From Myxococcota bacterium (GTDB taxonomy: Bacteria > Myxococcota_A > UBA796 > UBA9615 > JAKLKC01): a stretch of 64,000 bases of DNA. The stretch is taken from contig JAKLKC010000038.1 of the NCBI GenBank assembly GCA_023150875.1, positions 2,408 to 66,407 of the forward strand. The letters run 5' to 3'. The notes beneath the pieces were generated by a model. The model ran no database searches, had not been told where the DNA came from, and was given only the letters and a program-made list of their open reading frames with translations. The stretch's first letter is position 1. The number at the start of each line of letters is the position of its first letter. The translations under genes were made by a program, and so were the position numbers. This document shows positions 1 to 64,000 of this stretch, piece by piece.

Positions 1-944
1 CTCTTCTGTGCATTGGCCAGGATCTCCCCATTCTTGATGCCGCGGAGAACTGCGTCGGCCAGCCCCTCGACCTTCCGTCGGCGCTTCCGCGACGCCTGCT
101 CAATCTTGGCCTCGACCGTCTGTCTGTACGCCTCCGGCACCCACCAGCCATAGCATGTCTGGATCGCCTCGGGACGGAGGAGAAGCCGGCCTCGCTCACC
201 GGCCGACTCTAGCCCTTCGAGTCCTGCGACCGGATCGTAGGTAAGACCAGCCAGGCGAGGCCGCATGCCCTCGATCTTCACTGCAGACCTGGTGAGCACA
301 GCACGGGTCCGCCTCGGGAGTCGCAGGTCGAATCGGAACTGCGCAATGGTATTTGGCTTGAAGTACAGGGTCCCGTCGCGCAGGAACTCCGCGACTGAAC
401 GCGCAGCGCGCTCGGTGCGGTCTGTAAGCTCCTTCCCATGCTTCTCAAGCACCGACAGGTACTCAGACACCGAGGTGGGAAGGGAGCCCCCGGTAATCTG
501 CAGCATCAGCTCCTCGTTGTGCGCGTAAGCCGCCGTCGTCGCATTTGCCGAGCCCACCAGAGCCGTGTGGGCCTTTCCTCGCTCAAACACGAGGAGCTTC
601 GAGTGAAACAGCCCGGTTCGCCGAATCACACGGATCTGGGCGTCCAGGAAGCCCGGCTTCATGCTGGTCCATCGCCGCTCCAGTGCTCGCAGAACCTCCG
701 CGTCCTGATCGCGGCGCTGACCCGAAAAGGCATTCAGATACACGCGCAATTGCACGCGCGCTCTCCGCTCCTTCGGGACGGCCTTCGCGATGCTGTGGAG
801 GAAGTCGGCGTCGTAGAAGGCGGACACGACCGTGATCCGCTGGGCCGACGAGGCGAGGTTCAAGACGGCCTCGGTGGACAACCGTCCGAGCGCGGTCGTG
901 TTGCGCGCGAATGACGTTGAAAGCCAGGAGAACGTTTCAGTCAT
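1..944 (-). CDS. PLD/HKD-family (nuclease-like) protein, partial: 3' end runs off the window
   Basis: Manually translated open frame from ATG at 944, with GGAGG RBS upstream: MTETFSWLSTSF...ITVVSAFYD...LFHSKLLVFERGKAHTALVGSANATTAAYAHNEE. Shows HxK and GSxN of a single PLD motif. No stop before position 1, so it is missing from the ORF track. Many A/T-ending codons. Confidence 0.8.
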   Translation of the reverse strand, partial: MTETFSWLSTSFARNTTALGRLSTEAVLNLASSAQRITVVSAFYDADFLHSIAKAVPKERRARVQLRVYLNAFSGQRRDQDAEVLRALERRWTSMKPGFLDAQIRVIRRTGLFHSKLLVFERGKAHTALVGSANATTAAYAHNEELMLQITGGSLPTSVSEYLSVLEKHGKELTDRTERAARSVAEFLRDGTLYFKPNTIAQFRFDLRLPRRTRAVLTRSAVKIEGMRPRLAGLTYDPVAGLEGLESAGERGRLLLRPEAIQTCYGWWVPEAYRQTVEAKIEQASRKRRRKVEGLADAVLRGIKNGEILANAQK

Positions 945-1100
945 CGATAGAGCCTCCAGGGCCAGACTGCGGCGCGGGCGTAGTTCGTGCCTACCTTAGG
1001 GCACCCAGAACCACAACCACATACGGACGGAACATGGTCGAGCCCTGGGGATCCCGCGTCCTATGAGCCCAACGGGCCGCGGATGCTCCATCTGCGGCCC

Positions 1101-1130
1101 GATGGCACGGCGCGAAGCGTCCGTGCCATC
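1101..1130. repeat. inverted repeat/hairpin GATGGCACGG-N10-CCGTGCCATC
   Basis: Perfect 10-bp arms seen between intI and the PLD gene. Confidence 0.7.
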
Positions 1131-1271
1131 AGTGTGTAGACGGATCCGCGTAACTCCCCGATCCGCCGCAGTTGTCCGCATATGGGGCTGCCGCATCCTC
1201 GCGGCTCCCATGCACCACCGGAGGATTCCGGCGTGGCGTCGGAGCGATGCGGATCCGCATGAGCCCCAGCT

Positions 1272-1778
1272 TCACAGGTGGTCCATGGGGCTGCGCACGC
1301 CTCGTGGGCCCCGGTTGAGAACGTGGGTGTAGATCATCGTCGTGCGGACGTCCGGGTGCCCCAGCGGCTCCTGGACCGTCCGTATGTCGTAGCCGTCCTC
1401 CAGCAAGTGGGTGGCGAAGGAGTGGCGGAACGAGTGGCAGGTCTCTCGCTTGGTGAGGCCGGCGGCCGCCACGGCGTTGCGGACGGCCCGCGGGACCAGG
1501 AAGGGGTCCAGGTGGTGCCGGCCCTGCAGCCCCTTCTGCGGGTTGTACCTGCGGTGCTCGATCTCTGCCGGATACCGGCGGTCGGAATGCCACGCGGAGC
1601 GGGGGACCCGATGCCGGTAGGCGCTCTCCCTCCGAGGGCTATGCTGCCGTGCCCGGAGCGCATCCACGATCACGTCCAGGAGCTTGCGCTTCGGGCCCGA
1701 GGGAACTCCTCCTGCGCCCCCAGCACGGAGCGGGTCAGGGCGTTCACTTGATTCGGAACCCGGGTCGAGAGCAGCCAT
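1272..1778 (-). pseudogene. intI: integron integrase IntI with large internal in-frame deletion
   Basis: The N-terminal [23 protein letters not shown]...YPAEI joins directly to the IntI-specific patch and C-terminus GRHHLD...[51 protein letters not shown]. The central region with the box I Arg is missing. Confidence 0.85.
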
Positions 1779-2014
1779 GGCGCAGGGGACCACCGGGGCG
1801 CGAACGCAGCTCACCAGGAACCGCCGCGCTCCACACATGGCGTGGACGCTAGATCGCGTCCCTCCCGGTGTCAACAGGTTCAGGTCGCCCGCTCGTTCAA
1901 ATTACTGAGATTGCCCCGAGGTCCCCACCATCACCCCCATCCCCAGCGCCCCCCGCCGTTCCCCCACGCCATCCGCGCACACTGCGGGCCACCCACCATG
2001 CCCCCCCACCCACC

Positions 2015-3940
2015 TCACGGCACGATCAGCCGGATCGCCCGGGCCAGCACCTCGATCTCTACCCGCGGCGTTGCCCGGAACTCCTCGCCGTCGATCTGCG
2101 CCGCCAGTGCTACTCCCCCTTCCGGCACCCGGAAGGTCATGGAACAGCGGGAGATCCGGAAGGGGCGGGAGTGGGAGATCCCGATGGTGTTCAGGACTTC
2201 CTCGGTCAGGGGGTTGCCCTCCAGGTCGACGATGGCCTTCGAGGTCCAGTCCCTCTTGCCCCGGAACGGCACCACCTCGAAGAGGCCGTCGTCGTGGCGG
2301 GAGGTGCGGTCCAGCACCCAGGCCCCCGCGTAGACTCGGGTGCCCTTCACCACCAGGTCCGTCAGGCCCGTCAGCTCCACCCGCTCGCCCCCCGACTCCA
2401 CCACCGCGTCGAACTTGTCCGCCACCAGGTAGGACTCCAGGAAGGTCCGGAGGAACGCCCCGGCGTACACCAGCTTGTCCCGATACACCGCCCGCAGCAC
2501 CGGGACCTGCTCCACCGTGCGCCGGTCCTGGTTGCGCGCCGCAAGGGTGCGGGCGCTGATGCCCCAGCCCGCGGAGTCGAAGAACCAGGTGTCGTCCAGC
2601 ACCCTCCCCTCCGCGTCGGAGGTCACGATGTGGCCGGCGTCCAAACGGGTCTCGCGGCCCGCCCGCACCACCGACAGGTTGTCCTCCAGGGCGTCCTCCA
2701 CGCTGTCCAGGCCGAAGCTGCGCCCCTGGTCGTTGGCCGTGCCCGTCGGCAGCATGCCCAGGGCCACGTCCTCGCGCCGGGCCGACAGGACCAGGCCCGC
2801 CGCCACCTCCCGGAACGTCCCGTCACCCCCCATGGCGATCACCACCCGGTGATCCCCCGCATCCAGGGCCTCCCGCACCGCGCCCACCGTGGCGCCCCCG
2901 GGAAGGGTGGGCAGGAAATCGCAGCCGATCCCCGCCCCGGCGAGCCAGCCCCTCACCCGGTCGATCCGGGCGGCGTTTCGGCCCGTCTGGGCGGTGGGGT
3001 TGGCCACCAACAGGTGGGTGGAGGTCCCGCCCCCGAGGCCCAAGAGGGGAGGCGGGAGCGTCAGGGTCAGCCCCTCGAAGGCGGCGTCCACCGGCAGGTC
3101 CCCCGCCAGCGCCCGGGCCCTCGCCACCTCGCGGTCCACCGCGGCGTCGTCCCGGTCCGGGGCGTGGTGGAAGAGGAAGAGGCGCCTCGCCCCCGCGAGG
3201 CGGCACAGGGCGACGGCGTCGTCCGGGGTCCCGTGGCCCCAGTCCGGGTGCAGGGCCAGCTCCTCCGGGGTGAACATGGTGTCGAAGGCGACGGCGTCGG
3301 CACCCCGCAGGAGCGCCTCCAGCTCCGCCCCCAGGCGGGCCCGGGCCGCGGCCTCGTCCTCGCCTTCGCGCCGGAGCGCCCCGGGGACCAGCAGGCGCGG
3401 CTCGAACGGTGCGGTGTCCGTCGCGTACACGAACGAGGCCCCGTCGGCCTCCACGCGGTAGGCCAGCGCCGCCCCCGGGTGGTTCAGGCGCGCCGCCCGC
3501 ACCCGGACGCCCTCCCCCAGCTCCACCACGTCCCCGGGATCGACCTCGTGGAACTCGAAGGCGGCGGGGAGGCCCGACAGGGGCACGGGGAAGAGGGGCT
3601 CCGCCAGGGCTCCCCGGAGGACCTCCTCCAGGGGATGGCCCGGCCACCTGGGGCCGTGGACGCGGATCCGGCACCCCGGGTCGTAGGCCGGGCGGAAGAA
3701 GGGGAGGCCCTGCACGTGGTCCCAGTGGGTGTGGGAGAGGAAGAGCCAGACGTCCCGGGGCGGATCGGGGTCGCCGGGGCGGCCTGCCCCCACCGCGCGC
3801 ACGCCCGTGCCCGCGTCCAGGACCACCCGGTGCCCCGCGCCGGTGCGGACCTCGACGCAGGAGGTGTTGCCCCCGTACCGCGCCGTGCCGCCACCGGGCA
3901 CAGCCACCGAGCCCCGCACTCCGTGGAAGGTGACCTGCAT
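2015..3940 (-). CDS. fusion: MBL-fold metallo-hydrolase + diacylglycerol/lipid kinase (YegS/DgkB-like)
   Basis: N-terminal GVRGS...YGGNTSCV...SHTHWDH (MBL HxHxDH). C-terminal ANPTA...GGDGT...LPTGTAND...QIDGE (DAGK family). Single frame, 641 aa from MQVTF. Confidence 0.85.
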   Translation of the reverse strand: MQVTFHGVRGSVAVPGGGTARYGGNTSCVEVRTGAGHRVVLDAGTGVRAVGAGRPGDPDPPRDVWLFLSHTHWDHVQGLPFFRPAYDPGCRIRVHGPRWPGHPLEEVLRGALAEPLFPVPLSGLPAAFEFHEVDPGDVVELGEGVRVRAARLNHPGAALAYRVEADGASFVYATDTAPFEPRLLVPGALRREGEDEAAARARLGAELEALLRGADAVAFDTMFTPEELALHPDWGHGTPDDAVALCRLAGARRLFLFHHAPDRDDAAVDREVARARALAGDLPVDAAFEGLTLTLPPPLLGLGGGTSTHLLVANPTAQTGRNAARIDRVRGWLAGAGIGCDFLPTLPGGATVGAVREALDAGDHRVVIAMGGDGTFREVAAGLVLSARREDVALGMLPTGTANDQGRSFGLDSVEDALEDNLSVVRAGRETRLDAGHIVTSDAEGRVLDDTWFFDSAGWGISARTLAARNQDRRTVEQVPVLRAVYRDKLVYAGAFLRTFLESYLVADKFDAVVESGGERVELTGLTDLVVKGTRVYAGAWVLDRTSRHDDGLFEVVPFRGKRDWTSKAIVDLEGNPLTEEVLNTIGISHSRPFRISRCSMTFRVPEGGVALAAQIDGEEFRATPRVEIEVLARAIRLIVP

Positions 3941-4060
3941 CTCGTCCCCCCGGATCCGGCGCTCCGGTCGCCGATCCAGGGTATGCGTTCGGAGCGTCCT
4001 CAGGAAGGGGCCTTCGCGTCCGATCCTGTCTCTCCACGGCCCACCGGGACGACCCGGTCC

Positions 4061-4089
4061 TCGACCGCGGGGGGGGGGCGTGCTATCGT
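4061..4089 (+). promoter_or_regulatory. putative sigma70 promoter TCGACC-N17-TATCGT (extended -10 TG) with G10 tract in spacer
   Basis: Hexamers, 17-bp spacer and G10 run (4069-4078) read directly, upstream of the oxidoreductase. Confidence 0.4.
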
Positions 4090-4139
4090 CCCGCGCCGCC
4101 CCGCCAGGCCCCCGGGACGCGCCCCCAGGAGTACTCGCC

Positions 4140-5501
4140 TTGGCACCGACCGAAAGCCACGATCTCGTCGTCGTCGGGGCCGGCCTCGCCGGCTCCCTGC
4201 TGGCCGCCCGGGTCGCCGCCCGGGGGATGAAGGTGCTGCTGCTGGAGGCCGCCGACGCCGATCCCGAGGGGGACGGCATGCCCGAATGGGCGAACCTGGC
4301 GGACTTCGCGGCTGCCGGGCTCCCCGAGCCAGGCGGCGACGGGGTGCGGTCCCAGGACCTGCCCATCGCCTTCGTGGGGGACACCCCCGACGCCTTCGTC
4401 TCCTGCCGCCGGGCCCGCCTCGCCCAGGTCCTTTACGCCCCCCTGGTGCGCCGCCTGCGGGCCGAGGCCCGGGCCGCGGGCGCCGAGCTGCGGATGGACT
4501 CGAAGGTCTCCAAGACCGTCGACGAGCAGGGCCGGGTCGTGGGCGTCGAGGTGCGGAAGGCCGGCGAGGCGCGGGCGCGGCTGGTGGCGGACTGCAGCGG
4601 CTTCGACGCCGTGCTGAGGCGGCGCCTGTACGGGTGCGGCCTGAAGCCCATGAGCGGCAAGCTGCGCCCCGAGGACCAGCTCAGCGAACGCCACCTGCTG
4701 TTCCGCTGGGAGCGCCCGTCGGGGGGAGCCTCGCCGGTGAACGTCGCCTTCGGCGCCGCCGGTCCGGGGAGCCACGTCGCCTGGCAGACCGACGGCCAGA
4801 GGCGCGAGGTGCTGGCCGTGCTCGCCGGGCCCCTGGACGACATGGAGGCCCTGGCGCGGGCCGAGGCCGCGCTCCGGGCCCGGGTGGACGGCGTGGGGGA
4901 GGTGCTGGCCCGGTGGGACGGGGTCGTCGGCCACCGGCGCCCCCTGGACAGCCTGGTCACCGACGGGATGCTGGCGGCGGGCGACTCCGCCTGCCAGGGC
5001 CACCCCATCCTCGGCTGGAGCATCGGCGGGGCCCTGCGGGGGGGCGCCGCCGCGGCGGAGACCGCCATCCGCGCCCTCGAGACCGGGCGCACCCTCAAGG
5101 CGGACCTCTGGGACTACAACGCGAGGTGGCAGCGGAGCCACGGAGCCATGGCGGCGGCCCGTCACATGGACCGGATCTTCCTGGCGGGCTGCTCCCAGGG
5201 CGACCTGTCGGCCCTGATCGCCGCGGGGGCGATCTCGTCGGGGGCCACCACGTCGGGCAACCTCATCGCCCCCCGGAAGACCGTGAAGGTGCTCCCCCGC
5301 CTCGCGGGTCACCGCGCCCTGCTGGTCCGCTACGCCACCGGCGCCGGGCTGCCCGCGGCGGCCCGGTCCCTCTACCGGTTCTTCCCCGCCGACCAGGACC
5401 ACTTCTCCTACGACCGCTGGCAGGAGCGGGTCATCGACCTGAACCACTGGGCGGAGGAGAAGCTGGCAAGGAGCTACTTCCAGGCCGACGACGGGTTCTG
5501 A
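4140..5501 (+). CDS. FAD-dependent oxidoreductase (geranylgeranyl reductase-like)
   Basis: DLVVVGAGLAG Rossmann motif, VADCSG, and AAGDSACQGHP. TTG start after AGGAG is inferred. Confidence 0.75.
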   Translation: MAPTESHDLVVVGAGLAGSLLAARVAARGMKVLLLEAADADPEGDGMPEWANLADFAAAGLPEPGGDGVRSQDLPIAFVGDTPDAFVSCRRARLAQVLYAPLVRRLRAEARAAGAELRMDSKVSKTVDEQGRVVGVEVRKAGEARARLVADCSGFDAVLRRRLYGCGLKPMSGKLRPEDQLSERHLLFRWERPSGGASPVNVAFGAAGPGSHVAWQTDGQRREVLAVLAGPLDDMEALARAEAALRARVDGVGEVLARWDGVVGHRRPLDSLVTDGMLAAGDSACQGHPILGWSIGGALRGGAAAAETAIRALETGRTLKADLWDYNARWQRSHGAMAAARHMDRIFLAGCSQGDLSALIAAGAISSGATTSGNLIAPRKTVKVLPRLAGHRALLVRYATGAGLPAAARSLYRFFPADQDHFSYDRWQERVIDLNHWAEEKLARSYFQADDGF

Positions 5502-5651
5502 TCCGCCCGGACCCCCCTCCCCGCCTCTCCCATTCCCGCCCCCGCGCCCGCCGCCCCGTCTCCCTGGCACGCTTGTTGTTGCCGGCGGGAGAGGCCCGCC
5601 GCCGCCGGACGATCCCCGTCCCGCGTGCGGCCGACCGAAGACGGAGAGGCC

Positions 5652-7148
5652 ATGCGATCTCGCTTCATCCCCATCGGGGCCGGCGCCATGACGCTCCTCG
5701 CCCCCCTCCTCCTGGCCGCCACCGCCCACGCCCGGGCGGAGCTGGTCCAGGCTCCCCCCATCGCGGTGGACCTGGAGGTGCTGGACGCCAAGGGGAACCC
5801 GGAGACGGTGTGGTCCGGGGCGACCCACGTGACCGCCTCGGGCACGATGATGATCACCGACCGCCAGGCGACGAGGATGCCCGAGGTCAGCGACGACGAC
5901 CTCGTCGCCACGTTCTACACGCCGGACGGGCGGCTGCTGGGCAAGGCGCTGATCCCCGCGGGCACCGACTACGCCGGCAACATCCACGTGCCTCCCCTGT
6001 CGGACGAGACCACCCTGGAGGCCCTGGTCTACGAGGAGATCGGCAAGGCGATGGGCGCGGTGTCCCCCGGGGAGACCCAGGCGCTGATCGTGCTGGTCGA
6101 CCCCGACGTCACCTCCGCCGTCGCCTCCCAGTCGGACCCGCTGGAGCACGTCGCCTCCCTGGCGGAGGTGGTCCACGTGGCGGCGCGGGCGGTGGAGGAG
6201 TCCCTGGCCCTCGGGGACGCGGGGGCCACGCCCGAGGCCGTCGCCACCGCCGTCCGGAACGTGATCCGCCAGCGGATCCAGGCGACCCGGGCCGACGAGA
6301 AGGTCGCCGGGCTCAGCACCCTCGGGGATCCCTTCGGCACGGGGGACGCCCGGGAGGGGCTGATGGAGGACGTGTTCGTCTCCGTGGTGAACAGCGCCGA
6401 GAAGGCCCTGGCGCTGACCCGGGCGGCGGCGGCCATGACGGCGGCGGCCTCCATCGCGGGTCCCGCCCTGGCGGAGCCGGCGATCTCGGCGGCCGTGGTC
6501 CGGAGCGCCGCGTCGGTCGCGGTGCAGATGTCGGCCCTTTCCGCCGCCCGTTTCCTGGGCACCGCCAGCCACTCCATGGCGCTGGTGGCCGAGGTCGAGG
6601 AGGTCTCCGACGAGGCCCGGGCCCGGCTCGCCGAGGCCCGGGACCTGGACGAGGTGCAGTCGGTGCTGGACCGGTACGCCGCCACCCTGGCGGGGACCGG
6701 CGAGGGGGAGGACGACGTCGGCGCGCTGCTCCCCGCCTGGCTGGTCTCGGTGCGGGGGGAAGAGGTCCTGGAGCCCTACGGACGGACGGTGACCGACGTC
6801 TGGGACCTGCGCATGGGGGTGGTGGCCGACCTGTCGATGGCCGGGGAGATCGCGGGCGGAGCCCCCGGGGAGACGGCCGACGGCGCTCCGGAGCTGATCC
6901 CGGAGGCCGGGGCGTCTCGGGAAGGCGAGGACGTCCAGGCTCCTGCCGAGGAGATCGCCGGCACGGTGGCGAGCCGCCTCTCGGACTTCGCCGCGGACGT
7001 GGACCAGGCGGTCCAGGACACCCTCGGCGGCGCCATCGGGACCGACGGCACCGCCCTCGGGCCCAACGCGTTCTACACCACCCAGCGCTTCCTCGCGGCC
7101 GCCATGCTCCCCGTGGTCGTCCCCCCGGAGGGCGGCGGGTCCCAGTGA
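5652..7148 (+). CDS. hypothetical exported protein
   Basis: Signal peptide (LLAPLLLAATAHA), typical GC3 bias, acidic and Ala-rich helical body. No family recognised. Confidence 0.7.
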   Translation: MRSRFIPIGAGAMTLLAPLLLAATAHARAELVQAPPIAVDLEVLDAKGNPETVWSGATHVTASGTMMITDRQATRMPEVSDDDLVATFYTPDGRLLGKALIPAGTDYAGNIHVPPLSDETTLEALVYEEIGKAMGAVSPGETQALIVLVDPDVTSAVASQSDPLEHVASLAEVVHVAARAVEESLALGDAGATPEAVATAVRNVIRQRIQATRADEKVAGLSTLGDPFGTGDAREGLMEDVFVSVVNSAEKALALTRAAAAMTAAASIAGPALAEPAISAAVVRSAASVAVQMSALSAARFLGTASHSMALVAEVEEVSDEARARLAEARDLDEVQSVLDRYAATLAGTGEGEDDVGALLPAWLVSVRGEEVLEPYGRTVTDVWDLRMGVVADLSMAGEIAGGAPGETADGAPELIPEAGASREGEDVQAPAEEIAGTVASRLSDFAADVDQAVQDTLGGAIGTDGTALGPNAFYTTQRFLAAAMLPVVVPPEGGGSQ

Positions 7149-7240
7149 ACCGCGGGAGGGGCCCTACCCCTTGATCCCGCGGACCCGGGCCGGCCCTCCC
7201 CCCGGTGGGAGGGAGGGCCGCCCTCGCCCCTTCCTCCGCG

Positions 7241-7279
7241 CCGACACACCCCGGGGGACCATTCCCCCGGGGGCGTCGG
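7241..7279. terminator. GC-rich hairpin between convergent genes
   Basis: CCGAC..CCCCGGGGGA-CCAT-TCCCCCGGGG..GTCGG. No U-tract, so the terminator function is uncertain. Confidence 0.4.
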
Positions 7280-7334
7280 TGCAGAGGAGGGCGGAGGGTC
7301 CCCGGGCTCCCCCCTTGCGGGGGAGCGCCCGTTC

Positions 7335-8108
7335 CTACCCGAGCCACTCGCTCGGGCAGAAGTCCTCGGTGTCGCCGCCGTCGATCGACACCGTGTAGCA
7401 CTCGGAGCACTCCCCGTCCGGGAAGTCGGTCCGGACGGTGGTGCGGTCCTCCCAGCCAGCGGAGAGGCTGCCGGCGGAGATCCCGGCGCAGCCCTCCCGG
7501 AGCTCCAGGCCGCTGCCGGAGAAGGTCCAGGCCAGGCCCGCGGCGCTCCCCAGGACCCCTTCGGCGTCGACCCGCAGCCCGCCTTCCTCCAGGTCCGCCC
7601 ACGCCCCGTCGGCCTCGATGTCGGCGCCCATCCCGTCGTAGTGGGTGGAGAAGTCCAGGAGCACACGCCCGGCGCTCCCCTCGTCCACCAGCTCGAGGGC
7701 GCCAGCGACGCTCACCCCCTCCTCCACGTAGTCCTCGTACTCCAGGCGCACGCTGCCCCCCGCGACGGTGGTCTCCACCGTGGCGTGGACGTAGCCCTTG
7801 CGCCCCTCGCAGGAGTAGTGGTTGAAGGTGAAGCGCTGGACCGTGGGCGACACCTGCTCCATCTCGGGGATCACGCAGCCCTCCCCCGAGACGTCGGGCC
7901 AGTGGGCGGCGATGGCCGCGGTGCGGCCCTGGTAGTCCCGGAGCTGCACCAGGGCCATCGCCACCCCTGCGCCCACCTCGGCGGGCACGAAGCGGGCCTC
8001 CATGAGCGAGGTCTGGCGGAGGACCTCGTCCCTCAGCGCGTCGCAGCTCGGCCCGGCAAGGAGGAGGGGAGCCAGGGCGAGGGGGGCGAACGGGCGGAGG
8101 TGCGGCAT
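7335..8108 (-). CDS. hypothetical lipoprotein
   Basis: MPHLRPFAPLALAPLLLAGPSC, lipobox-like. Beta-rich body with several Cys. Confidence 0.7.
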   Translation of the reverse strand: MPHLRPFAPLALAPLLLAGPSCDALRDEVLRQTSLMEARFVPAEVGAGVAMALVQLRDYQGRTAAIAAHWPDVSGEGCVIPEMEQVSPTVQRFTFNHYSCEGRKGYVHATVETTVAGGSVRLEYEDYVEEGVSVAGALELVDEGSAGRVLLDFSTHYDGMGADIEADGAWADLEEGGLRVDAEGVLGSAAGLAWTFSGSGLELREGCAGISAGSLSAGWEDRTTVRTDFPDGECSECYTVSIDGGDTEDFCPSEWLG

Positions 8109-8386
8109 GGGGCTCCTTCGCCGCCGCGGGGGCGGCCGAGGTCGGTTTCCGGACGACACCGGCTCCTCCGCCGGGCCCGGCCGTGGCGGCGCCGGGCCCT
8201 CTCCCTCGCAACGCTACTCATCGGCTCCGGGGGGGAGGACTTGAGGGTGGGGCGGGAGAGGGGACCGGTCGGGCAAGGGCTCGGCCTGGGGCACGGACGC
8301 CGGCACGGGCATGGAACGCCACTTCCAAGAGGAGGACCGGAGGTCGTACAATGCGCGCTCGATCTTCCGAACGAGGAGTCCCCCCG

Positions 8387-9157
8387 ATGCGAACCGCCGC
8401 CCTCGCCCTCGCCCTCCTTCTCGCCGCCCCCGCCCTCGCCCCGGCGGAAGCCGAGGCCGCCAAGTTCTCGAAGGCGGAGAAGAAGGCGTTCGAGGATGAG
8501 GTGAAGGCCGCGTTCCCGGGGAAGGTGTGGGCCCTCAAGGACCTGCCCATCAAGTCCGGCATGGCGATGATGGTCCCCTTCGTGGCCCCCATCGCCGAGG
8601 TCACTCCCCAGGGGACGACCATCGACACCACCGGGGTCGCCACCGCCGGCTTCGGCGCCGCCGCGACGGTCTGGTACGGGGTGCGCCCCTACGACACCAT
8701 CGAGCTGGAGGAGGTGGACTTCGGCGACGACGAGGTCACCCTCGTGTTCCACGGCGTCGGCGACAGCGACGGCCGCGACACCGAGATCGCCATCCGCGGG
8801 TTCCGCGCCTTCGCCCCGGTCCGCGCCGCCGTCGAGGAGCTCGTCACCTCCGTCGATCCCGTGGCGGCGAACCCCGACTGGCCCGAGGAGATCGCCAAGG
8901 CCATCGCCCGCCGGGTGCTGGTCAACGGGATGAACAAGCGCCAGGCCTACCTCGTGGTCGGCGAGCCCCTCGGGGCCACCGTGCAGGACGTGGACGGCAA
9001 GAAGGTGGAGATCTGGAGGCCCCGCCAGTCCGACGGCGTGAAGATCGGGTACGCCGCAGCGGTCCGGGCCACCGGCTACCCGTTGGAGATCCGCTTCGAA
9101 GACGGGAAGCTGGTGAACATGGGGACGTCGTCCACCGGGGGCGTCTCGCTGGACTGA
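8387..9157 (+). CDS. hypothetical exported protein with SmpA/BamE-like C-terminal motif
   Basis: Signal peptide MRTAALALALLLAAPALAPAEAEA. GMNKRQAYLVVGEP resembles GMxxxQVxxxLGxP. Confidence 0.7.
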   Translation: MRTAALALALLLAAPALAPAEAEAAKFSKAEKKAFEDEVKAAFPGKVWALKDLPIKSGMAMMVPFVAPIAEVTPQGTTIDTTGVATAGFGAAATVWYGVRPYDTIELEEVDFGDDEVTLVFHGVGDSDGRDTEIAIRGFRAFAPVRAAVEELVTSVDPVAANPDWPEEIAKAIARRVLVNGMNKRQAYLVVGEPLGATVQDVDGKKVEIWRPRQSDGVKIGYAAAVRATGYPLEIRFEDGKLVNMGTSSTGGVSLD

Positions 9158-9185
9158 ACGCGGTCTCCGTCTCCGTGGTCCCGAC

Positions 9186-9821
9186 GTGACACCCGCCTCC
9201 GGAGCCGGCACCAACCGCCGGGAGAGGTCGCGCGAGCGCAGGCGCCGCATCCTCGAGGCGGCGCTGGAGTGCTTCACGACCCTGGGCTTCACCGCCACGA
9301 CCCTCGAAGACATCCGGGCCCGCTCCGGGGCCAGCACCGGCAGCGTGTACCACCACTTCGGCGGCAAGGAGCAGATCGCCGGGGCCCTCTACGTCGAGGG
9401 GCTGCGGGACTACCAGGCGGCCCTCGCCGCCGAGCTGGTGCTCCACGACGCGACGGCGGGCGGGGTCCGCGCCCTGGTGCGCCGTCACCTCGGCTGGGTG
9501 GTGGAACACCCCGACTGGGCCCGCTACCTGATCCGGATGAGGCGGGCGGAGTCCGTCTCCGCCGCCGAGGCGGAGATCCGCGAGACGAACCGGAGCTTCG
9601 TCGAGGCGATACGCCTCTGGCTCGCGCCCCGGGTCGCCCGGGGGGAGCTGCGCGCCCTGCCGGTGGACCTCTTCCTCGCCCTGCTGCTGGGTCCGAGCCA
9701 GGAGTTCACCCGGCTGTGGATCGAGGGCCGCGCCCGCACCGACGTCGCCGAGGCCGCCGAGGTCCTGGCGGACGCCGCGTGGATGGCGCTCCGGGGCGAC
9801 GCCGTGCCCCCGGGGACTTGA
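9186..9821 (+). CDS. TetR/AcrR family transcriptional regulator
   Basis: RRILEAALECFTTLGFTATTLEDIRARSGASTGSVYHHFGGKE HTH. Confidence 0.92.
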   Translation: MTPASGAGTNRRERSRERRRRILEAALECFTTLGFTATTLEDIRARSGASTGSVYHHFGGKEQIAGALYVEGLRDYQAALAAELVLHDATAGGVRALVRRHLGWVVEHPDWARYLIRMRRAESVSAAEAEIRETNRSFVEAIRLWLAPRVARGELRALPVDLFLALLLGPSQEFTRLWIEGRARTDVAEAAEVLADAAWMALRGDAVPPGT

Positions 9822-9894
9822 ACCCCGCTCCCCCGGGCCTCATCCTGTCGCCGACGCGGCGGCCGGCCCGCCGCCCCGCTCCCTGGAGGACTCG

Positions 9895-10245
9895 ATGATC
9901 CGCGCCCTGGCGACCTCGGCCCTGCTGCTGTTGGCGGCCTCGATCCACGTCGGCTGCGGGGCTGCTCCCCCCGCGGGACCGAGGACGGTGGAGATCTCGG
10001 TGACCACCAAGGGATTCGAGCCCAGCCCCATCGCCGTGAAGGTGGGGGAGCCCCTCCAACTGGTGGTGACGCGCAAGACCGACACCACCTGCGCCACCTC
10101 CATCGTGGTGCCGGGCTACGACATCGACCAGGCCCTCCCCCTGAACCAGCCCGTGACCATCCAGCTCACCCCCAAGAAGACCGGCGAGCTGCGGTACGGC
10201 TGCGGCATGGGGCAGATGATCGCGGGCGTCCTCACCGTGGAGTGA
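9895..10245 (+). CDS. cupredoxin-domain exported protein/lipoprotein
   Basis: Signal peptide with Cys. GFEPSPIAVKVGEP...YGCGMGQMIAG. Confidence 0.85.
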   Translation: MIRALATSALLLLAASIHVGCGAAPPAGPRTVEISVTTKGFEPSPIAVKVGEPLQLVVTRKTDTTCATSIVVPGYDIDQALPLNQPVTIQLTPKKTGELRYGCGMGQMIAGVLTVE

Positions 10246-10285
10246 TCCCGGGGCCGCCCCCCCGGCGGCGCCGCGCGGAGAGTCC

Positions 10286-11875
10286 TTGGCCGCCCTGGAG
10301 ATCCTGGCCGCCCTCGACGCCCTGCCCCGGCTGGGGTGGGTGGACGCCCCCACGCCCGTCACCCCCCTGCCGGAGCTGGCGGAGTCCCTGGGCCTCCGCT
10401 GGCTGGGGGCCAAGAGGGACGACTCCCTCCCCCTGCTGGGGGGCACCAAGGTCCGCAAGCTGGACCGCCTGCTGGCGACGGCGCCCTTCGCGGGCGCCCC
10501 CGCCTGGGCGTCCGCCGGGGCCATCGGGTCCGGCCACCTGGTGGCCCTCACCGCCGCGGCGCGCCGGCTGGACCGCCGCGTCGACGCCGTGCTGTTCTGG
10601 GAGCCGCCGTCGGAGGGGGTGCTGGAGAACCTCGCCTACACCGCCTCGGGGCCCACGGAGATCGCCTTCGTGGGGACCCGGGCGGGCCTGGCGCTGCGCC
10701 ACCCCCGGGTGCTGCTGGGGCCGACCCTGAGGGGGATCCCCGTGGTGGCCCCCGGGGCCAGCGTGCCCGCGGCGGTCGTCGGGATCGCCCGGGCCGCCGT
10801 CGAGCTGGTGGCCCAGGTGGAGGCCGGCGAGGTCCCCCCCTTCGACCGGATCGTGGTGCCCCTGGGCTCCGGGGGGACCGCCGCCGGGCTGGCCCTGGGC
10901 CTGGGCCTTGCGGGCCACCCCGCCTCGGTCCACGCGGTGGCGGTGGTGGAGCGGTGGCTCGCCGGTCCCCGGCGCCTGGCCGCCCTGGCGGAGGCCACCC
11001 GGCGCCTCCTGGTCCAGGGAGGGATCGCCGCCGCCACCGCCGCGACCCCGGCGCCCATCCGCATCGACCGCGGGTGGCTCGGCCCGGGGTACGGGGTGCC
11101 CACCGCCGCCTCCCGGGGGGCGTGCTCCCGCCTGGGGGAGCTGGGGCTGGCCCTGGAGCCAGTCTACTCCGGGAAGGCGATGGCGGCCCTCCTCGCCGCC
11201 CGGGGGGCGGGCGACCGGGTGGTCTTCTGGGTGACGCCGAGGCGGGGGGAGACTCCCCCCGCGGACCCCGACTGGCGCGAGCGGCTCCCCCGCGCCCTCC
11301 AGCGGCGTCTCGCCCCCGGGGCTCCGGGCCCCTCCCGGCGGCGCCTGCTGGTGGCGGGCGCGGCCGGCGCCGCCTGCGTCGGCCTGCGGGTCACCGGCTA
11401 CCCCCCCCTGCCCGCCTTCCGCGGCCAGGTCCTGGCGGCGTGGGAGGCCCACGTGGTGCGGGCCGCGGCGGAGGCCCTGCTGCCCCCGGCCCCCGGGCCC
11501 TACGGGGACGTGGCGGCGAGGGTGGACCGCTACCTCGCCGCCCTGCCCCCGCGGCTCCGCCGGGACGTCCACGCCCTGCTCGCCACCGTGGAGCACGCCA
11601 CCCTCCTGGGGGGCGAGGTCCGGCGCCTCACCCGCCTCGCCCCCGCCGAGGGGGAGGCGTGGCTCCGTGCCCTGGACGCCTACGGGGGGCTGGCGAGGCA
11701 GGCCTACCGGGGGATCCGGGACCTGTGCATGCTGGGGCACTATCAGGACCCGGCGACGTGGCCGGACCTGGGCTACGGCGGGCCGCGGGTGCCGCCGGGG
11801 CGCCGCCCCTCCTCCTACGACGCCCTCGCCGCCCCCGCCGGGGCGATCCCCCCCGGATGGGAGGCCGCCCCGTGA
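10286..11875 (+). CDS. fusion: PLP-dependent D-cysteine desulfhydrase/ACC deaminase family + gluconate-2-dehydrogenase subunit-3-like domain
   Basis: PTPV...KRDD...GGTKVRKL, GSGGTAAG, LEPVYSGKA. Then SRRRLL and ...RDLCMLGHYQDPATWPDLGYGGP. Confidence 0.75.
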   Translation: MAALEILAALDALPRLGWVDAPTPVTPLPELAESLGLRWLGAKRDDSLPLLGGTKVRKLDRLLATAPFAGAPAWASAGAIGSGHLVALTAAARRLDRRVDAVLFWEPPSEGVLENLAYTASGPTEIAFVGTRAGLALRHPRVLLGPTLRGIPVVAPGASVPAAVVGIARAAVELVAQVEAGEVPPFDRIVVPLGSGGTAAGLALGLGLAGHPASVHAVAVVERWLAGPRRLAALAEATRRLLVQGGIAAATAATPAPIRIDRGWLGPGYGVPTAASRGACSRLGELGLALEPVYSGKAMAALLAARGAGDRVVFWVTPRRGETPPADPDWRERLPRALQRRLAPGAPGPSRRRLLVAGAAGAACVGLRVTGYPPLPAFRGQVLAAWEAHVVRAAAEALLPPAPGPYGDVAARVDRYLAALPPRLRRDVHALLATVEHATLLGGEVRRLTRLAPAEGEAWLRALDAYGGLARQAYRGIRDLCMLGHYQDPATWPDLGYGGPRVPPGRRPSSYDALAAPAGAIPPGWEAAP

Positions 11876-13407
11876 TCTACGACGCCTCCCTCCTGCCCCT
11901 GCCCGCCCGGGTCCGGGCCGACCTGTGCGTGGTGGGCTCGGGCCCCGGGGGAGCCACCGCCGCCGCCGTCGCCGCCGAGGCGGGCCTGGACGTGGTCCTT
12001 CTGGAGGCCGGCCCCCTGGTCACCCCGGGCCAGATGACCCAGCGGGAGGAGGAGATGCTCCCGCTCCTGTACTGGCACGCCGGCGGACGGACCACCTCCG
12101 ACCGCGCCGTCCGTGTCCACCAGGGGCGGGGCGTCGGCGGGTCCTCGCTGCACAACATCAACCTGTGCAAGCGGATCCCGGCGGAGGTCCGGGAGGGCTG
12201 GCGCCGGGATCGGGGGCTCGAACGCCTCGACTCCGCCACATGGGACTCGCTGTACGACGAGGTGGAGGCCCTCCTGGGGGTGGGCCCGGTCCCCGAGGGG
12301 CTCCGCAGCCGGCACAACCGCCTGCTGGAGCGGGGCTGCCAGGCCCTCGGCTGGGAGGGGGGCTGGCTCTCCCACAACCGCGACGGGTGCGTCGGCAGCG
12401 GCTTCTGCGAGATCGGGTGCGCCTACGACGCCAAGAACAACGCCCTGAAGGTGATGATCCCCCGCCTGGTGCGGGCCGGGGGGAGGGTGATCACCCGCTG
12501 CCAGGCGGTGCGGGTCGTCCACCGGGGCGGGCGGGCGGTGGGGGTGGAGGCCGTCGCCCTCCCCGCCGGCCCCGGCGAGCCCCTGGGCCGCGTCACCATC
12601 GAGGCCGGGCAGGTCTGCCTCTCGGCCTCCGCCACCGGCACCCCCGCCCTGCTGCTCCGCTCGAGGGTGCCCGATCCCGGCGGGGAGACGGGCCGGGGCC
12701 TGCGGGTCCACCCTGGGATCGCCGCCGCCGGGGAGTTCGAGGAGCCGGTCCGGGCCTGGGAGGGGATCCCCCAGAGCTACGAGTGCACCCGGTGGCTCGG
12801 CTTCGCCCCGGGGGCCCCCCACCGGAGCTGGATCCTCCCCGCCTTCGGCCACCCCATGGGGCTGGCGACGATGATCCCGGGGCACGGGGCCTTCCACCGG
12901 CAGGTCATGGCGGGCTACGCCCACCTCGCCGCCTTCAGCACCATGCTCCACGACCACACCGCCGGGACGGTCCGCCCCGACGGCGACCTGGACGTCTCCA
13001 TCGGCTACCGCCCGGACGAGGCCGACCGCCGGGAGCTGGCCTTCGGCCTCGCCGCCTGCGCCAGGCTCCTCCTGGCGGCGGGAGCCCGCCGGGTGATGGT
13101 CCCCACCACTCCCCCCACGGTCCTGCTCCCCGGCGACGACCCCGGGGTCATCGCGGAGGCGGACCACGGCCCGGGGGGCCTGGACCTCACCGCCGTCCAC
13201 CCCATGTCCTCGGTGCCCATGGGGGACGATCCCCGGACCGCCGCCGTGGACTCCGCCGGCCGCCACCACCACCTCCCGGGGCTGTGGATCGCCGACGCCT
13301 CCCTCTTCCCCACCTCCATCGGCGTGCCGCCCCAGGTCTCGGTCTACGCCATGGGCTTCCACGTGGGCCGGGCCCTGGTGGCCGAGGCGGGGCGGCGCGG
13401 ATCCTGA
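11872..13407 (+). CDS. GMC family oxidoreductase
   Basis: VVGSGPGG, GRGVGGSSLHN, CVGSGFCEIGC, HPMSS...DASLFPTSIGVPPQ. GTGA overlap with the upstream stop. Confidence 0.88.
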   Translation: MIYDASLLPLPARVRADLCVVGSGPGGATAAAVAAEAGLDVVLLEAGPLVTPGQMTQREEEMLPLLYWHAGGRTTSDRAVRVHQGRGVGGSSLHNINLCKRIPAEVREGWRRDRGLERLDSATWDSLYDEVEALLGVGPVPEGLRSRHNRLLERGCQALGWEGGWLSHNRDGCVGSGFCEIGCAYDAKNNALKVMIPRLVRAGGRVITRCQAVRVVHRGGRAVGVEAVALPAGPGEPLGRVTIEAGQVCLSASATGTPALLLRSRVPDPGGETGRGLRVHPGIAAAGEFEEPVRAWEGIPQSYECTRWLGFAPGAPHRSWILPAFGHPMGLATMIPGHGAFHRQVMAGYAHLAAFSTMLHDHTAGTVRPDGDLDVSIGYRPDEADRRELAFGLAACARLLLAAGARRVMVPTTPPTVLLPGDDPGVIAEADHGPGGLDLTAVHPMSSVPMGDDPRTAAVDSAGRHHHLPGLWIADASLFPTSIGVPPQVSVYAMGFHVGRALVAEAGRRGS

Positions 13408-13410
13408 GGA

Positions 13411-15414
13411 TCAGTCGGGATCGCAGGGCCCGTCGCAGAACTGCTGGACCTCGCCGGTGCGGAAGAAGGCGTCCACCATCAGCCGGGCGGCGAGGACGTC
13501 CGCCACCTTCCCGTGGGGGTCCTCCCCCTCGCGCATGGGGACGTTGGTGGTCGGGACCGGCGGCAGCCCGAAGTCGTAGTCGATGAAGGCCGTGCCGGGA
13601 TGGGGCGCCTCGACGGGCTCCAGGCCGTACAGCTCCCGGTTCCCCGGCTGGAGGTGGGGGGCGCCGATGGCCCGCGCCATGACCTCCGTGCCCAGGTTGG
13701 GCACCTGGTGGTCGCCGATGGCCTCCATGAGCACCACCTCGTGGGAGGGGGTGCCCGGGAGGGGGTCGTCCACGATGTACGCCGAGTAGCCGTTGGGCTC
13801 CGCCCGGTCCCAGAGCATCTGCACGACCCCCAGGATCAGGTGGGTGTCCAGGACGTCCTCCACCGCCACCGAGAGGGCGAGGGAGAACTCGTCGTAGAGG
13901 ATGCTGCGGGGGAGCAACAGGGAGTAGGGCTGGCCCGGCACCGCGAGGCAGCCCCTCTCGATGTCCGTGGTCAGCGCCATGTAGCTGGCGCCGTAGATCC
14001 CCCCCTGGCTGCCGCCGAAGTAGTAGCGCCGGGACGGGTCGATGGAGGGGCCGGCGTCGAACTGGCTGGCGGGGTCCTGGGCGAAGGCCCCCATCATCGC
14101 CCGCATCGCCACCAGCATCCCCAGGAAGCCCTGCTGGCTGCGGTCGGGCACGGTGCGGAACCGCGTCGCGTCGCCCCCCGCCACCACCGCCGCGATCACC
14201 GACACGTCGGCGCCCGACATGCCGATCCAGTCCATGGACACCAGTACGTAGCCGAGCTCGTCCGCCATCTCCTGGTACTCCTGGGCCTGGACGGAGTAAC
14301 GGTCCCCGAACAGCCCGTGGCCGTACTGGAGGATGGGCTTCGGCTCCCCCTGGGCGGCGCTCCTGGGGATCAGCACCACGAACGGGTACTCGGTGGTCCC
14401 CTGCCTCACCGGCATCCCCAGGGCGTCCACCACCATCTCGCCCCCGGGACCGGGGTCGTCGAGGTAGAGGGGCACCTCGATCCGCCCCTCGATCCGCCGG
14501 GCGACGTGCTCGCTCCAGTCGTCCTCCACCGAGTCCACGACGTAGGGCGGACCCTCGGGGCCATACTCCGCCAGGGCCGCGTCCCGCATCGCCAGCATGG
14601 GGGCGGTGTTGTTCTCGCGGCTCGCGGTGGAGAAGTCCCAGGCGAGCTGGAGATCCCCTCTGCCCACCCCCGCCGCCTCCAGCCGGGTGAAGATGTCTTC
14701 GTACAGGGCCCGGCGGCGCTCCACCGAGGGGTCCTCGTGGTCGGTGCCGTCCCGGAGCGCCCGGAACACCGGCGTCGGCTCCAGCGCCACCCCCGAGGAG
14801 TCCACGACCCCCCGGATCGCCACCACGTAGCGGGCCGCGTCCCGCAGGCGGACCACCGGGCGGACCATGAAGGCCCGGCTCTCCTCCTGGTCCGTCGCCA
14901 TGTCCAGCTCGGCGAAGTGGGGGATCCGCTCCCCGGTCTCGGCGTCCAGGAGCACCGTCCGGGAGTCGGGCTCCACCGACTCCGCGATGTGCTCGGGGTC
15001 CGCGAGGCCCGTGGCCGTCGCCCCCGGCAGGTGGGTCAGCAGCGTGGCGCCCGCGGAGAAGCCGTCGCTCAGCCGGAACACGTCCGGCGGGGTGCGGACG
15101 CCGGAGCGGCTCATGGGCAGCGTCGTCTCGCTGAACTCCACCCTCTTCCCCGACGGCGTCGAGGGGTCCGACACCAGCCACACGTTCGAGGGGAACGGGA
15201 AGCCGCACCGGCTGGGGACCAGGGGATCGCAGTCACCCGCCAGCAGGGGCTCGTCGGGGGAGGTGTCGTCGTCCCCGGCGGTGGTGTCGTCGTCCCCGGC
15301 CGTGGCGTCGTCGTCCGCCGGCGGATCGCCTTCCGACGGATGGCAGCCCGGAACGGCGAACGCCAGCACCACCCCGCCCAACGCCCCGAACGCCCGGAGG
15401 CACCGCCACGCCAT
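13411..15414 (-). CDS. lipoprotein with Asp-rich linker and alpha/beta-hydrolase-like domain
   Basis: AVPGC lipobox, (DDDxTAG)n linker, HGLFG, GGSQGG nucleophile elbow, C-terminal DPH. Confidence 0.75.
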   Translation of the reverse strand: MAWRCLRAFGALGGVVLAFAVPGCHPSEGDPPADDDATAGDDDTTAGDDDTSPDEPLLAGDCDPLVPSRCGFPFPSNVWLVSDPSTPSGKRVEFSETTLPMSRSGVRTPPDVFRLSDGFSAGATLLTHLPGATATGLADPEHIAESVEPDSRTVLLDAETGERIPHFAELDMATDQEESRAFMVRPVVRLRDAARYVVAIRGVVDSSGVALEPTPVFRALRDGTDHEDPSVERRRALYEDIFTRLEAAGVGRGDLQLAWDFSTASRENNTAPMLAMRDAALAEYGPEGPPYVVDSVEDDWSEHVARRIEGRIEVPLYLDDPGPGGEMVVDALGMPVRQGTTEYPFVVLIPRSAAQGEPKPILQYGHGLFGDRYSVQAQEYQEMADELGYVLVSMDWIGMSGADVSVIAAVVAGGDATRFRTVPDRSQQGFLGMLVAMRAMMGAFAQDPASQFDAGPSIDPSRRYYFGGSQGGIYGASYMALTTDIERGCLAVPGQPYSLLLPRSILYDEFSLALSVAVEDVLDTHLILGVVQMLWDRAEPNGYSAYIVDDPLPGTPSHEVVLMEAIGDHQVPNLGTEVMARAIGAPHLQPGNRELYGLEPVEAPHPGTAFIDYDFGLPPVPTTNVPMREGEDPHGKVADVLAARLMVDAFFRTGEVQQFCDGPCDPD
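15262..15320. repeat. 21-bp tandem repeat (~3 copies) encoding DDDATAG-DDDTTAG-DDDT
   Basis: GGTGTCGTCGTCCCCGGCGGT-like units seen directly. Confidence 0.8.
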
Positions 15415-15541
15415 GCCGCACTCCACCGCGCCGCGGGCCCCCCGCGAACGCCGCGGGGACGGCCGGAGCCGCACCACCGGGAGGGAGCCGGCGGGCTGGA
15501 ACTCGGCGCGGTGGCACTATCCCAGAAACGAGGTCGGGATG

Positions 15542-15832
15542 CTACCGCTCTTGCCTCTCCTTGGGACCACCGGGCCGCTCGGCACCGGCGAGTCCTTCGG
15601 CGGACTGCGGGTGGCGAGGCTTCATGTCGAAGACGGACAGATCAAGCCCGAAGTGGTTGCAGAGGCCGCGCAGGTACTCGACGCGCACCACGCTCTTGAG
15701 GCCGTTGTGAGCGGGGATCGTATAGGGCCGGCATCCGGCCTTCGTCAGCTTGTAGTGCTTCGCCCCGAAGTGGCTGTCGATGCCATGATCCCGTGCCAGC
15801 AACGACACGACTTCCCGGAGGCGCCAAGACAC
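15542..15832 (-). CDS. HicA-like toxin (type II TA)
   Basis: Small basic protein GAKHYKLTKAGCRPYTIPAHNGLKSVVRVEYLRGL, resembling the HicA GxH...xPxH pattern. Confidence 0.6.
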   Translation of the reverse strand: MSWRLREVVSLLARDHGIDSHFGAKHYKLTKAGCRPYTIPAHNGLKSVVRVEYLRGLCNHFGLDLSVFDMKPRHPQSAEGLAGAERPGGPKERQER

Positions 15833-15844
15833 GCTGCCGATGCC

Positions 15845-16306
15845 CTACGCGACTCGACGAGCGTCGTCCGCGACGATGGATGGCGGTTGGCGGCCTCGCG
15901 TGTCCTGGTGGGGCGGGGCGCACCAGCGGCCGGTGAGCTCGTCGAGGACATAGGAGCGCAGGCGCCGAACCAGCACCACGCTCACATCGGCCGGGTCGGA
16001 TGGCAGCCCATTCACGTCCACGGGGCGTCCCGTCGCTTCCAGGCGCACGACGTCGGCCCAGTCATCCTCGGGCGCGTGTCGCTCCTCCGGGTCCAGGCCA
16101 GCGGCCAGATCGTCCAGTACGACCATGTCGACGGGCTCATCCAGGTCGGCCGACGCCTCGCCAGGTGTCGATCCCTCGCCGAAGACGTTGAAGTCCAGGC
16201 AGTGGGCGACCCACACCCTGCAGTCCTCCTCGGCGCGGCGCACGAGGATGGTCAGGTAGTAGGTGCAGAGTCGGGAGGATCGGACATGCCCGCGGCTCGA
16301 CTTCAT
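15845..16306 (-). CDS. HicB-like antitoxin
   Basis: YLTILVRRAEEDCRVWVAHCLDFNVFGEGSTPGEASADL matches the HicB N-terminal fold pattern. Start uncertain. Confidence 0.6.
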   Translation of the reverse strand: MKSSRGHVRSSRLCTYYLTILVRRAEEDCRVWVAHCLDFNVFGEGSTPGEASADLDEPVDMVVLDDLAAGLDPEERHAPEDDWADVVRLEATGRPVDVNGLPSDPADVSVVLVRRLRSYVLDELTGRWCAPPHQDTRGRQPPSIVADDARRVA

Positions 16307-16488
16307 GGCGGCCAAGGTAGCCCGCACCCACCGCTGGTGCAACTCCTGCCCCGGCCGAGCCGCCCTCCGCCCGACCCGCGACGGGGTGGTCCACGGGGCG
16401 CACCGCGGGGATGTGCCCCTTGCGGCAGCCTTACCGGTCGCCGCCGCGGGCAGGCGCGGTCGACGCGTTCCCCCCTCCGCTCACCCCT

Positions 16489-17550
16489 TCACCCCTCCGG
16501 CAGTACCTCGTACCGCCGCGTGTCGGGCACCTCCAGGACCAGGTCGGCGCCGAAGGCCATGGCCGGCGTCAGGGCGCCCCGGGGCGGCGCCTCCAGCACC
16601 TTCTCCACGATCCGCACCGACGCCTCGGCGGTGAAGCGGTAGCCCTCCCCCGTCTCCAGCCACGCCTCCTTGGCGCCCCCCGGGCCCTCGGCCCTCGCCC
16701 ACACGTAGGAGCGGCCGGTGCGCTGCATCTCCGGGTCGGGGCCCCGGCTCGCCCGCCCCGCCAGCGCCTCCGCCGCCCGGCGCACCGGGGGGATGGACAG
16801 GGCCGCCTGCGCCCACCGGGCCGTCCGCCGGATCCCGGCGATCTTCTTGGGCGGGTAGGCGAGGTACACGGTGATGTCCGGGATCCCCGTGGTGTGGGCC
16901 GCCGTCTCCAGGTCGGCCCAGGGGAAGGGCATCGCCCACAGCTCCCGGTGGGGGAAGCGGAAGGTCCTCGCCCCCTCGCCCAGGGGGAAGGGAACCAGCG
17001 ACCCTCCCCGCCGGACCAGCCCCCCCCGGGCCAGGATCTCCACCGCCGTCCGGGCGGTACCGGCGCTCGGGCGGCCGATGGCGGCCACCGCCAGGTCCAG
17101 CCGGGTCGCCCCCGGGGCGGCGTCGGCGACGAAGCGCGCCAGGCAGTCCGTGGGCACCACGTCGAAGCCGACGCCGGAGATCAGCGCCACCCCCTTCTCC
17201 TCCGCCCGGGGGCCGTGGCGGAAGGTGTTGGCGAACACGGGGATCTCGCCGGTGATGTCCAGGTAGTGGGCCCCCCGGGCGAGGCAAGCCCCCAGCATGG
17301 GGCCGCTGGTGCGCGAGAACGGGCCGGCGGCGTGGAGCACCAGCGGCACGTCCGCCACCGCCCGCTCCAGGGCGCGGTCGTCGTCCAGGCCCACCACGAC
17401 GTGGGGCAGCCCGAGGTCCTCCGCCAGCGGCGCCAGCCGGGCGGCTTCCCGGCCCGCCAGCACGGGCCGATGGCCGCGGCGCACCGCCTCCCGGGCGATG
17501 AGCTTCCCGGTGAAGCCGTAGGCCCCGTAGAGCATCCACGCCGCCGTCAT
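16489..17550 (-). CDS. saccharopine dehydrogenase-like NAD(P)-binding oxidoreductase
   Basis: LYGAYGFTG, HAAGPF, HYLDITGE, GVGFDVVPTD. Confidence 0.88.
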   Translation of the reverse strand: MTAAWMLYGAYGFTGKLIAREAVRRGHRPVLAGREAARLAPLAEDLGLPHVVVGLDDDRALERAVADVPLVLHAAGPFSRTSGPMLGACLARGAHYLDITGEIPVFANTFRHGPRAEEKGVALISGVGFDVVPTDCLARFVADAAPGATRLDLAVAAIGRPSAGTARTAVEILARGGLVRRGGSLVPFPLGEGARTFRFPHRELWAMPFPWADLETAAHTTGIPDITVYLAYPPKKIAGIRRTARWAQAALSIPPVRRAAEALAGRASRGPDPEMQRTGRSYVWARAEGPGGAKEAWLETGEGYRFTAEASVRIVEKVLEAPPRGALTPAMAFGADLVLEVPDTRRYEVLPEG

Positions 17551-18485
17551 CCCTCCTCCTCCCTCTCCAGCTCCGTCAGGACCGCCTGCCACCCCCGGGG
17601 GTGGAACAGCCAGGTGAAGTGGGTGAAGCCCGGCACCTCCACGTTCCGTGCCCCCTCCACCCGGGCCGCCTCGGGGGGGAGGATCATCATGTCCGCGGGG
17701 CTGTAGAAGCTGGTGAGGCGCGGCATCGCGGGCGGGCCGGGCCAGGGCACCTGGCGCCCCAGGACCTCCATCAGCTCCGAGTCGGGGCGGAGCTCCCTCG
17801 CCAGGCGGGTGTTGGCGTAGCGCGCCGCGTGGGTGCCAGCGTGGGGGGTGCCGAGGGTGACCAGCCGCTCCACCCGGGCCGCCGTGGCGGGGTCCGACAG
17901 CGCCAGGCGGCACACCAGGCCCCCCATGCTGTGGGCCACCAGGTCCAGCTTCTGCCCCTCGGCGAGGCCGCAGGCCAGGGCGACCTCCGCCAGGTACTCC
18001 CGGAGCGCCTGGGCCAGGTCCAGGGCGCCGCCCCCCTCGCCGAAGCCCACCGACCAGGTGCGGCCTCGGCCCATCACCCGGAACCAGCCCCGCATCGCCA
18101 GGAAGTTCCCCGGTCCTCCCCCGAGGCCGTGCACGAAGACCACGGGGCGGTGGCCGTCGTCGGGCAGGGCGCGCACGGGGGGGCGGCCCGGGGCCAGCAG
18201 GGTCAGGCCCACGAGGGGGAGCTGGGCCAGGTGCCGCAGCACGTCCGGGTCCACGGTCTGGAGGGCGGCCTGGGCCCCACGGCCCACCGCGGAGGCCAGG
18301 CGTCCCACCGCGAGCCCGGCCCCCGAGAGCCCCGCCCCCACCGCCCGCCACACCTCGGCGGAGCGCGCCCCGCCTCCCTCCCCGGAGGGCACGCCCCCCT
18401 CCTCGCCGTCGGCCTGCTCCGGCGGGTCCGCCCCCGGATCGCCGGGATCGCCCGCTCCCTGCCCCTCCGGTCCGCCGCCGCCCAT
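17547..18485 (-). CDS. alpha/beta hydrolase (lipase/esterase)
   Basis: VVFVHGLGG, LVAHSMGG, LVTLGTPHAGT. Overlaps both neighbours. Confidence 0.85.
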   Translation of the reverse strand: MGGGGPEGQGAGDPGDPGADPPEQADGEEGGVPSGEGGGARSAEVWRAVGAGLSGAGLAVGRLASAVGRGAQAALQTVDPDVLRHLAQLPLVGLTLLAPGRPPVRALPDDGHRPVVFVHGLGGGPGNFLAMRGWFRVMGRGRTWSVGFGEGGGALDLAQALREYLAEVALACGLAEGQKLDLVAHSMGGLVCRLALSDPATAARVERLVTLGTPHAGTHAARYANTRLARELRPDSELMEVLGRQVPWPGPPAMPRLTSFYSPADMMILPPEAARVEGARNVEVPGFTHFTWLFHPRGWQAVLTELEREEEG

Positions 18486-19861
18486 CAGCCCGCCACCAGG
18501 TCCCGCACCCGCGCCGCCACCTCGGCCCGGGGGACCTCCACCTGCTTGCCCTGGGCCTCGATCTCCATGTCCAGGCGCTTCACCGCCACCACCCCCTTCT
18601 GGAGCTCGTCCCCCCCCAGCAGGCAGGCCACCCGGATCCCCTGCCGGTTGGCGTAGCGCATCTGCGCCTTGAGGCCCTTCTGGCCCAGGAAGACCTCGGT
18701 CCGCACCCCCGCCGCCCGCAGTTCCGCCGCCAGCTTCCAGTACTCGGTCATCATGGAGCGGTCCAGGACCACCACCAGGGCCTCGGTGACGCTGGGCCGC
18801 GCCTTCACCAGCCCCAGCTCCTCCAGGGCCGAGAACAGCCGGTCCACGCCGATGGAGGCCCCCGTGGCCGGCACGGTCTCGTCCCCGAAGCGGGCCACCA
18901 GGCCGTCGTACCTCCCCCCCGAGCACACCGATCCGTGGCTGGGCAGATCGGTGATGGTCGTCTCGAAGATGGGGCCCGTGTAGTACGACAGGCCCCGGGC
19001 GATGGAGAGGTCGATCTCCACTTGCCCCTCGGGCAGCCCCAGGGCGCGGGAGGTGGCGTCGATGTGCTCCAGGTCGGCGATGGCCCGCCGCGCCGGCTCG
19101 TAGTCCCCGAAGTAGGCCCGGAGCCCCTCGAGCACCTCGCCGTTGTCGCCGCCCCGGATCTCCACGAAGCGCCGGATCCGCTCCACGGAGTCGGCGGGGA
19201 GGCCGAGCGGCACCACGTCGATCCCCGGCAGGGGGTCGCCCGGGGCGTTGCCCAGCAGGCGGGACACGGCCTCCCACCCCAGCCGGGAGAGCTTGTCCAA
19301 GGTGCGGAGGACCTCGTCGGTCTGGCCGACGTCCACGCCCGCGAAGGCGATCATCGCCTGGAGGGCCTGGCGGTGGTTGGCCCGCACCACGAAGCAGGGC
19401 ACCCCGAGGCTCCGCAGGGTCTCCACCATCGTGACCAGGACCTCGACGTCGGCGTCCACCGAGGCGTCCCCCACGATGTCGATGTCGAACTGGACGAACT
19501 CCCGGAACCTGCCGGGCCGGGGCTTCTCGTCCCGCCACACCGGCCCGACGTGGTAGCGCCGGAAGGGGGTGGGCAGCACCTTCGAGTACTGCGCGCACAC
19601 CCGGGCCAGGGGGACGGTCAGGTCGAAGCGGAGGGCGACGTGCTGGTCGCCGTCCAGGAACCGGAAGATCTCCTTGTCGGACCCGAGCTGCCCGGTCAGG
19701 ACCTCCTCCAGCTCCACCGCAGGCGTCTCGATGGGGCTGAAGCCGTGCAGCTCGTACACCCCCCGGATGGTGTCGATCATCCTCTGGCGCGGGATCATGC
19801 GCTCGGGCAGGAAGTCCTGGAAACCCCTGGGGATCCTCGGTTCGACGCGCGCGTTGTCCAT
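18485..19861 (-). CDS. hisS: histidine--tRNA ligase
   Basis: PRGFQDFLP, LRFDLTVP, WRDEKPRPGRFREFVQFDID, ARGLSYYTG, GGRYD, and anticodon-binding C-terminus. Confidence 0.95.
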   Translation of the reverse strand: MDNARVEPRIPRGFQDFLPERMIPRQRMIDTIRGVYELHGFSPIETPAVELEEVLTGQLGSDKEIFRFLDGDQHVALRFDLTVPLARVCAQYSKVLPTPFRRYHVGPVWRDEKPRPGRFREFVQFDIDIVGDASVDADVEVLVTMVETLRSLGVPCFVVRANHRQALQAMIAFAGVDVGQTDEVLRTLDKLSRLGWEAVSRLLGNAPGDPLPGIDVVPLGLPADSVERIRRFVEIRGGDNGEVLEGLRAYFGDYEPARRAIADLEHIDATSRALGLPEGQVEIDLSIARGLSYYTGPIFETTITDLPSHGSVCSGGRYDGLVARFGDETVPATGASIGVDRLFSALEELGLVKARPSVTEALVVVLDRSMMTEYWKLAAELRAAGVRTEVFLGQKGLKAQMRYANRQGIRVACLLGGDELQKGVVAVKRLDMEIEAQGKQVEVPRAEVAARVRDLVAG

Positions 19862-19957
19862 GGTCCTCGTTCCCTGGGGCCGCCGGGGCGGCCGTTGTTG
19901 GGCTCGGCTGTCCCCGCCCGGGCGGGAGGCTCGCCGCCGGAGAGCGGATCGGGGGGA

Positions 19958-21571
19958 TCAGGACGGCGCGGCGACCTGCCGGGCCCAGGCCGCCGCCTCC
20001 CGCACCTCGGGCAGGCGGAGGAGGGCGCCGGACCGCACCAGGTCCCCTCCGATGGCCAGGCGCGGCGCCAGCTCCTCGTCCCGGTCCAGGAAGGCGATCC
20101 CCGCCTCCCGGGCCACGGCGAGGACCGCCCGGGCCACGGCCCCCGGCCGACGACCCGCCGGCCCCGCCACCCGGGCCCGGAGCTCCAGCGCCTGGCAGGC
20201 GACCACCAGCTCCACGCCCAGCACGTCCGCGCACCTCTCGGCGACGATCCGCGCGGTGCGGGCACCGCTGGTGCCCATGCTGACGTGGTCCTCGGCGTCG
20301 TTCCCGGTGGGGATGCTGTCGACGCTGTGGGGGTGGGAGAGGGTCCTGGCCTCGTTGACCAGTGAGGCGGCGCAGTACTGGGCGATCATCAGGCCCGAGC
20401 GCAGCCCGGCGACGTCGTCCCCCGCCACCAGGTAGTTGGGCAGCCCGTAGTTCCGCCCGGCCCGCCCGTCCACCGCCTTGGCGATCCGGCGCTCGGCGAT
20501 GGAGGCGATCTCGGCGAGGCCCACCTTCACCCCGTCCACCGGTACCGCCAGGGGTTCGCCGTGGAAGTGCCCGGCGGAGACCACCCGGACCGTCCCCGAG
20601 CCTCGGAAGTCCGGGAGGATGACGGGGTTGTCGGTGACCGAGCCGATCTCCACCTCCAGCGCCGCCCGGGCCGCCCCCAGCACCTGCCGCGCCGCGCCGT
20701 GGACCTGGGGGGCGCAGCGCAGGCAGTAGTCGTCCTGGGGATCCCCCGCGCGGGTCCCCATGAGGCCGCTCCCCTGCGTGAATGCCTCGATCCGCGCCGC
20801 CGAGAGGCGGACGCCGGAGTGGGGACGAAGTCGGTGGACCTCGGGGAGGAAGGCGTCGGGGACCCCCAGCATGGCCTCGAGCTGCACCGCGGCGAGCAGG
20901 TCGGCGGTGTCCGCCAGGCGCTCGCCCAGGGCGACGGCCAACACCCCCAGGCCGGCGATGAACGCCGTGCCATTGCACAGGGCGAGGCCCTCCTTGGTCT
21001 CCAGCTCCACCGGTTCGAGGCCCGCCGCCGCCAGGGCGGGCCCCGCGGGGACGGGTCGGCCTCCCTCCCCCAGCACCCTCCCCTCTCCCATCAGGACCAG
21101 CGCCAGGTGGGAGAGGGGCGCCAGGTCCCCGCTGGCCCCCACGGAGCCGAACTCCGGCACCGCGGGCAGGATCCCCGCGTTGAACAGGGCGATCAGGGCC
21201 TCCAGGAGGGATGGCCGCACCCCCGAGTACCCCTGGGCCAGGTTGTGGGCCCGGATCGCCATCGCCGCCCGCACCACGTCGGGGGCGTAGGGGGCGCCCA
21301 CACCGGCGGCGTGGCTCCGGATCAGGTTCCGCTGGAGGTCCCGGAGCGCCTCCTTCGGGATGGGTCGGACGCGGTTGTCGGCGAAGCCGGTGTTGATGCC
21401 GTAGAAGGTCCCCCCGGAGGCGATGGCCGCCTCCAGGGCCTCCCGGCAGCGGGCCACCCGCCCCCGGGCCTCCGGCGCCAGCGCCAGCCGCACGCCCCCC
21501 TCCGCCATCCGGGCGACGTCGTCCAGGCCCAGGGAGGCGCCGATGAGGAGGGTTTCCGGGGAGGGGGCCAT
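19958..21571 (-). CDS. hutH: histidine ammonia-lyase
   Basis: YGINTGF, NLIRSH (His-specific SH), GSVGASGDLAPL (MIO Ala-Ser-Gly), QDDYCLRC, EDHVSMG. Confidence 0.9.
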   Translation of the reverse strand: MAPSPETLLIGASLGLDDVARMAEGGVRLALAPEARGRVARCREALEAAIASGGTFYGINTGFADNRVRPIPKEALRDLQRNLIRSHAAGVGAPYAPDVVRAAMAIRAHNLAQGYSGVRPSLLEALIALFNAGILPAVPEFGSVGASGDLAPLSHLALVLMGEGRVLGEGGRPVPAGPALAAAGLEPVELETKEGLALCNGTAFIAGLGVLAVALGERLADTADLLAAVQLEAMLGVPDAFLPEVHRLRPHSGVRLSAARIEAFTQGSGLMGTRAGDPQDDYCLRCAPQVHGAARQVLGAARAALEVEIGSVTDNPVILPDFRGSGTVRVVSAGHFHGEPLAVPVDGVKVGLAEIASIAERRIAKAVDGRAGRNYGLPNYLVAGDDVAGLRSGLMIAQYCAASLVNEARTLSHPHSVDSIPTGNDAEDHVSMGTSGARTARIVAERCADVLGVELVVACQALELRARVAGPAGRRPGAVARAVLAVAREAGIAFLDRDEELAPRLAIGGDLVRSGALLRLPEVREAAAWARQVAAPS

Positions 21572-21609
21572 GGGAGTCTCGGGGAGGGGCGGAGGCTTCG
21601 CGGTTCCCC

Positions 21610-22068
21610 CTACTCCTCTCCCAGGACGTCATCGATCTCGTCGTCGTCCAGCCCGAGCCCCCGGCCGATCTCCACCGCCTGCTCCCGGAAGACCTTCACG
21701 CCCGCGAACCCCTCCAGCAGGGAGCGCCGCACGTCCCGGTCGAGGTAGGCCAGGGCCACCGGGTCCACGCCGAGGGCGGATCCCCAACGGATCAAGGTGT
21801 CCCTCTCCTTCTCCGACACCCGCCCGTCGGCGAGGGCCAGGAGGAGGGCGGAGCGGAGGAACACGTCCCTGAGCTCGGGTGTGGTCAGCGGGTGCCCGTC
21901 CCCGAGGTGGAAGCGGGCAGGATCGACCTCCGCGTCGCCGGCGAACTGGCGGATCAGCTCGATCTCCGCCGGATGCTCTCCGTCGACCTCGGCCAGGGCG
22001 CGGAGCCCGGCGGCGATGAAGAGGGCGGTGTCGGCGTCGATGTCGATCGCGGGCGGCACGAGGGTCAT
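21610..22068 (-). CDS. TerB-like protein
   Basis: Two TerB-like motifs, LAEVDGEHPAEIELI and LALADGRVSEKE. Confidence 0.7.
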   Translation of the reverse strand: MTLVPPAIDIDADTALFIAAGLRALAEVDGEHPAEIELIRQFAGDAEVDPARFHLGDGHPLTTPELRDVFLRSALLLALADGRVSEKERDTLIRWGSALGVDPVALAYLDRDVRRSLLEGFAGVKVFREQAVEIGRGLGLDDDEIDDVLGEE

Positions 22069-22180
22069 CGGTGTCCTCCGTCGAGGTTCTCCGTCGAGGA
22101 TCGGGATCGCCCCCATGATAGGGGATGCGCGCCCCGGATGCGAAGCCCCGGAGCTTCCGCGGGCTCCCCTCCACAAGCGC

Positions 22181-22693
22181 TCACGGGAAGGGCGCGGCCT
22201 GGGACCGCTCCCTCGCCAGGTAGCCCCGCGCCAGGCCGGCGGACGTGGACCCGGGCCAGCGGTCCAGGACCTCGCGCCACGCGGCGGCGGCGGCCTCGAC
22301 GTCGTGGCATGGGCACGCGGGCTCCGCCAGGACCTCTCCGAGTCGGAGCATCGCCTCCGCCGCCAGGTCGTGCTCCGGCCACGCCTCCAGGAGCCTCCGG
22401 AACCCCGCGTGCGCCTCCTGGAAGCGGCATCCCCCCTGGTCCGACACCGCCCGGAGGAAGGCTCCCTCCACCTCCCCCGCGGCGTCCCCGCGGGGGGGAT
22501 CGAGCTCCGCCGCTGCCCCCGCCGGACTCCCGGGGCGCCCCGGCAGCCCTCCGGCCTCCTGGCCCCGGGACGCGCCGGCTCCGTCCCGCTCCGCCCCGCC
22601 CCAGGCGATGGGGCCCTTGAGCCCGCAACCCGCCGTCGCCAGCAGCACCCCGAGGGTCAGGAGGGGCCCGGCGAGGCGCGATGCACGCCTCAC
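22181..22693 (-). CDS. TPR-repeat lipoprotein (CpoB/BamD-like repeats)
   Basis: LLATAGC lipobox. FRRLLEAWPEHDLAAEAMLRLG and WREVLDRWPGS. GTG overlaps the upstream TGA. Confidence 0.65.
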   Translation of the reverse strand: MRRASRLAGPLLTLGVLLATAGCGLKGPIAWGGAERDGAGASRGQEAGGLPGRPGSPAGAAAELDPPRGDAAGEVEGAFLRAVSDQGGCRFQEAHAGFRRLLEAWPEHDLAAEAMLRLGEVLAEPACPCHDVEAAAAAWREVLDRWPGSTSAGLARGYLARERSQAAPFP

Positions 22694-23532
22694 GCGGCGA
22701 TCCCCACCGCCGCGTACCGGTGGAGCCGCACCTTCAGTCGCGCATCCACCAGGAGCACCCCCCGCTCGGGCACCTCTCGCCACTTCTCCTTCGGGCAGGG
22801 GCGCTCCGAGGCGAGCATGACGCCGGCCGTGCCGGTGGACGTCCCGCATCCCGCCCCGGATGCGGACGCGGCACCTCCGGACTCGACCCGGTAGTGGAGG
22901 TCCCTCCCCAGCCGGTGGGCCAGCAGGACCCGGCCGTCGGTCAGCACGAAGTTCAGCGAGGTCGGCGTCGGGCTCCCCGCACGCCGGGACACATCCCGGA
23001 GGCTCTCCGAGAGGCGCGCGCACGCCCCCACCGTCGCCGCGGCGGGGAGGGAGTCCCCGGGGCGGTCCAGGTCGACTCCCGCCCGCCGCAGCTCGGTCAG
23101 GACGAGGAGGAAGACCCGCTCGCTGTCGGTCTCCCCCTTCAGGATCCCCCGCAGGCCGTCCCCGATCCCCCGCTCCACCTCCTCCCGCACCCGGTGCCAC
23201 CCCTCGACGGTGCCGTTGTGGGCGAAGGTCCAGCGTCCGTGGTGGAAGGGGTGGCTGTTGCGCTCGTGCACCTCCCCCACCGTGGCCTTGCGGACGTGGG
23301 CGACCACCGTGCGGGAGGCCACTTGCCCGCACAGGGCCGTGAAGGCGTCGTCCCGGAACGCCGGGTCCACCCCCCTCACCACCCGGGGACAGGGATGGCC
23401 GTCGGCGTAGTACGCCACCCCCCAGCCGTCGGGATGTTCACGGCTCTGGACCCTCAGGGCGTTCTCGCAGTCGACGAGGGACCGGCGCAAGGCGCCCGCC
23501 GCGCTCCCGTGATAGGCGAAGAGTCTGCACAA
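22690..23532 (-). CDS. class II glutamine amidotransferase (YafJ/EgtC-like Ntn hydrolase)
   Basis: MCRL start, HPDGWG, AHVRKAT, NSHPF, FAHNG, GETDSE, ASE. Confidence 0.9.
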   Translation of the reverse strand: MCRLFAYHGSAAGALRRSLVDCENALRVQSREHPDGWGVAYYADGHPCPRVVRGVDPAFRDDAFTALCGQVASRTVVAHVRKATVGEVHERNSHPFHHGRWTFAHNGTVEGWHRVREEVERGIGDGLRGILKGETDSERVFLLVLTELRRAGVDLDRPGDSLPAAATVGACARLSESLRDVSRRAGSPTPTSLNFVLTDGRVLLAHRLGRDLHYRVESGGAASASGAGCGTSTGTAGVMLASERPCPKEKWREVPERGVLLVDARLKVRLHRYAAVGIAA

Positions 23533-23762
23533 GGTCTTGGGCTGGAGGGCGACGCCGTGACCCGGCGGGCTTCACGGACCCGCGCCGCAGGCGACGTCCC
23601 CTCGCCCGATCCTATCGACCGGATCCGCGCCGGACAACACCCCCGCGAAGGCGCCTCCCGTCTTGCGCGCCGGCGGCCCCGCATCCAGAATCGCCCCGCG
23701 TACCCGGCGCGGCTCCCCGCGCCCGCACCCGCGGGTCCCACGCCCCGCCGCTCCGGCTCCCC

Positions 23763-24110
23763 ATGCCTGGACTGCCCAACATCGGTTTCGGCGAGATGGT
23801 GGTGATCTTCGCCATCGCGCTGGTGGTGATCGGTCCGCGCAACCTCCCCGACGTCGCCCGCACCCTCGGGCGCCTCGCCGCCCAGGCCCGGCGCGCGGCG
23901 GACGAGCTGCGCTACGGGCTGGAGAGGGAGGTCCAGATCGAGGACCTCAAGAAGACGGCGCGGGAGATCGAGGCGGACGTGCGGTCGGCCACCGAGCTCG
24001 GGGCGGGGCGACGGCTGCCCCCCGTGCGCCCCGCGGGGGAGCCGGCGGCGGGCGGGGAGGAGTCGGAGCCCCAGGCGGAGCCGCCCGGTCCAGGATCGGG
24101 GACCCGGTGA
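23763..24110 (+). CDS. tatB: twin-arginine translocase subunit TatB (TatA/B family)
   Basis: IGFGEMVVIFAIALVVIGPRNLPDVARTLG, directly upstream of tatC. Confidence 0.85.
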   Translation: MPGLPNIGFGEMVVIFAIALVVIGPRNLPDVARTLGRLAAQARRAADELRYGLEREVQIEDLKKTAREIEADVRSATELGAGRRLPPVRPAGEPAAGGEESEPQAEPPGPGSGTR

Positions 24111-25036
24111 GCGATCCCGGCGCCCCCGGTGGCGTCCCCCCGGCCCCGCGCCGCACGCCCGCCGTGCCCCAGGTGGCGCGGGCCCCCGGCAGCCGGGCGC
24201 GGCTGGAGGCCGAGGCCGCCGCCGCCCGGGCCGCCCGCCGGCGGATGGAGCAGGAGGAGGTGGAGTCCCACTCCATGACCGTGCTCCAGCACCTGGAGGT
24301 GCTGCGGTTCCGCCTGATCCGGATCTTCGTCGGGGTCCTGGTGGGCTTCGTCGTCCTCGCCCCCTTCGGCACCGACCTGCTGCGGGTGTTCATGGCCCAG
24401 GCGGAGCGGTTCTTCCCCTCGGGCGCCGGGTTCAGCTTCGTGACCCTCCAGCCCCAGGAGCAGTTCATGACGGCGCTGAAGGCGTCCTTCTACGCCTCGC
24501 TGCTGCTGTCGGGGCCCTGGTCCTTCTACCAGGCGTGGGCCTTCGTCGGGCCGGGCCTCTACCGGCGGGAGAGGCGGGCCGTCCTCCCCGTCGTGGTCGC
24601 CTCGTACGGCCTCTTCATCACCGGCGGGGTCTTCGCCTACTTCACGGTCCTCCCCTTCACCAACGGCTTCTTCCTGGAGTCCCTGCTGCCGAACGTGATC
24701 GCCCAGCTCAGCATCGGGAACTACCTGACCTACTGCGCCATCACCCTCTTCTCGATGGGGGCGGTGTTCCAGATCCCCCTCGTCCAGGGCCTCCTCGCCC
24801 GGGCGGGCGTCGTGTCCGTGGCCCGGCTCCGGAGCGCCCGGCGCTACATGGTCGTGGCGATCTGGCTGGTGGCGGCGGTGATCACCCCCCCCGACGTCCT
24901 GTCCCAGAGCCTCCTCGCCGGCCCGATGATGGTCCTGTACGAGGTGGGGATCCAGTGGGCCCGGGTCCAGGAGCGCCGGCGGATCCGGGCCGAGGCGGAG
25001 GCCGAGGCCGACCTGATGGCGGACGTCGAGGCCTGA
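24107..25036 (+). CDS. tatC: twin-arginine translocase subunit TatC
   Basis: MTVLQHLEVLRFRL, WAFVGPGLYRRE, AVITPPDVLSQ, LYE. Start uncertain. Confidence 0.93.
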   Translation: MSDPGAPGGVPPAPRRTPAVPQVARAPGSRARLEAEAAAARAARRRMEQEEVESHSMTVLQHLEVLRFRLIRIFVGVLVGFVVLAPFGTDLLRVFMAQAERFFPSGAGFSFVTLQPQEQFMTALKASFYASLLLSGPWSFYQAWAFVGPGLYRRERRAVLPVVVASYGLFITGGVFAYFTVLPFTNGFFLESLLPNVIAQLSIGNYLTYCAITLFSMGAVFQIPLVQGLLARAGVVSVARLRSARRYMVVAIWLVAAVITPPDVLSQSLLAGPMMVLYEVGIQWARVQERRRIRAEAEAEADLMADVEA

Positions 25037-25059
25037 CGGACCGTCCCGGCCCTCGTCCT

Positions 25060-26049
25060 TCAGGCCGCGTCCGCCTCGTCGGGACCGCCGCCGGTGGCGG
25101 GCCGGGAGGGGGGCGGCGGGCGGACGCCCACCTCGGCCTCGGCGCGACGGTTGTAGTAGTCCCACGCGGCCCGGAAGGGGCGGGCGGCGTGGTAGGGCAG
25201 CTTGGCGCCATGTCCCAGCACCAGCGCCCAAGCGCCGGCGCGGCGGTCCAGGACCCGGACGTCCCGCTCCCGGATCGCCTGGAACAGGGGACGGTCCCGC
25301 GGGGTGGCGACGGCGACCCGGCCCAGCTCGCCCAGGACGTGGCCGTCGCTGCCCGCCACGGCCCCCTTGCCCTGCTCCCGGGCCAGGGCGGCGGAACGGG
25401 CGTTGCCGGACTCCACCTCCTCGCCGTTGAGCACCTCCACGGCGTCCAGGTGGGCGACGTCGGCCCGGACGTGGCGGAATCGCTCCCGGGCGCTCATGTA
25501 ACCGTTGAGCCCCGCGGCGAATGGGTGGGCCGCCGCCGTCAGGGCCGGGGCGCCCGCCTTCCGGAGCGCCTCCAGGAGGTCGGCGCTCCAGAGGGCCGAC
25601 GGCGCCGTGGGGGTGAACCCCCGCCTCTGGTTCGGCCGGACCACCCCCTCGTAGAAGTCCACCAGGGGCTCGATCTCGTCGAACCACACCAGCAGGTGCA
25701 CCCGCTCCTGGGTCGTCAGCTCGATCCCCGGCAGGATCCGCTCCCGGGCGTCGTCCCCCGCCCGTCGCCACGCCTCCACCGCCCCGGAGATCACGTTGTG
25801 GTCGGTGATCCCCACCCGCACTCCCAGGGCGTCGGCCCGGCGCAGCGCCTCCTCCGGCGTGGCCCGACCGTCGGAGTGGCGCGTGTGGAAGTGCATGTCG
25901 GTGAGGCGGAAGTCGTTGGGGTCCACACCCGCGGCGTGGAGGCTCTCCCTCAGGACCGGGACCGGCAAGGCTCTCCTCGGCGCGGCAGCGGCGGGCCGCG
26001 AACGGCGGGCTGGAACGGGACCGTCCGGCCCCGGGGCGGGAACGCGCAA
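25060..26049 (-). CDS. PHP-domain metal-dependent phosphoesterase
   Basis: DMHFHTRHSDG, ITDHN, PGIELT, AHPF, GSDGH. Start uncertain. Confidence 0.85.
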   Translation of the reverse strand: MRVPAPGPDGPVPARRSRPAAAAPRRALPVPVLRESLHAAGVDPNDFRLTDMHFHTRHSDGRATPEEALRRADALGVRVGITDHNVISGAVEAWRRAGDDARERILPGIELTTQERVHLLVWFDEIEPLVDFYEGVVRPNQRRGFTPTAPSALWSADLLEALRKAGAPALTAAAHPFAAGLNGYMSARERFRHVRADVAHLDAVEVLNGEEVESGNARSAALAREQGKGAVAGSDGHVLGELGRVAVATPRDRPLFQAIRERDVRVLDRRAGAWALVLGHGAKLPYHAARPFRAAWDYYNRRAEAEVGVRPPPPSRPATGGGPDEADAA

Positions 26050-26144
26050 GCACCCGCAATGGCGAGTGTAAGTCCTGGTCGGGTGAAGTCAAACGGGCCG
26101 CGCCGGGCGGGCGCGGCGCCTCGCCGGGCGCCCCGTCCGGCCGC

Positions 26145-26573
26145 TCAGAACTCGTAGAACAAGGGCTCGAACCGGCGCGCGTCGATGTGCGCCTGGATCC
26201 GCCTCGCCAGGTCGGAGGGCGGATCCACGAAGCGCATCCCCATGCCCGCGGGCAGTCCGGTGGAGCGGTTCTCCTCCCGCACCCAGGCGACCTCGGTCTC
26301 CACCAGGCTGGGCTCCTCCCCCAGGAGGGAGAGCTCGATCCACATCCGCTCCCCGGGCTCGAAGGGCGCCTCGGTGGCGACGAAGATCCCCCCCTCGCTG
26401 ATGTTCTCGCTGAAGCCGACGTAGAAGTTCGAGTGGGAGCGGAGCTCGACCTTGACCTCCAGGGGCGCTCGGGAACCGTCCCGGGTCCCGTCGCCCGTCC
26501 CGGCCACCCCCGCGCTCCCCACCGCGCCCACGACCCCGTTCGCGCTCGTCTCCGTGCCAGGAATGGCGGACAT
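26145..26573 (-). CDS. TIGR02266-type PilZ domain protein
   Basis: [20 protein letters not shown]...VAWVRE...GMGMRF...EPLFYE. Confidence 0.88.
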
Positions 26574-26752
26574 CGCCGGACCTTCCGGAAGGCGCCCTCT
26601 CCTCCTGCACGCTCATCGGACGGTGCCGACGTGACTTGAAGGCGGCCCGCCGCGGGTGTGGCTCCAGGCCCCTTCCCCCGGTCCTTGCCCGCCGGCGCCG
26701 CGGTCCGATACGATGGCTCGGGAGGGCAGGCATCGCCGCCCGCTCGTGCCGC

Positions 26753-28240
26753 TTGTCCCAGACGCTCTCCATCGTCGTCCCGGTCTACAACGAGCGCCCC
26801 ACCCTCCTCTCGGCGCTCTGCCGCGTGCTGGCGGTCGACCTGGACGACCTGGGACTGCGCAAGGAGATCGTCCTCGTCGACGACTGCTCCACCGACGGCT
26901 CGGGGGAGATCGTCGACGCCCTGGACCGGGACCCCGCGGCCACCCTGGAACCCCACCTCCGACGCCACGGGCTCGATCCCCGGAAGGCCCTCGCCGGGGT
27001 GAGCGTGCGGGGCGTGCGCCACCCCCGCAACCGGGGCAAGGGCGCCGCCCTCCGCACCGGCTTCGCCCGGGTCACCGGCGAGTTCGTGGTCGTCCAGGAC
27101 GCCGACCTGGAGTACGACCCCCGGGACTACCCCGCCCTCCTGCGCCCCCTGCTCCGGGACCAGGCGGACGTCGTCTATGGCAGCCGCTTCCTCGCCGGGG
27201 AACGGCGCGTGCTCTTCTTCTGGCACTCCGTGGGCAACCGCCTGCTCACCCTCCTGTCCAACGCCGTCACCGACCTGAACCTCACCGACATGGAGACGGG
27301 TTACAAGGCGTTCCGCGCCGACGTCCTCCGCACCGTGCGCCTCACCAGCGAGCGGTTCGGCTTCGAGCCCGAGATCACCACCAAGATCGCCCGCATGCGC
27401 TATCGCGTGTACGAGGTCCCCATCAGCTACGCGGGTCGGGACTACGCCGCGGGCAAGAAGATCACCTGGAAGGACGGGGTGGAGGCCCTGTGGTGCCTGC
27501 TGCGCTACGGCCTCGGGGACGACTTCGCCGAGGGCGCCGCGAGGGAGCGGGCCCTCCAGCAGACCAGCGGCATGGTCCGCTTCACCCAGGCCCTCTGGGA
27601 GGCGATCCGGCCCCACGTCGGCCACTCCATCGTCGAGGCCGGCTCGGGCCACGGGCCCCTGACCCCCTACCTGGCGGGCCGGGGGGACCTGGTGGCCTCG
27701 GACGTGGACCCCATCGCCCTGCGCCGGCTGGCCTCGGTGTACGCCCTCCACGACCACGTCCGGATCGTCCGCTGGGACGTGACGGAGCCGTTCCCGGGGG
27801 GGCTGCCCGGCGACGCCGACACCCTGGTGTGCGTGAACGTGCTCCAGCACGTCCAGGACGACCTCGCCGCCCTGCGCCGGGCCCGGGAGGTCCTCGCCGC
27901 CGCCCGGGGCCGCCTGGTGCTGCTGGTGCCCGCCCACGAGGGGCTCTACGGCGAGGCGGACCGGGCCATGGGCCACCACCGCCGCTACGGGCGCGCGGGG
28001 CTCCGGCGCCTCCTCTCCGAGGCCGGCTTCGAGGTGGAGCGCCTCAAGTGGTTCAACCTGGCGGGGCTGCCGGGCTGGTGGGCCAACTCCCGGCTCCTGG
28101 GGCGCTCGGAGCTGGGGGGCGGCCTGCTGACCGCCTACCGCGCCTTCGCGGGCGCGTGGCTGTCGCTGGAGGGGAGGGACGGGCCGCCGGTGGGCCTGTC
28201 GCTGATCGCCGTGGCGCGCCCGCGGGCTGGCGCTCCTTGA
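26753..28240 (+). CDS. bifunctional GT2 glycosyltransferase / class I SAM methyltransferase
   Basis: [32 protein letters not shown]-terminal EAGSGHG, NVLQH, GHHRRY. Confidence 0.88.
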
Positions 28241-28261
28241 TCCGCTTGGGATCCAAGCCGA

Positions 28262-29955
<1,694 letters not shown>

Positions 29956-29959
<4 letters not shown>

Positions 29960-30486
29960 CCCGCCGCCTCCTCGGGGGGGGCGAGCTCCACCAGGACCTG
30001 CCCGCCGTCGACGGTGCCCCCCGGGACGACGGCGATCCGCGCCACCCGCCCCGCCACCGGCGCCTTGAGCTCGTTCTCCATCTTCATCGCCTCGATCACC
30101 ACCAGCCCCTGGCCCGCCGCCACCGCCTGGCCCTGGGTGACCAGCACCGCCACCACCTTCCCGGGCATGGCCGAGCGCACCGTCGTGGGGCCCGCGGCCC
30201 CTCGCCCCCCCGCCAGCCCGCCCAGCCGCCGCCGCCTCTCGTCCACGGCCACCGCCCGGTAGGCGACACCCCGCAGCACCAGGTCGAAGCCCTCGGGGCC
30301 CGCCCGCCAGGACACCTCCGCCGAGCGGTCCGAGTGCAGCAGGGCCAGCGTCGCGGGGCCCAGATCCGTCGCCTGGACGGGGAACCCCCTCCCGTCCAGC
30401 AGGAACGTGAACCGCCCCTCCTCCCCCGGGACGACCTCCACCTTCGCGGTCCGTCCGGAGATGGTGACCTCGTAGAGCCACTTCAC
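29956..30486 (-). CDS. biotin carboxyl carrier protein
   Basis: SAMPGKVV...[10 protein letters not shown]. Confidence 0.9.
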
Positions 30487-30488
30487 CG

Positions 30489-32003
30489 TCAGCGCCCCCT
30501 TCCCAGGACCCGGAGCCGGCCCGCCAGCGGCCAGGCCGCCGTGGGCGCGGATGCGGCGGCCGGCGCCACCGCCCGCTCCCGGCGCCAGGCCAGCAGCGCC
30601 GCGGCCAGGAACGCCTCGTCGGGGGGCTCGGGGGCCGTGTCCGCCCCCCGGGCGGCCCTCCCCGGGATGAAGTCCGTGGCGTAGACCCCGGAGCGGAAGA
30701 CCGGGTCGTCCATCACCGACAGGAAGAACGGGATGGTGGTGGGGATCCCCACCAGGTCGAACTCGGTGAGGGCCCGCCGCATGCGCGCGATGGCCTCGTC
30801 CCGGTCCCGACCCCAAGCGGAGAGCTTGGCGATCATCGGATCGTAGTGGATGGGGACGGCGTAGCCCGGCCGGATCGCCCCGTCGACCCGCACCCAGGGG
30901 CCCTCGGGGAGGGTGACGGCCTCGATCCTCCCCGGGGAGGGCACGAACCCCGCCTCGACGTCCTCGGCGTAGATCCGGCACTCGATGGCGTGGCCGTGGC
31001 GGCGGACGTCCTCCTGGCCGAAGGGCAGGGCCCGGCCGGCGGCGACGTCGAGCTGGGCCTTCACCAGGTCGATCCCCGTCACCCACTCCGTGATGGGGTG
31101 CTCCACCTGGAGGCGCGTGTTCATCTCCAGGAAGTAGAAGCTCTGGTCCCGGGCGTCGTACAGGAACTCCACCGTCCCGGCGCCCCGGTAGCCGATGGCT
31201 CCCGCGGCCCGGGTGGCGACCCGGGTCATCTCCGCCCGGACCTCCTCGGGGAGCACCGGGCACGGCGTCTCCTCGATCACCTTCTGGTTGCGGCGCTGCA
31301 CCGAGCAGTCCCGCTCGAAGAGGTGGAGGTGGTGCCCGTGGGTGTCCGACAGCACCTGCACCTCGACGTGGCGGGGCCGGACCACCAGCTTCTCCATGTA
31401 CACCCGGTCGTCGCCGAAGCTGCTCCGGGACTCGGAGCGGGCGCCCCGCAGGGCCGGCCCGATCTCCGCCTCCGACTCCACCCGGCGCATGCCCTTGCCA
31501 CCGCCCCCGGCGCTGGCCTTGAGCATGACGGGGTAGCCGATCCCCGCCGCCACCCGCGCCGCCTCCGCCTCGTCGGCGAGGGGCTCGTGGGTGCCGGGCA
31601 CCACCGGGACCCCGGCGGCGATCATCGTCCGGCGGGCGTCGACTTTATCGCCCATGGCCCGCATCGCTGCGGCGGTCGGCCCGACGAAGACGAGCCCCGA
31701 GTCCTCCACCGCTTGGGCGAAGTCCGCGTTCTCACTCAGGAACCCGTAACCCGGATGGATGGCCTCGGCCCCTGCGCGGCGGGCGGCGTCCAGCACCACC
31801 TCCCCCCGGAGGTAGCTCTGGGCCGAGGCCGCCTTGCCGACGCAGAACGCCTCGTCGGCGAAGCGGACGTGCCGGGCGTCCCGGTCGGCCTCGGAGTAGA
31901 TGGCGACCGTGGCGATCCCCATCTCGCGGCAGGCGCGCATCACCCGCAGCGCGATCTCGCCCCGGTTGGCGACGAGGATCTTCCGGAAGGGAGGGTTGGG
32001 CAT
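30489..32003 (-). CDS. accC: acyl-CoA carboxylase biotin carboxylase subunit
   Basis: [48 protein letters not shown]. Confidence 0.92.
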
Positions 32004-32226
32004 GGGGCGCGGATTATACCGACGCGCCGGGCCGGTGGCCATGCCGGGGGCGATGGGGCGAGCCCCCTTCTTTGACGTCGCGCCAGGCGGCGGCGTAGGG
32101 TGACCGGCGCACCCGACCCGAGGATCCGCCATCCGCCCCCTCGTCCCCCTCGCCGCGCTCCTCCCCGCGCTCCTCGCCGCCGCGCCCCCTCCGGCCGCGG
32201 GCGACGGGGCGCCCCCGGACCTGCCC

Positions 32227-32916
32227 GTGGTCCAGCTCTCGGGGGATCCCGCCCTGGACCTGCTCCGGCGGATCGCCCGGGAGGGGCGGGACGAGGCCGG
32301 CGCGCTGCGGGACTTCGAGGACCTGGTCGCCCTGGGCGCCGGGGCGGTGCCGGCCCTGGCTGGCGTTTACGCCGACCCCGCCGCCCCCGGGGAGGAGCGC
32401 TGGGTCGCCGCCCGGGCCCTGGGCCGGATCGGGGGAGGCGAGGCGCTGCGGGCCCTCAAAGAAGGGCTGGCGCGGTTGCCCGTGCTCGACCGCCTGGCCG
32501 CCGCCACCGCCCTCGGCGACCTCCGCGACCCCGCCGCCGCCGCCGACCTCGCCGCCGCCCTCGCCGATCCCGCCCTGGCGGTGCGGATCTGCGCCGCCGA
32601 CGCCCTGGCCGCCTTGGGTCCTCGGGCCCCCTTCGACGCCCTCGCCCGCGCCCTGGAACGGTCCGGGGAGCCGGCCGGAGGGCGGGATCCCCTCCGGACC
32701 CACCTGGTGGCGGCCCTGGGCGCCACCGGGGATCCCCGGGCGCTCGGCCCCCTGGTGGAGGCCCTGGACGACCCCGATCCCGAGGTCCGGGCCGCGGCGC
32801 TGCGCTCGCTGCCCTCCCTGGCCCGGGGCGCGGGGCGGGTCTCCCCTCCCTCGGGGACGGAGGGCGCGGAGCGGTGGAAGGCGTGGTGGGCCGAGTCCGG
32901 AGGGAGCCCGCGGTAG
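32227..32916 (+). CDS. HEAT-repeat protein
   Basis: Repeated AARALGRIG / AATALGDLRD / ALGATGDPRALGPLVEALDDPDPEVR. Start uncertain. Confidence 0.75.
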   Translation: MVQLSGDPALDLLRRIAREGRDEAGALRDFEDLVALGAGAVPALAGVYADPAAPGEERWVAARALGRIGGGEALRALKEGLARLPVLDRLAAATALGDLRDPAAAADLAAALADPALAVRICAADALAALGPRAPFDALARALERSGEPAGGRDPLRTHLVAALGATGDPRALGPLVEALDDPDPEVRAAALRSLPSLARGAGRVSPPSGTEGAERWKAWWAESGGSPR

Positions 32917-32925
32917 GGGAAGGCC

Positions 32926-33744
32926 TCAGCGCCGGCCGCCGCCGAAGTGGAACCCGAAGGAGAGCACGCAGCGGCCGAGCTTGATGCGGTCGCCGGTGCG
33001 GAGGCGCGAGGTGGAGACGCGACGGCCGTTCACCCAGGTGCCGTTGGTGGAGTTGAGGTCCCGCAGGTAGACCTCGTCGCCGAACACCTCGATGATGGCG
33101 TGGCGGCGGCTGACGTCGCTGTCCCGGACGACGAGGTCGGTGTTGAGCCGGCCCAGCAGGATGGCGTCGGAGTCGAAGCGGTACACCAGCCCGCGGTCGG
33201 CGCCCTCCAGGACCTCCAGCACGATCTCGAAGCGGGTCTCCCTCTGCCGGTGCGAGTCCCCCGACTCGGTGCCGCTCAAGGGGATCTCCTCGGTGTCCGC
33301 GTCCAGGGGGGCCGCCGAGCGCGTCCGCCCGATCCCCAGGTCCACGGGCCCGCCCACCACCACCGAGCGCATCCCCCGCAGGGGAGAGCGGATCTTCGCC
33401 GTCTGCTCGCTGGCGGGGCGCGGCGCCTCCTCGTCCTCCCCCGCCTCCTCCGCCAGGGCTTCGAAGCGCAGGAGGGTCTGGCCGATCTTGAGCTCGCAGG
33501 TGCCGGGGAGGGTCGCCTCCGCCACCTGTACGCCGTCCACGAAGACGCCGTTGGTCGAGCCGAGGTCCATCACCTTCCACGCCCCCTGCTCGAAGGAGAC
33601 GATGGCGTGGATCGACGACACCTCGGAGTCTCCGAGGATCACGTCTCCCACCTGGCGGCCGATGACGGTCCTCCCCCCGTCGAGGGGGACGACCTGCCCG
33701 GCCTTCTCTCCGGTGAGGAACCTGAGTTCAGCGCGCCCGACCAA
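32926..33744 (-). CDS. tandem FHA-domain protein
   Basis: Two FHA motif sets: IGR..VSSIHA..DLGSTNG and LGR..VSRRHA..DLNSTNGT. Start uncertain. Confidence 0.88.
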   Translation of the reverse strand: MVGRAELRFLTGEKAGQVVPLDGGRTVIGRQVGDVILGDSEVSSIHAIVSFEQGAWKVMDLGSTNGVFVDGVQVAEATLPGTCELKIGQTLLRFEALAEEAGEDEEAPRPASEQTAKIRSPLRGMRSVVVGGPVDLGIGRTRSAAPLDADTEEIPLSGTESGDSHRQRETRFEIVLEVLEGADRGLVYRFDSDAILLGRLNTDLVVRDSDVSRRHAIIEVFGDEVYLRDLNSTNGTWVNGRRVSTSRLRTGDRIKLGRCVLSFGFHFGGGRR

Positions 33745-33967
33745 GCGACTCAAGTCCCGGGTGGTTCCGAAGGAGGCGTTGCGGGGCCACCGTCCCCTCG
33801 TGGTGGATGCGCCCCCAGGATAGGCCACCCCCACCGTCGGACGCAAGGCGCGCCCCGAGGATCCCGGAGGCCAGAACGGACACCGCGCGGCCAGCCTCCA
33901 GGGCCGGCCGCGCGGGTCGCGGCTCAGCGTTCGGCGCCCACCCCCTGGGGAAGGGCGCCGGTCGAGA

Positions 33968-34429
33968 TCAGTACACGTTGTTCTGGGAGAGCATCTTGGG
34001 CTTCTCGGCCTCGGTGGTGACGTAGGAGGCGGAGGCGCCGTTGGCGTCGATGTCGGACACCGCGGTGACCTGGAAGTCCGCGTTCGAGCCGGCGGTGGTG
34101 TTGGCAGAGATCGTGTACTTGCCGCGGATCAGGCCGTCGAACTCCCAGCCCATGATGCCCATCGCGACGGAGCCGCCGCCCACGGTGGGGGCGTCGGCGA
34201 TGCCGTCGGTGCCCTCGCCGGCCACCGCGGTGTCGGCCGTGTAGACGTCCCACTCCGCGAAGTACGCCTTCTCCGCGGTGCGGATGCCGTCGAGGTTGGT
34301 GGGGAGCTCGGAGCGCTTGGCGCGGAGCTGCATGGCCAGGAAGTTGGGGATCGCGATGGCGGCGAGGATGCCGATGATGGCGACCACGATCATGAGCTCG
34401 ATGAGGGTGAAGCCCTTGTTGTTCCGCAT
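33968..34429 (-). CDS. pilA: type IVa major pilin
   Basis: MRNNKG/FTLIELMIVVAIIGILAAIAIPNF prepilin cleavage motif. Confidence 0.92.
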   Translation of the reverse strand: MRNNKGFTLIELMIVVAIIGILAAIAIPNFLAMQLRAKRSELPTNLDGIRTAEKAYFAEWDVYTADTAVAGEGTDGIADAPTVGGGSVAMGIMGWEFDGLIRGKYTISANTTAGSNADFQVTAVSDIDANGASASYVTTEAEKPKMLSQNNVY

Positions 34430-34522
34430 CTTCTTCTCCTTCTTCGACCCCTCGCCGGGGCCGGTCGTTGGTTCGCTCCCGGCTCCGTCTCCATCCGAAC
34501 CGCGAGCCGCGCCCCCTCCTAC

Positions 34523-34538
34523 AGCAGGACCCGTGCCA
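34523..34538 (-). promoter_or_regulatory. sigma54 (-24/-12) promoter of pilin gene
   Basis: Minus strand reads TGGCACGGGTCCTGCT, with correct GG-N10-GC spacing, about 95 bp upstream of the ATG. Confidence 0.75.
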
Positions 34539-34686
34539 GACGCGAGCGTCGCGGGGCCGATCACTTCAACATGCTGATATGACTACTTTTTTCGTTCGCG
34601 GCCCGTTCGCGTCCCACCGCTCCGCGCCCGTCCCGGACGGGGAGGTGCCGAGGATTGTCACCTCGTGGGGCCACGATGCGCCATCG

Positions 34687-34703
34687 GTGACGAATATCGT
34701 CAC
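34687..34703. promoter_or_regulatory. palindrome GTGACGA-ATA-TCGTCAC, candidate enhancer (PilR-type) site
   Basis: Perfect 7-bp inverted repeat about 150 bp upstream of the sigma54 site. Confidence 0.5.
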
Positions 34704-34795
34704 TCGCCGGGGGCGGTGCCGCCGGCTGGTATGATGCCGCCGCCGCCGGAGCGCCCACCGGGAAGCGGCGCCCCGGCTCTGGAGAGCGAGGAACC

Positions 34796-36445
34796 ATGGC
34801 TTACCTGTTCGGTGGACACGTCGTGGCCCGCGCCCTGGCGCGGGAGGGGGTCAGTCACCTCTTCACCCTGTGCGGGGGCCACATCCAGGCGATCTACGAC
34901 GGCTGCCTCGACCACGGCATCCGCGTGGTGGACTTCCGCCACGAGCAGGCCGCCGCCCACGCCGCCGAGGGGTGGGCCCGGGCCACCGGGCAGGTGGGGG
35001 TGGCCGCGGTCACCGCGGGCCCCGGGGTGACCGACGCGGTGACCGCCGTCGCCAACGCCCGCAGGGCCCAGGTGCCCATGGTGCTCATCGGAGGCCAGGG
35101 CCCCATCGGCTTCAAGGAGATGGGCTCCCTCCAGGAGATGGACCACGTCGAGCTGATGCGCTCCATCACCAAGTGGTCCACCACCGTGCCCGAGACCCGC
35201 CGGCTGGCGGAGTACGTCTCCATGGCCTTCCGCAAGGCCGCGACGGGGGTGCCGGGGCCGGTGTTCCTGGAGATCCCCTTGGACGTGCTCGTCGGGGGCA
35301 TGGACGAGGACCAGGTGGAGTGGCCCCACGGCAACACCCGCACCGCGGCGGTGCCCGGCGGCGATCCCCAGGAGGTGGAGATGGCCGCCTGGATGCTCCG
35401 TCACGCGGAGAGGCCCGTGCTGCTGGTGGGCTCCCAGCTCTGGTGGAGCCGCTATAAGGAAGGACTGGGGGAGCTGGTGCGGGCGACGGGGGCCCCCGTC
35501 TACACCAACGGCATGGCCCGGGGAGCCCTGGCGCCGGACCACCCGCAGTTCTACCGGCTCAGCCGCGCCCACGCCCTCAAGAGGGCGGACGTCGCGGTGG
35601 TCTTCGGCACCCCCCTGGACTTCCGGATCGGTTACGGGCGCCCCCCCCGGCTCCCCGCGGAGACGCGCCTCATCCAGGTGGACCTGGACCCCGAGGAGCT
35701 GGGCCGGAACCGGGGGGTCGACGTGGGGATCGCCGGCGACAGCGGCCTGGCGATGCGCCAGCTCGCCGCGGCCCTGGGGGGCGAGAGGGACGACTCGGGG
35801 ATCCGGGCCTGGCGCGAGGAGCTGCGGGGGATCGAGGAGGCGCGCCTCTCGGCGATGCGGGCCCAGATGGACTCCGACGCCGTGCCCGTCAACCCGCTGC
35901 GCTTCGCCAAGGAGGTGGCGTCCGTCGTGGGCCCCGACACCGTGGTGGTGGGGGACGGCGGCGACATCGTGGCCACCTACGCCAACGTGGCCCCGGTGTT
36001 CCGCATGGGCTCCTGGATGGACCCGGGCCCCCTGGGCACCCTGGGGGTCGGGCCGAGCTACGCCATGGCGTCGAAGCTCGCCGATCCCTCCCGCCCGGTC
36101 ATGGTGGTGTACGGCGACGGGTCCTTCGGGCTCAACGGCATGGAGTTCGAGGCGGCGGCCCGGCAGGGGATCCCCATCGTCGGCGTGGTCGGCAACGACG
36201 CGAGCTGGCAGCAGATCCGCCGCGGCCAGGTCTCGATGTACGGGGAGGACCGCGCCGTGGCCACCGCCCTGCGCCACACCCGCTACGACCTCATGGTGGA
36301 GGCCCTGGGCGGGCACGGGGAGTACGTCGAGAGGCCCGAGGAGATCCGCCCCGCCCTGGAGCGGGCCTTCGCCTCGGGGGTGCCGGCGCTGGTGAACGTG
36401 AAGATCGGGGCCAGCGACTTCCGCAAGGACTCCATCAGCGTGTGA
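34796..36445 (+). CDS. thiamine-pyrophosphate enzyme (acetolactate synthase / 2-hydroxyacyl-CoA lyase-like)
   Basis: FTLCGGHI, RHEQAA, TAGPG, GDGSFG...N TPP motif, DPGPLGTLGVG. Confidence 0.88.
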   Translation: MAYLFGGHVVARALAREGVSHLFTLCGGHIQAIYDGCLDHGIRVVDFRHEQAAAHAAEGWARATGQVGVAAVTAGPGVTDAVTAVANARRAQVPMVLIGGQGPIGFKEMGSLQEMDHVELMRSITKWSTTVPETRRLAEYVSMAFRKAATGVPGPVFLEIPLDVLVGGMDEDQVEWPHGNTRTAAVPGGDPQEVEMAAWMLRHAERPVLLVGSQLWWSRYKEGLGELVRATGAPVYTNGMARGALAPDHPQFYRLSRAHALKRADVAVVFGTPLDFRIGYGRPPRLPAETRLIQVDLDPEELGRNRGVDVGIAGDSGLAMRQLAAALGGERDDSGIRAWREELRGIEEARLSAMRAQMDSDAVPVNPLRFAKEVASVVGPDTVVVGDGGDIVATYANVAPVFRMGSWMDPGPLGTLGVGPSYAMASKLADPSRPVMVVYGDGSFGLNGMEFEAAARQGIPIVGVVGNDASWQQIRRGQVSMYGEDRAVATALRHTRYDLMVEALGGHGEYVERPEEIRPALERAFASGVPALVNVKIGASDFRKDSISV

Positions 36446-36491
36446 GGGCTCCGGCCCGGGCGGACCGCCCCAGGGAGAGGAGGGACGAGGG

Positions 36492-37238
36492 ATGGACGTT
36501 TCGCTCCAGGTGAGCCTGCTCGGGGAGCTGAACCAGGCGGACAAGGCGATCTGGGCCCTGGAGGACGAGGCGGCGGCCCGCCCCCGGGAGCTCCGGGCCC
36601 GGGAGGAGGCGCTCCAGGAGAAGAAGCGCGCGCGGGAGGCCGCGGAGGCGGGGCACGCCGCGCGGGACCGGGAACGCCGCGCCCGGGAGAAGGAGCTGCT
36701 GGAGGTGGAGGCCCGAGCCCGGCGCGCCGAGGAGAACGCCGACCGCGTCACCAACCAGGCCCAGTACGACGCGTCCCAGCGGGAGGTCCAGGCGCTCCGG
36801 GAGCGCGCGGACGCCCTCGGCGAGGAGGCGCTCGCCCTCATCGACGAGGTGGACGCCCTGGCCCGGGGCGTGGCCGAGGCGAGGGCGGCCGAGGGGGCGG
36901 CGGCGGCGGAGCGGGACGACCTGGCCCGGACCGCGGCGGCCCGGCTCGCCGCCATCGACGGCGAGCTGTCCGGGAGGAGGTCCGAGCGGGACCGCGTGGC
37001 GGGGGAGATGGACCCGGCGGTGCTCGCCCGCTACCGCCGGGCGGTGGCCTCTCCCGGTGCCCGGGGCGGGGTGACGGTGTGCCGGGACGGTGTGTGCCAG
37101 ACCTGCCGCCGCCAGGTTCCGCCCCAGATCCTCAACGAGGCCGAGGCCTTCCGGGCCCTCCACGCCTGCCCCTCCTGCGGGCGCCTGATCCTCAACGTGC
37201 TGAGGCCCGAGGCGGCGGGGAGCCCGGAGTCCGCCTGA
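36492..37238 (+). CDS. coiled-coil protein with C4 zinc ribbon (DUF164/zf-RING_7 family)
   Basis: Long coiled coil, then CQTC...CPSCGRLIL. Confidence 0.88.
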   Translation: MDVSLQVSLLGELNQADKAIWALEDEAAARPRELRAREEALQEKKRAREAAEAGHAARDRERRAREKELLEVEARARRAEENADRVTNQAQYDASQREVQALRERADALGEEALALIDEVDALARGVAEARAAEGAAAAERDDLARTAAARLAAIDGELSGRRSERDRVAGEMDPAVLARYRRAVASPGARGGVTVCRDGVCQTCRRQVPPQILNEAEAFRALHACPSCGRLILNVLRPEAAGSPESA

Positions 37239-37469
37239 ATCCGCCAGGGTCCCTTGATGACCTACCCGGTTGCCACCCACAGCCCTGACCCTCCCCGCTC
37301 TTCCCACCGTGTTCTCTGTGGGCCCCGGACGGGCCGCTCTGTGCCTCTGTGGGCGAGCCAAGGACGGCGAGCCATTGCGCTGGCCGCCAGTCGTCACGAA
37401 CCACCCTGCGTGACGACCGGATAGGCATAGTCCCTTGCACTCCCGCCGGGACGACCTAGCTTCACCGTT

Positions 37470-37931
37470 GGCGCGGAGCCGTCCAGGCGACCGCCGGTGG
37501 GCGCGGCCTCCCAGGGGGCCGGGTCCGCGGGAGGAAAGTCCGAGCTCCGCAGGGCAGGGTGCCGGGTAACACCCGGTCGGGGTGACCCGCAGGAGAGTGC
37601 CACAGAGAGCAGACCGCCCGCAGGGGCGCTCCCCCGGAGGGGGGGCGCTCGCGGCGCCGCGACGCCAGCCGCGGCGCCTCGGTCCGGCCCCGACGCCGGC
37701 CCGAGGGTCAGGGTGAAAGGGTGCGGCAAGAGCGCACCGCCGCCGCCGGCAACGGGGGCGGGCACGGAAAACCCCACCCGGAGCAAGGCCAAATAGGGGA
37801 GAGATCGAGGGTTGCCCGCCCGATCTCCCGGGTCGGCCGCTCGAGCCCGCGGGGGACCGCGGGCCTAGACGAATGGTCGCCGCCGGCCGCGAGGCCGGAA
37901 CAGAACTCGGCTTACCGGACGACTCCGCGCC
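37470..37931 (+). ncRNA. rnpB: RNase P RNA, type A
   Basis: GAGGAAAGTCCGAGCTCC, AGTGCCACAGA, GGGTGAAAGGGTGCGGCAAGAGCGCACC, ACAGAACTCGGCTTA. P1 pairing GGCGCGGAG.CGTCC / GGACGACTCCGCGCC. Confidence 0.97.
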
Positions 37932-38094
37932 ATCTTCCTCCCGGGTCCCGAGCCCGAGCCCGGTCCGCAACGGGCTCGGGTGCGGGCGCGGGCCGAGGGG
38001 TCCGCGCCGAGGCCGGGGTCCTCGATCACGAGGGAGTGGACCTCGTCCGGCGCCCCCGGTATCCTTCGCTGACTCCGGGAGGAGAGTGGCCCAG

Positions 38095-41000
38095 ATGAAC
38101 GCGCGCTGCTGGACACCTTTGATGATGGCGGGGATCGCCCTCGCGGCCGGGGGCTGCAAGACGCTCTCGAACGACTCCCGCCAGGACCCTCAGATCTCCA
38201 TCACCAGCCCGGCGGACGGCTACCAGGTGGTGACCGGGGCGCCGGTGCAGTTCGTCGCCCGGGTGGAGGACGACTCCCCCGACCTGGACTCCATCGAGGT
38301 GGTATGGAGCAGCGACGTCGATGACGAGCTGTTCCGCGGCAACCTGGACTCCCAGGGGGTCAGCCAGTTCACCACCACCGGCCTCAGCTCCGCCACCCAC
38401 GTCATCACCGCTACCGCCACCGACCTGGACGGCGACCAGGGGATGGTGTCGGTGACGGTGACGGTCGATCCCAACAGCGCCCCGGAGCTGGTCCTCACCT
38501 CCCCCACATCCGGCGCGAGCTTCCCGTCGAACTCCGTGGTGCCGGTCAGCGGCACCGTCTCCGACGGGCAGGACGCTCCGGGGCAGCTCCGGATCACGGT
38601 CTCCAGCAGCCTGTCGGTGGATCCGCTGGTCGCGGACCTCGCCCCCGCGAACGACGGGACCTTCAGCGTCTCGGTCTTCCTCGGCGAGGGAGCCCAGACC
38701 CTCACGGTCGCCGCCACGGACCGGGGAGGCCTCACGGACTCCGAGGAGGTGGACCTCACGGTGGTACCCGCCGACGAGGTGCCGGAGTGCGAGATCCTCT
38801 CCCCCGCGTCCGGCTCCGTCACCCCCCCCGACACCACCATCGAGGGCACCGCCTCGGACGGCGAAGACGCCGCCGGGGACCTCGTGGTCACCCTCTCCAG
38901 CAACGTCGGTGGCCCCCTCGGCTCCCCGGTGCCCGACGCGAACGGCGACTTCCAGTGGCCGGTGACCCTCGCCTCGGGCAGCCACGTCCTGACGTTGCGG
39001 GTGGAGGACAGCCAGGCCCAGTACTGCGAGGACAGCGTCACCGTCACGGTGTCGGGCGCCCCCGCGGTGAGCATCGACAGCCCGGCGGACGGCACGGTGT
39101 TCAGCGCCGGCTCCTCGATCACCCTCTCGGGCATGGTGTCGGACTCCGAGGACCCGCCTCCGGACCTCGAGATCGCGTGGACCAGCTCCCTGGTGGTGGA
39201 CCCCCTCTCCACCACGCCGGCGGGCGGCAGCGGCACCACCATCGCCCAGCTCGCCGCGGGGCTCGAGAACGGCATCCACGTCATCACGCTCACCGCTACC
39301 GACACCGACGGCCAGGTCGGCAGCGACAGCATCACCCTCGTCGTGAACGGCTCCCCGGGCTCGCCCGCCGTCGCCATCGTCCCCGAGAGCCCCTACACCA
39401 CCGACGACCTGGTGGTCGCCATCACCGCCGACGCGATCGATCCCGACGGCGATCCGGTGACCTACCGCTACGAGTGGTACCTCAACAACGTGGTCGATCC
39501 CTCCCTGACGACCGACACCGTGTCCTCCTCCCTCACCACCAAGGGCCAGATCTGGAAGGTCCGGGTCTATGCCAGCGACGGGATCGGCGAGGGGCCGGCG
39601 GCCCAGGCCCAGGTGACGGTGCAGAACTCCCTGCCGGTGGTGGACGGGGCCACCCTGTCCCCCGATCCCGCCACCGACGGGCAGGCGATCACGGCCACGC
39701 CGGGGACATACTCCGACGCCGACGGCGACGCCGTGACCCTGCGCTACCGCTGGTACGTGAACGGTACGAACCTGGGCCCCAACTCCGACTCCCTCACCCC
39801 CAGCAACTTCGTGCGGGGGGACGAGGTCTGGGTCACGGTGACCGGCAGCGACGGGGCCGAGGGGCCGGCGGCGGAGTCGGCGCACCTGGTCGTCCAGAAC
39901 GCCCTGCCCACCACCCCCACCGTCACCCTGTCCCCCTCGCCGGCGACGCCCGGGACGGACCTGGTCTGCAGCCGCGGCAACTCCGTCGACGCGGACGGAG
40001 ACGCCCTCACCTACGAGTTCGCGTGGGACGTGGACGGCGCCCCCCGGGCCGACCTCGCCGGCCTCCAGACCGTCCCCGGCTCGGAGCTGCTCACGGGCCA
40101 GGTGTGGACCTGCTCGGTCACGCCCTGGGACGGCATCGACTACGGGGTGGCTGGCTCCGCCTCGGCGACCGTGGGCGAGGTGGTGTACCCGGTGGTCCGG
40201 GACCTGGCGGGTGCGGCCCTGGTGCTGGACGGCCAGTCGGGGAACGACCGGTTCGGCGCCGCCGCCACCTCCGGCGACCTGAACGCCGACGGCTGGCCGG
40301 ACCTGGTGGTGGGTGCGCCCAAGCGGGACTCGGGCTCCGACGTCGACACCGGCGCCGTGTACGTCTTCTTCGGCTCCGGGGACGGGTTCCCGGCGAGCCT
40401 GGGGGCCGACTCCGCCGACGTGGTCCTGACGGGGACCCACGCCGGAGGCCTGGCCGGCACCGAGGTGCGGGCGGACGGCGACGCCAACGGCGACGGCCGC
40501 GCCGACCTGCTGGTGGGGGTGCCCGCCGACGACACCGCGGGCAACAACGGCGGAGCGGTCTTCGTTCTGTTCGGCGGCCCCGGCTTCGTCGACGAGTCCA
40601 GCGCCCTCTGGGACGTGGCCGACGTCGCCCTCGTCGCCGAGAGCGCCGACGACAAGGCGGGCACTTCCGTGGCCTACGTCCCGGACATCGACGGGGACGG
40701 GGACGACGAGGTCCTGGTGGGGGCGCCGGACACCGGCAGCGGGATCGACACCGCCCAGACCGGGACGGTCTACCTGGTGCTGGGAGATCCGGCCCTCGGG
40801 GGCACCTTCCCCCTGGGCGACGCCGACGCCCGGTACGAGGGGCTGGCGACCCTGAACCGGTGCGGGCAGTCCGTCGCCGGGCTCGGGGACGTGGACGGCG
40901 ACTCCGTCCCCGACTTCGCCATCGGGGCCACCAAGGAGTCCACCACCGCCACCAACGGAGGGACGGTCTACTTCTACTCCGGTGCGACGGCGCTGGCCGC

Positions 41001-41589
41001 CTCGGGCCCCGTCTCGGGGGCGACGGCGGTGATCCGGGGCGACGTGGCCGAGGCGCAGTTCGGGGACGAGATCCGGTCCTGGGACGCGGACGGAGACGGC
41101 CTGGCGGACATCGTGGTCGCCTCGATCCTCGACGACACCACCGGGACCGACGCCGGCGCGGTCTACGTCTTCCTGGGGGCGGAGGGGCTGTCGGGGGAGC
41201 TGGAGTCCTCCGCCGACGCCTTCCTGGTCACCCGGGGGGAGGAGGCGTCCGCCGCCGCCGGGCGGTCCCTCGCGGTGCTGCCCGACTGGGACGGGGACGG
41301 GATCGACGAGCTGGTGATCGGCCAGTCCGCCGCGACGGAGCCGAGCTTCAAGGAGGGGGTGGTCTGCGTCCTGCTGACCACCCAGCCCTGGCCGTCGGGG
41401 CTGGGGAGCGCCGCCCTGCGGATGAGCGGCCCGGAGTCCAACGACAACGCCGGCACGGCGGTGGCGGTGGTGCCGGACTTCGACGGTGACGGCTACGACG
41501 ACCTCCTCATCGGCGCCGAGCTGGGCGAGGGCATCGAGCACGACAGCGGCACCGCCTACCTGGTGGGCCGTACCCTCTTTCCCTGGTAG
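38095..41589 (+). CDS. large surface lipoprotein: tandem Ig-like domains + FG-GAP (integrin-alpha-like) repeats
   Basis: LAAGGC lipobox. Repeated ITSPADG/HVITLTATD units and DADGDxxxYxYxW units. About 7 DxDGDGxxDLxVGA repeats. Confidence 0.88.
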   Translation: MNARCWTPLMMAGIALAAGGCKTLSNDSRQDPQISITSPADGYQVVTGAPVQFVARVEDDSPDLDSIEVVWSSDVDDELFRGNLDSQGVSQFTTTGLSSATHVITATATDLDGDQGMVSVTVTVDPNSAPELVLTSPTSGASFPSNSVVPVSGTVSDGQDAPGQLRITVSSSLSVDPLVADLAPANDGTFSVSVFLGEGAQTLTVAATDRGGLTDSEEVDLTVVPADEVPECEILSPASGSVTPPDTTIEGTASDGEDAAGDLVVTLSSNVGGPLGSPVPDANGDFQWPVTLASGSHVLTLRVEDSQAQYCEDSVTVTVSGAPAVSIDSPADGTVFSAGSSITLSGMVSDSEDPPPDLEIAWTSSLVVDPLSTTPAGGSGTTIAQLAAGLENGIHVITLTATDTDGQVGSDSITLVVNGSPGSPAVAIVPESPYTTDDLVVAITADAIDPDGDPVTYRYEWYLNNVVDPSLTTDTVSSSLTTKGQIWKVRVYASDGIGEGPAAQAQVTVQNSLPVVDGATLSPDPATDGQAITATPGTYSDADGDAVTLRYRWYVNGTNLGPNSDSLTPSNFVRGDEVWVTVTGSDGAEGPAAESAHLVVQNALPTTPTVTLSPSPATPGTDLVCSRGNSVDADGDALTYEFAWDVDGAPRADLAGLQTVPGSELLTGQVWTCSVTPWDGIDYGVAGSASATVGEVVYPVVRDLAGAALVLDGQSGNDRFGAAATSGDLNADGWPDLVVGAPKRDSGSDVDTGAVYVFFGSGDGFPASLGADSADVVLTGTHAGGLAGTEVRADGDANGDGRADLLVGVPADDTAGNNGGAVFVLFGGPGFVDESSALWDVADVALVAESADDKAGTSVAYVPDIDGDGDDEVLVGAPDTGSGIDTAQTGTVYLVLGDPALGGTFPLGDADARYEGLATLNRCGQSVAGLGDVDGDSVPDFAIGATKESTTATNGGTVYFYSGATALAASGPVSGATAVIRGDVAEAQFGDEIRSWDADGDGLADIVVASILDDTTGTDAGAVYVFLGAEGLSGELESSADAFLVTRGEEASAAAGRSLAVLPDWDGDGIDELVIGQSAATEPSFKEGVVCVLLTTQPWPSGLGSAALRMSGPESNDNAGTAVAVVPDFDGDGYDDLLIGAELGEGIEHDSGTAYLVGRTLFPW

Positions 41590-41689
41590 CCCCGTTGCCC
41601 TTGGCTTCCGGGGGGCCCTGTGGCATCCTCCTCGGCCGCGCTGCTCGATCCGCCGGAGCGGAGGCGAGGAGCCACTCCCGGAGCGCCCG

Positions 41690-42400
41690 ATGAACCGTTC
41701 GACCCTCGCCCTGGCCGGGATCCCGCTGCTCCTCGCCCTCGGGGCCACGGCCCACGCCGCCAAGAAGGACGAGCCGACCCTCTTCGAGGTCCCCCGCTCG
41801 AACGGGATGTACGACGCCCGGGGCGCCGGGGCGGACCGCGTGCCCGATCTGCGGCGGATCCACGCCCACGCGCGTCCCGACGGACTCGAGGTCGGCCTGC
41901 GCCTCCACGAGGACGTGCCCGCCTGGGAGCACCTCGTCCAGGTGCTCGTCGCCAAGAAGGACGGGAAGGAGCCCGATCGCGTCGTCCGGATCCGCTCCGC
42001 CACGGAGTGGGTGGTGAAGGCCGCCGAGGAGAAGCCCGAGGGGAAGGACGCGAAGGCCGAGAAGGCCGAGAAGGCGGCCAAGGACGACAAGCCCAAGGAG
42101 AAGTACCCGCGGGAGGTCGCCACCGGCGCTCTGGTCCGCGAGGGCGCCTCCTACACCTTCACCGTCCCGTGGTCCGCGCTCCCCGAAGGCGATCTCTGGG
42201 TGTGGGCCGAGGCCCAGGACTGGGATCCCGAGGCCCGGTCCATCGCCGAGGCCGCCGCCAAGGAGTCCGAGGGGGCCGCCGAGGGGGCCAAGTCCAAGAA
42301 GGCCGAGAAGAAGCCCATGGAGCCCCTCAACCTCTCGGACCGGGCCCCCGACGGGTCCCGGGTGCTCCTGGTCTCGCGGGGCGCGCCGGACCAGAGCTAG
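41690..42400 (+). CDS. hypothetical exported protein
   Basis: Signal peptide MNRSTLALAGIPLLLALGATAHA, with Lys/Glu/Ala-rich insertions. Confidence 0.7.
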   Translation: MNRSTLALAGIPLLLALGATAHAAKKDEPTLFEVPRSNGMYDARGAGADRVPDLRRIHAHARPDGLEVGLRLHEDVPAWEHLVQVLVAKKDGKEPDRVVRIRSATEWVVKAAEEKPEGKDAKAEKAEKAAKDDKPKEKYPREVATGALVREGASYTFTVPWSALPEGDLWVWAEAQDWDPEARSIAEAAAKESEGAAEGAKSKKAEKKPMEPLNLSDRAPDGSRVLLVSRGAPDQS

Positions 42401-42422
42401 GGGCGCACGCCCCCTCCTGGCC

Positions 42423-44486
42423 TCAGGACCAGCCCACCTCGATCAGGTACTTCGACTCGTCGATCTGGATCCCCACCTCCAGGTCCCCGGCGATCAGCCC
42501 CACGGGGTAGCGGATCCCCGCGAAGAGCTTCCGCAGGTCGGCGTCGGGGGCCGCCTCGCCCTCGGTGTCGGGGTGGACCTCGCGGGAGCGGTCCCGCCAC
42601 CGACGGCGGGTCAGGCGGCGGCCCTCCTTCTCCTCCTCGAACACCGCGCCCAGGAAGTGGAAGAGGGCGGGGCGCAGGGGCAGCGGAGGCAGGCTCACCC
42701 TCCCGCCGCCCCGGGCGGGGCTGTTCAGGACCAGGTCCCCTCCCCACTCGTCCGTGGGCTGGGAGGCGGGCTTGAGCACGGCCTTGACGGTGGAACCGGC
42801 CCGGGGCGAGGCCCGGCGGCACCCCTCCAGGTACGCGGAGTAGAGGTCCAGGACCTCCCGGGGCTGGCCCGCCAGGCGGTCCCGCACCGGCCCCAGGTCC
42901 ACCGACTGGAGCGTGTATCCGTTGGCGCGCCGGCCCCGGGCGATGGGCAGGTGCGCGGCGAGGGTCTCGTCGTCGGGGCAGGCCCCCGCCTTCTTGAGGC
43001 TGCTCTTGAGCTCCCAGAAGAGGGCCGTGGCCTTGGGGGGGCGGTGGGTGACGTCGTCCCGGGCCAGGATGGCGTGGATCGCGTAGGCCGCCGCCCACGC
43101 CTGGATCCCCGGGAACCGCTCGTCGATGGCGTTCTCCAGGGCCAGGCGGGCCAGCCAGTAGCTCTGGGGTCCGACGGGCACCGGCACGTCGTTCCACAGC
43201 AGGCGCCCCACGATCTTCGCCCGCCGGTTCTCCTCCACGAGGTCCACCCGCGCCAGGGCCACCGCCGCTCCCGCGGCCTCGGACGGAGTCTCGCGGCGGT
43301 CCAGCCAGCGCCCGAAGAGGGGCTCCGCCAGGCTGGTGGTCCCCTTCTCGTCCCGGCGCAGGTAGCCCAGGCGGACCAGCATCCGCTGGTCGGCGATGTC
43401 CAGGTCGGCGATGGGGGCGGGGTTCCCCCGGGCGAGGGACTGCAGCGCCGCCGTCTCGTGGGGATCCAGGTGGTCCAGGTCGAACTGGAGGGCCCGCATC
43501 TCGGGCATCGAGGAGATGTCCAGCAGCGCGTCCACCGCCCGGGAGAGGGCCGGTCCCTTCAGGCCCGCGTCCCGCAACGGGGCGTGGATCCCGCCCCCCG
43601 CGGCGATCCGCGCCGCGACGTCCGCGGCGGCCTTCCGGTCCAGGGCGGTGGCGAGGGCCTCGGTGGCGTGGGGGGACGAGGGGCTCAGCACGATGTGGCA
43701 GAGGGTGTGGATCAGCCACGGGTGGCCGCCGGTGCGGGCCAGGACGGCGTCCTGGTCCTCGGCGGCGTCGAAGCCCTGGGCCACGAGGTGCCGGGCCCCG
43801 TCGGGCTCCAGCGCCCCCAGGTAGGCGACCCGGAACAGCTCCAGGAACGGCGAGACCAGGGTCCCGGCGTCGAAGCGGCGCAGCAGGGTCTTCACCGAGG
43901 CCATCACGCAGCGCACCCGCCCCTGGCCCCGCTCCACCAGGTCCCTCACCCCCAGGAGGGCCTGGTCCAGGGTGTCGGTCCCCGACGGATCCGACGGGGC
44001 CATCACCGCCTCCGCCTCGTCCACCAGCAGGTAGACCACCGGCGGGCGGGGCTGATCCGACCAGTGCAGCAGGCAGTCCTCGACGTGGTCCAGCACCTCG
44101 GGGGAGGGCGCCCCCGCGGCGGGCCCGGGGGGCAGGGCCAGGCCCGCCCTCTGGCAGGCGCGGCGGAAGGTCCGCAGGAGCTGGCGGGCGAAGCCGGGAC
44201 CGCTGGGGTCGTAGGCCATGTTGAGGAAGACCGGCACCGCCGGCTCCCCGTCGGGTCCGCCATGGAGGAGCTGTCGCTCCACCGCCTTGAGGAGGGACGT
44301 CTTGCCCATGCGCCGTCGGCCGACGATCCACACCGAGCTTCGCGCCCCCGCCAGGGTGCGGGTGAGGACGGCGCGGCCGACGTAGCGGTCCCCGTCGGCC
44401 CACATCCCCGGGGAGAAGCGGTCGGCGCGGGTGGGGCCGCCGCCGGTCCAGGGGTTCGTGCCGGAGTCGCCAGTTCGGGATGTCAT
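42423..44486 (-). CDS. STAND-like P-loop NTPase with C-terminal winged-helix-like modules
   Basis: NPWTGGGP...YVGR, Walker A GRRRMGKTS, Walker B YLLVDEAE, TGGHPW (GxP). C-terminal ELKSSLKK...RGRRANGYTL resembles the OmpR-type wing. Confidence 0.8.
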   Translation of the reverse strand: MTSRTGDSGTNPWTGGGPTRADRFSPGMWADGDRYVGRAVLTRTLAGARSSVWIVGRRRMGKTSLLKAVERQLLHGGPDGEPAVPVFLNMAYDPSGPGFARQLLRTFRRACQRAGLALPPGPAAGAPSPEVLDHVEDCLLHWSDQPRPPVVYLLVDEAEAVMAPSDPSGTDTLDQALLGVRDLVERGQGRVRCVMASVKTLLRRFDAGTLVSPFLELFRVAYLGALEPDGARHLVAQGFDAAEDQDAVLARTGGHPWLIHTLCHIVLSPSSPHATEALATALDRKAAADVAARIAAGGGIHAPLRDAGLKGPALSRAVDALLDISSMPEMRALQFDLDHLDPHETAALQSLARGNPAPIADLDIADQRMLVRLGYLRRDEKGTTSLAEPLFGRWLDRRETPSEAAGAAVALARVDLVEENRRAKIVGRLLWNDVPVPVGPQSYWLARLALENAIDERFPGIQAWAAAYAIHAILARDDVTHRPPKATALFWELKSSLKKAGACPDDETLAAHLPIARGRRANGYTLQSVDLGPVRDRLAGQPREVLDLYSAYLEGCRRASPRAGSTVKAVLKPASQPTDEWGGDLVLNSPARGGGRVSLPPLPLRPALFHFLGAVFEEEKEGRRLTRRRWRDRSREVHPDTEGEAAPDADLRKLFAGIRYPVGLIAGDLEVGIQIDESKYLIEVGWS

Positions 44487-44508
44487 TCGGGGTCGCGGGG
44501 CGGGAAGG

Positions 44509-47500
44509 TCACGCGGCATCGAGCCGGGCGCTCTGCCCGCCGTACTGCTCCTGGAAATAGCGTTCGACGAATGAGGGGGGCACCGGGGTCTCGGGCCGGA
44601 TCCGCGTCTCGGTGCAGTAGCGGCGCCACCCCGCGATGATATCCGAACAGAGCCGTTGGATGCGAAGGGGGCGACAACCGGTGTAGAGACAGATGAGGTC
44701 CACGGAGGACGTGTCGTAGTTGACCCCGTCCGCCCGGGAGGGCTTCTGCACCAGCTCCCGGGCGTCCGCGTCGTCCAGGGGGCCCAGCACCAGGATCCGC
44801 CCGATCCCCAGCAGGTCGCTGTTGGGCCCCTGGGTCTGGCCGTATCGGGTCAGGTCCACCCCGGCGATGATCAGGCCGAAGACGTCGGGGTACTCCGAGG
44901 CGAGGTGCCGGCAGCCCTGGGCGATCCGCGTCCCCTCGTCGCCGAGGTCGTGGAAGAGGCGCTGGGCCTCGTCCAGCAGGAGCAGCACCCGGCGCTTGCG
45001 CCGGTCCTGGAGGAGGTAGAAGAGCTCGACGATGACGTCCCGGGCCGCGATCTCGGACTCGACCCGGTCGAGACCGATGGAGTCCCGGTCCTCCTGGGGC
45101 AGGGCGATGTCGGTGGCGATCTTGTTGAGGAGCTGGCGGAAGAAGTGGGACCCGTCGGCGCACTGCTCCATGGACAGGTAGACCGGCATGTCGGCGCCGG
45201 TGGCGACGACGTCGGGGGTCTCCAGGATCCGCTTGAGCTTGAACAGCAGGCTGGTCTTGCCGATCCGCTTGTCGCCGGAGATGGTCACCACGGCGCGGTT
45301 GCGGACCGCCAGCAGCAGCTCGGCGATCTGGTGCCTCCGGCCGAAGAACATGGCGTCGTCCCGCAGCGGCATGCCGATCACGTAGCGGGTGTCCATGACC
45401 TGGATCCGCTCCTCGAGGTCGTCCACCTGCCACTGGAGGTCCACCACCTGCCCCTCCAGCTCCCGCTCCCTCCGCCGGCCGCGCAACGCCACGGCCCAGC
45501 CGAGGCCGACGGTGAGCAGGGCGAAACCCATGTGGGGCGACGAGAGGTGGAGCCGCCAGTCCACCAGGGGATCGCTCACCCGCCCGTCGGCGGCGACGGT
45601 CTGCACCTGGCAGCGGCTCAGGACCCGCCACCCCACGTCGATGGGGAGGCTCATGGAGGTGGTCCGCCGGGGGCTCTCGCCGCAACTGTAGAGGAGCTCG
45701 GCGGGGCGGGGCTCCCACCGGTCCAGGCCGTGGCCCACCGAGGTCCGGGCCACCAGCCCCGGCGAGAGGGAGAAGAGGGGCCCGGCGAGGTCCAGGACCC
45801 CCGGCACCACCATCTGGGGGCCCAGGACCCACCGGGAGTCCCCCGCGGCGTCCACCAGGCGGAACCAGGTCTGGCCCAGGCGGTCCTCCAGGGCCCGGGA
45901 CACCCGCCAGCCGTGGCCGGCCCGGGCGTAGGTGGACCCCGGCAGCGCGTCGCCGGCCCGCCCCACCACGTCGCCGAGCTGGAACCACACGCCCCCGTCG
46001 GACGTGGTCATCAGCACCCGGGCGGCGCGACCCAGCTCCCCGAGGGGCTGGGGAGAGGGCGTCCACTCGGGGTAGCCCGAGGGTGCCCGGGTGGCCGAGC
46101 CGATCCGCCAACCGAGGGAGGGCGGATCGGACGTCGGCAGGGGGGCGAGCCAGCGGAGACCGACGCCGTCGGAGCCCGCCAGGCGGACGCCGCCGCGGGA
46201 GTCGGGCATCGGCTCGATGAGGCAGGTGCGGCTCGGGTTCGAGGGGCAATGCAGCTTGGGGGCCCGGGTGAGCTGGGGCGCGCCCTCCCGGGTCCGGACG
46301 AGGTGCCACATCTCGCCGCCGGTGGGGGAGGCCACGATCACGGTGGCCGCACCCCGCTCCGCCTCAGGTCCCGCGTGGAGCGACGGCGACTCCGGGAGAA
46401 AGCCCTTGGGGTAGGGCCACGTCCGGACCTGCCAGCCCGTCGGGTCCCGGGACCACAGGGCGAGGCCGTGGCCGGTCCACGCCACGACGTCGTCCCCCCA
46501 TCGGTCGATGGGGGGAAGGCGGCCGGGCCCCTCCAGCAGCTCGGGGGGGAGGAGGCCGGCGGGGGCGGGCGCGCACCAGCCGCCGGTACACGTCAGCAGG
46601 TCCTGGCCCCCCCCGGGCAGGCGGATCAGGACGTCCCGGCCGAAGGGCACCACCTCCACGCCCGCGGCCGCCACCGCCTCCACGGGCCGGTAGTCCAGGG
46701 GGAAGCGGACCATGGAGCGCTCGGGCTGCCCGGTGCGGACCCCGACCCCCCACATCCGCCCAGCGCCGTCCCGGTAGAGGGACTCGATCCAGGCTCCCGA
46801 GGGTGCCTCGGGGATGGGGTGGACCGCGCCAGTGCCCGGCGTCCACGCCTGAAGCCCCCGGGAGTCGGCGGGCCCGAACCACACCAGCCCGTGGGGATCG
46901 ACCTCCACCACCCGGATGGAGGGGATCCCCGGGGCGAAGGTCGGGAGCGGCGCGGCCGCGGCCGGCGACCCTTCGGGAGGGCGGGGAGACTCGGCCCCTC
47001 CCCCGCTCCAGCGCGCCACCCGCTCCACCTTCGCCCCTTCCCGGGCCAGCGCCACCCGCAGGAGCTCCCCGCCGGCGGTGCCGGCGAAGACCTCGCCGGC
47101 GGCCCGGGTCCCCGCCGAGAGGGCGGTGATGGCGCGCCCCGCCGTCTCCTCGAGGCGTCGGGGGGCGGCCCAGCGCCGGGCGGGCTCCACGACGAAGAGG
47201 CCCCGATCGGTGCCCACCAGCAGGGGGCCGCCGGGCACGCCGTGGACGCGCCGGATCACCGCGACGGAGGTGAGGGGATCGGGGAACTTCACGCCGATGG
47301 ACAGGGCGACGTCCGCTCCCACCAAGGGGACCCGCAGCAGGCGCCCCCGGTCCTCCCGGTCGCTGACCACGAGCCAGATCGCCGCGTCCTCACCGGTGGC
47401 GGAGTCGTCCAACTCCGCGTCACGTATGATGAATTCTCCATCCGGAAGCGAGATCTGGGCCTCGCTCGCCACCTGCCAGGCCCTGGCCTTCCGCACCCGC

Positions 47501-48219
47501 CCCGGGGCGATGGGCTGGTCGTCCTGCCGGGGCAGGCGCAGCTCCCGCACCTGGAGGGTGGGGCTGAGGTCCGGGCGGCTCGCGGGGAGGACGGCGACCT
47601 CGTAGGCGGTGTCCCCGCTGAGCCGCATGACCCGGTCCGTCGCCCCCTGGGAGCGCCAGCCGTCGTCGGAGAGCTGCCAGCCGTCCACCCGGGCGTCGTA
47701 CCGGTAGAGGCGCCCCTCGTCGGTGAGCCACACCCGCCCGTAGAGGTCCTCGCCGAGGGTGGGCTGGGCGAAGGCCCGGGGGTAGAAGAGGGGGCCGGTC
47801 TCCCGGGCCAGGGGGGGCCAGTCCTTGCGGTCGGGGCTCCCGTGCCCGGGTCGGGCGGGGGTGGCGGAGGGGTCGGCGTCGGTGGGCGCGGGGGTGGGGT
47901 GTGGCGCGGCCTTCCGGACGGAGCGCCCCCTGCCGCCACGGCCCGGGGCGCGGGGAGAGGCGGCAGGACCATCGGACGGGGTCGCCTGGGGGCCGCGGGG
48001 TACGGGGCCCCAGACGGCCCCCTCGGGGGGAGGCGAGGTCTGGCGCCACACGTCACCGGCCGCGGCGGGGGGCGGAGGAGCGGCCGGGGCCCCGGTCCAA
48101 GGGCTCGCCGGCTCGGGCGGGGGCTGCTGGGGGAGCGCGGGGGCGGGAAGCAGCGCCAGGACGGCGCCGAGGGCGGCGGACAGGGGGATCGACGGGGCCG
48201 CGCGGGCCCGCGTCCGCAT
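44509..48219 (-). CDS. transmembrane receptor-like protein: signal peptide, Pro-rich linker, beta-propeller, single TM, cytoplasmic STAND-like NTPase
   Basis: Repeats EDLYGRVW, VDPHGLVWFG, RDGAGRMWG, TSDGGVWF, EDRLGQTWF. TM GFALLTVGLGWAVAL followed by RGRRR. Then YVIGMPLRDDAMFFGR, GDKRIGKTS, LLLLDEAQ, TGCRP. Confidence 0.8.
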   Translation of the reverse strand: MRTRARAAPSIPLSAALGAVLALLPAPALPQQPPPEPASPWTGAPAAPPPPAAAGDVWRQTSPPPEGAVWGPVPRGPQATPSDGPAASPRAPGRGGRGRSVRKAAPHPTPAPTDADPSATPARPGHGSPDRKDWPPLARETGPLFYPRAFAQPTLGEDLYGRVWLTDEGRLYRYDARVDGWQLSDDGWRSQGATDRVMRLSGDTAYEVAVLPASRPDLSPTLQVRELRLPRQDDQPIAPGRVRKARAWQVASEAQISLPDGEFIIRDAELDDSATGEDAAIWLVVSDREDRGRLLRVPLVGADVALSIGVKFPDPLTSVAVIRRVHGVPGGPLLVGTDRGLFVVEPARRWAAPRRLEETAGRAITALSAGTRAAGEVFAGTAGGELLRVALAREGAKVERVARWSGGGAESPRPPEGSPAAAAPLPTFAPGIPSIRVVEVDPHGLVWFGPADSRGLQAWTPGTGAVHPIPEAPSGAWIESLYRDGAGRMWGVGVRTGQPERSMVRFPLDYRPVEAVAAAGVEVVPFGRDVLIRLPGGGQDLLTCTGGWCAPAPAGLLPPELLEGPGRLPPIDRWGDDVVAWTGHGLALWSRDPTGWQVRTWPYPKGFLPESPSLHAGPEAERGAATVIVASPTGGEMWHLVRTREGAPQLTRAPKLHCPSNPSRTCLIEPMPDSRGGVRLAGSDGVGLRWLAPLPTSDPPSLGWRIGSATRAPSGYPEWTPSPQPLGELGRAARVLMTTSDGGVWFQLGDVVGRAGDALPGSTYARAGHGWRVSRALEDRLGQTWFRLVDAAGDSRWVLGPQMVVPGVLDLAGPLFSLSPGLVARTSVGHGLDRWEPRPAELLYSCGESPRRTTSMSLPIDVGWRVLSRCQVQTVAADGRVSDPLVDWRLHLSSPHMGFALLTVGLGWAVALRGRRRERELEGQVVDLQWQVDDLEERIQVMDTRYVIGMPLRDDAMFFGRRHQIAELLLAVRNRAVVTISGDKRIGKTSLLFKLKRILETPDVVATGADMPVYLSMEQCADGSHFFRQLLNKIATDIALPQEDRDSIGLDRVESEIAARDVIVELFYLLQDRRKRRVLLLLDEAQRLFHDLGDEGTRIAQGCRHLASEYPDVFGLIIAGVDLTRYGQTQGPNSDLLGIGRILVLGPLDDADARELVQKPSRADGVNYDTSSVDLICLYTGCRPLRIQRLCSDIIAGWRRYCTETRIRPETPVPPSFVERYFQEQYGGQSARLDAA

Positions 48220-49262
48220 CACTTCAGGGGCCTCCAGGCGGCCCGGGGGATGGCGGCGGAGATCGGCAGGACCTGGGCCGCCAGCACGTATGCGGCGCGC
48301 CGGTTCCGGATCTCGTCGGTGCCGTCCTCGGTGACCACGGCGAGGCCGTCCTCTCCGAACCCCTGGTAGGAGATGGGACCCGCGAACCCCCTCTGGCGGA
48401 AGTACCCGGCGATGGACCGGGCGCGGGACTCGCTCAGTATCTGGTTGCTCCCCCGATCCCCCACCGTGTCCGTATATCCGGCGACGAAGAGCTGGACCTT
48501 CACCAGCCCCCCGTACCGGGCGACGGCCTGGGCGATCCGGTCCCAGGCCCGGTCCAGCTTGGGCCGCTCGGTGGCCTCGATGGCGTGGCTGCCGGTGGCG
48601 AAGACCACCTCCTCGTGGGGGATGTCCAGGGCCCAGGGGGAGATCTCCTCGCTCGCGTAGAAGCCGAACTTGTCGTAGCCCACGACGTCGATGCGGACCA
48701 CCTCCCCCCCCGGGGTCCACGTCACCGGCAGGGGCGTCCCGGGCGCCTCGCCGTCGAACTCCGCCGCCTCCTCGGCGATGGGCCCGTCGGGCCCCAGCAC
48801 GGTGATCTGGACCTTCCCGGCGGGCCGGGTGAGCGTGACCTCCAGCCGCCCCGCCTTCAGGTCGATGGCCTCCCGGGGCACCTTCATCTCGAGCCCCTCC
48901 CCCACGAACACGCTGAAGGACACCGGCACCCGGTACTCCTCCCCGTTGGGGTACACCCCGGCGATCTCCCCCCGGTAGGCGGCCTCCCCCTCGGGCTGGT
49001 CCCAGGTCAGCACCACCGCCTTCCCCCTGGCGGCGGGCTTCCCCCCCAGGACCAGCTCCGTGCCGTCGTCCCGGGTGACCCTCAACGTCAGGCTCTTGAA
49101 GTCCGCCTGGGGCTGGACGGTGACGGTGGGCCTGCCCTTGCCGACCCGGACCACCTGCTCCGCGCGCCAGGTGAACAGGTCCAGGGCGTGGGAGGGGGTG
49201 GGGAGGGTGAGGAGGGTGAGGAGGGTGAGGACGATGACCCCGAGGGCCGTCCTTGCGGCCAT
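48219..49262 (-). CDS. exported protein with C-terminal OmpA-like peptidoglycan-binding domain
   Basis: Signal peptide. FATGS...GYTDTVG...NQILSESRA...GFGE...NRR. Its stop overlaps the next ATG (TGATG). Confidence 0.88.
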   Translation of the reverse strand: MAARTALGVIVLTLLTLLTLPTPSHALDLFTWRAEQVVRVGKGRPTVTVQPQADFKSLTLRVTRDDGTELVLGGKPAARGKAVVLTWDQPEGEAAYRGEIAGVYPNGEEYRVPVSFSVFVGEGLEMKVPREAIDLKAGRLEVTLTRPAGKVQITVLGPDGPIAEEAAEFDGEAPGTPLPVTWTPGGEVVRIDVVGYDKFGFYASEEISPWALDIPHEEVVFATGSHAIEATERPKLDRAWDRIAQAVARYGGLVKVQLFVAGYTDTVGDRGSNQILSESRARSIAGYFRQRGFAGPISYQGFGEDGLAVVTEDGTDEIRNRRAAYVLAAQVLPISAAIPRAAWRPLK

Positions 49263-49481
49263 GCGCCGCGACCCGCGTGGGCGGGCCTCCGGGTCCATGG
49301 GGCCGGCGGGGGAGATCGAGCGGCTCGGCATCGCGGACCACCTCCTGATCGGGGTGACGAGACGCCGTATCCTAACCCACGGCGCCCGTACCCGCGCCGG
49401 AGCTTCGGTTGCGGGTGGATCCCCGCCGGGCGCATACTCGTCCCGGCGGCGCTCGGGGGGGGTAGGGGCGGACGGATCCGG

Positions 49482-50471
49482 ATGTTCGACGGCGCTTCTG
49501 TCCTGGTCACCGGCGGCACCGGCAGCTTCGGCCGGCGCTTCGTGCGCATGCTGCTCGATCGCTACCGGCCCCGGCGGGTGATCGTCTTCAGCCGTGACGA
49601 GTTCAAGCAGCACGAGATGGCCGCGGGCTTCACCGATCCGGCGATGCGCTTCTTCATCGGTGACGTGCGGGACGAGCGTCGCCTGTGGCGCGCCCTGAAC
49701 GGCGTCGACTACGTCGTCCACGCCGCGGCCCTCAAGCACGTCCCCGCCGCCGAGTACAACCCCTCCGAGTTCGTGAAGACCAACATCCTCGGCTCCCAGA
49801 ACGTGGTGGACGCCTGCCTCGACCGGGGAGTCCGGCGGGTGGTGGCCCTGTCCACCGACAAGGCCTGCAACCCCATAAACCTGTACGGGGCGACGAAGCT
49901 CTGCGCCGACAAGCTCTTCGTCGCCGGGAACTCCTACCGGGGGGCCGAAGGGACCCGCTTCGCGGTGGTGAGGTATGGCAACGTGGTGGGCTCCCGCGGC
50001 AGCGTGATCCCCGCCTTCGCCGCCCAGAGGCCCACGGGACGCCTGACCATCACCGACCGCCGGATGACCCGCTTCTGGATCACCCTCGACGAGGCGGTGA
50101 GGCTCGTCTGGCGCGCGTTCGCCGACATGGAGGGCGGCGAGGTCTTCGTCCCCAAGATCCCCAGCATGCGCCTGGTGGACCTCGCCCACGCCGTCGCGCC
50201 GGAGTGCGAGCTGGTGGACACCGGGATCCGCCCCGGCGAGAAGCTCCACGAGGCGATGATCTCGCCCGACGACGCCCCCTACACGGTGGAGTACGACGAC
50301 TGCTACGTCATCCGCCCCGCCATCCACGCCTGGAGCCGCGACGAGGCCGGGCCCCGGGGCCGCCCCGTCCCCTCCGGCTTCACCTACACCTCGGACCTCA
50401 ACGACCGGTGGCTGGACGCGGAGGGGCTCCGGGCCCTGATCGAGGGGATGAAGCCGGGGGACGACGCTTGA
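49482..50471 (+). CDS. pseB: UDP-GlcNAc 4,6-dehydratase (inverting)
   Basis: TGGTGSFG, SRDEFKQ, HAAALKHVP, LSTDKACNPINLYGATK, RYGNVVGSRGSV, MTRFWITL. Confidence 0.93.
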   Translation: MFDGASVLVTGGTGSFGRRFVRMLLDRYRPRRVIVFSRDEFKQHEMAAGFTDPAMRFFIGDVRDERRLWRALNGVDYVVHAAALKHVPAAEYNPSEFVKTNILGSQNVVDACLDRGVRRVVALSTDKACNPINLYGATKLCADKLFVAGNSYRGAEGTRFAVVRYGNVVGSRGSVIPAFAAQRPTGRLTITDRRMTRFWITLDEAVRLVWRAFADMEGGEVFVPKIPSMRLVDLAHAVAPECELVDTGIRPGEKLHEAMISPDDAPYTVEYDDCYVIRPAIHAWSRDEAGPRGRPVPSGFTYTSDLNDRWLDAEGLRALIEGMKPGDDA

Positions 50472-51697
50472 GCGGGACGGGGTCACCGCCTCGGCGACCG
50501 GCCCTCGCGGGTTACGGCCGGCAGTGGATCGATGACGAGGACGTCGCGGCGGTGGTGGCCGCCCTCCGGTCGGACCACCTGACCCAGGGCCCGGCGGTGG
50601 AGGCGTTCGAGAGGGCCCTCGCCGAGCGCTGCGAGGTCCCCCACGCCGTCGCGGTGGCCAACGGCACGGCGGCCCTCCACCTGGCCTGCCTCGCCCTCGA
50701 CCTGCCGGCGGGCTCGGTGGGCATCACGTCGGCGCTGACGTTCGCCGCGTCCGCCAACGCCATGGAGCTCTCGGGGCTGGTGGCGGACTTCTCGGACGTC
50801 GATCCCTTGTCCTCGTGCATGGACGCCCTCACCCTGGAGGCCGCCCTCGCGCGGCTGCCCGAGGGGAGGGCGCGCCTGGTCGTCCCCGTCCACTTCGCCG
50901 GCCACCCCTGCCCCATGGACGAGATCGCCGCCGTGGCGTCGGCCCGCGGCCTGCGGGTGATCGAGGACGCCTGCCACGCCCTGGGGGCGGACCACCCCGA
51001 CGGCCGGGGAGGGAGGCTCCCCGTGGGCTCCTGCGCCCACGCCGACCTGGCGGTGCTGAGCTTCCACCCGGTCAAGCACGTCACCAGCGGCGAGGGCGGG
51101 GCGGTCCTCACCCGGGACGCCGCCCTGGCGGAGCGCCTGCGGGCCCTGCGCAGCCACGGGATGGAGGGTCGGCCCGAGAGGCTGAAGGTCCCCGAGGAGG
51201 CCTTCGACCCCGCCACGGGCGAGAAGAACGCCTGGTACCACGAGATGCACTCCCTGGGTCTCAACTACCGCCTGACCGATCTTCAGGCCGCCCTGGGCGC
51301 CAGCCAGCTCCGCAAGCTGCCCCGGTTCCTCCAGAAGCGGCGCGCCCTGGCCGCCCGTTACGCGGAGCGCCTCGCGCCCCTGCCCTTCGCGCGGCTCCCC
51401 ACCACCCGGGAGGGCTACGGGCACGCCTGGCACCTGTACGTGGTGGGCCTCGACTTCGACGCCCTGGGGCTGACCCGTCACCAGGTGATGGTCCACCTCC
51501 GGGAGCGGGGGATCGGCACCCAGGTCCATTACCTTCCGGTGCCTTTCCACCCCTACTACCGGGACCGCTGCGCCGGGCGCGCGTGGCCCGAGGCGGAAGC
51601 CGCCTATCGCCGCTGCCTCTCCCTGCCCCTCCACCCCGGCATGGACGCTTCGGATGTCGACGCCGTCGCGGACGCCCTGGAGGAGCTGGGCCGGTGA
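50468..51697 (+). CDS. pseC: UDP-4-amino-4,6-dideoxy-AltNAc transaminase
   Basis: YGRQWID, LTQGP, EDACHALG, SFHPVKHVTSGEGG, GTQVHY. Confidence 0.88.
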   Translation: MSGTGSPPRRPALAGYGRQWIDDEDVAAVVAALRSDHLTQGPAVEAFERALAERCEVPHAVAVANGTAALHLACLALDLPAGSVGITSALTFAASANAMELSGLVADFSDVDPLSSCMDALTLEAALARLPEGRARLVVPVHFAGHPCPMDEIAAVASARGLRVIEDACHALGADHPDGRGGRLPVGSCAHADLAVLSFHPVKHVTSGEGGAVLTRDAALAERLRALRSHGMEGRPERLKVPEEAFDPATGEKNAWYHEMHSLGLNYRLTDLQAALGASQLRKLPRFLQKRRALAARYAERLAPLPFARLPTTREGYGHAWHLYVVGLDFDALGLTRHQVMVHLRERGIGTQVHYLPVPFHPYYRDRCAGRAWPEAEAAYRRCLSLPLHPGMDASDVDAVADALEELGR

Positions 51698-52473
51698 GCG
51701 GACCCGGGGATCCCCTCGGCGCGCGCCCTCCCCCGGCCCGGGACGTCGTGGTGATAGTGCAGGCCCGCATGGGCAGCACCCGCCTCCCCGGGAAGGTGCT
51801 GGAGGACGTCGGGGGCCGGCCGATGCTCCACCGGGTGATGGAGCGGGTGGCCCGGGCGAGGCTCCCGGCGAGGTGCGGGATCGCCACCACCACCCATCCC
51901 CGGGACGACGCCGTGGCCGCCGCGGCCCGGGACCTGGGGGTGGGGCTGTTCCGAGGCTCCGAGGACGACGTGCTGGCCCGCTACCTCGGCGCCGCCGGGG
52001 CGTTCGCCGCCGGGGCCGTGGTGCGGGTGACGGCGGACTGCCCCCTGGTGGACCCCGGGATCCTGGACCGGGTCGTGGAGAGGCTCGGCGTCGGGGACGT
52101 CGACTACGCCTCCAACACCCTGGAGAGGGCCTGGCCCCGGGGCCTGGACGTCGAGGCGTTCACGGTGGAGGCCCTGGAGCGGGCGGCCCGGGAGGCCCCC
52201 CCCGGGCCCGATCGCGAGCACGTCACCCTGTGGATGTACCGCCACCCCGGCGCCTTCCGCCTCGCGGGGATCCCCGCCGACGGGGACCACGCCCACCACC
52301 GCTGGACCGTCGACACCGCCGAGGACCTGGAGCTGGTCCGAAGGATCTACGCCCGCCTGGGTCCGGACGGCCTCTTCGGCTGGAGGGGGGCCCTGGCCCT
52401 GGTGGAGTCGGATCCGTCCCTGCCGGCGATCAACGCCGCCGTGCTCCAGAAGGGGATCGGTCCGCTCCCGTGA
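51694..52473 (+). CDS. cytidylyltransferase, SpsF/PseF-like (CMP-nonulosonate synthetase)
   Basis: QARMGSTRLPGKV, RGSEDDVL, RVTADCP, REHVT, RWTVDTAED. Confidence 0.85.
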   Translation: MSGPGDPLGARPPPARDVVVIVQARMGSTRLPGKVLEDVGGRPMLHRVMERVARARLPARCGIATTTHPRDDAVAAAARDLGVGLFRGSEDDVLARYLGAAGAFAAGAVVRVTADCPLVDPGILDRVVERLGVGDVDYASNTLERAWPRGLDVEAFTVEALERAAREAPPGPDREHVTLWMYRHPGAFRLAGIPADGDHAHHRWTVDTAEDLELVRRIYARLGPDGLFGWRGALALVESDPSLPAINAAVLQKGIGPLP

Positions 52474-53546
52474 AGGATCCGGCCCCCTTCCCTGCCCTGC
52501 TGGTCCGCGCCGACGCCGGGCCCGGGATCGGCGCGGGCCACGTGATGCGCGGCCTCGCCCTGGGGCAGGCGTGGGCGGACGCCGGGGGGAGGGTGGAGTT
52601 CCTGACCCGCCCGGGGGTGCCGGAGCTGGAGGCCCGCCTCCGGGGCGAGGGCTTCGGGGTGCACCCCTGCGAGGTCGCGCCGGGACGGGACGACGCGGCC
52701 CTGACCGGCGAGCTGGCCCTCCGCCTGGGGGCGGGCTGGGTGGCGGCGGACGGCTACGCCTTCGATGCCCCCTGGCAGGAGGCGGTCCGGGCCTCGGGGG
52801 CGAGGCTCCTGGTGGTCGACGACTACGGCCACGCCGGAGAGTGGCCGGCGGAGGTCGTGCTGAACCCGAACCTGGGGGCGGATCCCGCCCGCTACGGGAG
52901 GCGCGCCCCGCACACCCGGCTCCTGCTGGGACCGCGCTTCGCGCTCCTGCGGCGGGAGTTCCTCGCCCGAAGGGGCGATGCCGCCCGGGATCGGTCGGCG
53001 GGTCGCCGCCTGCTGGTGACCCTGGGGGGGAGCGATCCCGCGGACGCGACCTCGCGGGTGCTGGACGCCCTGGACCTCCTCCCCCCGGGGGAGCTGGAGA
53101 CGACGGTGGTGCTGGGGGCCGCCCACCCGAGGCGGGAGGTCCTGCGGGCGAGGCTGGCGGCGGCCGGGATCCGAGGGGTGGAGGCCACCGACGACATGGC
53201 CGGGCTCATGGCGTGGGCGGACATGGCAGTGTCGGCGGGGGGGAGCACCTGCTGGGAGCTCGCATTCATGGGGGTCCCGGCGCTGGTCCTGGTGGTCGCT
53301 GACAACCAGCGGGGCGCCACCCGGGCCCTCCACGCCGCGGGCTGCGTCGAGTCCCTGGGCGAGGCGCCGGCCTGGGCGGGGCGGCCCGCCGTGGTCGCCG
53401 GGGCGCTGCGCTCCCTGGTGGGGGACGGGGCGAGGCGGCGGAGCATGGCGGAGCGCCTGCGGGCGCTGGTGGACGGGCGAGGGGCGGAGAGGGTGGTGGG
53501 GGCGATGGTGGAGTGGTCGAACGAGGTGGCGCGGCCGCGGGACTGA
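52470..53546 (+). CDS. pseG: UDP-2,4-diacylamido-trideoxy-altrose hydrolase
   Basis: RADAGPGIGAGHVMR, LGGSD, SAGGSTCWE, ADNQ, VDGRGAERV. Confidence 0.88.
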   Translation: MKDPAPFPALLVRADAGPGIGAGHVMRGLALGQAWADAGGRVEFLTRPGVPELEARLRGEGFGVHPCEVAPGRDDAALTGELALRLGAGWVAADGYAFDAPWQEAVRASGARLLVVDDYGHAGEWPAEVVLNPNLGADPARYGRRAPHTRLLLGPRFALLRREFLARRGDAARDRSAGRRLLVTLGGSDPADATSRVLDALDLLPPGELETTVVLGAAHPRREVLRARLAAAGIRGVEATDDMAGLMAWADMAVSAGGSTCWELAFMGVPALVLVVADNQRGATRALHAAGCVESLGEAPAWAGRPAVVAGALRSLVGDGARRRSMAERLRALVDGRGAERVVGAMVEWSNEVARPRD

Positions 53547-53650
53547 ACCCGGGCGGGGCGGGGGTCACCGCCTCGGTTGCGCCTGCCCCGGGCCTGGAAC
53601 ACCATGGGGACCTTCGACGCACCCGATCCCCGGGCGCTGGAGATCCCTCC

Positions 53651-54706
53651 TTGCCCCCCCTCTCGATCCCCATTGGCTCAAGGCTCGTGGGTCCTGGTCA
53701 TCCGACCTTCGTGGTGGCGGAGATCTCCGCGAACCATGGGCACGACTACGATCGGGCGGCGCGACTCGTCGAGGCCGCGGCGAGAGCGGGCGCCGACGCG
53801 GTCAAGCTCCAGACCTACACCCCCGACACGCTGACCATCGACTGCGATGGCCCGGTGTTCCGGGTGGGCACCACCAATGCGTGGCAGGGGCGGACCCTCT
53901 ACGACCTGTATTCCGAGGCGTACACGCCGTGGGAGTGGCACCCTCGCCTGAAGGGGGTCGCGGACGACCTGGGGATCCCCCTCTTCTCGACGCCCTTCGA
54001 CCTGACTGCCCTGGAGTTCCTGGAGGATCTCGGGGTGCCTGCCCACAAGATCGCCTCCTTCGAGATCGTCGACCTGGAGCTCGTCGAGGCCATCGCCCGC
54101 AAGGGGCGGCCGGTGATCGCGTCGACGGGGATGGCCTCCCTCGGAGAGATCGACGCCCTGGTCTCCACGGTGAGGGGGGCGGGCTCCCCTCCCCTGGCGC
54201 TGCTCCACTGCATCAGCGCCTATCCCGCGGATCCCGCCCGGATGAACCTGGCGACGATCCCCCACCTGGCCCAGGCGTTCGGCGTCGTCGCGGGGCTGTC
54301 GGACCATTCCCTGAGCGACACGGCCGCCATCCTCGCGGTGGGCTTGGGAGCGTCCATCGTCGAGAAGCACTTCACGCTGGCGCGGGCCGACGGCGGACCG
54401 GACGCGTTCTTCTCCATCGAGCCTCCCGAGCTGGCGCGGCTGGTCGCGGCGATCCGGGAAGCCGAGAGGGCCGTCGGGAGCGCGACCTTCGAGCGGAGCG
54501 CCGAGGAGCGACGGAACGACTGCTTCCGGCGCTCCCTGTTCGCGGTCGCCGACATCGGGGTGGGAGACAAGCTCGGACGCGACAACGTCCGCAGCATCCG
54601 CCCCGGGGCGGGCCTCCCGCCGCGCTTCCTCCCCCTCGTCCTGGGGCGCAAGGCCCGGGTCGCCATACCCCGGGGCACGCCCCTGGCTTGGGATCTCCTG
54701 GAGTGA
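53651..54706 (+). CDS. pseI: pseudaminic acid synthase
   Basis: AEISANH, KLQTYTPDT, TPWEWH, KIASFE, SDH, EKHFT, RRSLF...IRPG. Start uncertain. Confidence 0.9.
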   Translation: MPPLSIPIGSRLVGPGHPTFVVAEISANHGHDYDRAARLVEAAARAGADAVKLQTYTPDTLTIDCDGPVFRVGTTNAWQGRTLYDLYSEAYTPWEWHPRLKGVADDLGIPLFSTPFDLTALEFLEDLGVPAHKIASFEIVDLELVEAIARKGRPVIASTGMASLGEIDALVSTVRGAGSPPLALLHCISAYPADPARMNLATIPHLAQAFGVVAGLSDHSLSDTAAILAVGLGASIVEKHFTLARADGGPDAFFSIEPPELARLVAAIREAERAVGSATFERSAEERRNDCFRRSLFAVADIGVGDKLGRDNVRSIRPGAGLPPRFLPLVLGRKARVAIPRGTPLAWDLLE

Positions 54707-55314
54707 CCGGCGGATCCGGTCGAAGCGGCGGGACGGTGCTGTTCCTCGGCCCCTCCGACTCCCCCGTGGTGGACTACTTGCGGGAGGAGGGGGCCCACGT
54801 CACCTGCCGGTCCGACCGGATCGACGCCGCGCAGGTGCAGGCCCTGGCTCCCGACTTCATCGTCAGCTACGGCTACCGCCACATCGTCCGCCCGGACGTG
54901 CTCTCCCTGCTGCGGGATCGGTGCGTGAACCTCCACGTCTCCCTCCTGCCCTGGAACCGTGGCGCGGACCCGAACCTGTGGAGCTTCGTCGAGGGGACGC
55001 CCTCGGGGGTGACCATCCACCACATGGACGCCGGGCTCGACACGGGGGACGTCATCGCCCAGAGGCGCGTGGGCATCCCCGAGGACGCGACCCTCAGGAC
55101 GAGCTACGACCAGCTCCAGCGGGAGGTCCAGTCCCTCTTCCGCCAGCTCTGGCCCGCGATCCGGGAAGGTCGCGCTCCCCGCCGACCCCAGGAGGGTCCG
55201 GGGAGCGCCCACCGCGTCCGCGACCGCGCCCGGATCGAACATCTCCTCGGGCTTGGCTGGGACACCCCGGTCGCCCTCTTGCGCGCCGCGACCGCGCCAG
55301 AACCGCCGACTTGA
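54703..55314 (+). CDS. N10-formyl-THF-dependent formyltransferase
   Basis: SYGYRHIV, NLHVSLLPWNRGADPN, GVTIHHMDAGLDTGD. GTGA coupling to pseI. Confidence 0.85.
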   Translation: MTGGSGRSGGTVLFLGPSDSPVVDYLREEGAHVTCRSDRIDAAQVQALAPDFIVSYGYRHIVRPDVLSLLRDRCVNLHVSLLPWNRGADPNLWSFVEGTPSGVTIHHMDAGLDTGDVIAQRRVGIPEDATLRTSYDQLQREVQSLFRQLWPAIREGRAPRRPQEGPGSAHRVRDRARIEHLLGLGWDTPVALLRAATAPEPPT

Positions 55315-55481
55315 GCTACTCCCGCGCCAGAAATGGCCCCCCGTCGAGGATCCCGTCGCAGATCGCGTCCAGGATACGGTTCCGGCCCGGGGCGAGGTCG
55401 GTGACGGAGCGGTAGTCCTGCGGGCCTGCGCCCCAGCACGACAGGATGAGGAGCGGCCCGGCGTCACCCTCGGCGGTCGGA

Positions 55482-56441
55482 TCAGCGCCCCTGCCGCCTC
55501 GCCCAGCGCACTCGGCGCCTGTCAGCTCCGACCACGGAGGCTCCAGTAGACATGGCGACGGTTCGGGCCTCGCGGCCCCACATCCAGACCCTGTCCAGCA
55601 CTCTCCTGGTGGCCCGCTCGGCATGAATCACGCGAGGATCTCGGTCCCACCCCAAGACGACTTTGAGATCTTGAGGGGATCGCCGGAACTCCGACCCCAA
55701 CTCGGCCTCGCCGACCGCACGGTGGCAGCGATCACCGAACCGGTCATAGTGCAGTATGGAGCAACGCCCCTCCTGAATCGCCACGAGTCCCGCCCGAGCC
55801 GCTTCGCCCGCATCCGAGGCATACATCGGAGTCCCCCAGAGAAACATCTTACGGGACAGGTACAGCGCGTAGAATGCGACCGTCCCCACGACATTCGTCG
55901 TGACGTACTCGTGACGAGAGAGGTTGCGACACAAGTTGTCCAGGAACGCGGGGTTGGCGTCACGGTGACCGTTCGTCACGATGGGGTATCCCGCGTCCTC
56001 GTAGAGGGCGCGGATCTCCGCATCCTGATACTCCAACCAGTAGAGGCACACCGTGACGCGCGAAAACCTGTGCCGGATCAGGTCCAGGGATCGTAGATAG
56101 CCGCGCATGTCCCCCACTAGGGGACCTCTCTCCCACCCGTGGGCTGGACAGGCGAGCAAGGACCCGGGAACGGGATCCTCGAGGGGCGCGTCATGGTAGA
56201 GCAGGGGGGCGCCGATGGGGACGGCGGGGAGCGCAGTCTTCCGGCGGGCCGCTTCCTGGTTGAAACGACTCCACACGAACACCCGGGGGCGGATCGGGCG
56301 CCGGTGATCGGACGTGATGGGGAACCCGCAGTCCCAGTTCCACCCGTGCTGCAGCTCGCCGCAGATCGGTCGCGGGGCGGTGAGCCCGCAATAGCGAGCG
56401 AGGATCCGGTCATGCCCGTATAGGTGATTGGAGGCCAGCAT
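55482..56441 (-). CDS. hypothetical protein in glycan locus (possible glycosyltransferase)
   Basis: Lower-GC ORF with a globular-looking sequence, GELQHGW and IGAP motifs. Own promoter upstream. Confidence 0.65.
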   Translation of the reverse strand: MLASNHLYGHDRILARYCGLTAPRPICGELQHGWNWDCGFPITSDHRRPIRPRVFVWSRFNQEAARRKTALPAVPIGAPLLYHDAPLEDPVPGSLLACPAHGWERGPLVGDMRGYLRSLDLIRHRFSRVTVCLYWLEYQDAEIRALYEDAGYPIVTNGHRDANPAFLDNLCRNLSRHEYVTTNVVGTVAFYALYLSRKMFLWGTPMYASDAGEAARAGLVAIQEGRCSILHYDRFGDRCHRAVGEAELGSEFRRSPQDLKVVLGWDRDPRVIHAERATRRVLDRVWMWGREARTVAMSTGASVVGADRRRVRWARRQGR

Positions 56442-56458
56442 GAGTCACGACTTGCGGG

Positions 56459-56488
56459 AGATTACGGCATCGCCGCGGCACTTGTCAA
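56459..56488 (-). promoter_or_regulatory. putative sigma70 promoter TTGACA-N18-TAATCT
   Basis: Read on the minus strand, ending 17 nt before the ATG at 56441. Confidence 0.55.
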
Positions 56489-56955
56489 TCGCGGGGGCGA
56501 TGTGGCAGGGTGCAGAGCCTTGCTCGCCGCCCACCCACGCGCCGCCCGCCCGCCAAGGATCTCGAGGGGCCCTGCCCCACGGTTGCACTCGGGTTTCGCG
56601 GTCCAGACCTGCTGCGGTCTGCCCTCGCCGGCCACGGGGGCGTCGCGGTGCCGGACGTCTTGGGCGATGTGGGTCAACCACCCCTCCCGCGAAGTCCGGC
56701 CCTGCTCCCTTCCGGGGCTCAGCCAGTCCTGGATCTCGCGACGGCCCGAAGGGCGATACCCGAGCCTGCGGGGAGCACGTCCTCTTTGGGGAGATGGTGC
56801 AGGACGGATCGGGTGGGCGGGACCGTCCCGGGTACTCGAGAGGAAGCAGCTCTGACCCGGCGAAGCCAGGGCGGCGCCGGTGCTACCCTTGACACTTGTT
56901 CGGGTTCGTGACAATTCGGGGCCGGCGCCCACCGGCCACCTCCAGGGGCTCCTCC

Positions 56956-58503
56956 ATGCAACCCCCCGCGCCTATTGGCGAACACCCGGTCTCGCGCGAG
57001 TGGGAGGGGTCCTCGGCCCAGCCCCCTTCCGCCCACGGCGGTGCCTCCGTCCCGAGCATCGCCCGAATCGGCCGAAATGCGAGCATACTGGTGGTGGGCG
57101 AATTCGGGCTTCAGGCCCTCTCCTTCCTCGCGACGCCCCTGTTCACTGTGTACCTGGCTCCGGGCGAGTACGGCCGGTGGGCGCTAGGGTCCATGCTCCT
57201 CGGCGCCCTGGCGTGCCTGTACAACCCCGCCCTCCATGGGGCCGTGACGCGCTACTACTTCATCCTTGACGAGCCGTCGGAACGGCGACGGTTCCTGGGC
57301 ACCATCCAGACCTTCCTGGTCGTCTGGGGTCTGGGGCTAAGCATCGTTCTGATGCTGGCGGGGCCATGGCTCGCTCCTCACGTCTTCGGCGAAGATCTCC
57401 CATTCTGGCCTTACGGGGCCCTCATCGTCTGGACGGGCTTTCTAGGAGTCCTGGGCGTCGTGCCCCGGGCTGTCTGGGCCGCTGCGGAGATGCCGAAGGC
57501 ACTGGTAGCGGTCGGTGCCCTGGGTACCACCGCCTACCTCGGACTCGCCGTGTCCCTCGTGGCCGTTGCAGGAGCCGGGGTCGATGGCCTGTTCTGGGCG
57601 CGACTCGCCTCGTCCGGAATCGTGTCCTTGGCGTTCCTCGCGTTCGCTCGGCGGCACACCGGCCTTGCGTGGGACCGGGGAATGCTTCGGGACGCACTCA
57701 CCTTCAGCCTGCCGCTCTTCCCCCACCTGCTGGCGCTGTGGGCGCTCGCGCTCTCCGACCGCTTCATCCTTTCGCGAATGCTCGACGTCGGGTCCGTGGG
57801 CGTCTACATGTTGGGCTATGTTTTCCTGGACGCGGCGAACCTCGTGACGGGAGCGTTGAACGGCGCGTGGGTACCCCAGTTCACGCGAGCCCACGGTGTC
57901 CCGTCTCTCGCTCCGTTCGTCGCCCGATCAGTCACATGGTTCATGGTGGCGGTCGTCGGCGTGGTCCTTGCGGGCGTAGTTCTCTCCCCGACGATTGTCC
58001 GGCTGCTCTTCGACGAGCGATATCACGCCGCGGCTCCGATCTCGGCGATCCTCGTCGTCGGCGCCCTGTTCCAGGGTCTCTATCTCCTGGGGGTCGCCGT
58101 CCTCTTCTTTCATCGGCGCAACGCGGCGGTACCCGTGGTCACCACTGCGGCCGCGCTCGTCAACGTGGGGCTCAATGTCTGGTGGATCCCGAAATGGGGC
58201 CTCCCAGGAGCGGCGTGGGCAACGGTCGTGGGCTACTCCGTGCTGGCCGCAGGCGTGTGGGCTGTAGCCCGCCGCTTCGGGGGCCTTCCGGTGGAGCGGG
58301 GGAGGGTGGCCGCGCTCCTCACCGTGGGTACCCTCGCGGGATCCATGGGGACTGAGCTGGATGGCACTTACGGGACCTGGACCGAGGTCGCGGTGAAGGT
58401 CGCCCTCTTGTCTTTGAGCATCTCGCTCCTCGTCGCCACCGCGCTCTGGCGCCGACAGGACCGGGCGATCGTGCGAGCCACCCCGGGACAGCCTCGGCCC
58501 TGA
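56956..58503 (+). CDS. Wzx-type oligosaccharide flippase
   Basis: Multiple TM segments. TVYLAPGEYG, FSLPL, SDRFIL, VGVY, NVGLN..IP.WG..GAAWAT. Confidence 0.88.
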   Translation: MQPPAPIGEHPVSREWEGSSAQPPSAHGGASVPSIARIGRNASILVVGEFGLQALSFLATPLFTVYLAPGEYGRWALGSMLLGALACLYNPALHGAVTRYYFILDEPSERRRFLGTIQTFLVVWGLGLSIVLMLAGPWLAPHVFGEDLPFWPYGALIVWTGFLGVLGVVPRAVWAAAEMPKALVAVGALGTTAYLGLAVSLVAVAGAGVDGLFWARLASSGIVSLAFLAFARRHTGLAWDRGMLRDALTFSLPLFPHLLALWALALSDRFILSRMLDVGSVGVYMLGYVFLDAANLVTGALNGAWVPQFTRAHGVPSLAPFVARSVTWFMVAVVGVVLAGVVLSPTIVRLLFDERYHAAAPISAILVVGALFQGLYLLGVAVLFFHRRNAAVPVVTTAAALVNVGLNVWWIPKWGLPGAAWATVVGYSVLAAGVWAVARRFGGLPVERGRVAALLTVGTLAGSMGTELDGTYGTWTEVAVKVALLSLSISLLVATALWRRQDRAIVRATPGQPRP

Positions 58504-58562
58504 CGGACGGTGGACCTCCGCCTGCCCTCCCAGCTCTCGACGGCGTGACTTTGACGGGGACC

Positions 58563-59561
58563 ATGGCCTCGGCTAGGCTCGCAGTCGTGAGCCGTCGTCC
58601 GGCAGCCTCCGTCATCATCGCCACCCTCGACCGACCTGCCCTCCTCGCCGCGTGCCTGGACTCTCTCGACGAGCACGGGGGCAATCTCGATCGGGAGGTG
58701 ATCGTCGTCGACCAGTCCCGGGCCGACGCCACCGAGGCGGTGTGCCGCGGGCGCCCTGGGGTGCGGTACGCGCGGTCGGAACGCCTCGGGATCTCCCACA
58801 ATCGAAACCTGGGCGCACGGATGGGTAACGCGCCTTGGATCGTCTTCGCAGACGACGACGGGCGGTGTGCGCCTGGGTGGGGCGCGGCGACGGAGGGGTG
58901 GATACGAGGGGACGGGTCGCCCGACCTCGTGGTCGGGCGCGTCCTCTGCCAGGTCTCGGGGAGGCCGCTCGCGGCAGCCGCCGGCCCCGAGTCCTTCCTA
59001 CTCGACGGCGAACGCTACTGGGCCGCAAACGGCGCATCCCTGGCCATCCGCCGCTCCCTATTCGAGCGGCTCGGTGGGCTCGACGAGAGGCTCGGGGCCG
59101 GCACGCGGTGGGGCGCGGGGGAAGACCATGACTTGGTGCTCCGAGCGCTCGCGGTGGGGGCAAAGGCCATTTATGATCCGCAGGTGGTCGTCCTCCACCC
59201 GCCGCCGGCATCCCGGGCTGACCGGAGCGCCCGGCGCAAGCAGTTCCTCTACTCCGTGGGTTCCGGGGCGATGTACCGCAAGAGCCTGCCCGGGCCCCTC
59301 GGTCCCGCGCTGGCGCCGCGGGCGCGGAGGATCTTCCTGGGACCACCGTTCGATTACGTGCGGGACGGCTTCCGAGGCGTCCCGGGGGCCTCGACCCACC
59401 TCGTGATGCTCGCGGGCCGATGGATGGGGCTCGTCGCGTTTCCTGGACCGGGAGGACGGGCTGCGGCTCCGGCGCCTCCGGCGGTCCCGGATGCGGAGTC
59501 GGACGTCGGCCTGGTTCGGGCGTTGGCCCGCCTCCTTCCCTGGCCCGCGCGACCGCGATGA
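58563..59561 (+). CDS. GT2 glycosyltransferase
   Basis: SVIIAT, VIVVDQS, RNLG, FADDD, GGLDERLG, GEDHD. Confidence 0.85.
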   Translation: MASARLAVVSRRPAASVIIATLDRPALLAACLDSLDEHGGNLDREVIVVDQSRADATEAVCRGRPGVRYARSERLGISHNRNLGARMGNAPWIVFADDDGRCAPGWGAATEGWIRGDGSPDLVVGRVLCQVSGRPLAAAAGPESFLLDGERYWAANGASLAIRRSLFERLGGLDERLGAGTRWGAGEDHDLVLRALAVGAKAIYDPQVVVLHPPPASRADRSARRKQFLYSVGSGAMYRKSLPGPLGPALAPRARRIFLGPPFDYVRDGFRGVPGASTHLVMLAGRWMGLVAFPGPGGRAAAPAPPAVPDAESDVGLVRALARLLPWPARPR

Positions 59562-60637
59562 CCTCCTGTCCGACCCACGCCCCCCGGGTCACCGTCGTCC
59601 TTTCCGTGCACAACGACGCGGACTACATCGGCCAGGCGGTGCGGAGCGTCCTGGACCAGAGCTTCCGCGCGCTGGAGCTGCTGGTCTTCGACGACGGGTC
59701 CACGGACGGGACCGGCGACGTGCTGGCGTCGTTCTCCGACCCGCGGCTGGTCGTCGTCCGGGACGGCATCAACCTGGGCCAGGCGGAGCGCGGACGCCAG
59801 GGCTTCGCCCGGGCTCGGGGGGAGTACGTCGCCCGGATGGACGCTGACGAGGTCGCCCTCCCCCGCCGGCTGGAGCGCCAGGTGGCCCTCCTCGACGCGT
59901 GTCCCGGGATCGGGGTGATCGGTTCCCCGGGGGGGCGCATCGACCCCCTGGGGCGGCCCCTCGGCCGGTGGCCCGTCCCCAGGGGCCCCGCCGCCGTACG
60001 ATTCGCGAGCATTCTCTACTCCCCCTTCCTCCACACCTCCGTCCTCGTCCGAAAGAGCGTCCTCCAGGCCCATGGGATCACCTATGACAGCTCCCTCGAC
60101 GCGTCGGAAGACTACGACCTGTTCGCCCGCCTGCTGGAGGTCACGTCGGGTGAGAACCTGCCGCGACCCGAGGTGCTGACCCGGGTGCGGGTCGGGCTGA
60201 CCTCCCGCCATCGGGAAACTCAGCTCCTCCGAGCGGACGAGATCGCCCTCCGGACCATCCGCGCCGCCCTCCCCGACGCACCCGTAGGGCCCGGGGAGGT
60301 CTCCGCCCTGCGCGAACTCCTGGTCGCCCCTCTGCATCCGCGGGTCTTCTCCAGCGGGGAGGCCGCGGACATCGCCGAGATCCACCTCGACCTCCTCGAT
60401 CGCTTCGTGGGGCGCCACGGGCCCTTCAACGCGGCCCAGTTGCGTGCCCTGCGAAGGGAGGAGGCGCTCCTCCTCGCCCGCGCCAGCATCCGGGTGCGTC
60501 CGGGGAGGGAGTGGGCTCGGATCCTGGTCCGGGCGATGCGCCTCGACCCGGCTCTGCCGGCGAGGGCGGCGACCGAGGCCGCCCTCCAGGTGGGACCCCG
60601 GGGGATCTCCCGTGTCCGGACGCTCCTGGGCGGCTGA
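59558..60637 (+). CDS. GT2 glycosyltransferase
   Basis: DDGSTDGT, ARMDADE, RLERQ, EDYDL. Confidence 0.88.
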   Translation: MTSCPTHAPRVTVVLSVHNDADYIGQAVRSVLDQSFRALELLVFDDGSTDGTGDVLASFSDPRLVVVRDGINLGQAERGRQGFARARGEYVARMDADEVALPRRLERQVALLDACPGIGVIGSPGGRIDPLGRPLGRWPVPRGPAAVRFASILYSPFLHTSVLVRKSVLQAHGITYDSSLDASEDYDLFARLLEVTSGENLPRPEVLTRVRVGLTSRHRETQLLRADEIALRTIRAALPDAPVGPGEVSALRELLVAPLHPRVFSSGEAADIAEIHLDLLDRFVGRHGPFNAAQLRALRREEALLLARASIRVRPGREWARILVRAMRLDPALPARAATEAALQVGPRGISRVRTLLGG

Positions 60638-60682
60638 GGCCGCTGCCGGCCGAGGGCGGATACCACCCTGCTCTCCCAGTGT

Positions 60683-61930
60683 TCACGAGGAGAGAGGGCG
60701 CAGGAGTCCTCGATAGATCTCCAGGTAGTCTTCAGCCATCACCCCGACGGTGCGCCCCGCCGCCGCCTCCCGAGCGGCCCGACGCATCGCCCCGAGGCGG
60801 TCCGGGGAGGCGGCCAGGAGGGCGAGGGCGTCCGCCAGGGCGCGGGGATCCGCCGGGGGGACGAGGATCCCCGTCTTCCCGTCCTCCACCATCTCCGGCA
60901 GCCCACCGATCCGGGTGGCGACCACCGCCAGACCCGCGCCCATGGCCTCCAGGACCGCCACGGGCGCGTTTTCGTACCACGACGGGGGCAGCGCGAGACA
61001 CTGGGACCGTCCCAGCAGGTCCGCCTTGGCCCTCTCGTCCAGGAACCCCACGCCGCGGATCCGAGGATCCCGCCTCGCCGCTCGCTCCACCGCTCCGGTC
61101 ATGGGCCCCGTGCCGGCGACCTCGAGGCGCACGCCCAGGTCCCGGGGGATCCGGGCCATGGCGTCCAGGAGCACGCCGACCCCCTTGTGCTCGCTGACCT
61201 GCCCCAGAAACGCCACGCCCAGCCCCGGAGCCGGCGGCGCGGCGAGCCCCCCGCCGTCGACGAAGGCCGCCGAGGGGATCCCGTTTCGGACGACCTCGCC
61301 GCGTCGGGGGACGAGCCCGTCGGCGCGGTGGCGCTCCAGCACGAAACGCGATGGCGCACAGAAGACGTCCACGTCCGGCACGCGCCCGGCATACCAGGAG
61401 CGCCACATCCGGCAGGGCAGAGGCGCCGCGTCGCACCGGGCCCCCGAGGCGTGGAGCAGCGTCGCCCGCAGGCACAACAGGTGGTAGTCGTGGGCGGTGT
61501 GGACCACCGGGATCCCCCTGCGCCGGGCGGCCCACCATGCCGCGGGGGAGAAGCCGTCGATGTTGTGGGTGTGCACGACGGCGGGCCGTGACCGGTCCAG
61601 GATGTCCAGGAGCCGATGCGCCGCCCGCGGGTTCCAGGCATCCACCGCGTGCCAGGCAGCGCGCTTCACGATCGGTTGGTCGCGGTCGAATCCCCAGTAA
61701 AGGTTCAGGCCCCCCAGGCGCACGACGCGCACCCCGGACACCCACTCCTCCGTGGAGGTGGCCGCCGGCCCCGTCGTCACCACCGTCACCCGGTGGCCCC
61801 TCCGCGCGACCTCCTCGGCGAGGCGGGCGGCGATGACCTCGGCGCCTCCGATCACGTGGGGCGGGTAAAGGTTGCTGATGTACAGGATGTCCAGGGGCCC
61901 CTCGGAGCCGGATCCGCCCGGAGCGCTCAC
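60683..61930 (-). CDS. GT4 glycosyltransferase
   Basis: YPPHVIGGAE, HTAHDY, RNGI, KG, ENAPVAVLEAM, GGLPE. Confidence 0.9.
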   Translation of the reverse strand: MSAPGGSGSEGPLDILYISNLYPPHVIGGAEVIAARLAEEVARRGHRVTVVTTGPAATSTEEWVSGVRVVRLGGLNLYWGFDRDQPIVKRAAWHAVDAWNPRAAHRLLDILDRSRPAVVHTHNIDGFSPAAWWAARRRGIPVVHTAHDYHLLCLRATLLHASGARCDAAPLPCRMWRSWYAGRVPDVDVFCAPSRFVLERHRADGLVPRRGEVVRNGIPSAAFVDGGGLAAPPAPGLGVAFLGQVSEHKGVGVLLDAMARIPRDLGVRLEVAGTGPMTGAVERAARRDPRIRGVGFLDERAKADLLGRSQCLALPPSWYENAPVAVLEAMGAGLAVVATRIGGLPEMVEDGKTGILVPPADPRALADALALLAASPDRLGAMRRAAREAAAGRTVGVMAEDYLEIYRGLLRPLSS

Positions 61931-63510
61931 GGGCGCCTCCTGAACACCGAGACCTGGCCGCCGTCGGGGAGCGGGTAGGTGCGGAAGGGCTCGAAGCCGT
62001 CGGGGGCGGGCGGCGTGGTGGTGGCGCGGATCGCCAGGAAGGAGGCGCGCTCCCGGTCCCCCGCGGGCTCCAGGGCGTGGGCCGAGGTCACGCGGACGGG
62101 GTAGAACGCCTCGTACCAGGCCATGGCCCAGCCGTTGAACCAGAGGGTGTCGTCGCCGACGTACCAGAGGTCCTTGCCGGGGGAGGGATCGGCGGCGACG
62201 TCCCGGAAGATCGCCTCCAGCCGCCAGTCCTCGCCGCTGGGGGGGCCGATGATGTAGCCCCGCTGGGCGAAGACCACCACCGGGTGGGGGCCGATCCTCA
62301 CCCCTGGCAGCTCCACGCGGGCGGGCAGGCCGGGGATCCCGAAGCTGATGGCCACGAACGAGACCGCGCACCACCCCGAGAGAGCCGCCGTCGCCACCCG
62401 CCTGGGCAAGGGGCGCAGCGAGGCCACCCAGGCCGCCGCCAGGACCCCCGCGCCCACCACCAGGGGCAGGGTGTAACGGGCGTCCTTGTTGGGCACGCAG
62501 GTCAGCAGGCCGTAGCTCCCCGCCGCCATCCACAGCAGGGGCGCGGCGCGGCGGCGCCTCTGCCCATCGGCGAGGACCCAGCCCAGCCCTGCCACCGCCG
62601 CCAGGGCCGGGACGAGGTGACTCTGGTTTCCCACGAAGTTCCCCGCGTACCAGAGCATCGAGGCAAGGCTCAGGACCTGGGGATCCCCCTCCGCCACCGC
62701 GGCGACCGACGCCGAGTGGGCCGCGTCGGCCCGGAGGAACGGGAGGTTCCGCGCGTACCAGTAGCCTCCCAGGGGCAGGGCGACCGCGGCGGCCAGGGCG
62801 GCGTTGACGGTCCGCGCCCGTCCCCCCTCCGCCCGGTCCAGGCGCACCGCCCGGACCAGCTCCCACGCCGCCGGCGCCACCAGGAAGAGGCAGAACGTCC
62901 ACTTGACGAGCATCCCCAGCCCCGAGGCCAGGCCGAAGAGGAGGGACGGTCCCCGGGCGGCGAGGCCCCGGCTGCGGACCAGGGCCAGGAGGGCGGCGGC
63001 CACCATCGCCGCGAGGGGCGCGTCGAGCTGGAACTCCTTGAGCTGGGTCACCATCATGGGCGAGCCCAGGACGAACAGGACCGCGAGGGCCCCCGCTCCC
63101 GGCCCGGCGAGGGAGCGGCCGAGGCCGTAGGTCGCCGCCGCGAGCAGGGTCAGCCACACGACGTTCCCGGCGACCGCCGCCTCCACGCTGGTGCCCAGCA
63201 GGGCGTAGAAGGGAACGGCCACCCAGTAGACCAGCGGCGGGTAGTAGAGATAGGCGAGCAGCGCGTCGCCGATCCTGCCGTTCTCGGCGTAGGCCTGGTA
63301 GACGAGGCTGTTCCACAGGTGCCGCCCCATGTCCCAGTGGGGAGGCCGGGTCTCGGCGACGATCCAGGCGGCGTTGGCGGCGAACACGGCCGCGCACGCG
63401 GCGACGACGACCAGGCGGGCGAGACGGTCCGCGGGCCCGGGGGGAACCCGCTTGCCCTCCTTCGCCTCCTCCGCCGCCACGTCCCCCTCGGGCCGTCCGT
63501 TCGCCTGCAT
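61927..63510 (-). CDS. GT-C membrane glycosyltransferase (ArnT/PMT-like)
   Basis: PPHWD, YYPPL, multiple TMs, GMLVK, NKDARY. Confidence 0.8.
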   Translation of the reverse strand: MQANGRPEGDVAAEEAKEGKRVPPGPADRLARLVVVAACAAVFAANAAWIVAETRPPHWDMGRHLWNSLVYQAYAENGRIGDALLAYLYYPPLVYWVAVPFYALLGTSVEAAVAGNVVWLTLLAAATYGLGRSLAGPGAGALAVLFVLGSPMMVTQLKEFQLDAPLAAMVAAALLALVRSRGLAARGPSLLFGLASGLGMLVKWTFCLFLVAPAAWELVRAVRLDRAEGGRARTVNAALAAAVALPLGGYWYARNLPFLRADAAHSASVAAVAEGDPQVLSLASMLWYAGNFVGNQSHLVPALAAVAGLGWVLADGQRRRRAAPLLWMAAGSYGLLTCVPNKDARYTLPLVVGAGVLAAAWVASLRPLPRRVATAALSGWCAVSFVAISFGIPGLPARVELPGVRIGPHPVVVFAQRGYIIGPPSGEDWRLEAIFRDVAADPSPGKDLWYVGDDTLWFNGWAMAWYEAFYPVRVTSAHALEPAGDRERASFLAIRATTTPPAPDGFEPFRTYPLPDGGQVSVFRRRP

Positions 63511-63673
63511 CGAGCCACGCTCCCGGGCCGCGCTCCGCCGCGGTTCACGGGGGGATGCGGGGCCCGAGGAGGGACGGTACTCCGGGGGTCGGCGGGGAGG
63601 CAACGCGCGGCCGCGGGCCGGGCCTACGGACCGGCCGGAGGCCCGCCGTCCGAGCGGCGGAGTCTGTCTCCGA

Positions 63674-64000
63674 TCACAGGTCGGGAAAGTCCCCCTGGTC
63701 CCTCTTGCGCGCGAACGCCTCCGCCCTGCCCTCGTCCACGCCCCACGCCACGGCGTTCATGGGACCGAGGCCCTTCAGGATCTCGCGCAGGGAAGCCTCC
63801 AGCACCCGCCTCTCCTCCTCGGGCAGGTCTGCGAAGAACGCGGCGGAGAACGCATTCATGTCGACCGGACCGCCCGCCAGGGCGGCGGCGACCAGGGCGC
63901 TGACGGCCCCCTCCACCCGCGGCCTCTCGCGCACCTCCACCCCTCTCGGCATCCGGCGCGTGGCGACGGCGGCGGCGTAGGACGGGGCGGCCCGCGCGTA
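63674..64000 (-). CDS. hypothetical protein, C-terminal part only
   Basis: The frame stays open to the window edge and ends ...RDQGDFPDL*. Confidence 0.5.
   Translation of the reverse strand, partial: YARAAPSYAAAVATRRMPRGVEVRERPRVEGAVSALVAAALAGGPVDMNAFSAAFFADLPEEERRVLEASLREILKGLGPMNAVAWGVDEGRAEAFARKRDQGDFPDL

Follow-up and report, generated by a model that had tools for sequence, protein, structure and literature searches.

The stretch of DNA analysed here (the window, 64,000 nucleotides) has a G+C content of about 73–77% in the region concerned, and its lists of open reading frames are consequently crowded with spurious frames. A third-position G+C frame plot picks out three co-oriented minus-strand genes between positions 42423 and 49262, here called g1, g2, and g3. 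Together with the sequence itself, the plot bears out the layout described in an earlier sequence-only reading of this DNA, namely three co-oriented genes joined by a TGATG overlap and a 22-nt gap. The genes and their features, in window positions, are as follows.

48219..49262, minus strand: g1, exported OmpA-domain protein of 347 aa (frame plot, translation, Pfam)
48300..48602, minus strand: OmpA-like domain of g1, residues 221–321 (PF00691, E 1.7e-10, above the gathering cut-off)
48217..48221, minus strand: TGATG junction, overlap of the g1 stop and g2 start (sequence)
44509..48219, minus strand: g2, receptor of 1236 aa (frame plot, Pfam, hydropathy, model)
45550..47772, minus strand: periplasmic sensor region of g2, residues ~150–890 (Reg_prop scores, all-beta model)
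45484..45534, minus strand: predicted transmembrane (TM) helix of g2, residues ~896–912, followed by RGRRRERE (sequence, hydropathy of the orthologue)
44512..45384, minus strand: cytoplasmic NTPase module of g2, residues ~946–1236 (Pfam, alignment, family HMM)
44487..44508, minus strand: 22-nt gap between g2 and g3 (sequence)
42423..44486, minus strand: g3, soluble partner of 687 aa (frame plot, Pfam, BLASTP, model)
43287..44444, minus strand: NBD, helical domain, and winged helix of g3, residues ~15–400 (AlphaFold model, VIA-align, Foldseek)
42426..43286, minus strand: orphan C-terminal region of g3, residues 401–687 (no matches, low pLDDT, conservation)

The g1 stop codon TGA (48221–48219) and the g2 start codon ATG (48219–48217) share one A, which produces the TGATG junction. 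The g2 stop codon lies at 44511–44509 and the g3 ATG at 44486. An in-frame alternative ATG for g3 at 44519 would give an 11-nt overlap with g2; it was set aside because the orthologue alignment begins at residue 1 of the 44486 form. Public gene calls are slightly longer for g1 (370 aa, GTG start at 49331; P0157) and g2 (1237 aa; P0155). RNA-library contigs from two studies bridge both junctions, X14 record 6 (48139–48413) and X18 record 26 (48028–48384) spanning the TGATG overlap and X17 record 20 (44291–44601) the 22-nt gap, which is a weak indication and does not in itself prove transcription or a single transcript. In the window the trio adjoins a pseudaminic-acid-type sugar operon and an FG-GAP/Ig surface protein.

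The g1 product begins with a signal-like hydrophobic stretch that has no cysteine and thus no lipobox. A beta-rich, 190-residue N-terminal domain follows, which matches no known family and finds only itself in a word-indexed search of 5.8 billion proteins. The C-terminal domain is OmpA-like, as had been noted, and of the peptidoglycan-binding type: residues 221–321 score 41.5 bits against the OmpA profile PF00691 (cut-off 27.2), and the orthologue scores 39.6 bits. NCBIfam matches, to the YiaD, PdsO, PA1041, YfiB, and Pal models, are partial and all fall under their cut-offs. The β-propeller of TolB binds Pal, and the trio resembles the TolB-Pal and YfiBNR systems in combining an OmpA-like protein, here with partial matches to YfiB and Pal, with an envelope partner. 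In YfiBNR (PMC3375315), the gene for an OmpA/Pal-like protein that binds peptidoglycan accompanies that of an envelope signalling protein. Unlike those proteins, g1 lacks the lipobox cysteine and carries the additional 190-residue domain of no known family, and YfiR-, YfiN-, and TolB-like proteins are absent from the trio.

The g2 product opens with a signal-like N-terminal segment, taken as a signal peptide, and continues through a Pro/Ala-rich linker into a periplasmic region rich in beta structure; after its single TM helix, a short helical linker with charged residues leads to a STAND-type NTPase module. The periplasmic region scores 14.2–16.4 bits against Reg_prop (PF07494), below the cut-off of 20.4, whereas its orthologue exceeds that cut-off at 23.6 bits. 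An AlphaFold model of residues 150–900 is all-beta, with approximately 50 strands, and its mean pLDDT of 45 makes it unusable for fold searches. Reg_prop and PorZ propeller clusters appear in the ESM Atlas at 0.84–0.86, as leads only, and a Reg_prop-like motif defined post hoc occurs five times at four distinct sites (shuffle mean 0.77; five reached in 4 of 2000 shuffles). Sequence searches with this region return only g2 itself and the orthologue. It is also the fastest-evolving part of the protein, with 25–67% identity to the G001 orthologue in 60-residue windows versus 75–93% in the NTPase. The Reg_prop scores, the model, the Atlas leads, and the motif count weakly suggest that the periplasmic region probably forms one or more Reg_prop-like β-propellers. 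The TM segment is under the hydropathy threshold in g2 but clear in the orthologue (residues 917–940, Kyte-Doolittle 1.87). The exported, single-TM, NTPase-bearing protein of the sequence-only reading is thus recovered, its propeller only faintly, with Reg_prop below cut-off in g2.

The cytoplasmic module of g2 is a STAND NTPase by profile match over the gathering score and by its intact Walker motifs. Residues 954–1176 match nSTAND1 (PF20703) at 33.8 bits (cut-off 27.1), AAA_16 is likewise matched at 33.8 bits (cut-off 32.6), and an HMM that we built for the NTPase family gives 107 bits. The motifs are GDKRIGKTS (Walker A), LLLLDEA (Walker B), and TGCRP (G-x-P), and alignments show Walker A and B to be intact in the NTPases of both g2 and g3. 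Reg_prop/Y_Y_Y sensor kinases of the two-component and hybrid types share the topology of g2, with a signal peptide, a probable propeller, a single TM helix, and a partner encoded next door. They differ in the transmitter, which in g2 is a P-loop NTPase whose partner is a paralogue, so that NOD-NOD assembly, in place of phosphotransfer, would confer specificity. HisKA, HATPase, Response_reg, and Pkinase have no Pfam match at E ≤ 0.1 in any of the three proteins, in agreement with the earlier statement that no His-kinase, receiver, or Ser/Thr kinase motifs are seen in the genes. A two-component system of histidine kinase and response regulator was rejected on the absence of HisKA, HATPase_c, and Response_reg from g1–g3.

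The NTPase of g3 is paralogous to that of g2 (a BLASTP comparison with the C-terminus of g2 gives 28% identity in 246 columns, E 2e-9), and its motifs are GRRRMGKTS (Walker A), LLVDEAE (Walker B), and TGGHP, the last conserved in the family alignment. Residues 15–400 are modelled by AlphaFold with pLDDT mostly between 80 and 97. The model superposes best on archaeal PAB2304 (2qen; VIA-align Z 19.8 over 306 aligned residues, Foldseek E 2.8e-8) and SSO1545 (2fna; Z 18.3), followed by plant NLR NB-ARC modules (Z 16.6–16.8), MalT (8bob; Z 13.1), CED-4 (Z 12.9), and a NAIP/NLRC4 chain (8fvu; Z 11.6). As modelled, this part of g3 is a STAND/ORC-like NBD-HD-WHD module with a G-x-P motif. It stays under the Pfam gathering scores for STAND families (AAA_22, 23.5 bits vs 27; AAA_16, 18.4 bits vs 32.6); its phmmer relatives do exceed the nSTAND1, nSTAND2, or ATPase_2 cut-offs. 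Pfam detects no repeat domain after the NOD in g2 or g3, unlike in STANDs with C-terminal sensor repeats.

The sequence-only reading had given g3 a related NTPase, which the paralogy confirms, and wHTH-like tails, which the model does not reproduce: the sole modelled winged helix, at residues ~340–397, is the standard third STAND/ORC subdomain (WHD), and residues 402–687 have pLDDT below 50. We presume the region from residue 401 to 687 to be the output region. Its core (residues 421–540) is 85–87% identical to the orthologue. Neither C-terminus matches anything in Pfam at E ≤ 10, and among the matches listed from a search of g3 against 1.84 billion representatives, no best-scoring stretch extends past residue 310. 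Control of transcription by g3, as first envisaged, found no backing in this region, which matched no DNA-binding family. It is very improbable that g3 is an ATP-dependent, MalT- or AfsR-like transcription factor whose C-terminus contains one or two OmpR-type winged helices in divergent form, which would make the system a receptor-controlled transcriptional switch. Relatives lend the idea some substance, as Trans_reg_C occurs in 12 of the 85 scanned family members, ECF sigma domains in 3, and GerE in 1. An Atlas feature search with residues 285–687 of g3 also places Trans_reg_C clusters at the top (0.86 and 0.77, a lead only), and hhalign aligns residues ~578–660 with the family Trans_reg_C at only E 0.18 and a probability of 0.3%. 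The blank Pfam searches and the low pLDDT count against it, as does an HMM made from the 12 family Trans_reg_C domains, which gives zero matches on residues 396–687 even with filters off.

Of 61 related genomes, 2 carry the complete trio, and the trio genes are the sole synteny shared by the trio contigs of G000 and G001. In G001 the trio is preceded by a T2SSE-type ATPase and by genes for polysaccharides. Outside the two trios, the g2-like receptor nearest to g2 is that of L065, which is 31% identical in the NTPase and likewise in a portion of the periplasmic region; its neighbourhood contains neither a g3-like nor a g1-like gene. The OmpA gene is specific to the trio, analogous systems having another first gene or none. 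The proposal of a three-gene system therefore fares unevenly: the one further genome with these genes keeps them together, but the OmpA gene lies outside the wider theme and L065 has no g3-like neighbour.

That wider theme is a family of paired NTPases, whose members match nSTAND1, nSTAND2, ATPase_2, and AAA_35. Co-oriented tandem NTPase genes are present at 34 of 57 distinct loci; of the rest, 12 hold a single NTPase gene flanked by 3 kb or more in each direction (12 of 46 evaluable loci) and 11 hold a single one at a contig edge. Because these loci were collected through their resemblance to g3-type NTPases and many are related to one another, the counts lack independence. As at our locus, the layout is one of adjacent paralogous NOD genes, and across the paired loci sensor and output are split between the members. 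Some Myxococcota genomes (f2) encode SP-periplasmic-TM-TPR-NTPase and then NTPase-(TPR-S)-Guanylate_cyc, and others (f4 and f8) two SP-TM-NTPase receptors and then NTPase-Pkinase. KSB1-type MAGs pair TPR-NTPase with NTPase-Pkinase, an Anaerolineae MAG pairs Reg_prop-NTPase with NTPase, and a Bryobacterales MAG pairs WD40-NTPase with NTPase-TIR. The C-terminus of the partner is thus variously a kinase, a cyclase, or TIR, while family representatives fuse the NTPase to an ECF sigma factor, OmpR-type wHTH, SIR2, or CHAT. Many Chloroflexota and cyanobacterial pairs have both NTPases N-terminal, so a sensor-first order is not universal; the long protein of these pairs carries only TPR, FGE-sulfatase, or vWA, which are of sensor type, and it has no known output domain.

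Two NTPase domains occur in one protein in 5 of 149 family representatives. One of these, P0075, consists of a signal peptide, Reg_prop/Y_Y_Y, a TM helix at 1000–1018, and NTPase-NTPase, and keeps the receptor-then-partner order of g2–g3; its first NTPase matches g2 best (E 1e-10) and its second matches g3. On a 90-domain tree, first-of-pair and second-of-pair labels require 13 and 12 changes, compared with shuffled means of 27.4 and 27.5, and none of 500 shuffles is as low. A clade with 95% support unites 11 receptors from Myxococcota, KSB1, and Anaerolineae, and their partners fall in another clade. On the FastTree tree, the g2 and g3 NTPases form one group with weak support (81) and long branches; their duplication may be recent, in which case they need not be members of the old clades of receptors and partners.

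This grouping is also what a recent tandem duplication would leave. The two NTPases could be independent, their adjacency a product of local duplication, with g3 a stand-alone homo-oligomeric STAND regulator and g1 and g2 an envelope ATPase machine that might, for instance, assemble or turn over surface structures. The solitary receptor of L065 agrees with this, as do the surroundings of the trios, next to the sugar operon and FG-GAP/Ig protein in the window and behind the T2SSE-type ATPase and polysaccharide genes in G001. The surface-sugar flanks are not orthologous between the two genomes, however, the pair recurs across phyla with the sensor on one member and the output on the other, and fused two-NTPase proteins keep the same order. 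We consider independence of the two NTPases decidedly unlikely.

Sensor/helper pairs are considered peculiar to the immunity of plants and animals, and STAND/NLR proteins are usually seen as lone cytoplasmic sensors. NAIP-NLRC4, the NRC networks, and RRS1/RPS4 resemble g2/g3 in comprising two paralogous STAND NTPases, often from adjacent genes, with sensor and output divided between them. The likeness is one of fold and logic, not of close sequence similarity: the g2 sensor is membrane-bound, with an extracytoplasmic sensing domain N-terminal to the NOD, and neither g2 nor g3 has LRR, WD40, or TPR repeats after the NOD. In NLR pairs, activation is thought to pass via NOD-NOD contact, according to two accounts (PMC9975940, PMC9528088). 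By sequence and fold the trio belongs with the nSTAND1/ATPase_2 (PF01637)/AAA_35 clade, g2 passing the nSTAND1 cut-off and the g3 module superposing best on the archaeal structures; in the accessible portions of the nSTAND1 literature, neither receptor-anchored forms nor obligate tandem pairs that feed kinases or cyclases are described. MalT/AfsR-type regulators and the actinobacterial cyclase- or kinase-linked AAA_16 proteins also couple a STAND NTPase to signalling outputs, as the paired family does. Each of them is a lone cytoplasmic protein that ends in sensor repeats, whereas here the sensor is on a membrane-bound NTPase and the output on its paralogue.

The explanation that we favour, with about an even chance of being correct, is that g2 and g3 are a sensor/executor STAND pair that relays an envelope signal by NTPase co-assembly, with g1 as a peptidoglycan-binding accessory protein. 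In this mechanism g2 would sit in the inner membrane with its large beta-rich, probably propeller, domain in the periplasm, and g1, held on peptidoglycan by its OmpA-like domain, would bind a cue or present it to that domain. A periplasmic change could then pass through the single TM helix and the short charged helix to the cytoplasmic NBD-HD module of g2, which would change its nucleotide state and nucleate hetero-oligomerisation of the soluble g3 NBD-HD-WHD, a step modelled on what NAIP does for NLRC4 and plant sensor NLRs for helper NLRs. Clustering of g3 might finally switch on its conserved C-terminal output domain, which in relatives is a Ser/Thr kinase, an adenylate/guanylate cyclase, or TIR. 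The sequence-only reading had proposed a phosphorylation-free relay of this kind; the pairing of a receptor NTPase with a paralogous NTPase gains comparative support from the 34 of 57 loci, the swapped outputs, the fusions, and the tree, but phosphorylation could be dispensed with at the first step only, because many relatives carry a Ser/Thr kinase on the partner.

The same assembly mechanism could serve a different biological role with a different kind of output, namely an anti-phage, anti-predator, or kin-recognition conflict system in which the envelope cue comes from an invader and the g3 C-terminus is a toxic or abortive effector. The family offers precedents: the NTPase is fused to TIR, SIR2, CHAT, HEPN, trypsin, or EAD7 in 14 of 85 scanned representatives, and CAP12-type TIR and EAD1 occur in the paired loci. 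The sporadic distribution of the trio, its non-syntenic flanks, and a sensor domain that diverges far faster than the NTPases are also in keeping with conflict. nSTAND1 itself was defined and named in conflict systems that are cytoplasmic and carry effector-associated domains (PMC8195603). PADLOC-DB 2.0, however, gives nothing meaningful, with g1 against the MotB-like ZorB at E 0.006–0.07 (the best match, E 0.006, being of the OmpA domain to the MotB-like part of ZorB), g2 against PDC-S27 at E 0.009, and none for g3. Pfam finds no known effector domain, mobile-element or other defence genes are absent among the scanned window neighbours, and the nearest Myxococcota analogues bear signalling outputs (cyclase, Ser/Thr kinase). 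Defence STANDs that have been characterised are known to sense cytoplasmic phage proteins, which likewise counts against a conflict role, and we judge it unlikely.

Bacterial transmembrane signalling relies mostly on histidine kinases, chemoreceptors, Ser/Thr kinases, cyclases, and anti-sigma factors. A sensor/executor pair may tentatively be extended to a general scheme, one that we would sooner doubt than accept: a widespread form of bacterial transmembrane signalling in which a STAND NTPase, not a kinase, is the transmitter, and a sensor STAND, either in the membrane or bearing repeats, seeds the oligomerisation of a dedicated paralogue, the executor STAND. The executor C-terminus would be swappable among Ser/Thr kinase, nucleotide cyclase, sigma factor, wHTH, TIR, SIR2, and protease. 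Such a system would correspond, in prokaryotes, to sensor/helper NLR pairs and would be able to read the periplasm; the trio would be a member bearing a new output domain and an OmpA-type co-sensor. Our literature search found no description of such a receptor and paired-ATPase design. If the scheme holds, a STAND-NTPase receptor with a paralogous output NTPase would add signalling by nucleated assembly as a transmission principle, explain how orphan kinases and cyclases with N-terminal NTPases in Myxococcota and the NTPase kinases of KSB1 are controlled, and provide a tractable bacterial model of NOD-to-NOD activation. For the locus itself, it would define a testable three-protein module with a conserved candidate output domain.

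The G+C content of approximately 73–77% around the trio crowds plain ORF lists with false frames. A plot of G+C at third codon positions resolved three genes, all on the minus strand:

49262..48219, minus strand: g1, exported OmpA-domain protein, 347 aa
48219..44509, minus strand: g2, receptor with a transmembrane (TM) helix and an NTPase, 1236 aa
44486..42423, minus strand: g3, soluble partner NTPase, 687 aa

The overlap and gap reported from the sequence are real: TGATG at 48221-48217 contains the g1 stop and the g2 start, and 22 nt lie between the g2 stop (44511-44509) and the g3 ATG (44486). An in-frame ATG upstream at 44519 is a possible alternative g3 start; alignment with the orthologue favors 44486. 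Public gene calls assign 370 aa to g1 (P0157), 1237 aa to g2 (P0155), and 687 aa to g3 (P0005), which limits any doubt to the start codons of g1 and g2. Promoter and terminator scans, uninformative at 75% G+C, found none. The stretch is present in sequencing runs labeled activated sludge, bioreactor, or wastewater. Four RNA-library runs (two studies) contain contigs that fall on g1, g2, and g3. One contig, at 44291-44601, spans the g2/g3 junction, and two from different studies span the g1/g2 junction, at 48139-48413 and at 48028-48384. Contaminating DNA can give rise to such contigs, which are no proof of a single transcript, and lack of coverage elsewhere in the locus does not imply silence.

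The g1 N-terminus is signal-like and lacks a cysteine. It is followed by a β-rich region of ~190 residues that matches no family and by an OmpA domain at residues 221-321 that scores above the cut-off. A word-indexed search of 5.8 billion proteins with the g1 N-domain returned only itself. In g2, a signal-like N-terminus and a Pro/Ala-rich stretch precede a ~740-residue region, a hydrophobic helix, and the C-terminal NTPase. The exported propeller proposed in the sequence-only reading is retained as a probable, weakly supported assignment of the ~740-residue region to Reg_prop-like β-propeller(s); the AlphaFold model of residues 150-900 is too poor in quality to support a fold search, and the word-indexed search of the same 5.8 billion proteins with the periplasmic region returned only itself and the orthologue in G001, the other genome carrying the trio. 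The single hydrophobic helix is followed by the charged sequence RGRRRERE. The NTPase is of the nSTAND1/AAA_16 type, with intact Walker A and B motifs and a G-x-P motif. A KAP NTPase, whose TM helices sit inside the NTPase domain itself, was considered and dropped since the only TM helix of g2 lies upstream of this domain. Pfam detects no His-kinase, receiver, or Ser/Thr kinase domain in g1, g2, or g3, in agreement with the initial inspection, and PDB sequence searches with g2 and g3 gave no meaningful match.

The N-terminal NTPase of g3 and the NTPase of g2 are paralogues (28% identity, E 2e-9); among the STAND-like AAA+ proteins, both fall in the nSTAND1/ATPase_2/AAA_35 part. The g3 AlphaFold model is confident over residues 15-400, where it displays the nucleotide-binding, helical, and winged-helix arrangement of a STAND module. 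Its best structural matches are the archaeal ATPases PAB2304 (Z 19.8 over 306 aligned residues) and SSO1545 (Z 18.3), followed by the NB-ARC modules of plant NLRs (Z 16.6-16.8), ORC2 (Z 15.5), MalT (Z 13.1), and CED-4 (Z 12.9). The remainder of the protein, residues 402-687, has no usable AlphaFold model and no Pfam match at E ≤ 10. An HMMER scan of 1.84 billion representatives with g3 gave, among the matches listed, no best-scoring stretch past residue 310. Residues 421-540 are nevertheless 85-87% identical to the orthologue, so residues 402-687 constitute a conserved domain of no recognized kind. The wHTH-like tails first ascribed to g3 are weakly supported: the one winged helix in the model lies within residues 15-400 and is the ordinary one of a STAND module, and Trans_reg_C at the C-terminus was unsupported after three separate tests. 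Atlas matches for the C-terminus (0.86 and 0.77) fall under the level that separates true from shuffled matches.

The trio is present as a single copy in the window's own genome, and a full-length g3 orthologue occurs in only 2 of 61 genomes (the window's own plus 60 relatives). In the second, G001, the genes are again adjacent, with identities of 66% (g1), 58% (g2), and 73% (g3) by local tblastn. None of 16 other window genes has a match at E ≤ 1e-5 on the 35.5-kb G001 contig apart from a 39-residue pilin-signal motif, and the trio is therefore a self-contained unit in differing surroundings. Between the two g2 proteins, identity is 25-67% in the periplasmic region and 75-93% in the NTPase. 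Another Myxococcota MAG (L065) encodes a more divergent g2-like receptor, with 31% identity in the NTPase (E 1e-21) and similarity that also covers some of the periplasmic region (E 2e-6). No g1-like or g3-like gene adjoins this receptor. The expected co-location hence holds in G001 but not for this receptor, which counts against obligate pairing. Immediately downstream of it, a 235-aa protein (L065 14633-15340, minus strand) has a sub-threshold match to the anti-sigma-F family NrsF (24.3 bits versus a cut-off of 26.8), a hint that output at this locus may differ and be sigma-factor-based.

Searches with g3 itself gave only itself among 5.8 billion proteins (word-indexed) and zero relatives when related loci were sought with g3 alone. 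Phmmer returned 215 proteins at E ≤ 0.001, the best stretch always lying inside the NTPase among the matches listed. Pfam was run on 85 of the 149 listed non-self relatives, where the domains joined to the NTPase module include Trans_reg_C (12/85), Pkinase (11/85), TIR types (4/85), ECF sigma, SIR2, and EAD7 (3/85 each), CHAT (2/85), and GerE, HEPN, and trypsin (1/85 each). This mix indicates that the NTPase family serves both ordinary signaling and conflict systems. The main alternative to a signaling role, that the trio is a conflict or defense system, draws on the second of these uses and would follow identical assembly logic; the name nSTAND1 itself arose in conflict systems (PMC8195603).

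Pairing of these NTPases recurs with exchangeable domains. In Myxococcota relatives, one or two receptors precede a soluble NTPase-output protein; each combines a signal peptide and an extracytoplasmic region with one TM helix and, at the C-terminus, an NTPase of the family to which the partner also belongs. Genomes of the f2 group encode a ~1180-aa SP-TM-TPR-NTPase followed by an NTPase-(TPR-S)-adenylate/guanylate cyclase, and those of the f4 and f8 groups two receptors followed by an NTPase-Ser/Thr kinase. Pairs from outside the phylum are TPR-NTPase with NTPase-kinase (KSB1-type MAGs), Reg_prop-NTPase with NTPase (an Anaerolineae MAG), WD40-NTPase with NTPase-TIR (a Bryobacterales MAG), Trans_reg_C-BTAD-AAA_35 with AAA_35-WD40 (an Actinomycetota MAG), and NTPase-TPR-(FGE-sulfatase or vWA) with a ~435-aa NTPase (Chloroflexota and one cyanobacterium). 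When six-frame ORFs were scored by an HMM from the family alignment, after removal of six near-duplicate loci, 34 of 57 distinct loci contained two or three NTPase genes in one orientation within 4 kb, 12 a single gene flanked by 3 kb or more on each side, and 11 a single gene at a contig edge; because the loci were chosen by similarity to the g3-type NTPase and many are related, these counts are descriptive rather than independent trials. In a profile search of the phylum, many weak matches covered kinase columns alone and were set aside.

The f2 cyclase-type systems start with a conserved ~470-aa protein without a Pfam family (L013 2605-4020, L014 12197-13621; one predicted TM in G016), which may be an accessory component of the envelope corresponding to g1.

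Two NTPase domains share one chain in 5 of the 149 representatives. P0075 (1874 aa) carries a signal peptide, many Reg_prop repeats, Y_Y_Y, an Ig domain, a TM helix at 1000-1018, and two NTPases, the first aligning best to g2 (E 1e-10) and the second matching g3. By its predicted domains, it is the g2-g3 arrangement within a single polypeptide. On a FastTree tree of 90 NTPase domains, first-of-pair and second-of-pair labels are clustered, needing 13 and 12 changes where shuffled labels average 27.4 and 27.5 (as low in 0 of 500 shuffles); the method is approximate, kin share labels, and several branches are long. Eleven receptors from Myxococcota f4, KSB1, and Anaerolineae form a clade with 95% support, and their partners lie in a separate clade. 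The window's g2 and g3 fall into one weakly supported group (81), so their duplication may be independent of the old receptor/partner split.

The best-supported reading of the trio is a sensor/executor STAND pair. The relay first proposed, in which the g2 NTPase would co-assemble with g3 without phosphotransfer at the first step, is strengthened by the paired loci and fusions, although the lone L065 receptor weighs against it. The analysis shows the gene order and domain make-up, the paralogy of the NTPases, the recurring and modular nature of the pair, and its fused forms; we infer that g2 and g3 touch, which way the signal travels, what g1 does, and what the ligand and output are. The g2 periplasmic domain, probably with peptidoglycan-anchored g1, would detect an envelope cue, which the TM helix and charged linker would pass to the g2 STAND module; this in turn would recruit and nucleate that of g3, and the clustered g3 C-termini would deliver the output. 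The closest functional analogues of the g2-g3 pair are animal and plant sensor/helper NLR pairs; for the periplasmic part of g1-g2 they are OmpA-like partners, among them YfiB and the Pal protein paired with the TolB propeller.

In open full-text literature we found no account of STANDs that serve as membrane receptors and pair with a paralogue bearing the output; an earlier mention elsewhere is possible. Passages of PMC8195603, PMC7159879, the 2026 STAND survey preprint 10.64898/2026.01.04.697583, and 10.1101/2023.09.22.558884 describe no such pairs, although architecture tables of the first three may list them. The last, a preprint on DGRs, does note that two-gene forms are common among nSTAND1/NACHT targets. 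Chloroflexota NTPase-TPR proteins with an FGE-sulfatase (C-type-lectin fold) or vWA end (L096 9947-13009, L101 9821-12898, L085 9893-13615) adjoin a short nSTAND2/AAA_35 NTPase or an EAD1-NTPase and resemble the DGR-diversified STAND targets described there (10.1101/2023.09.22.558884).

Neighbors on either side are unrelated to the trio:

49482-54706, plus strand: five-gene sugar operon, upstream of the trio and divergent from g1
38086-41589, plus strand: FG-GAP/Ig surface protein, 1167 aa, downstream of g3 and convergent with it
37475-37930, plus strand: RNase P RNA, bacterial class A

The operon encodes a Polysacc_synt_2 dehydratase, a DegT aminotransferase, a CTP_transf_3 cytidylyltransferase, a Glyco_tran_28_C glycosyltransferase, and NeuB-SAF, a predicted pseudaminic or legionaminic acid pathway make-up. 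Beyond it, positions 54700-61900 have lower G+C (0.68-0.72) and a strong negative AT skew (-0.16 to -0.18), and GC3-based calling gives almost no genes. In G001, genes for a GT4 glycosyltransferase and a Polysacc_synt flippase precede a T2SSE-type (PilB/GspE-like) ATPase gene (L010 3619-4785) that runs 4 nt into the start of the g1 orthologue; the window has no such ATPase counterpart beside g1. The surface protein combines five FG-GAP repeats with several Ig-like/PKD domains and one Glucodextran_B domain, and its gene is followed by a 304-aa ORF without a family. Directly upstream of this gene lies the RNase P RNA, a full-length match (211 bits, E 4.4e-67).
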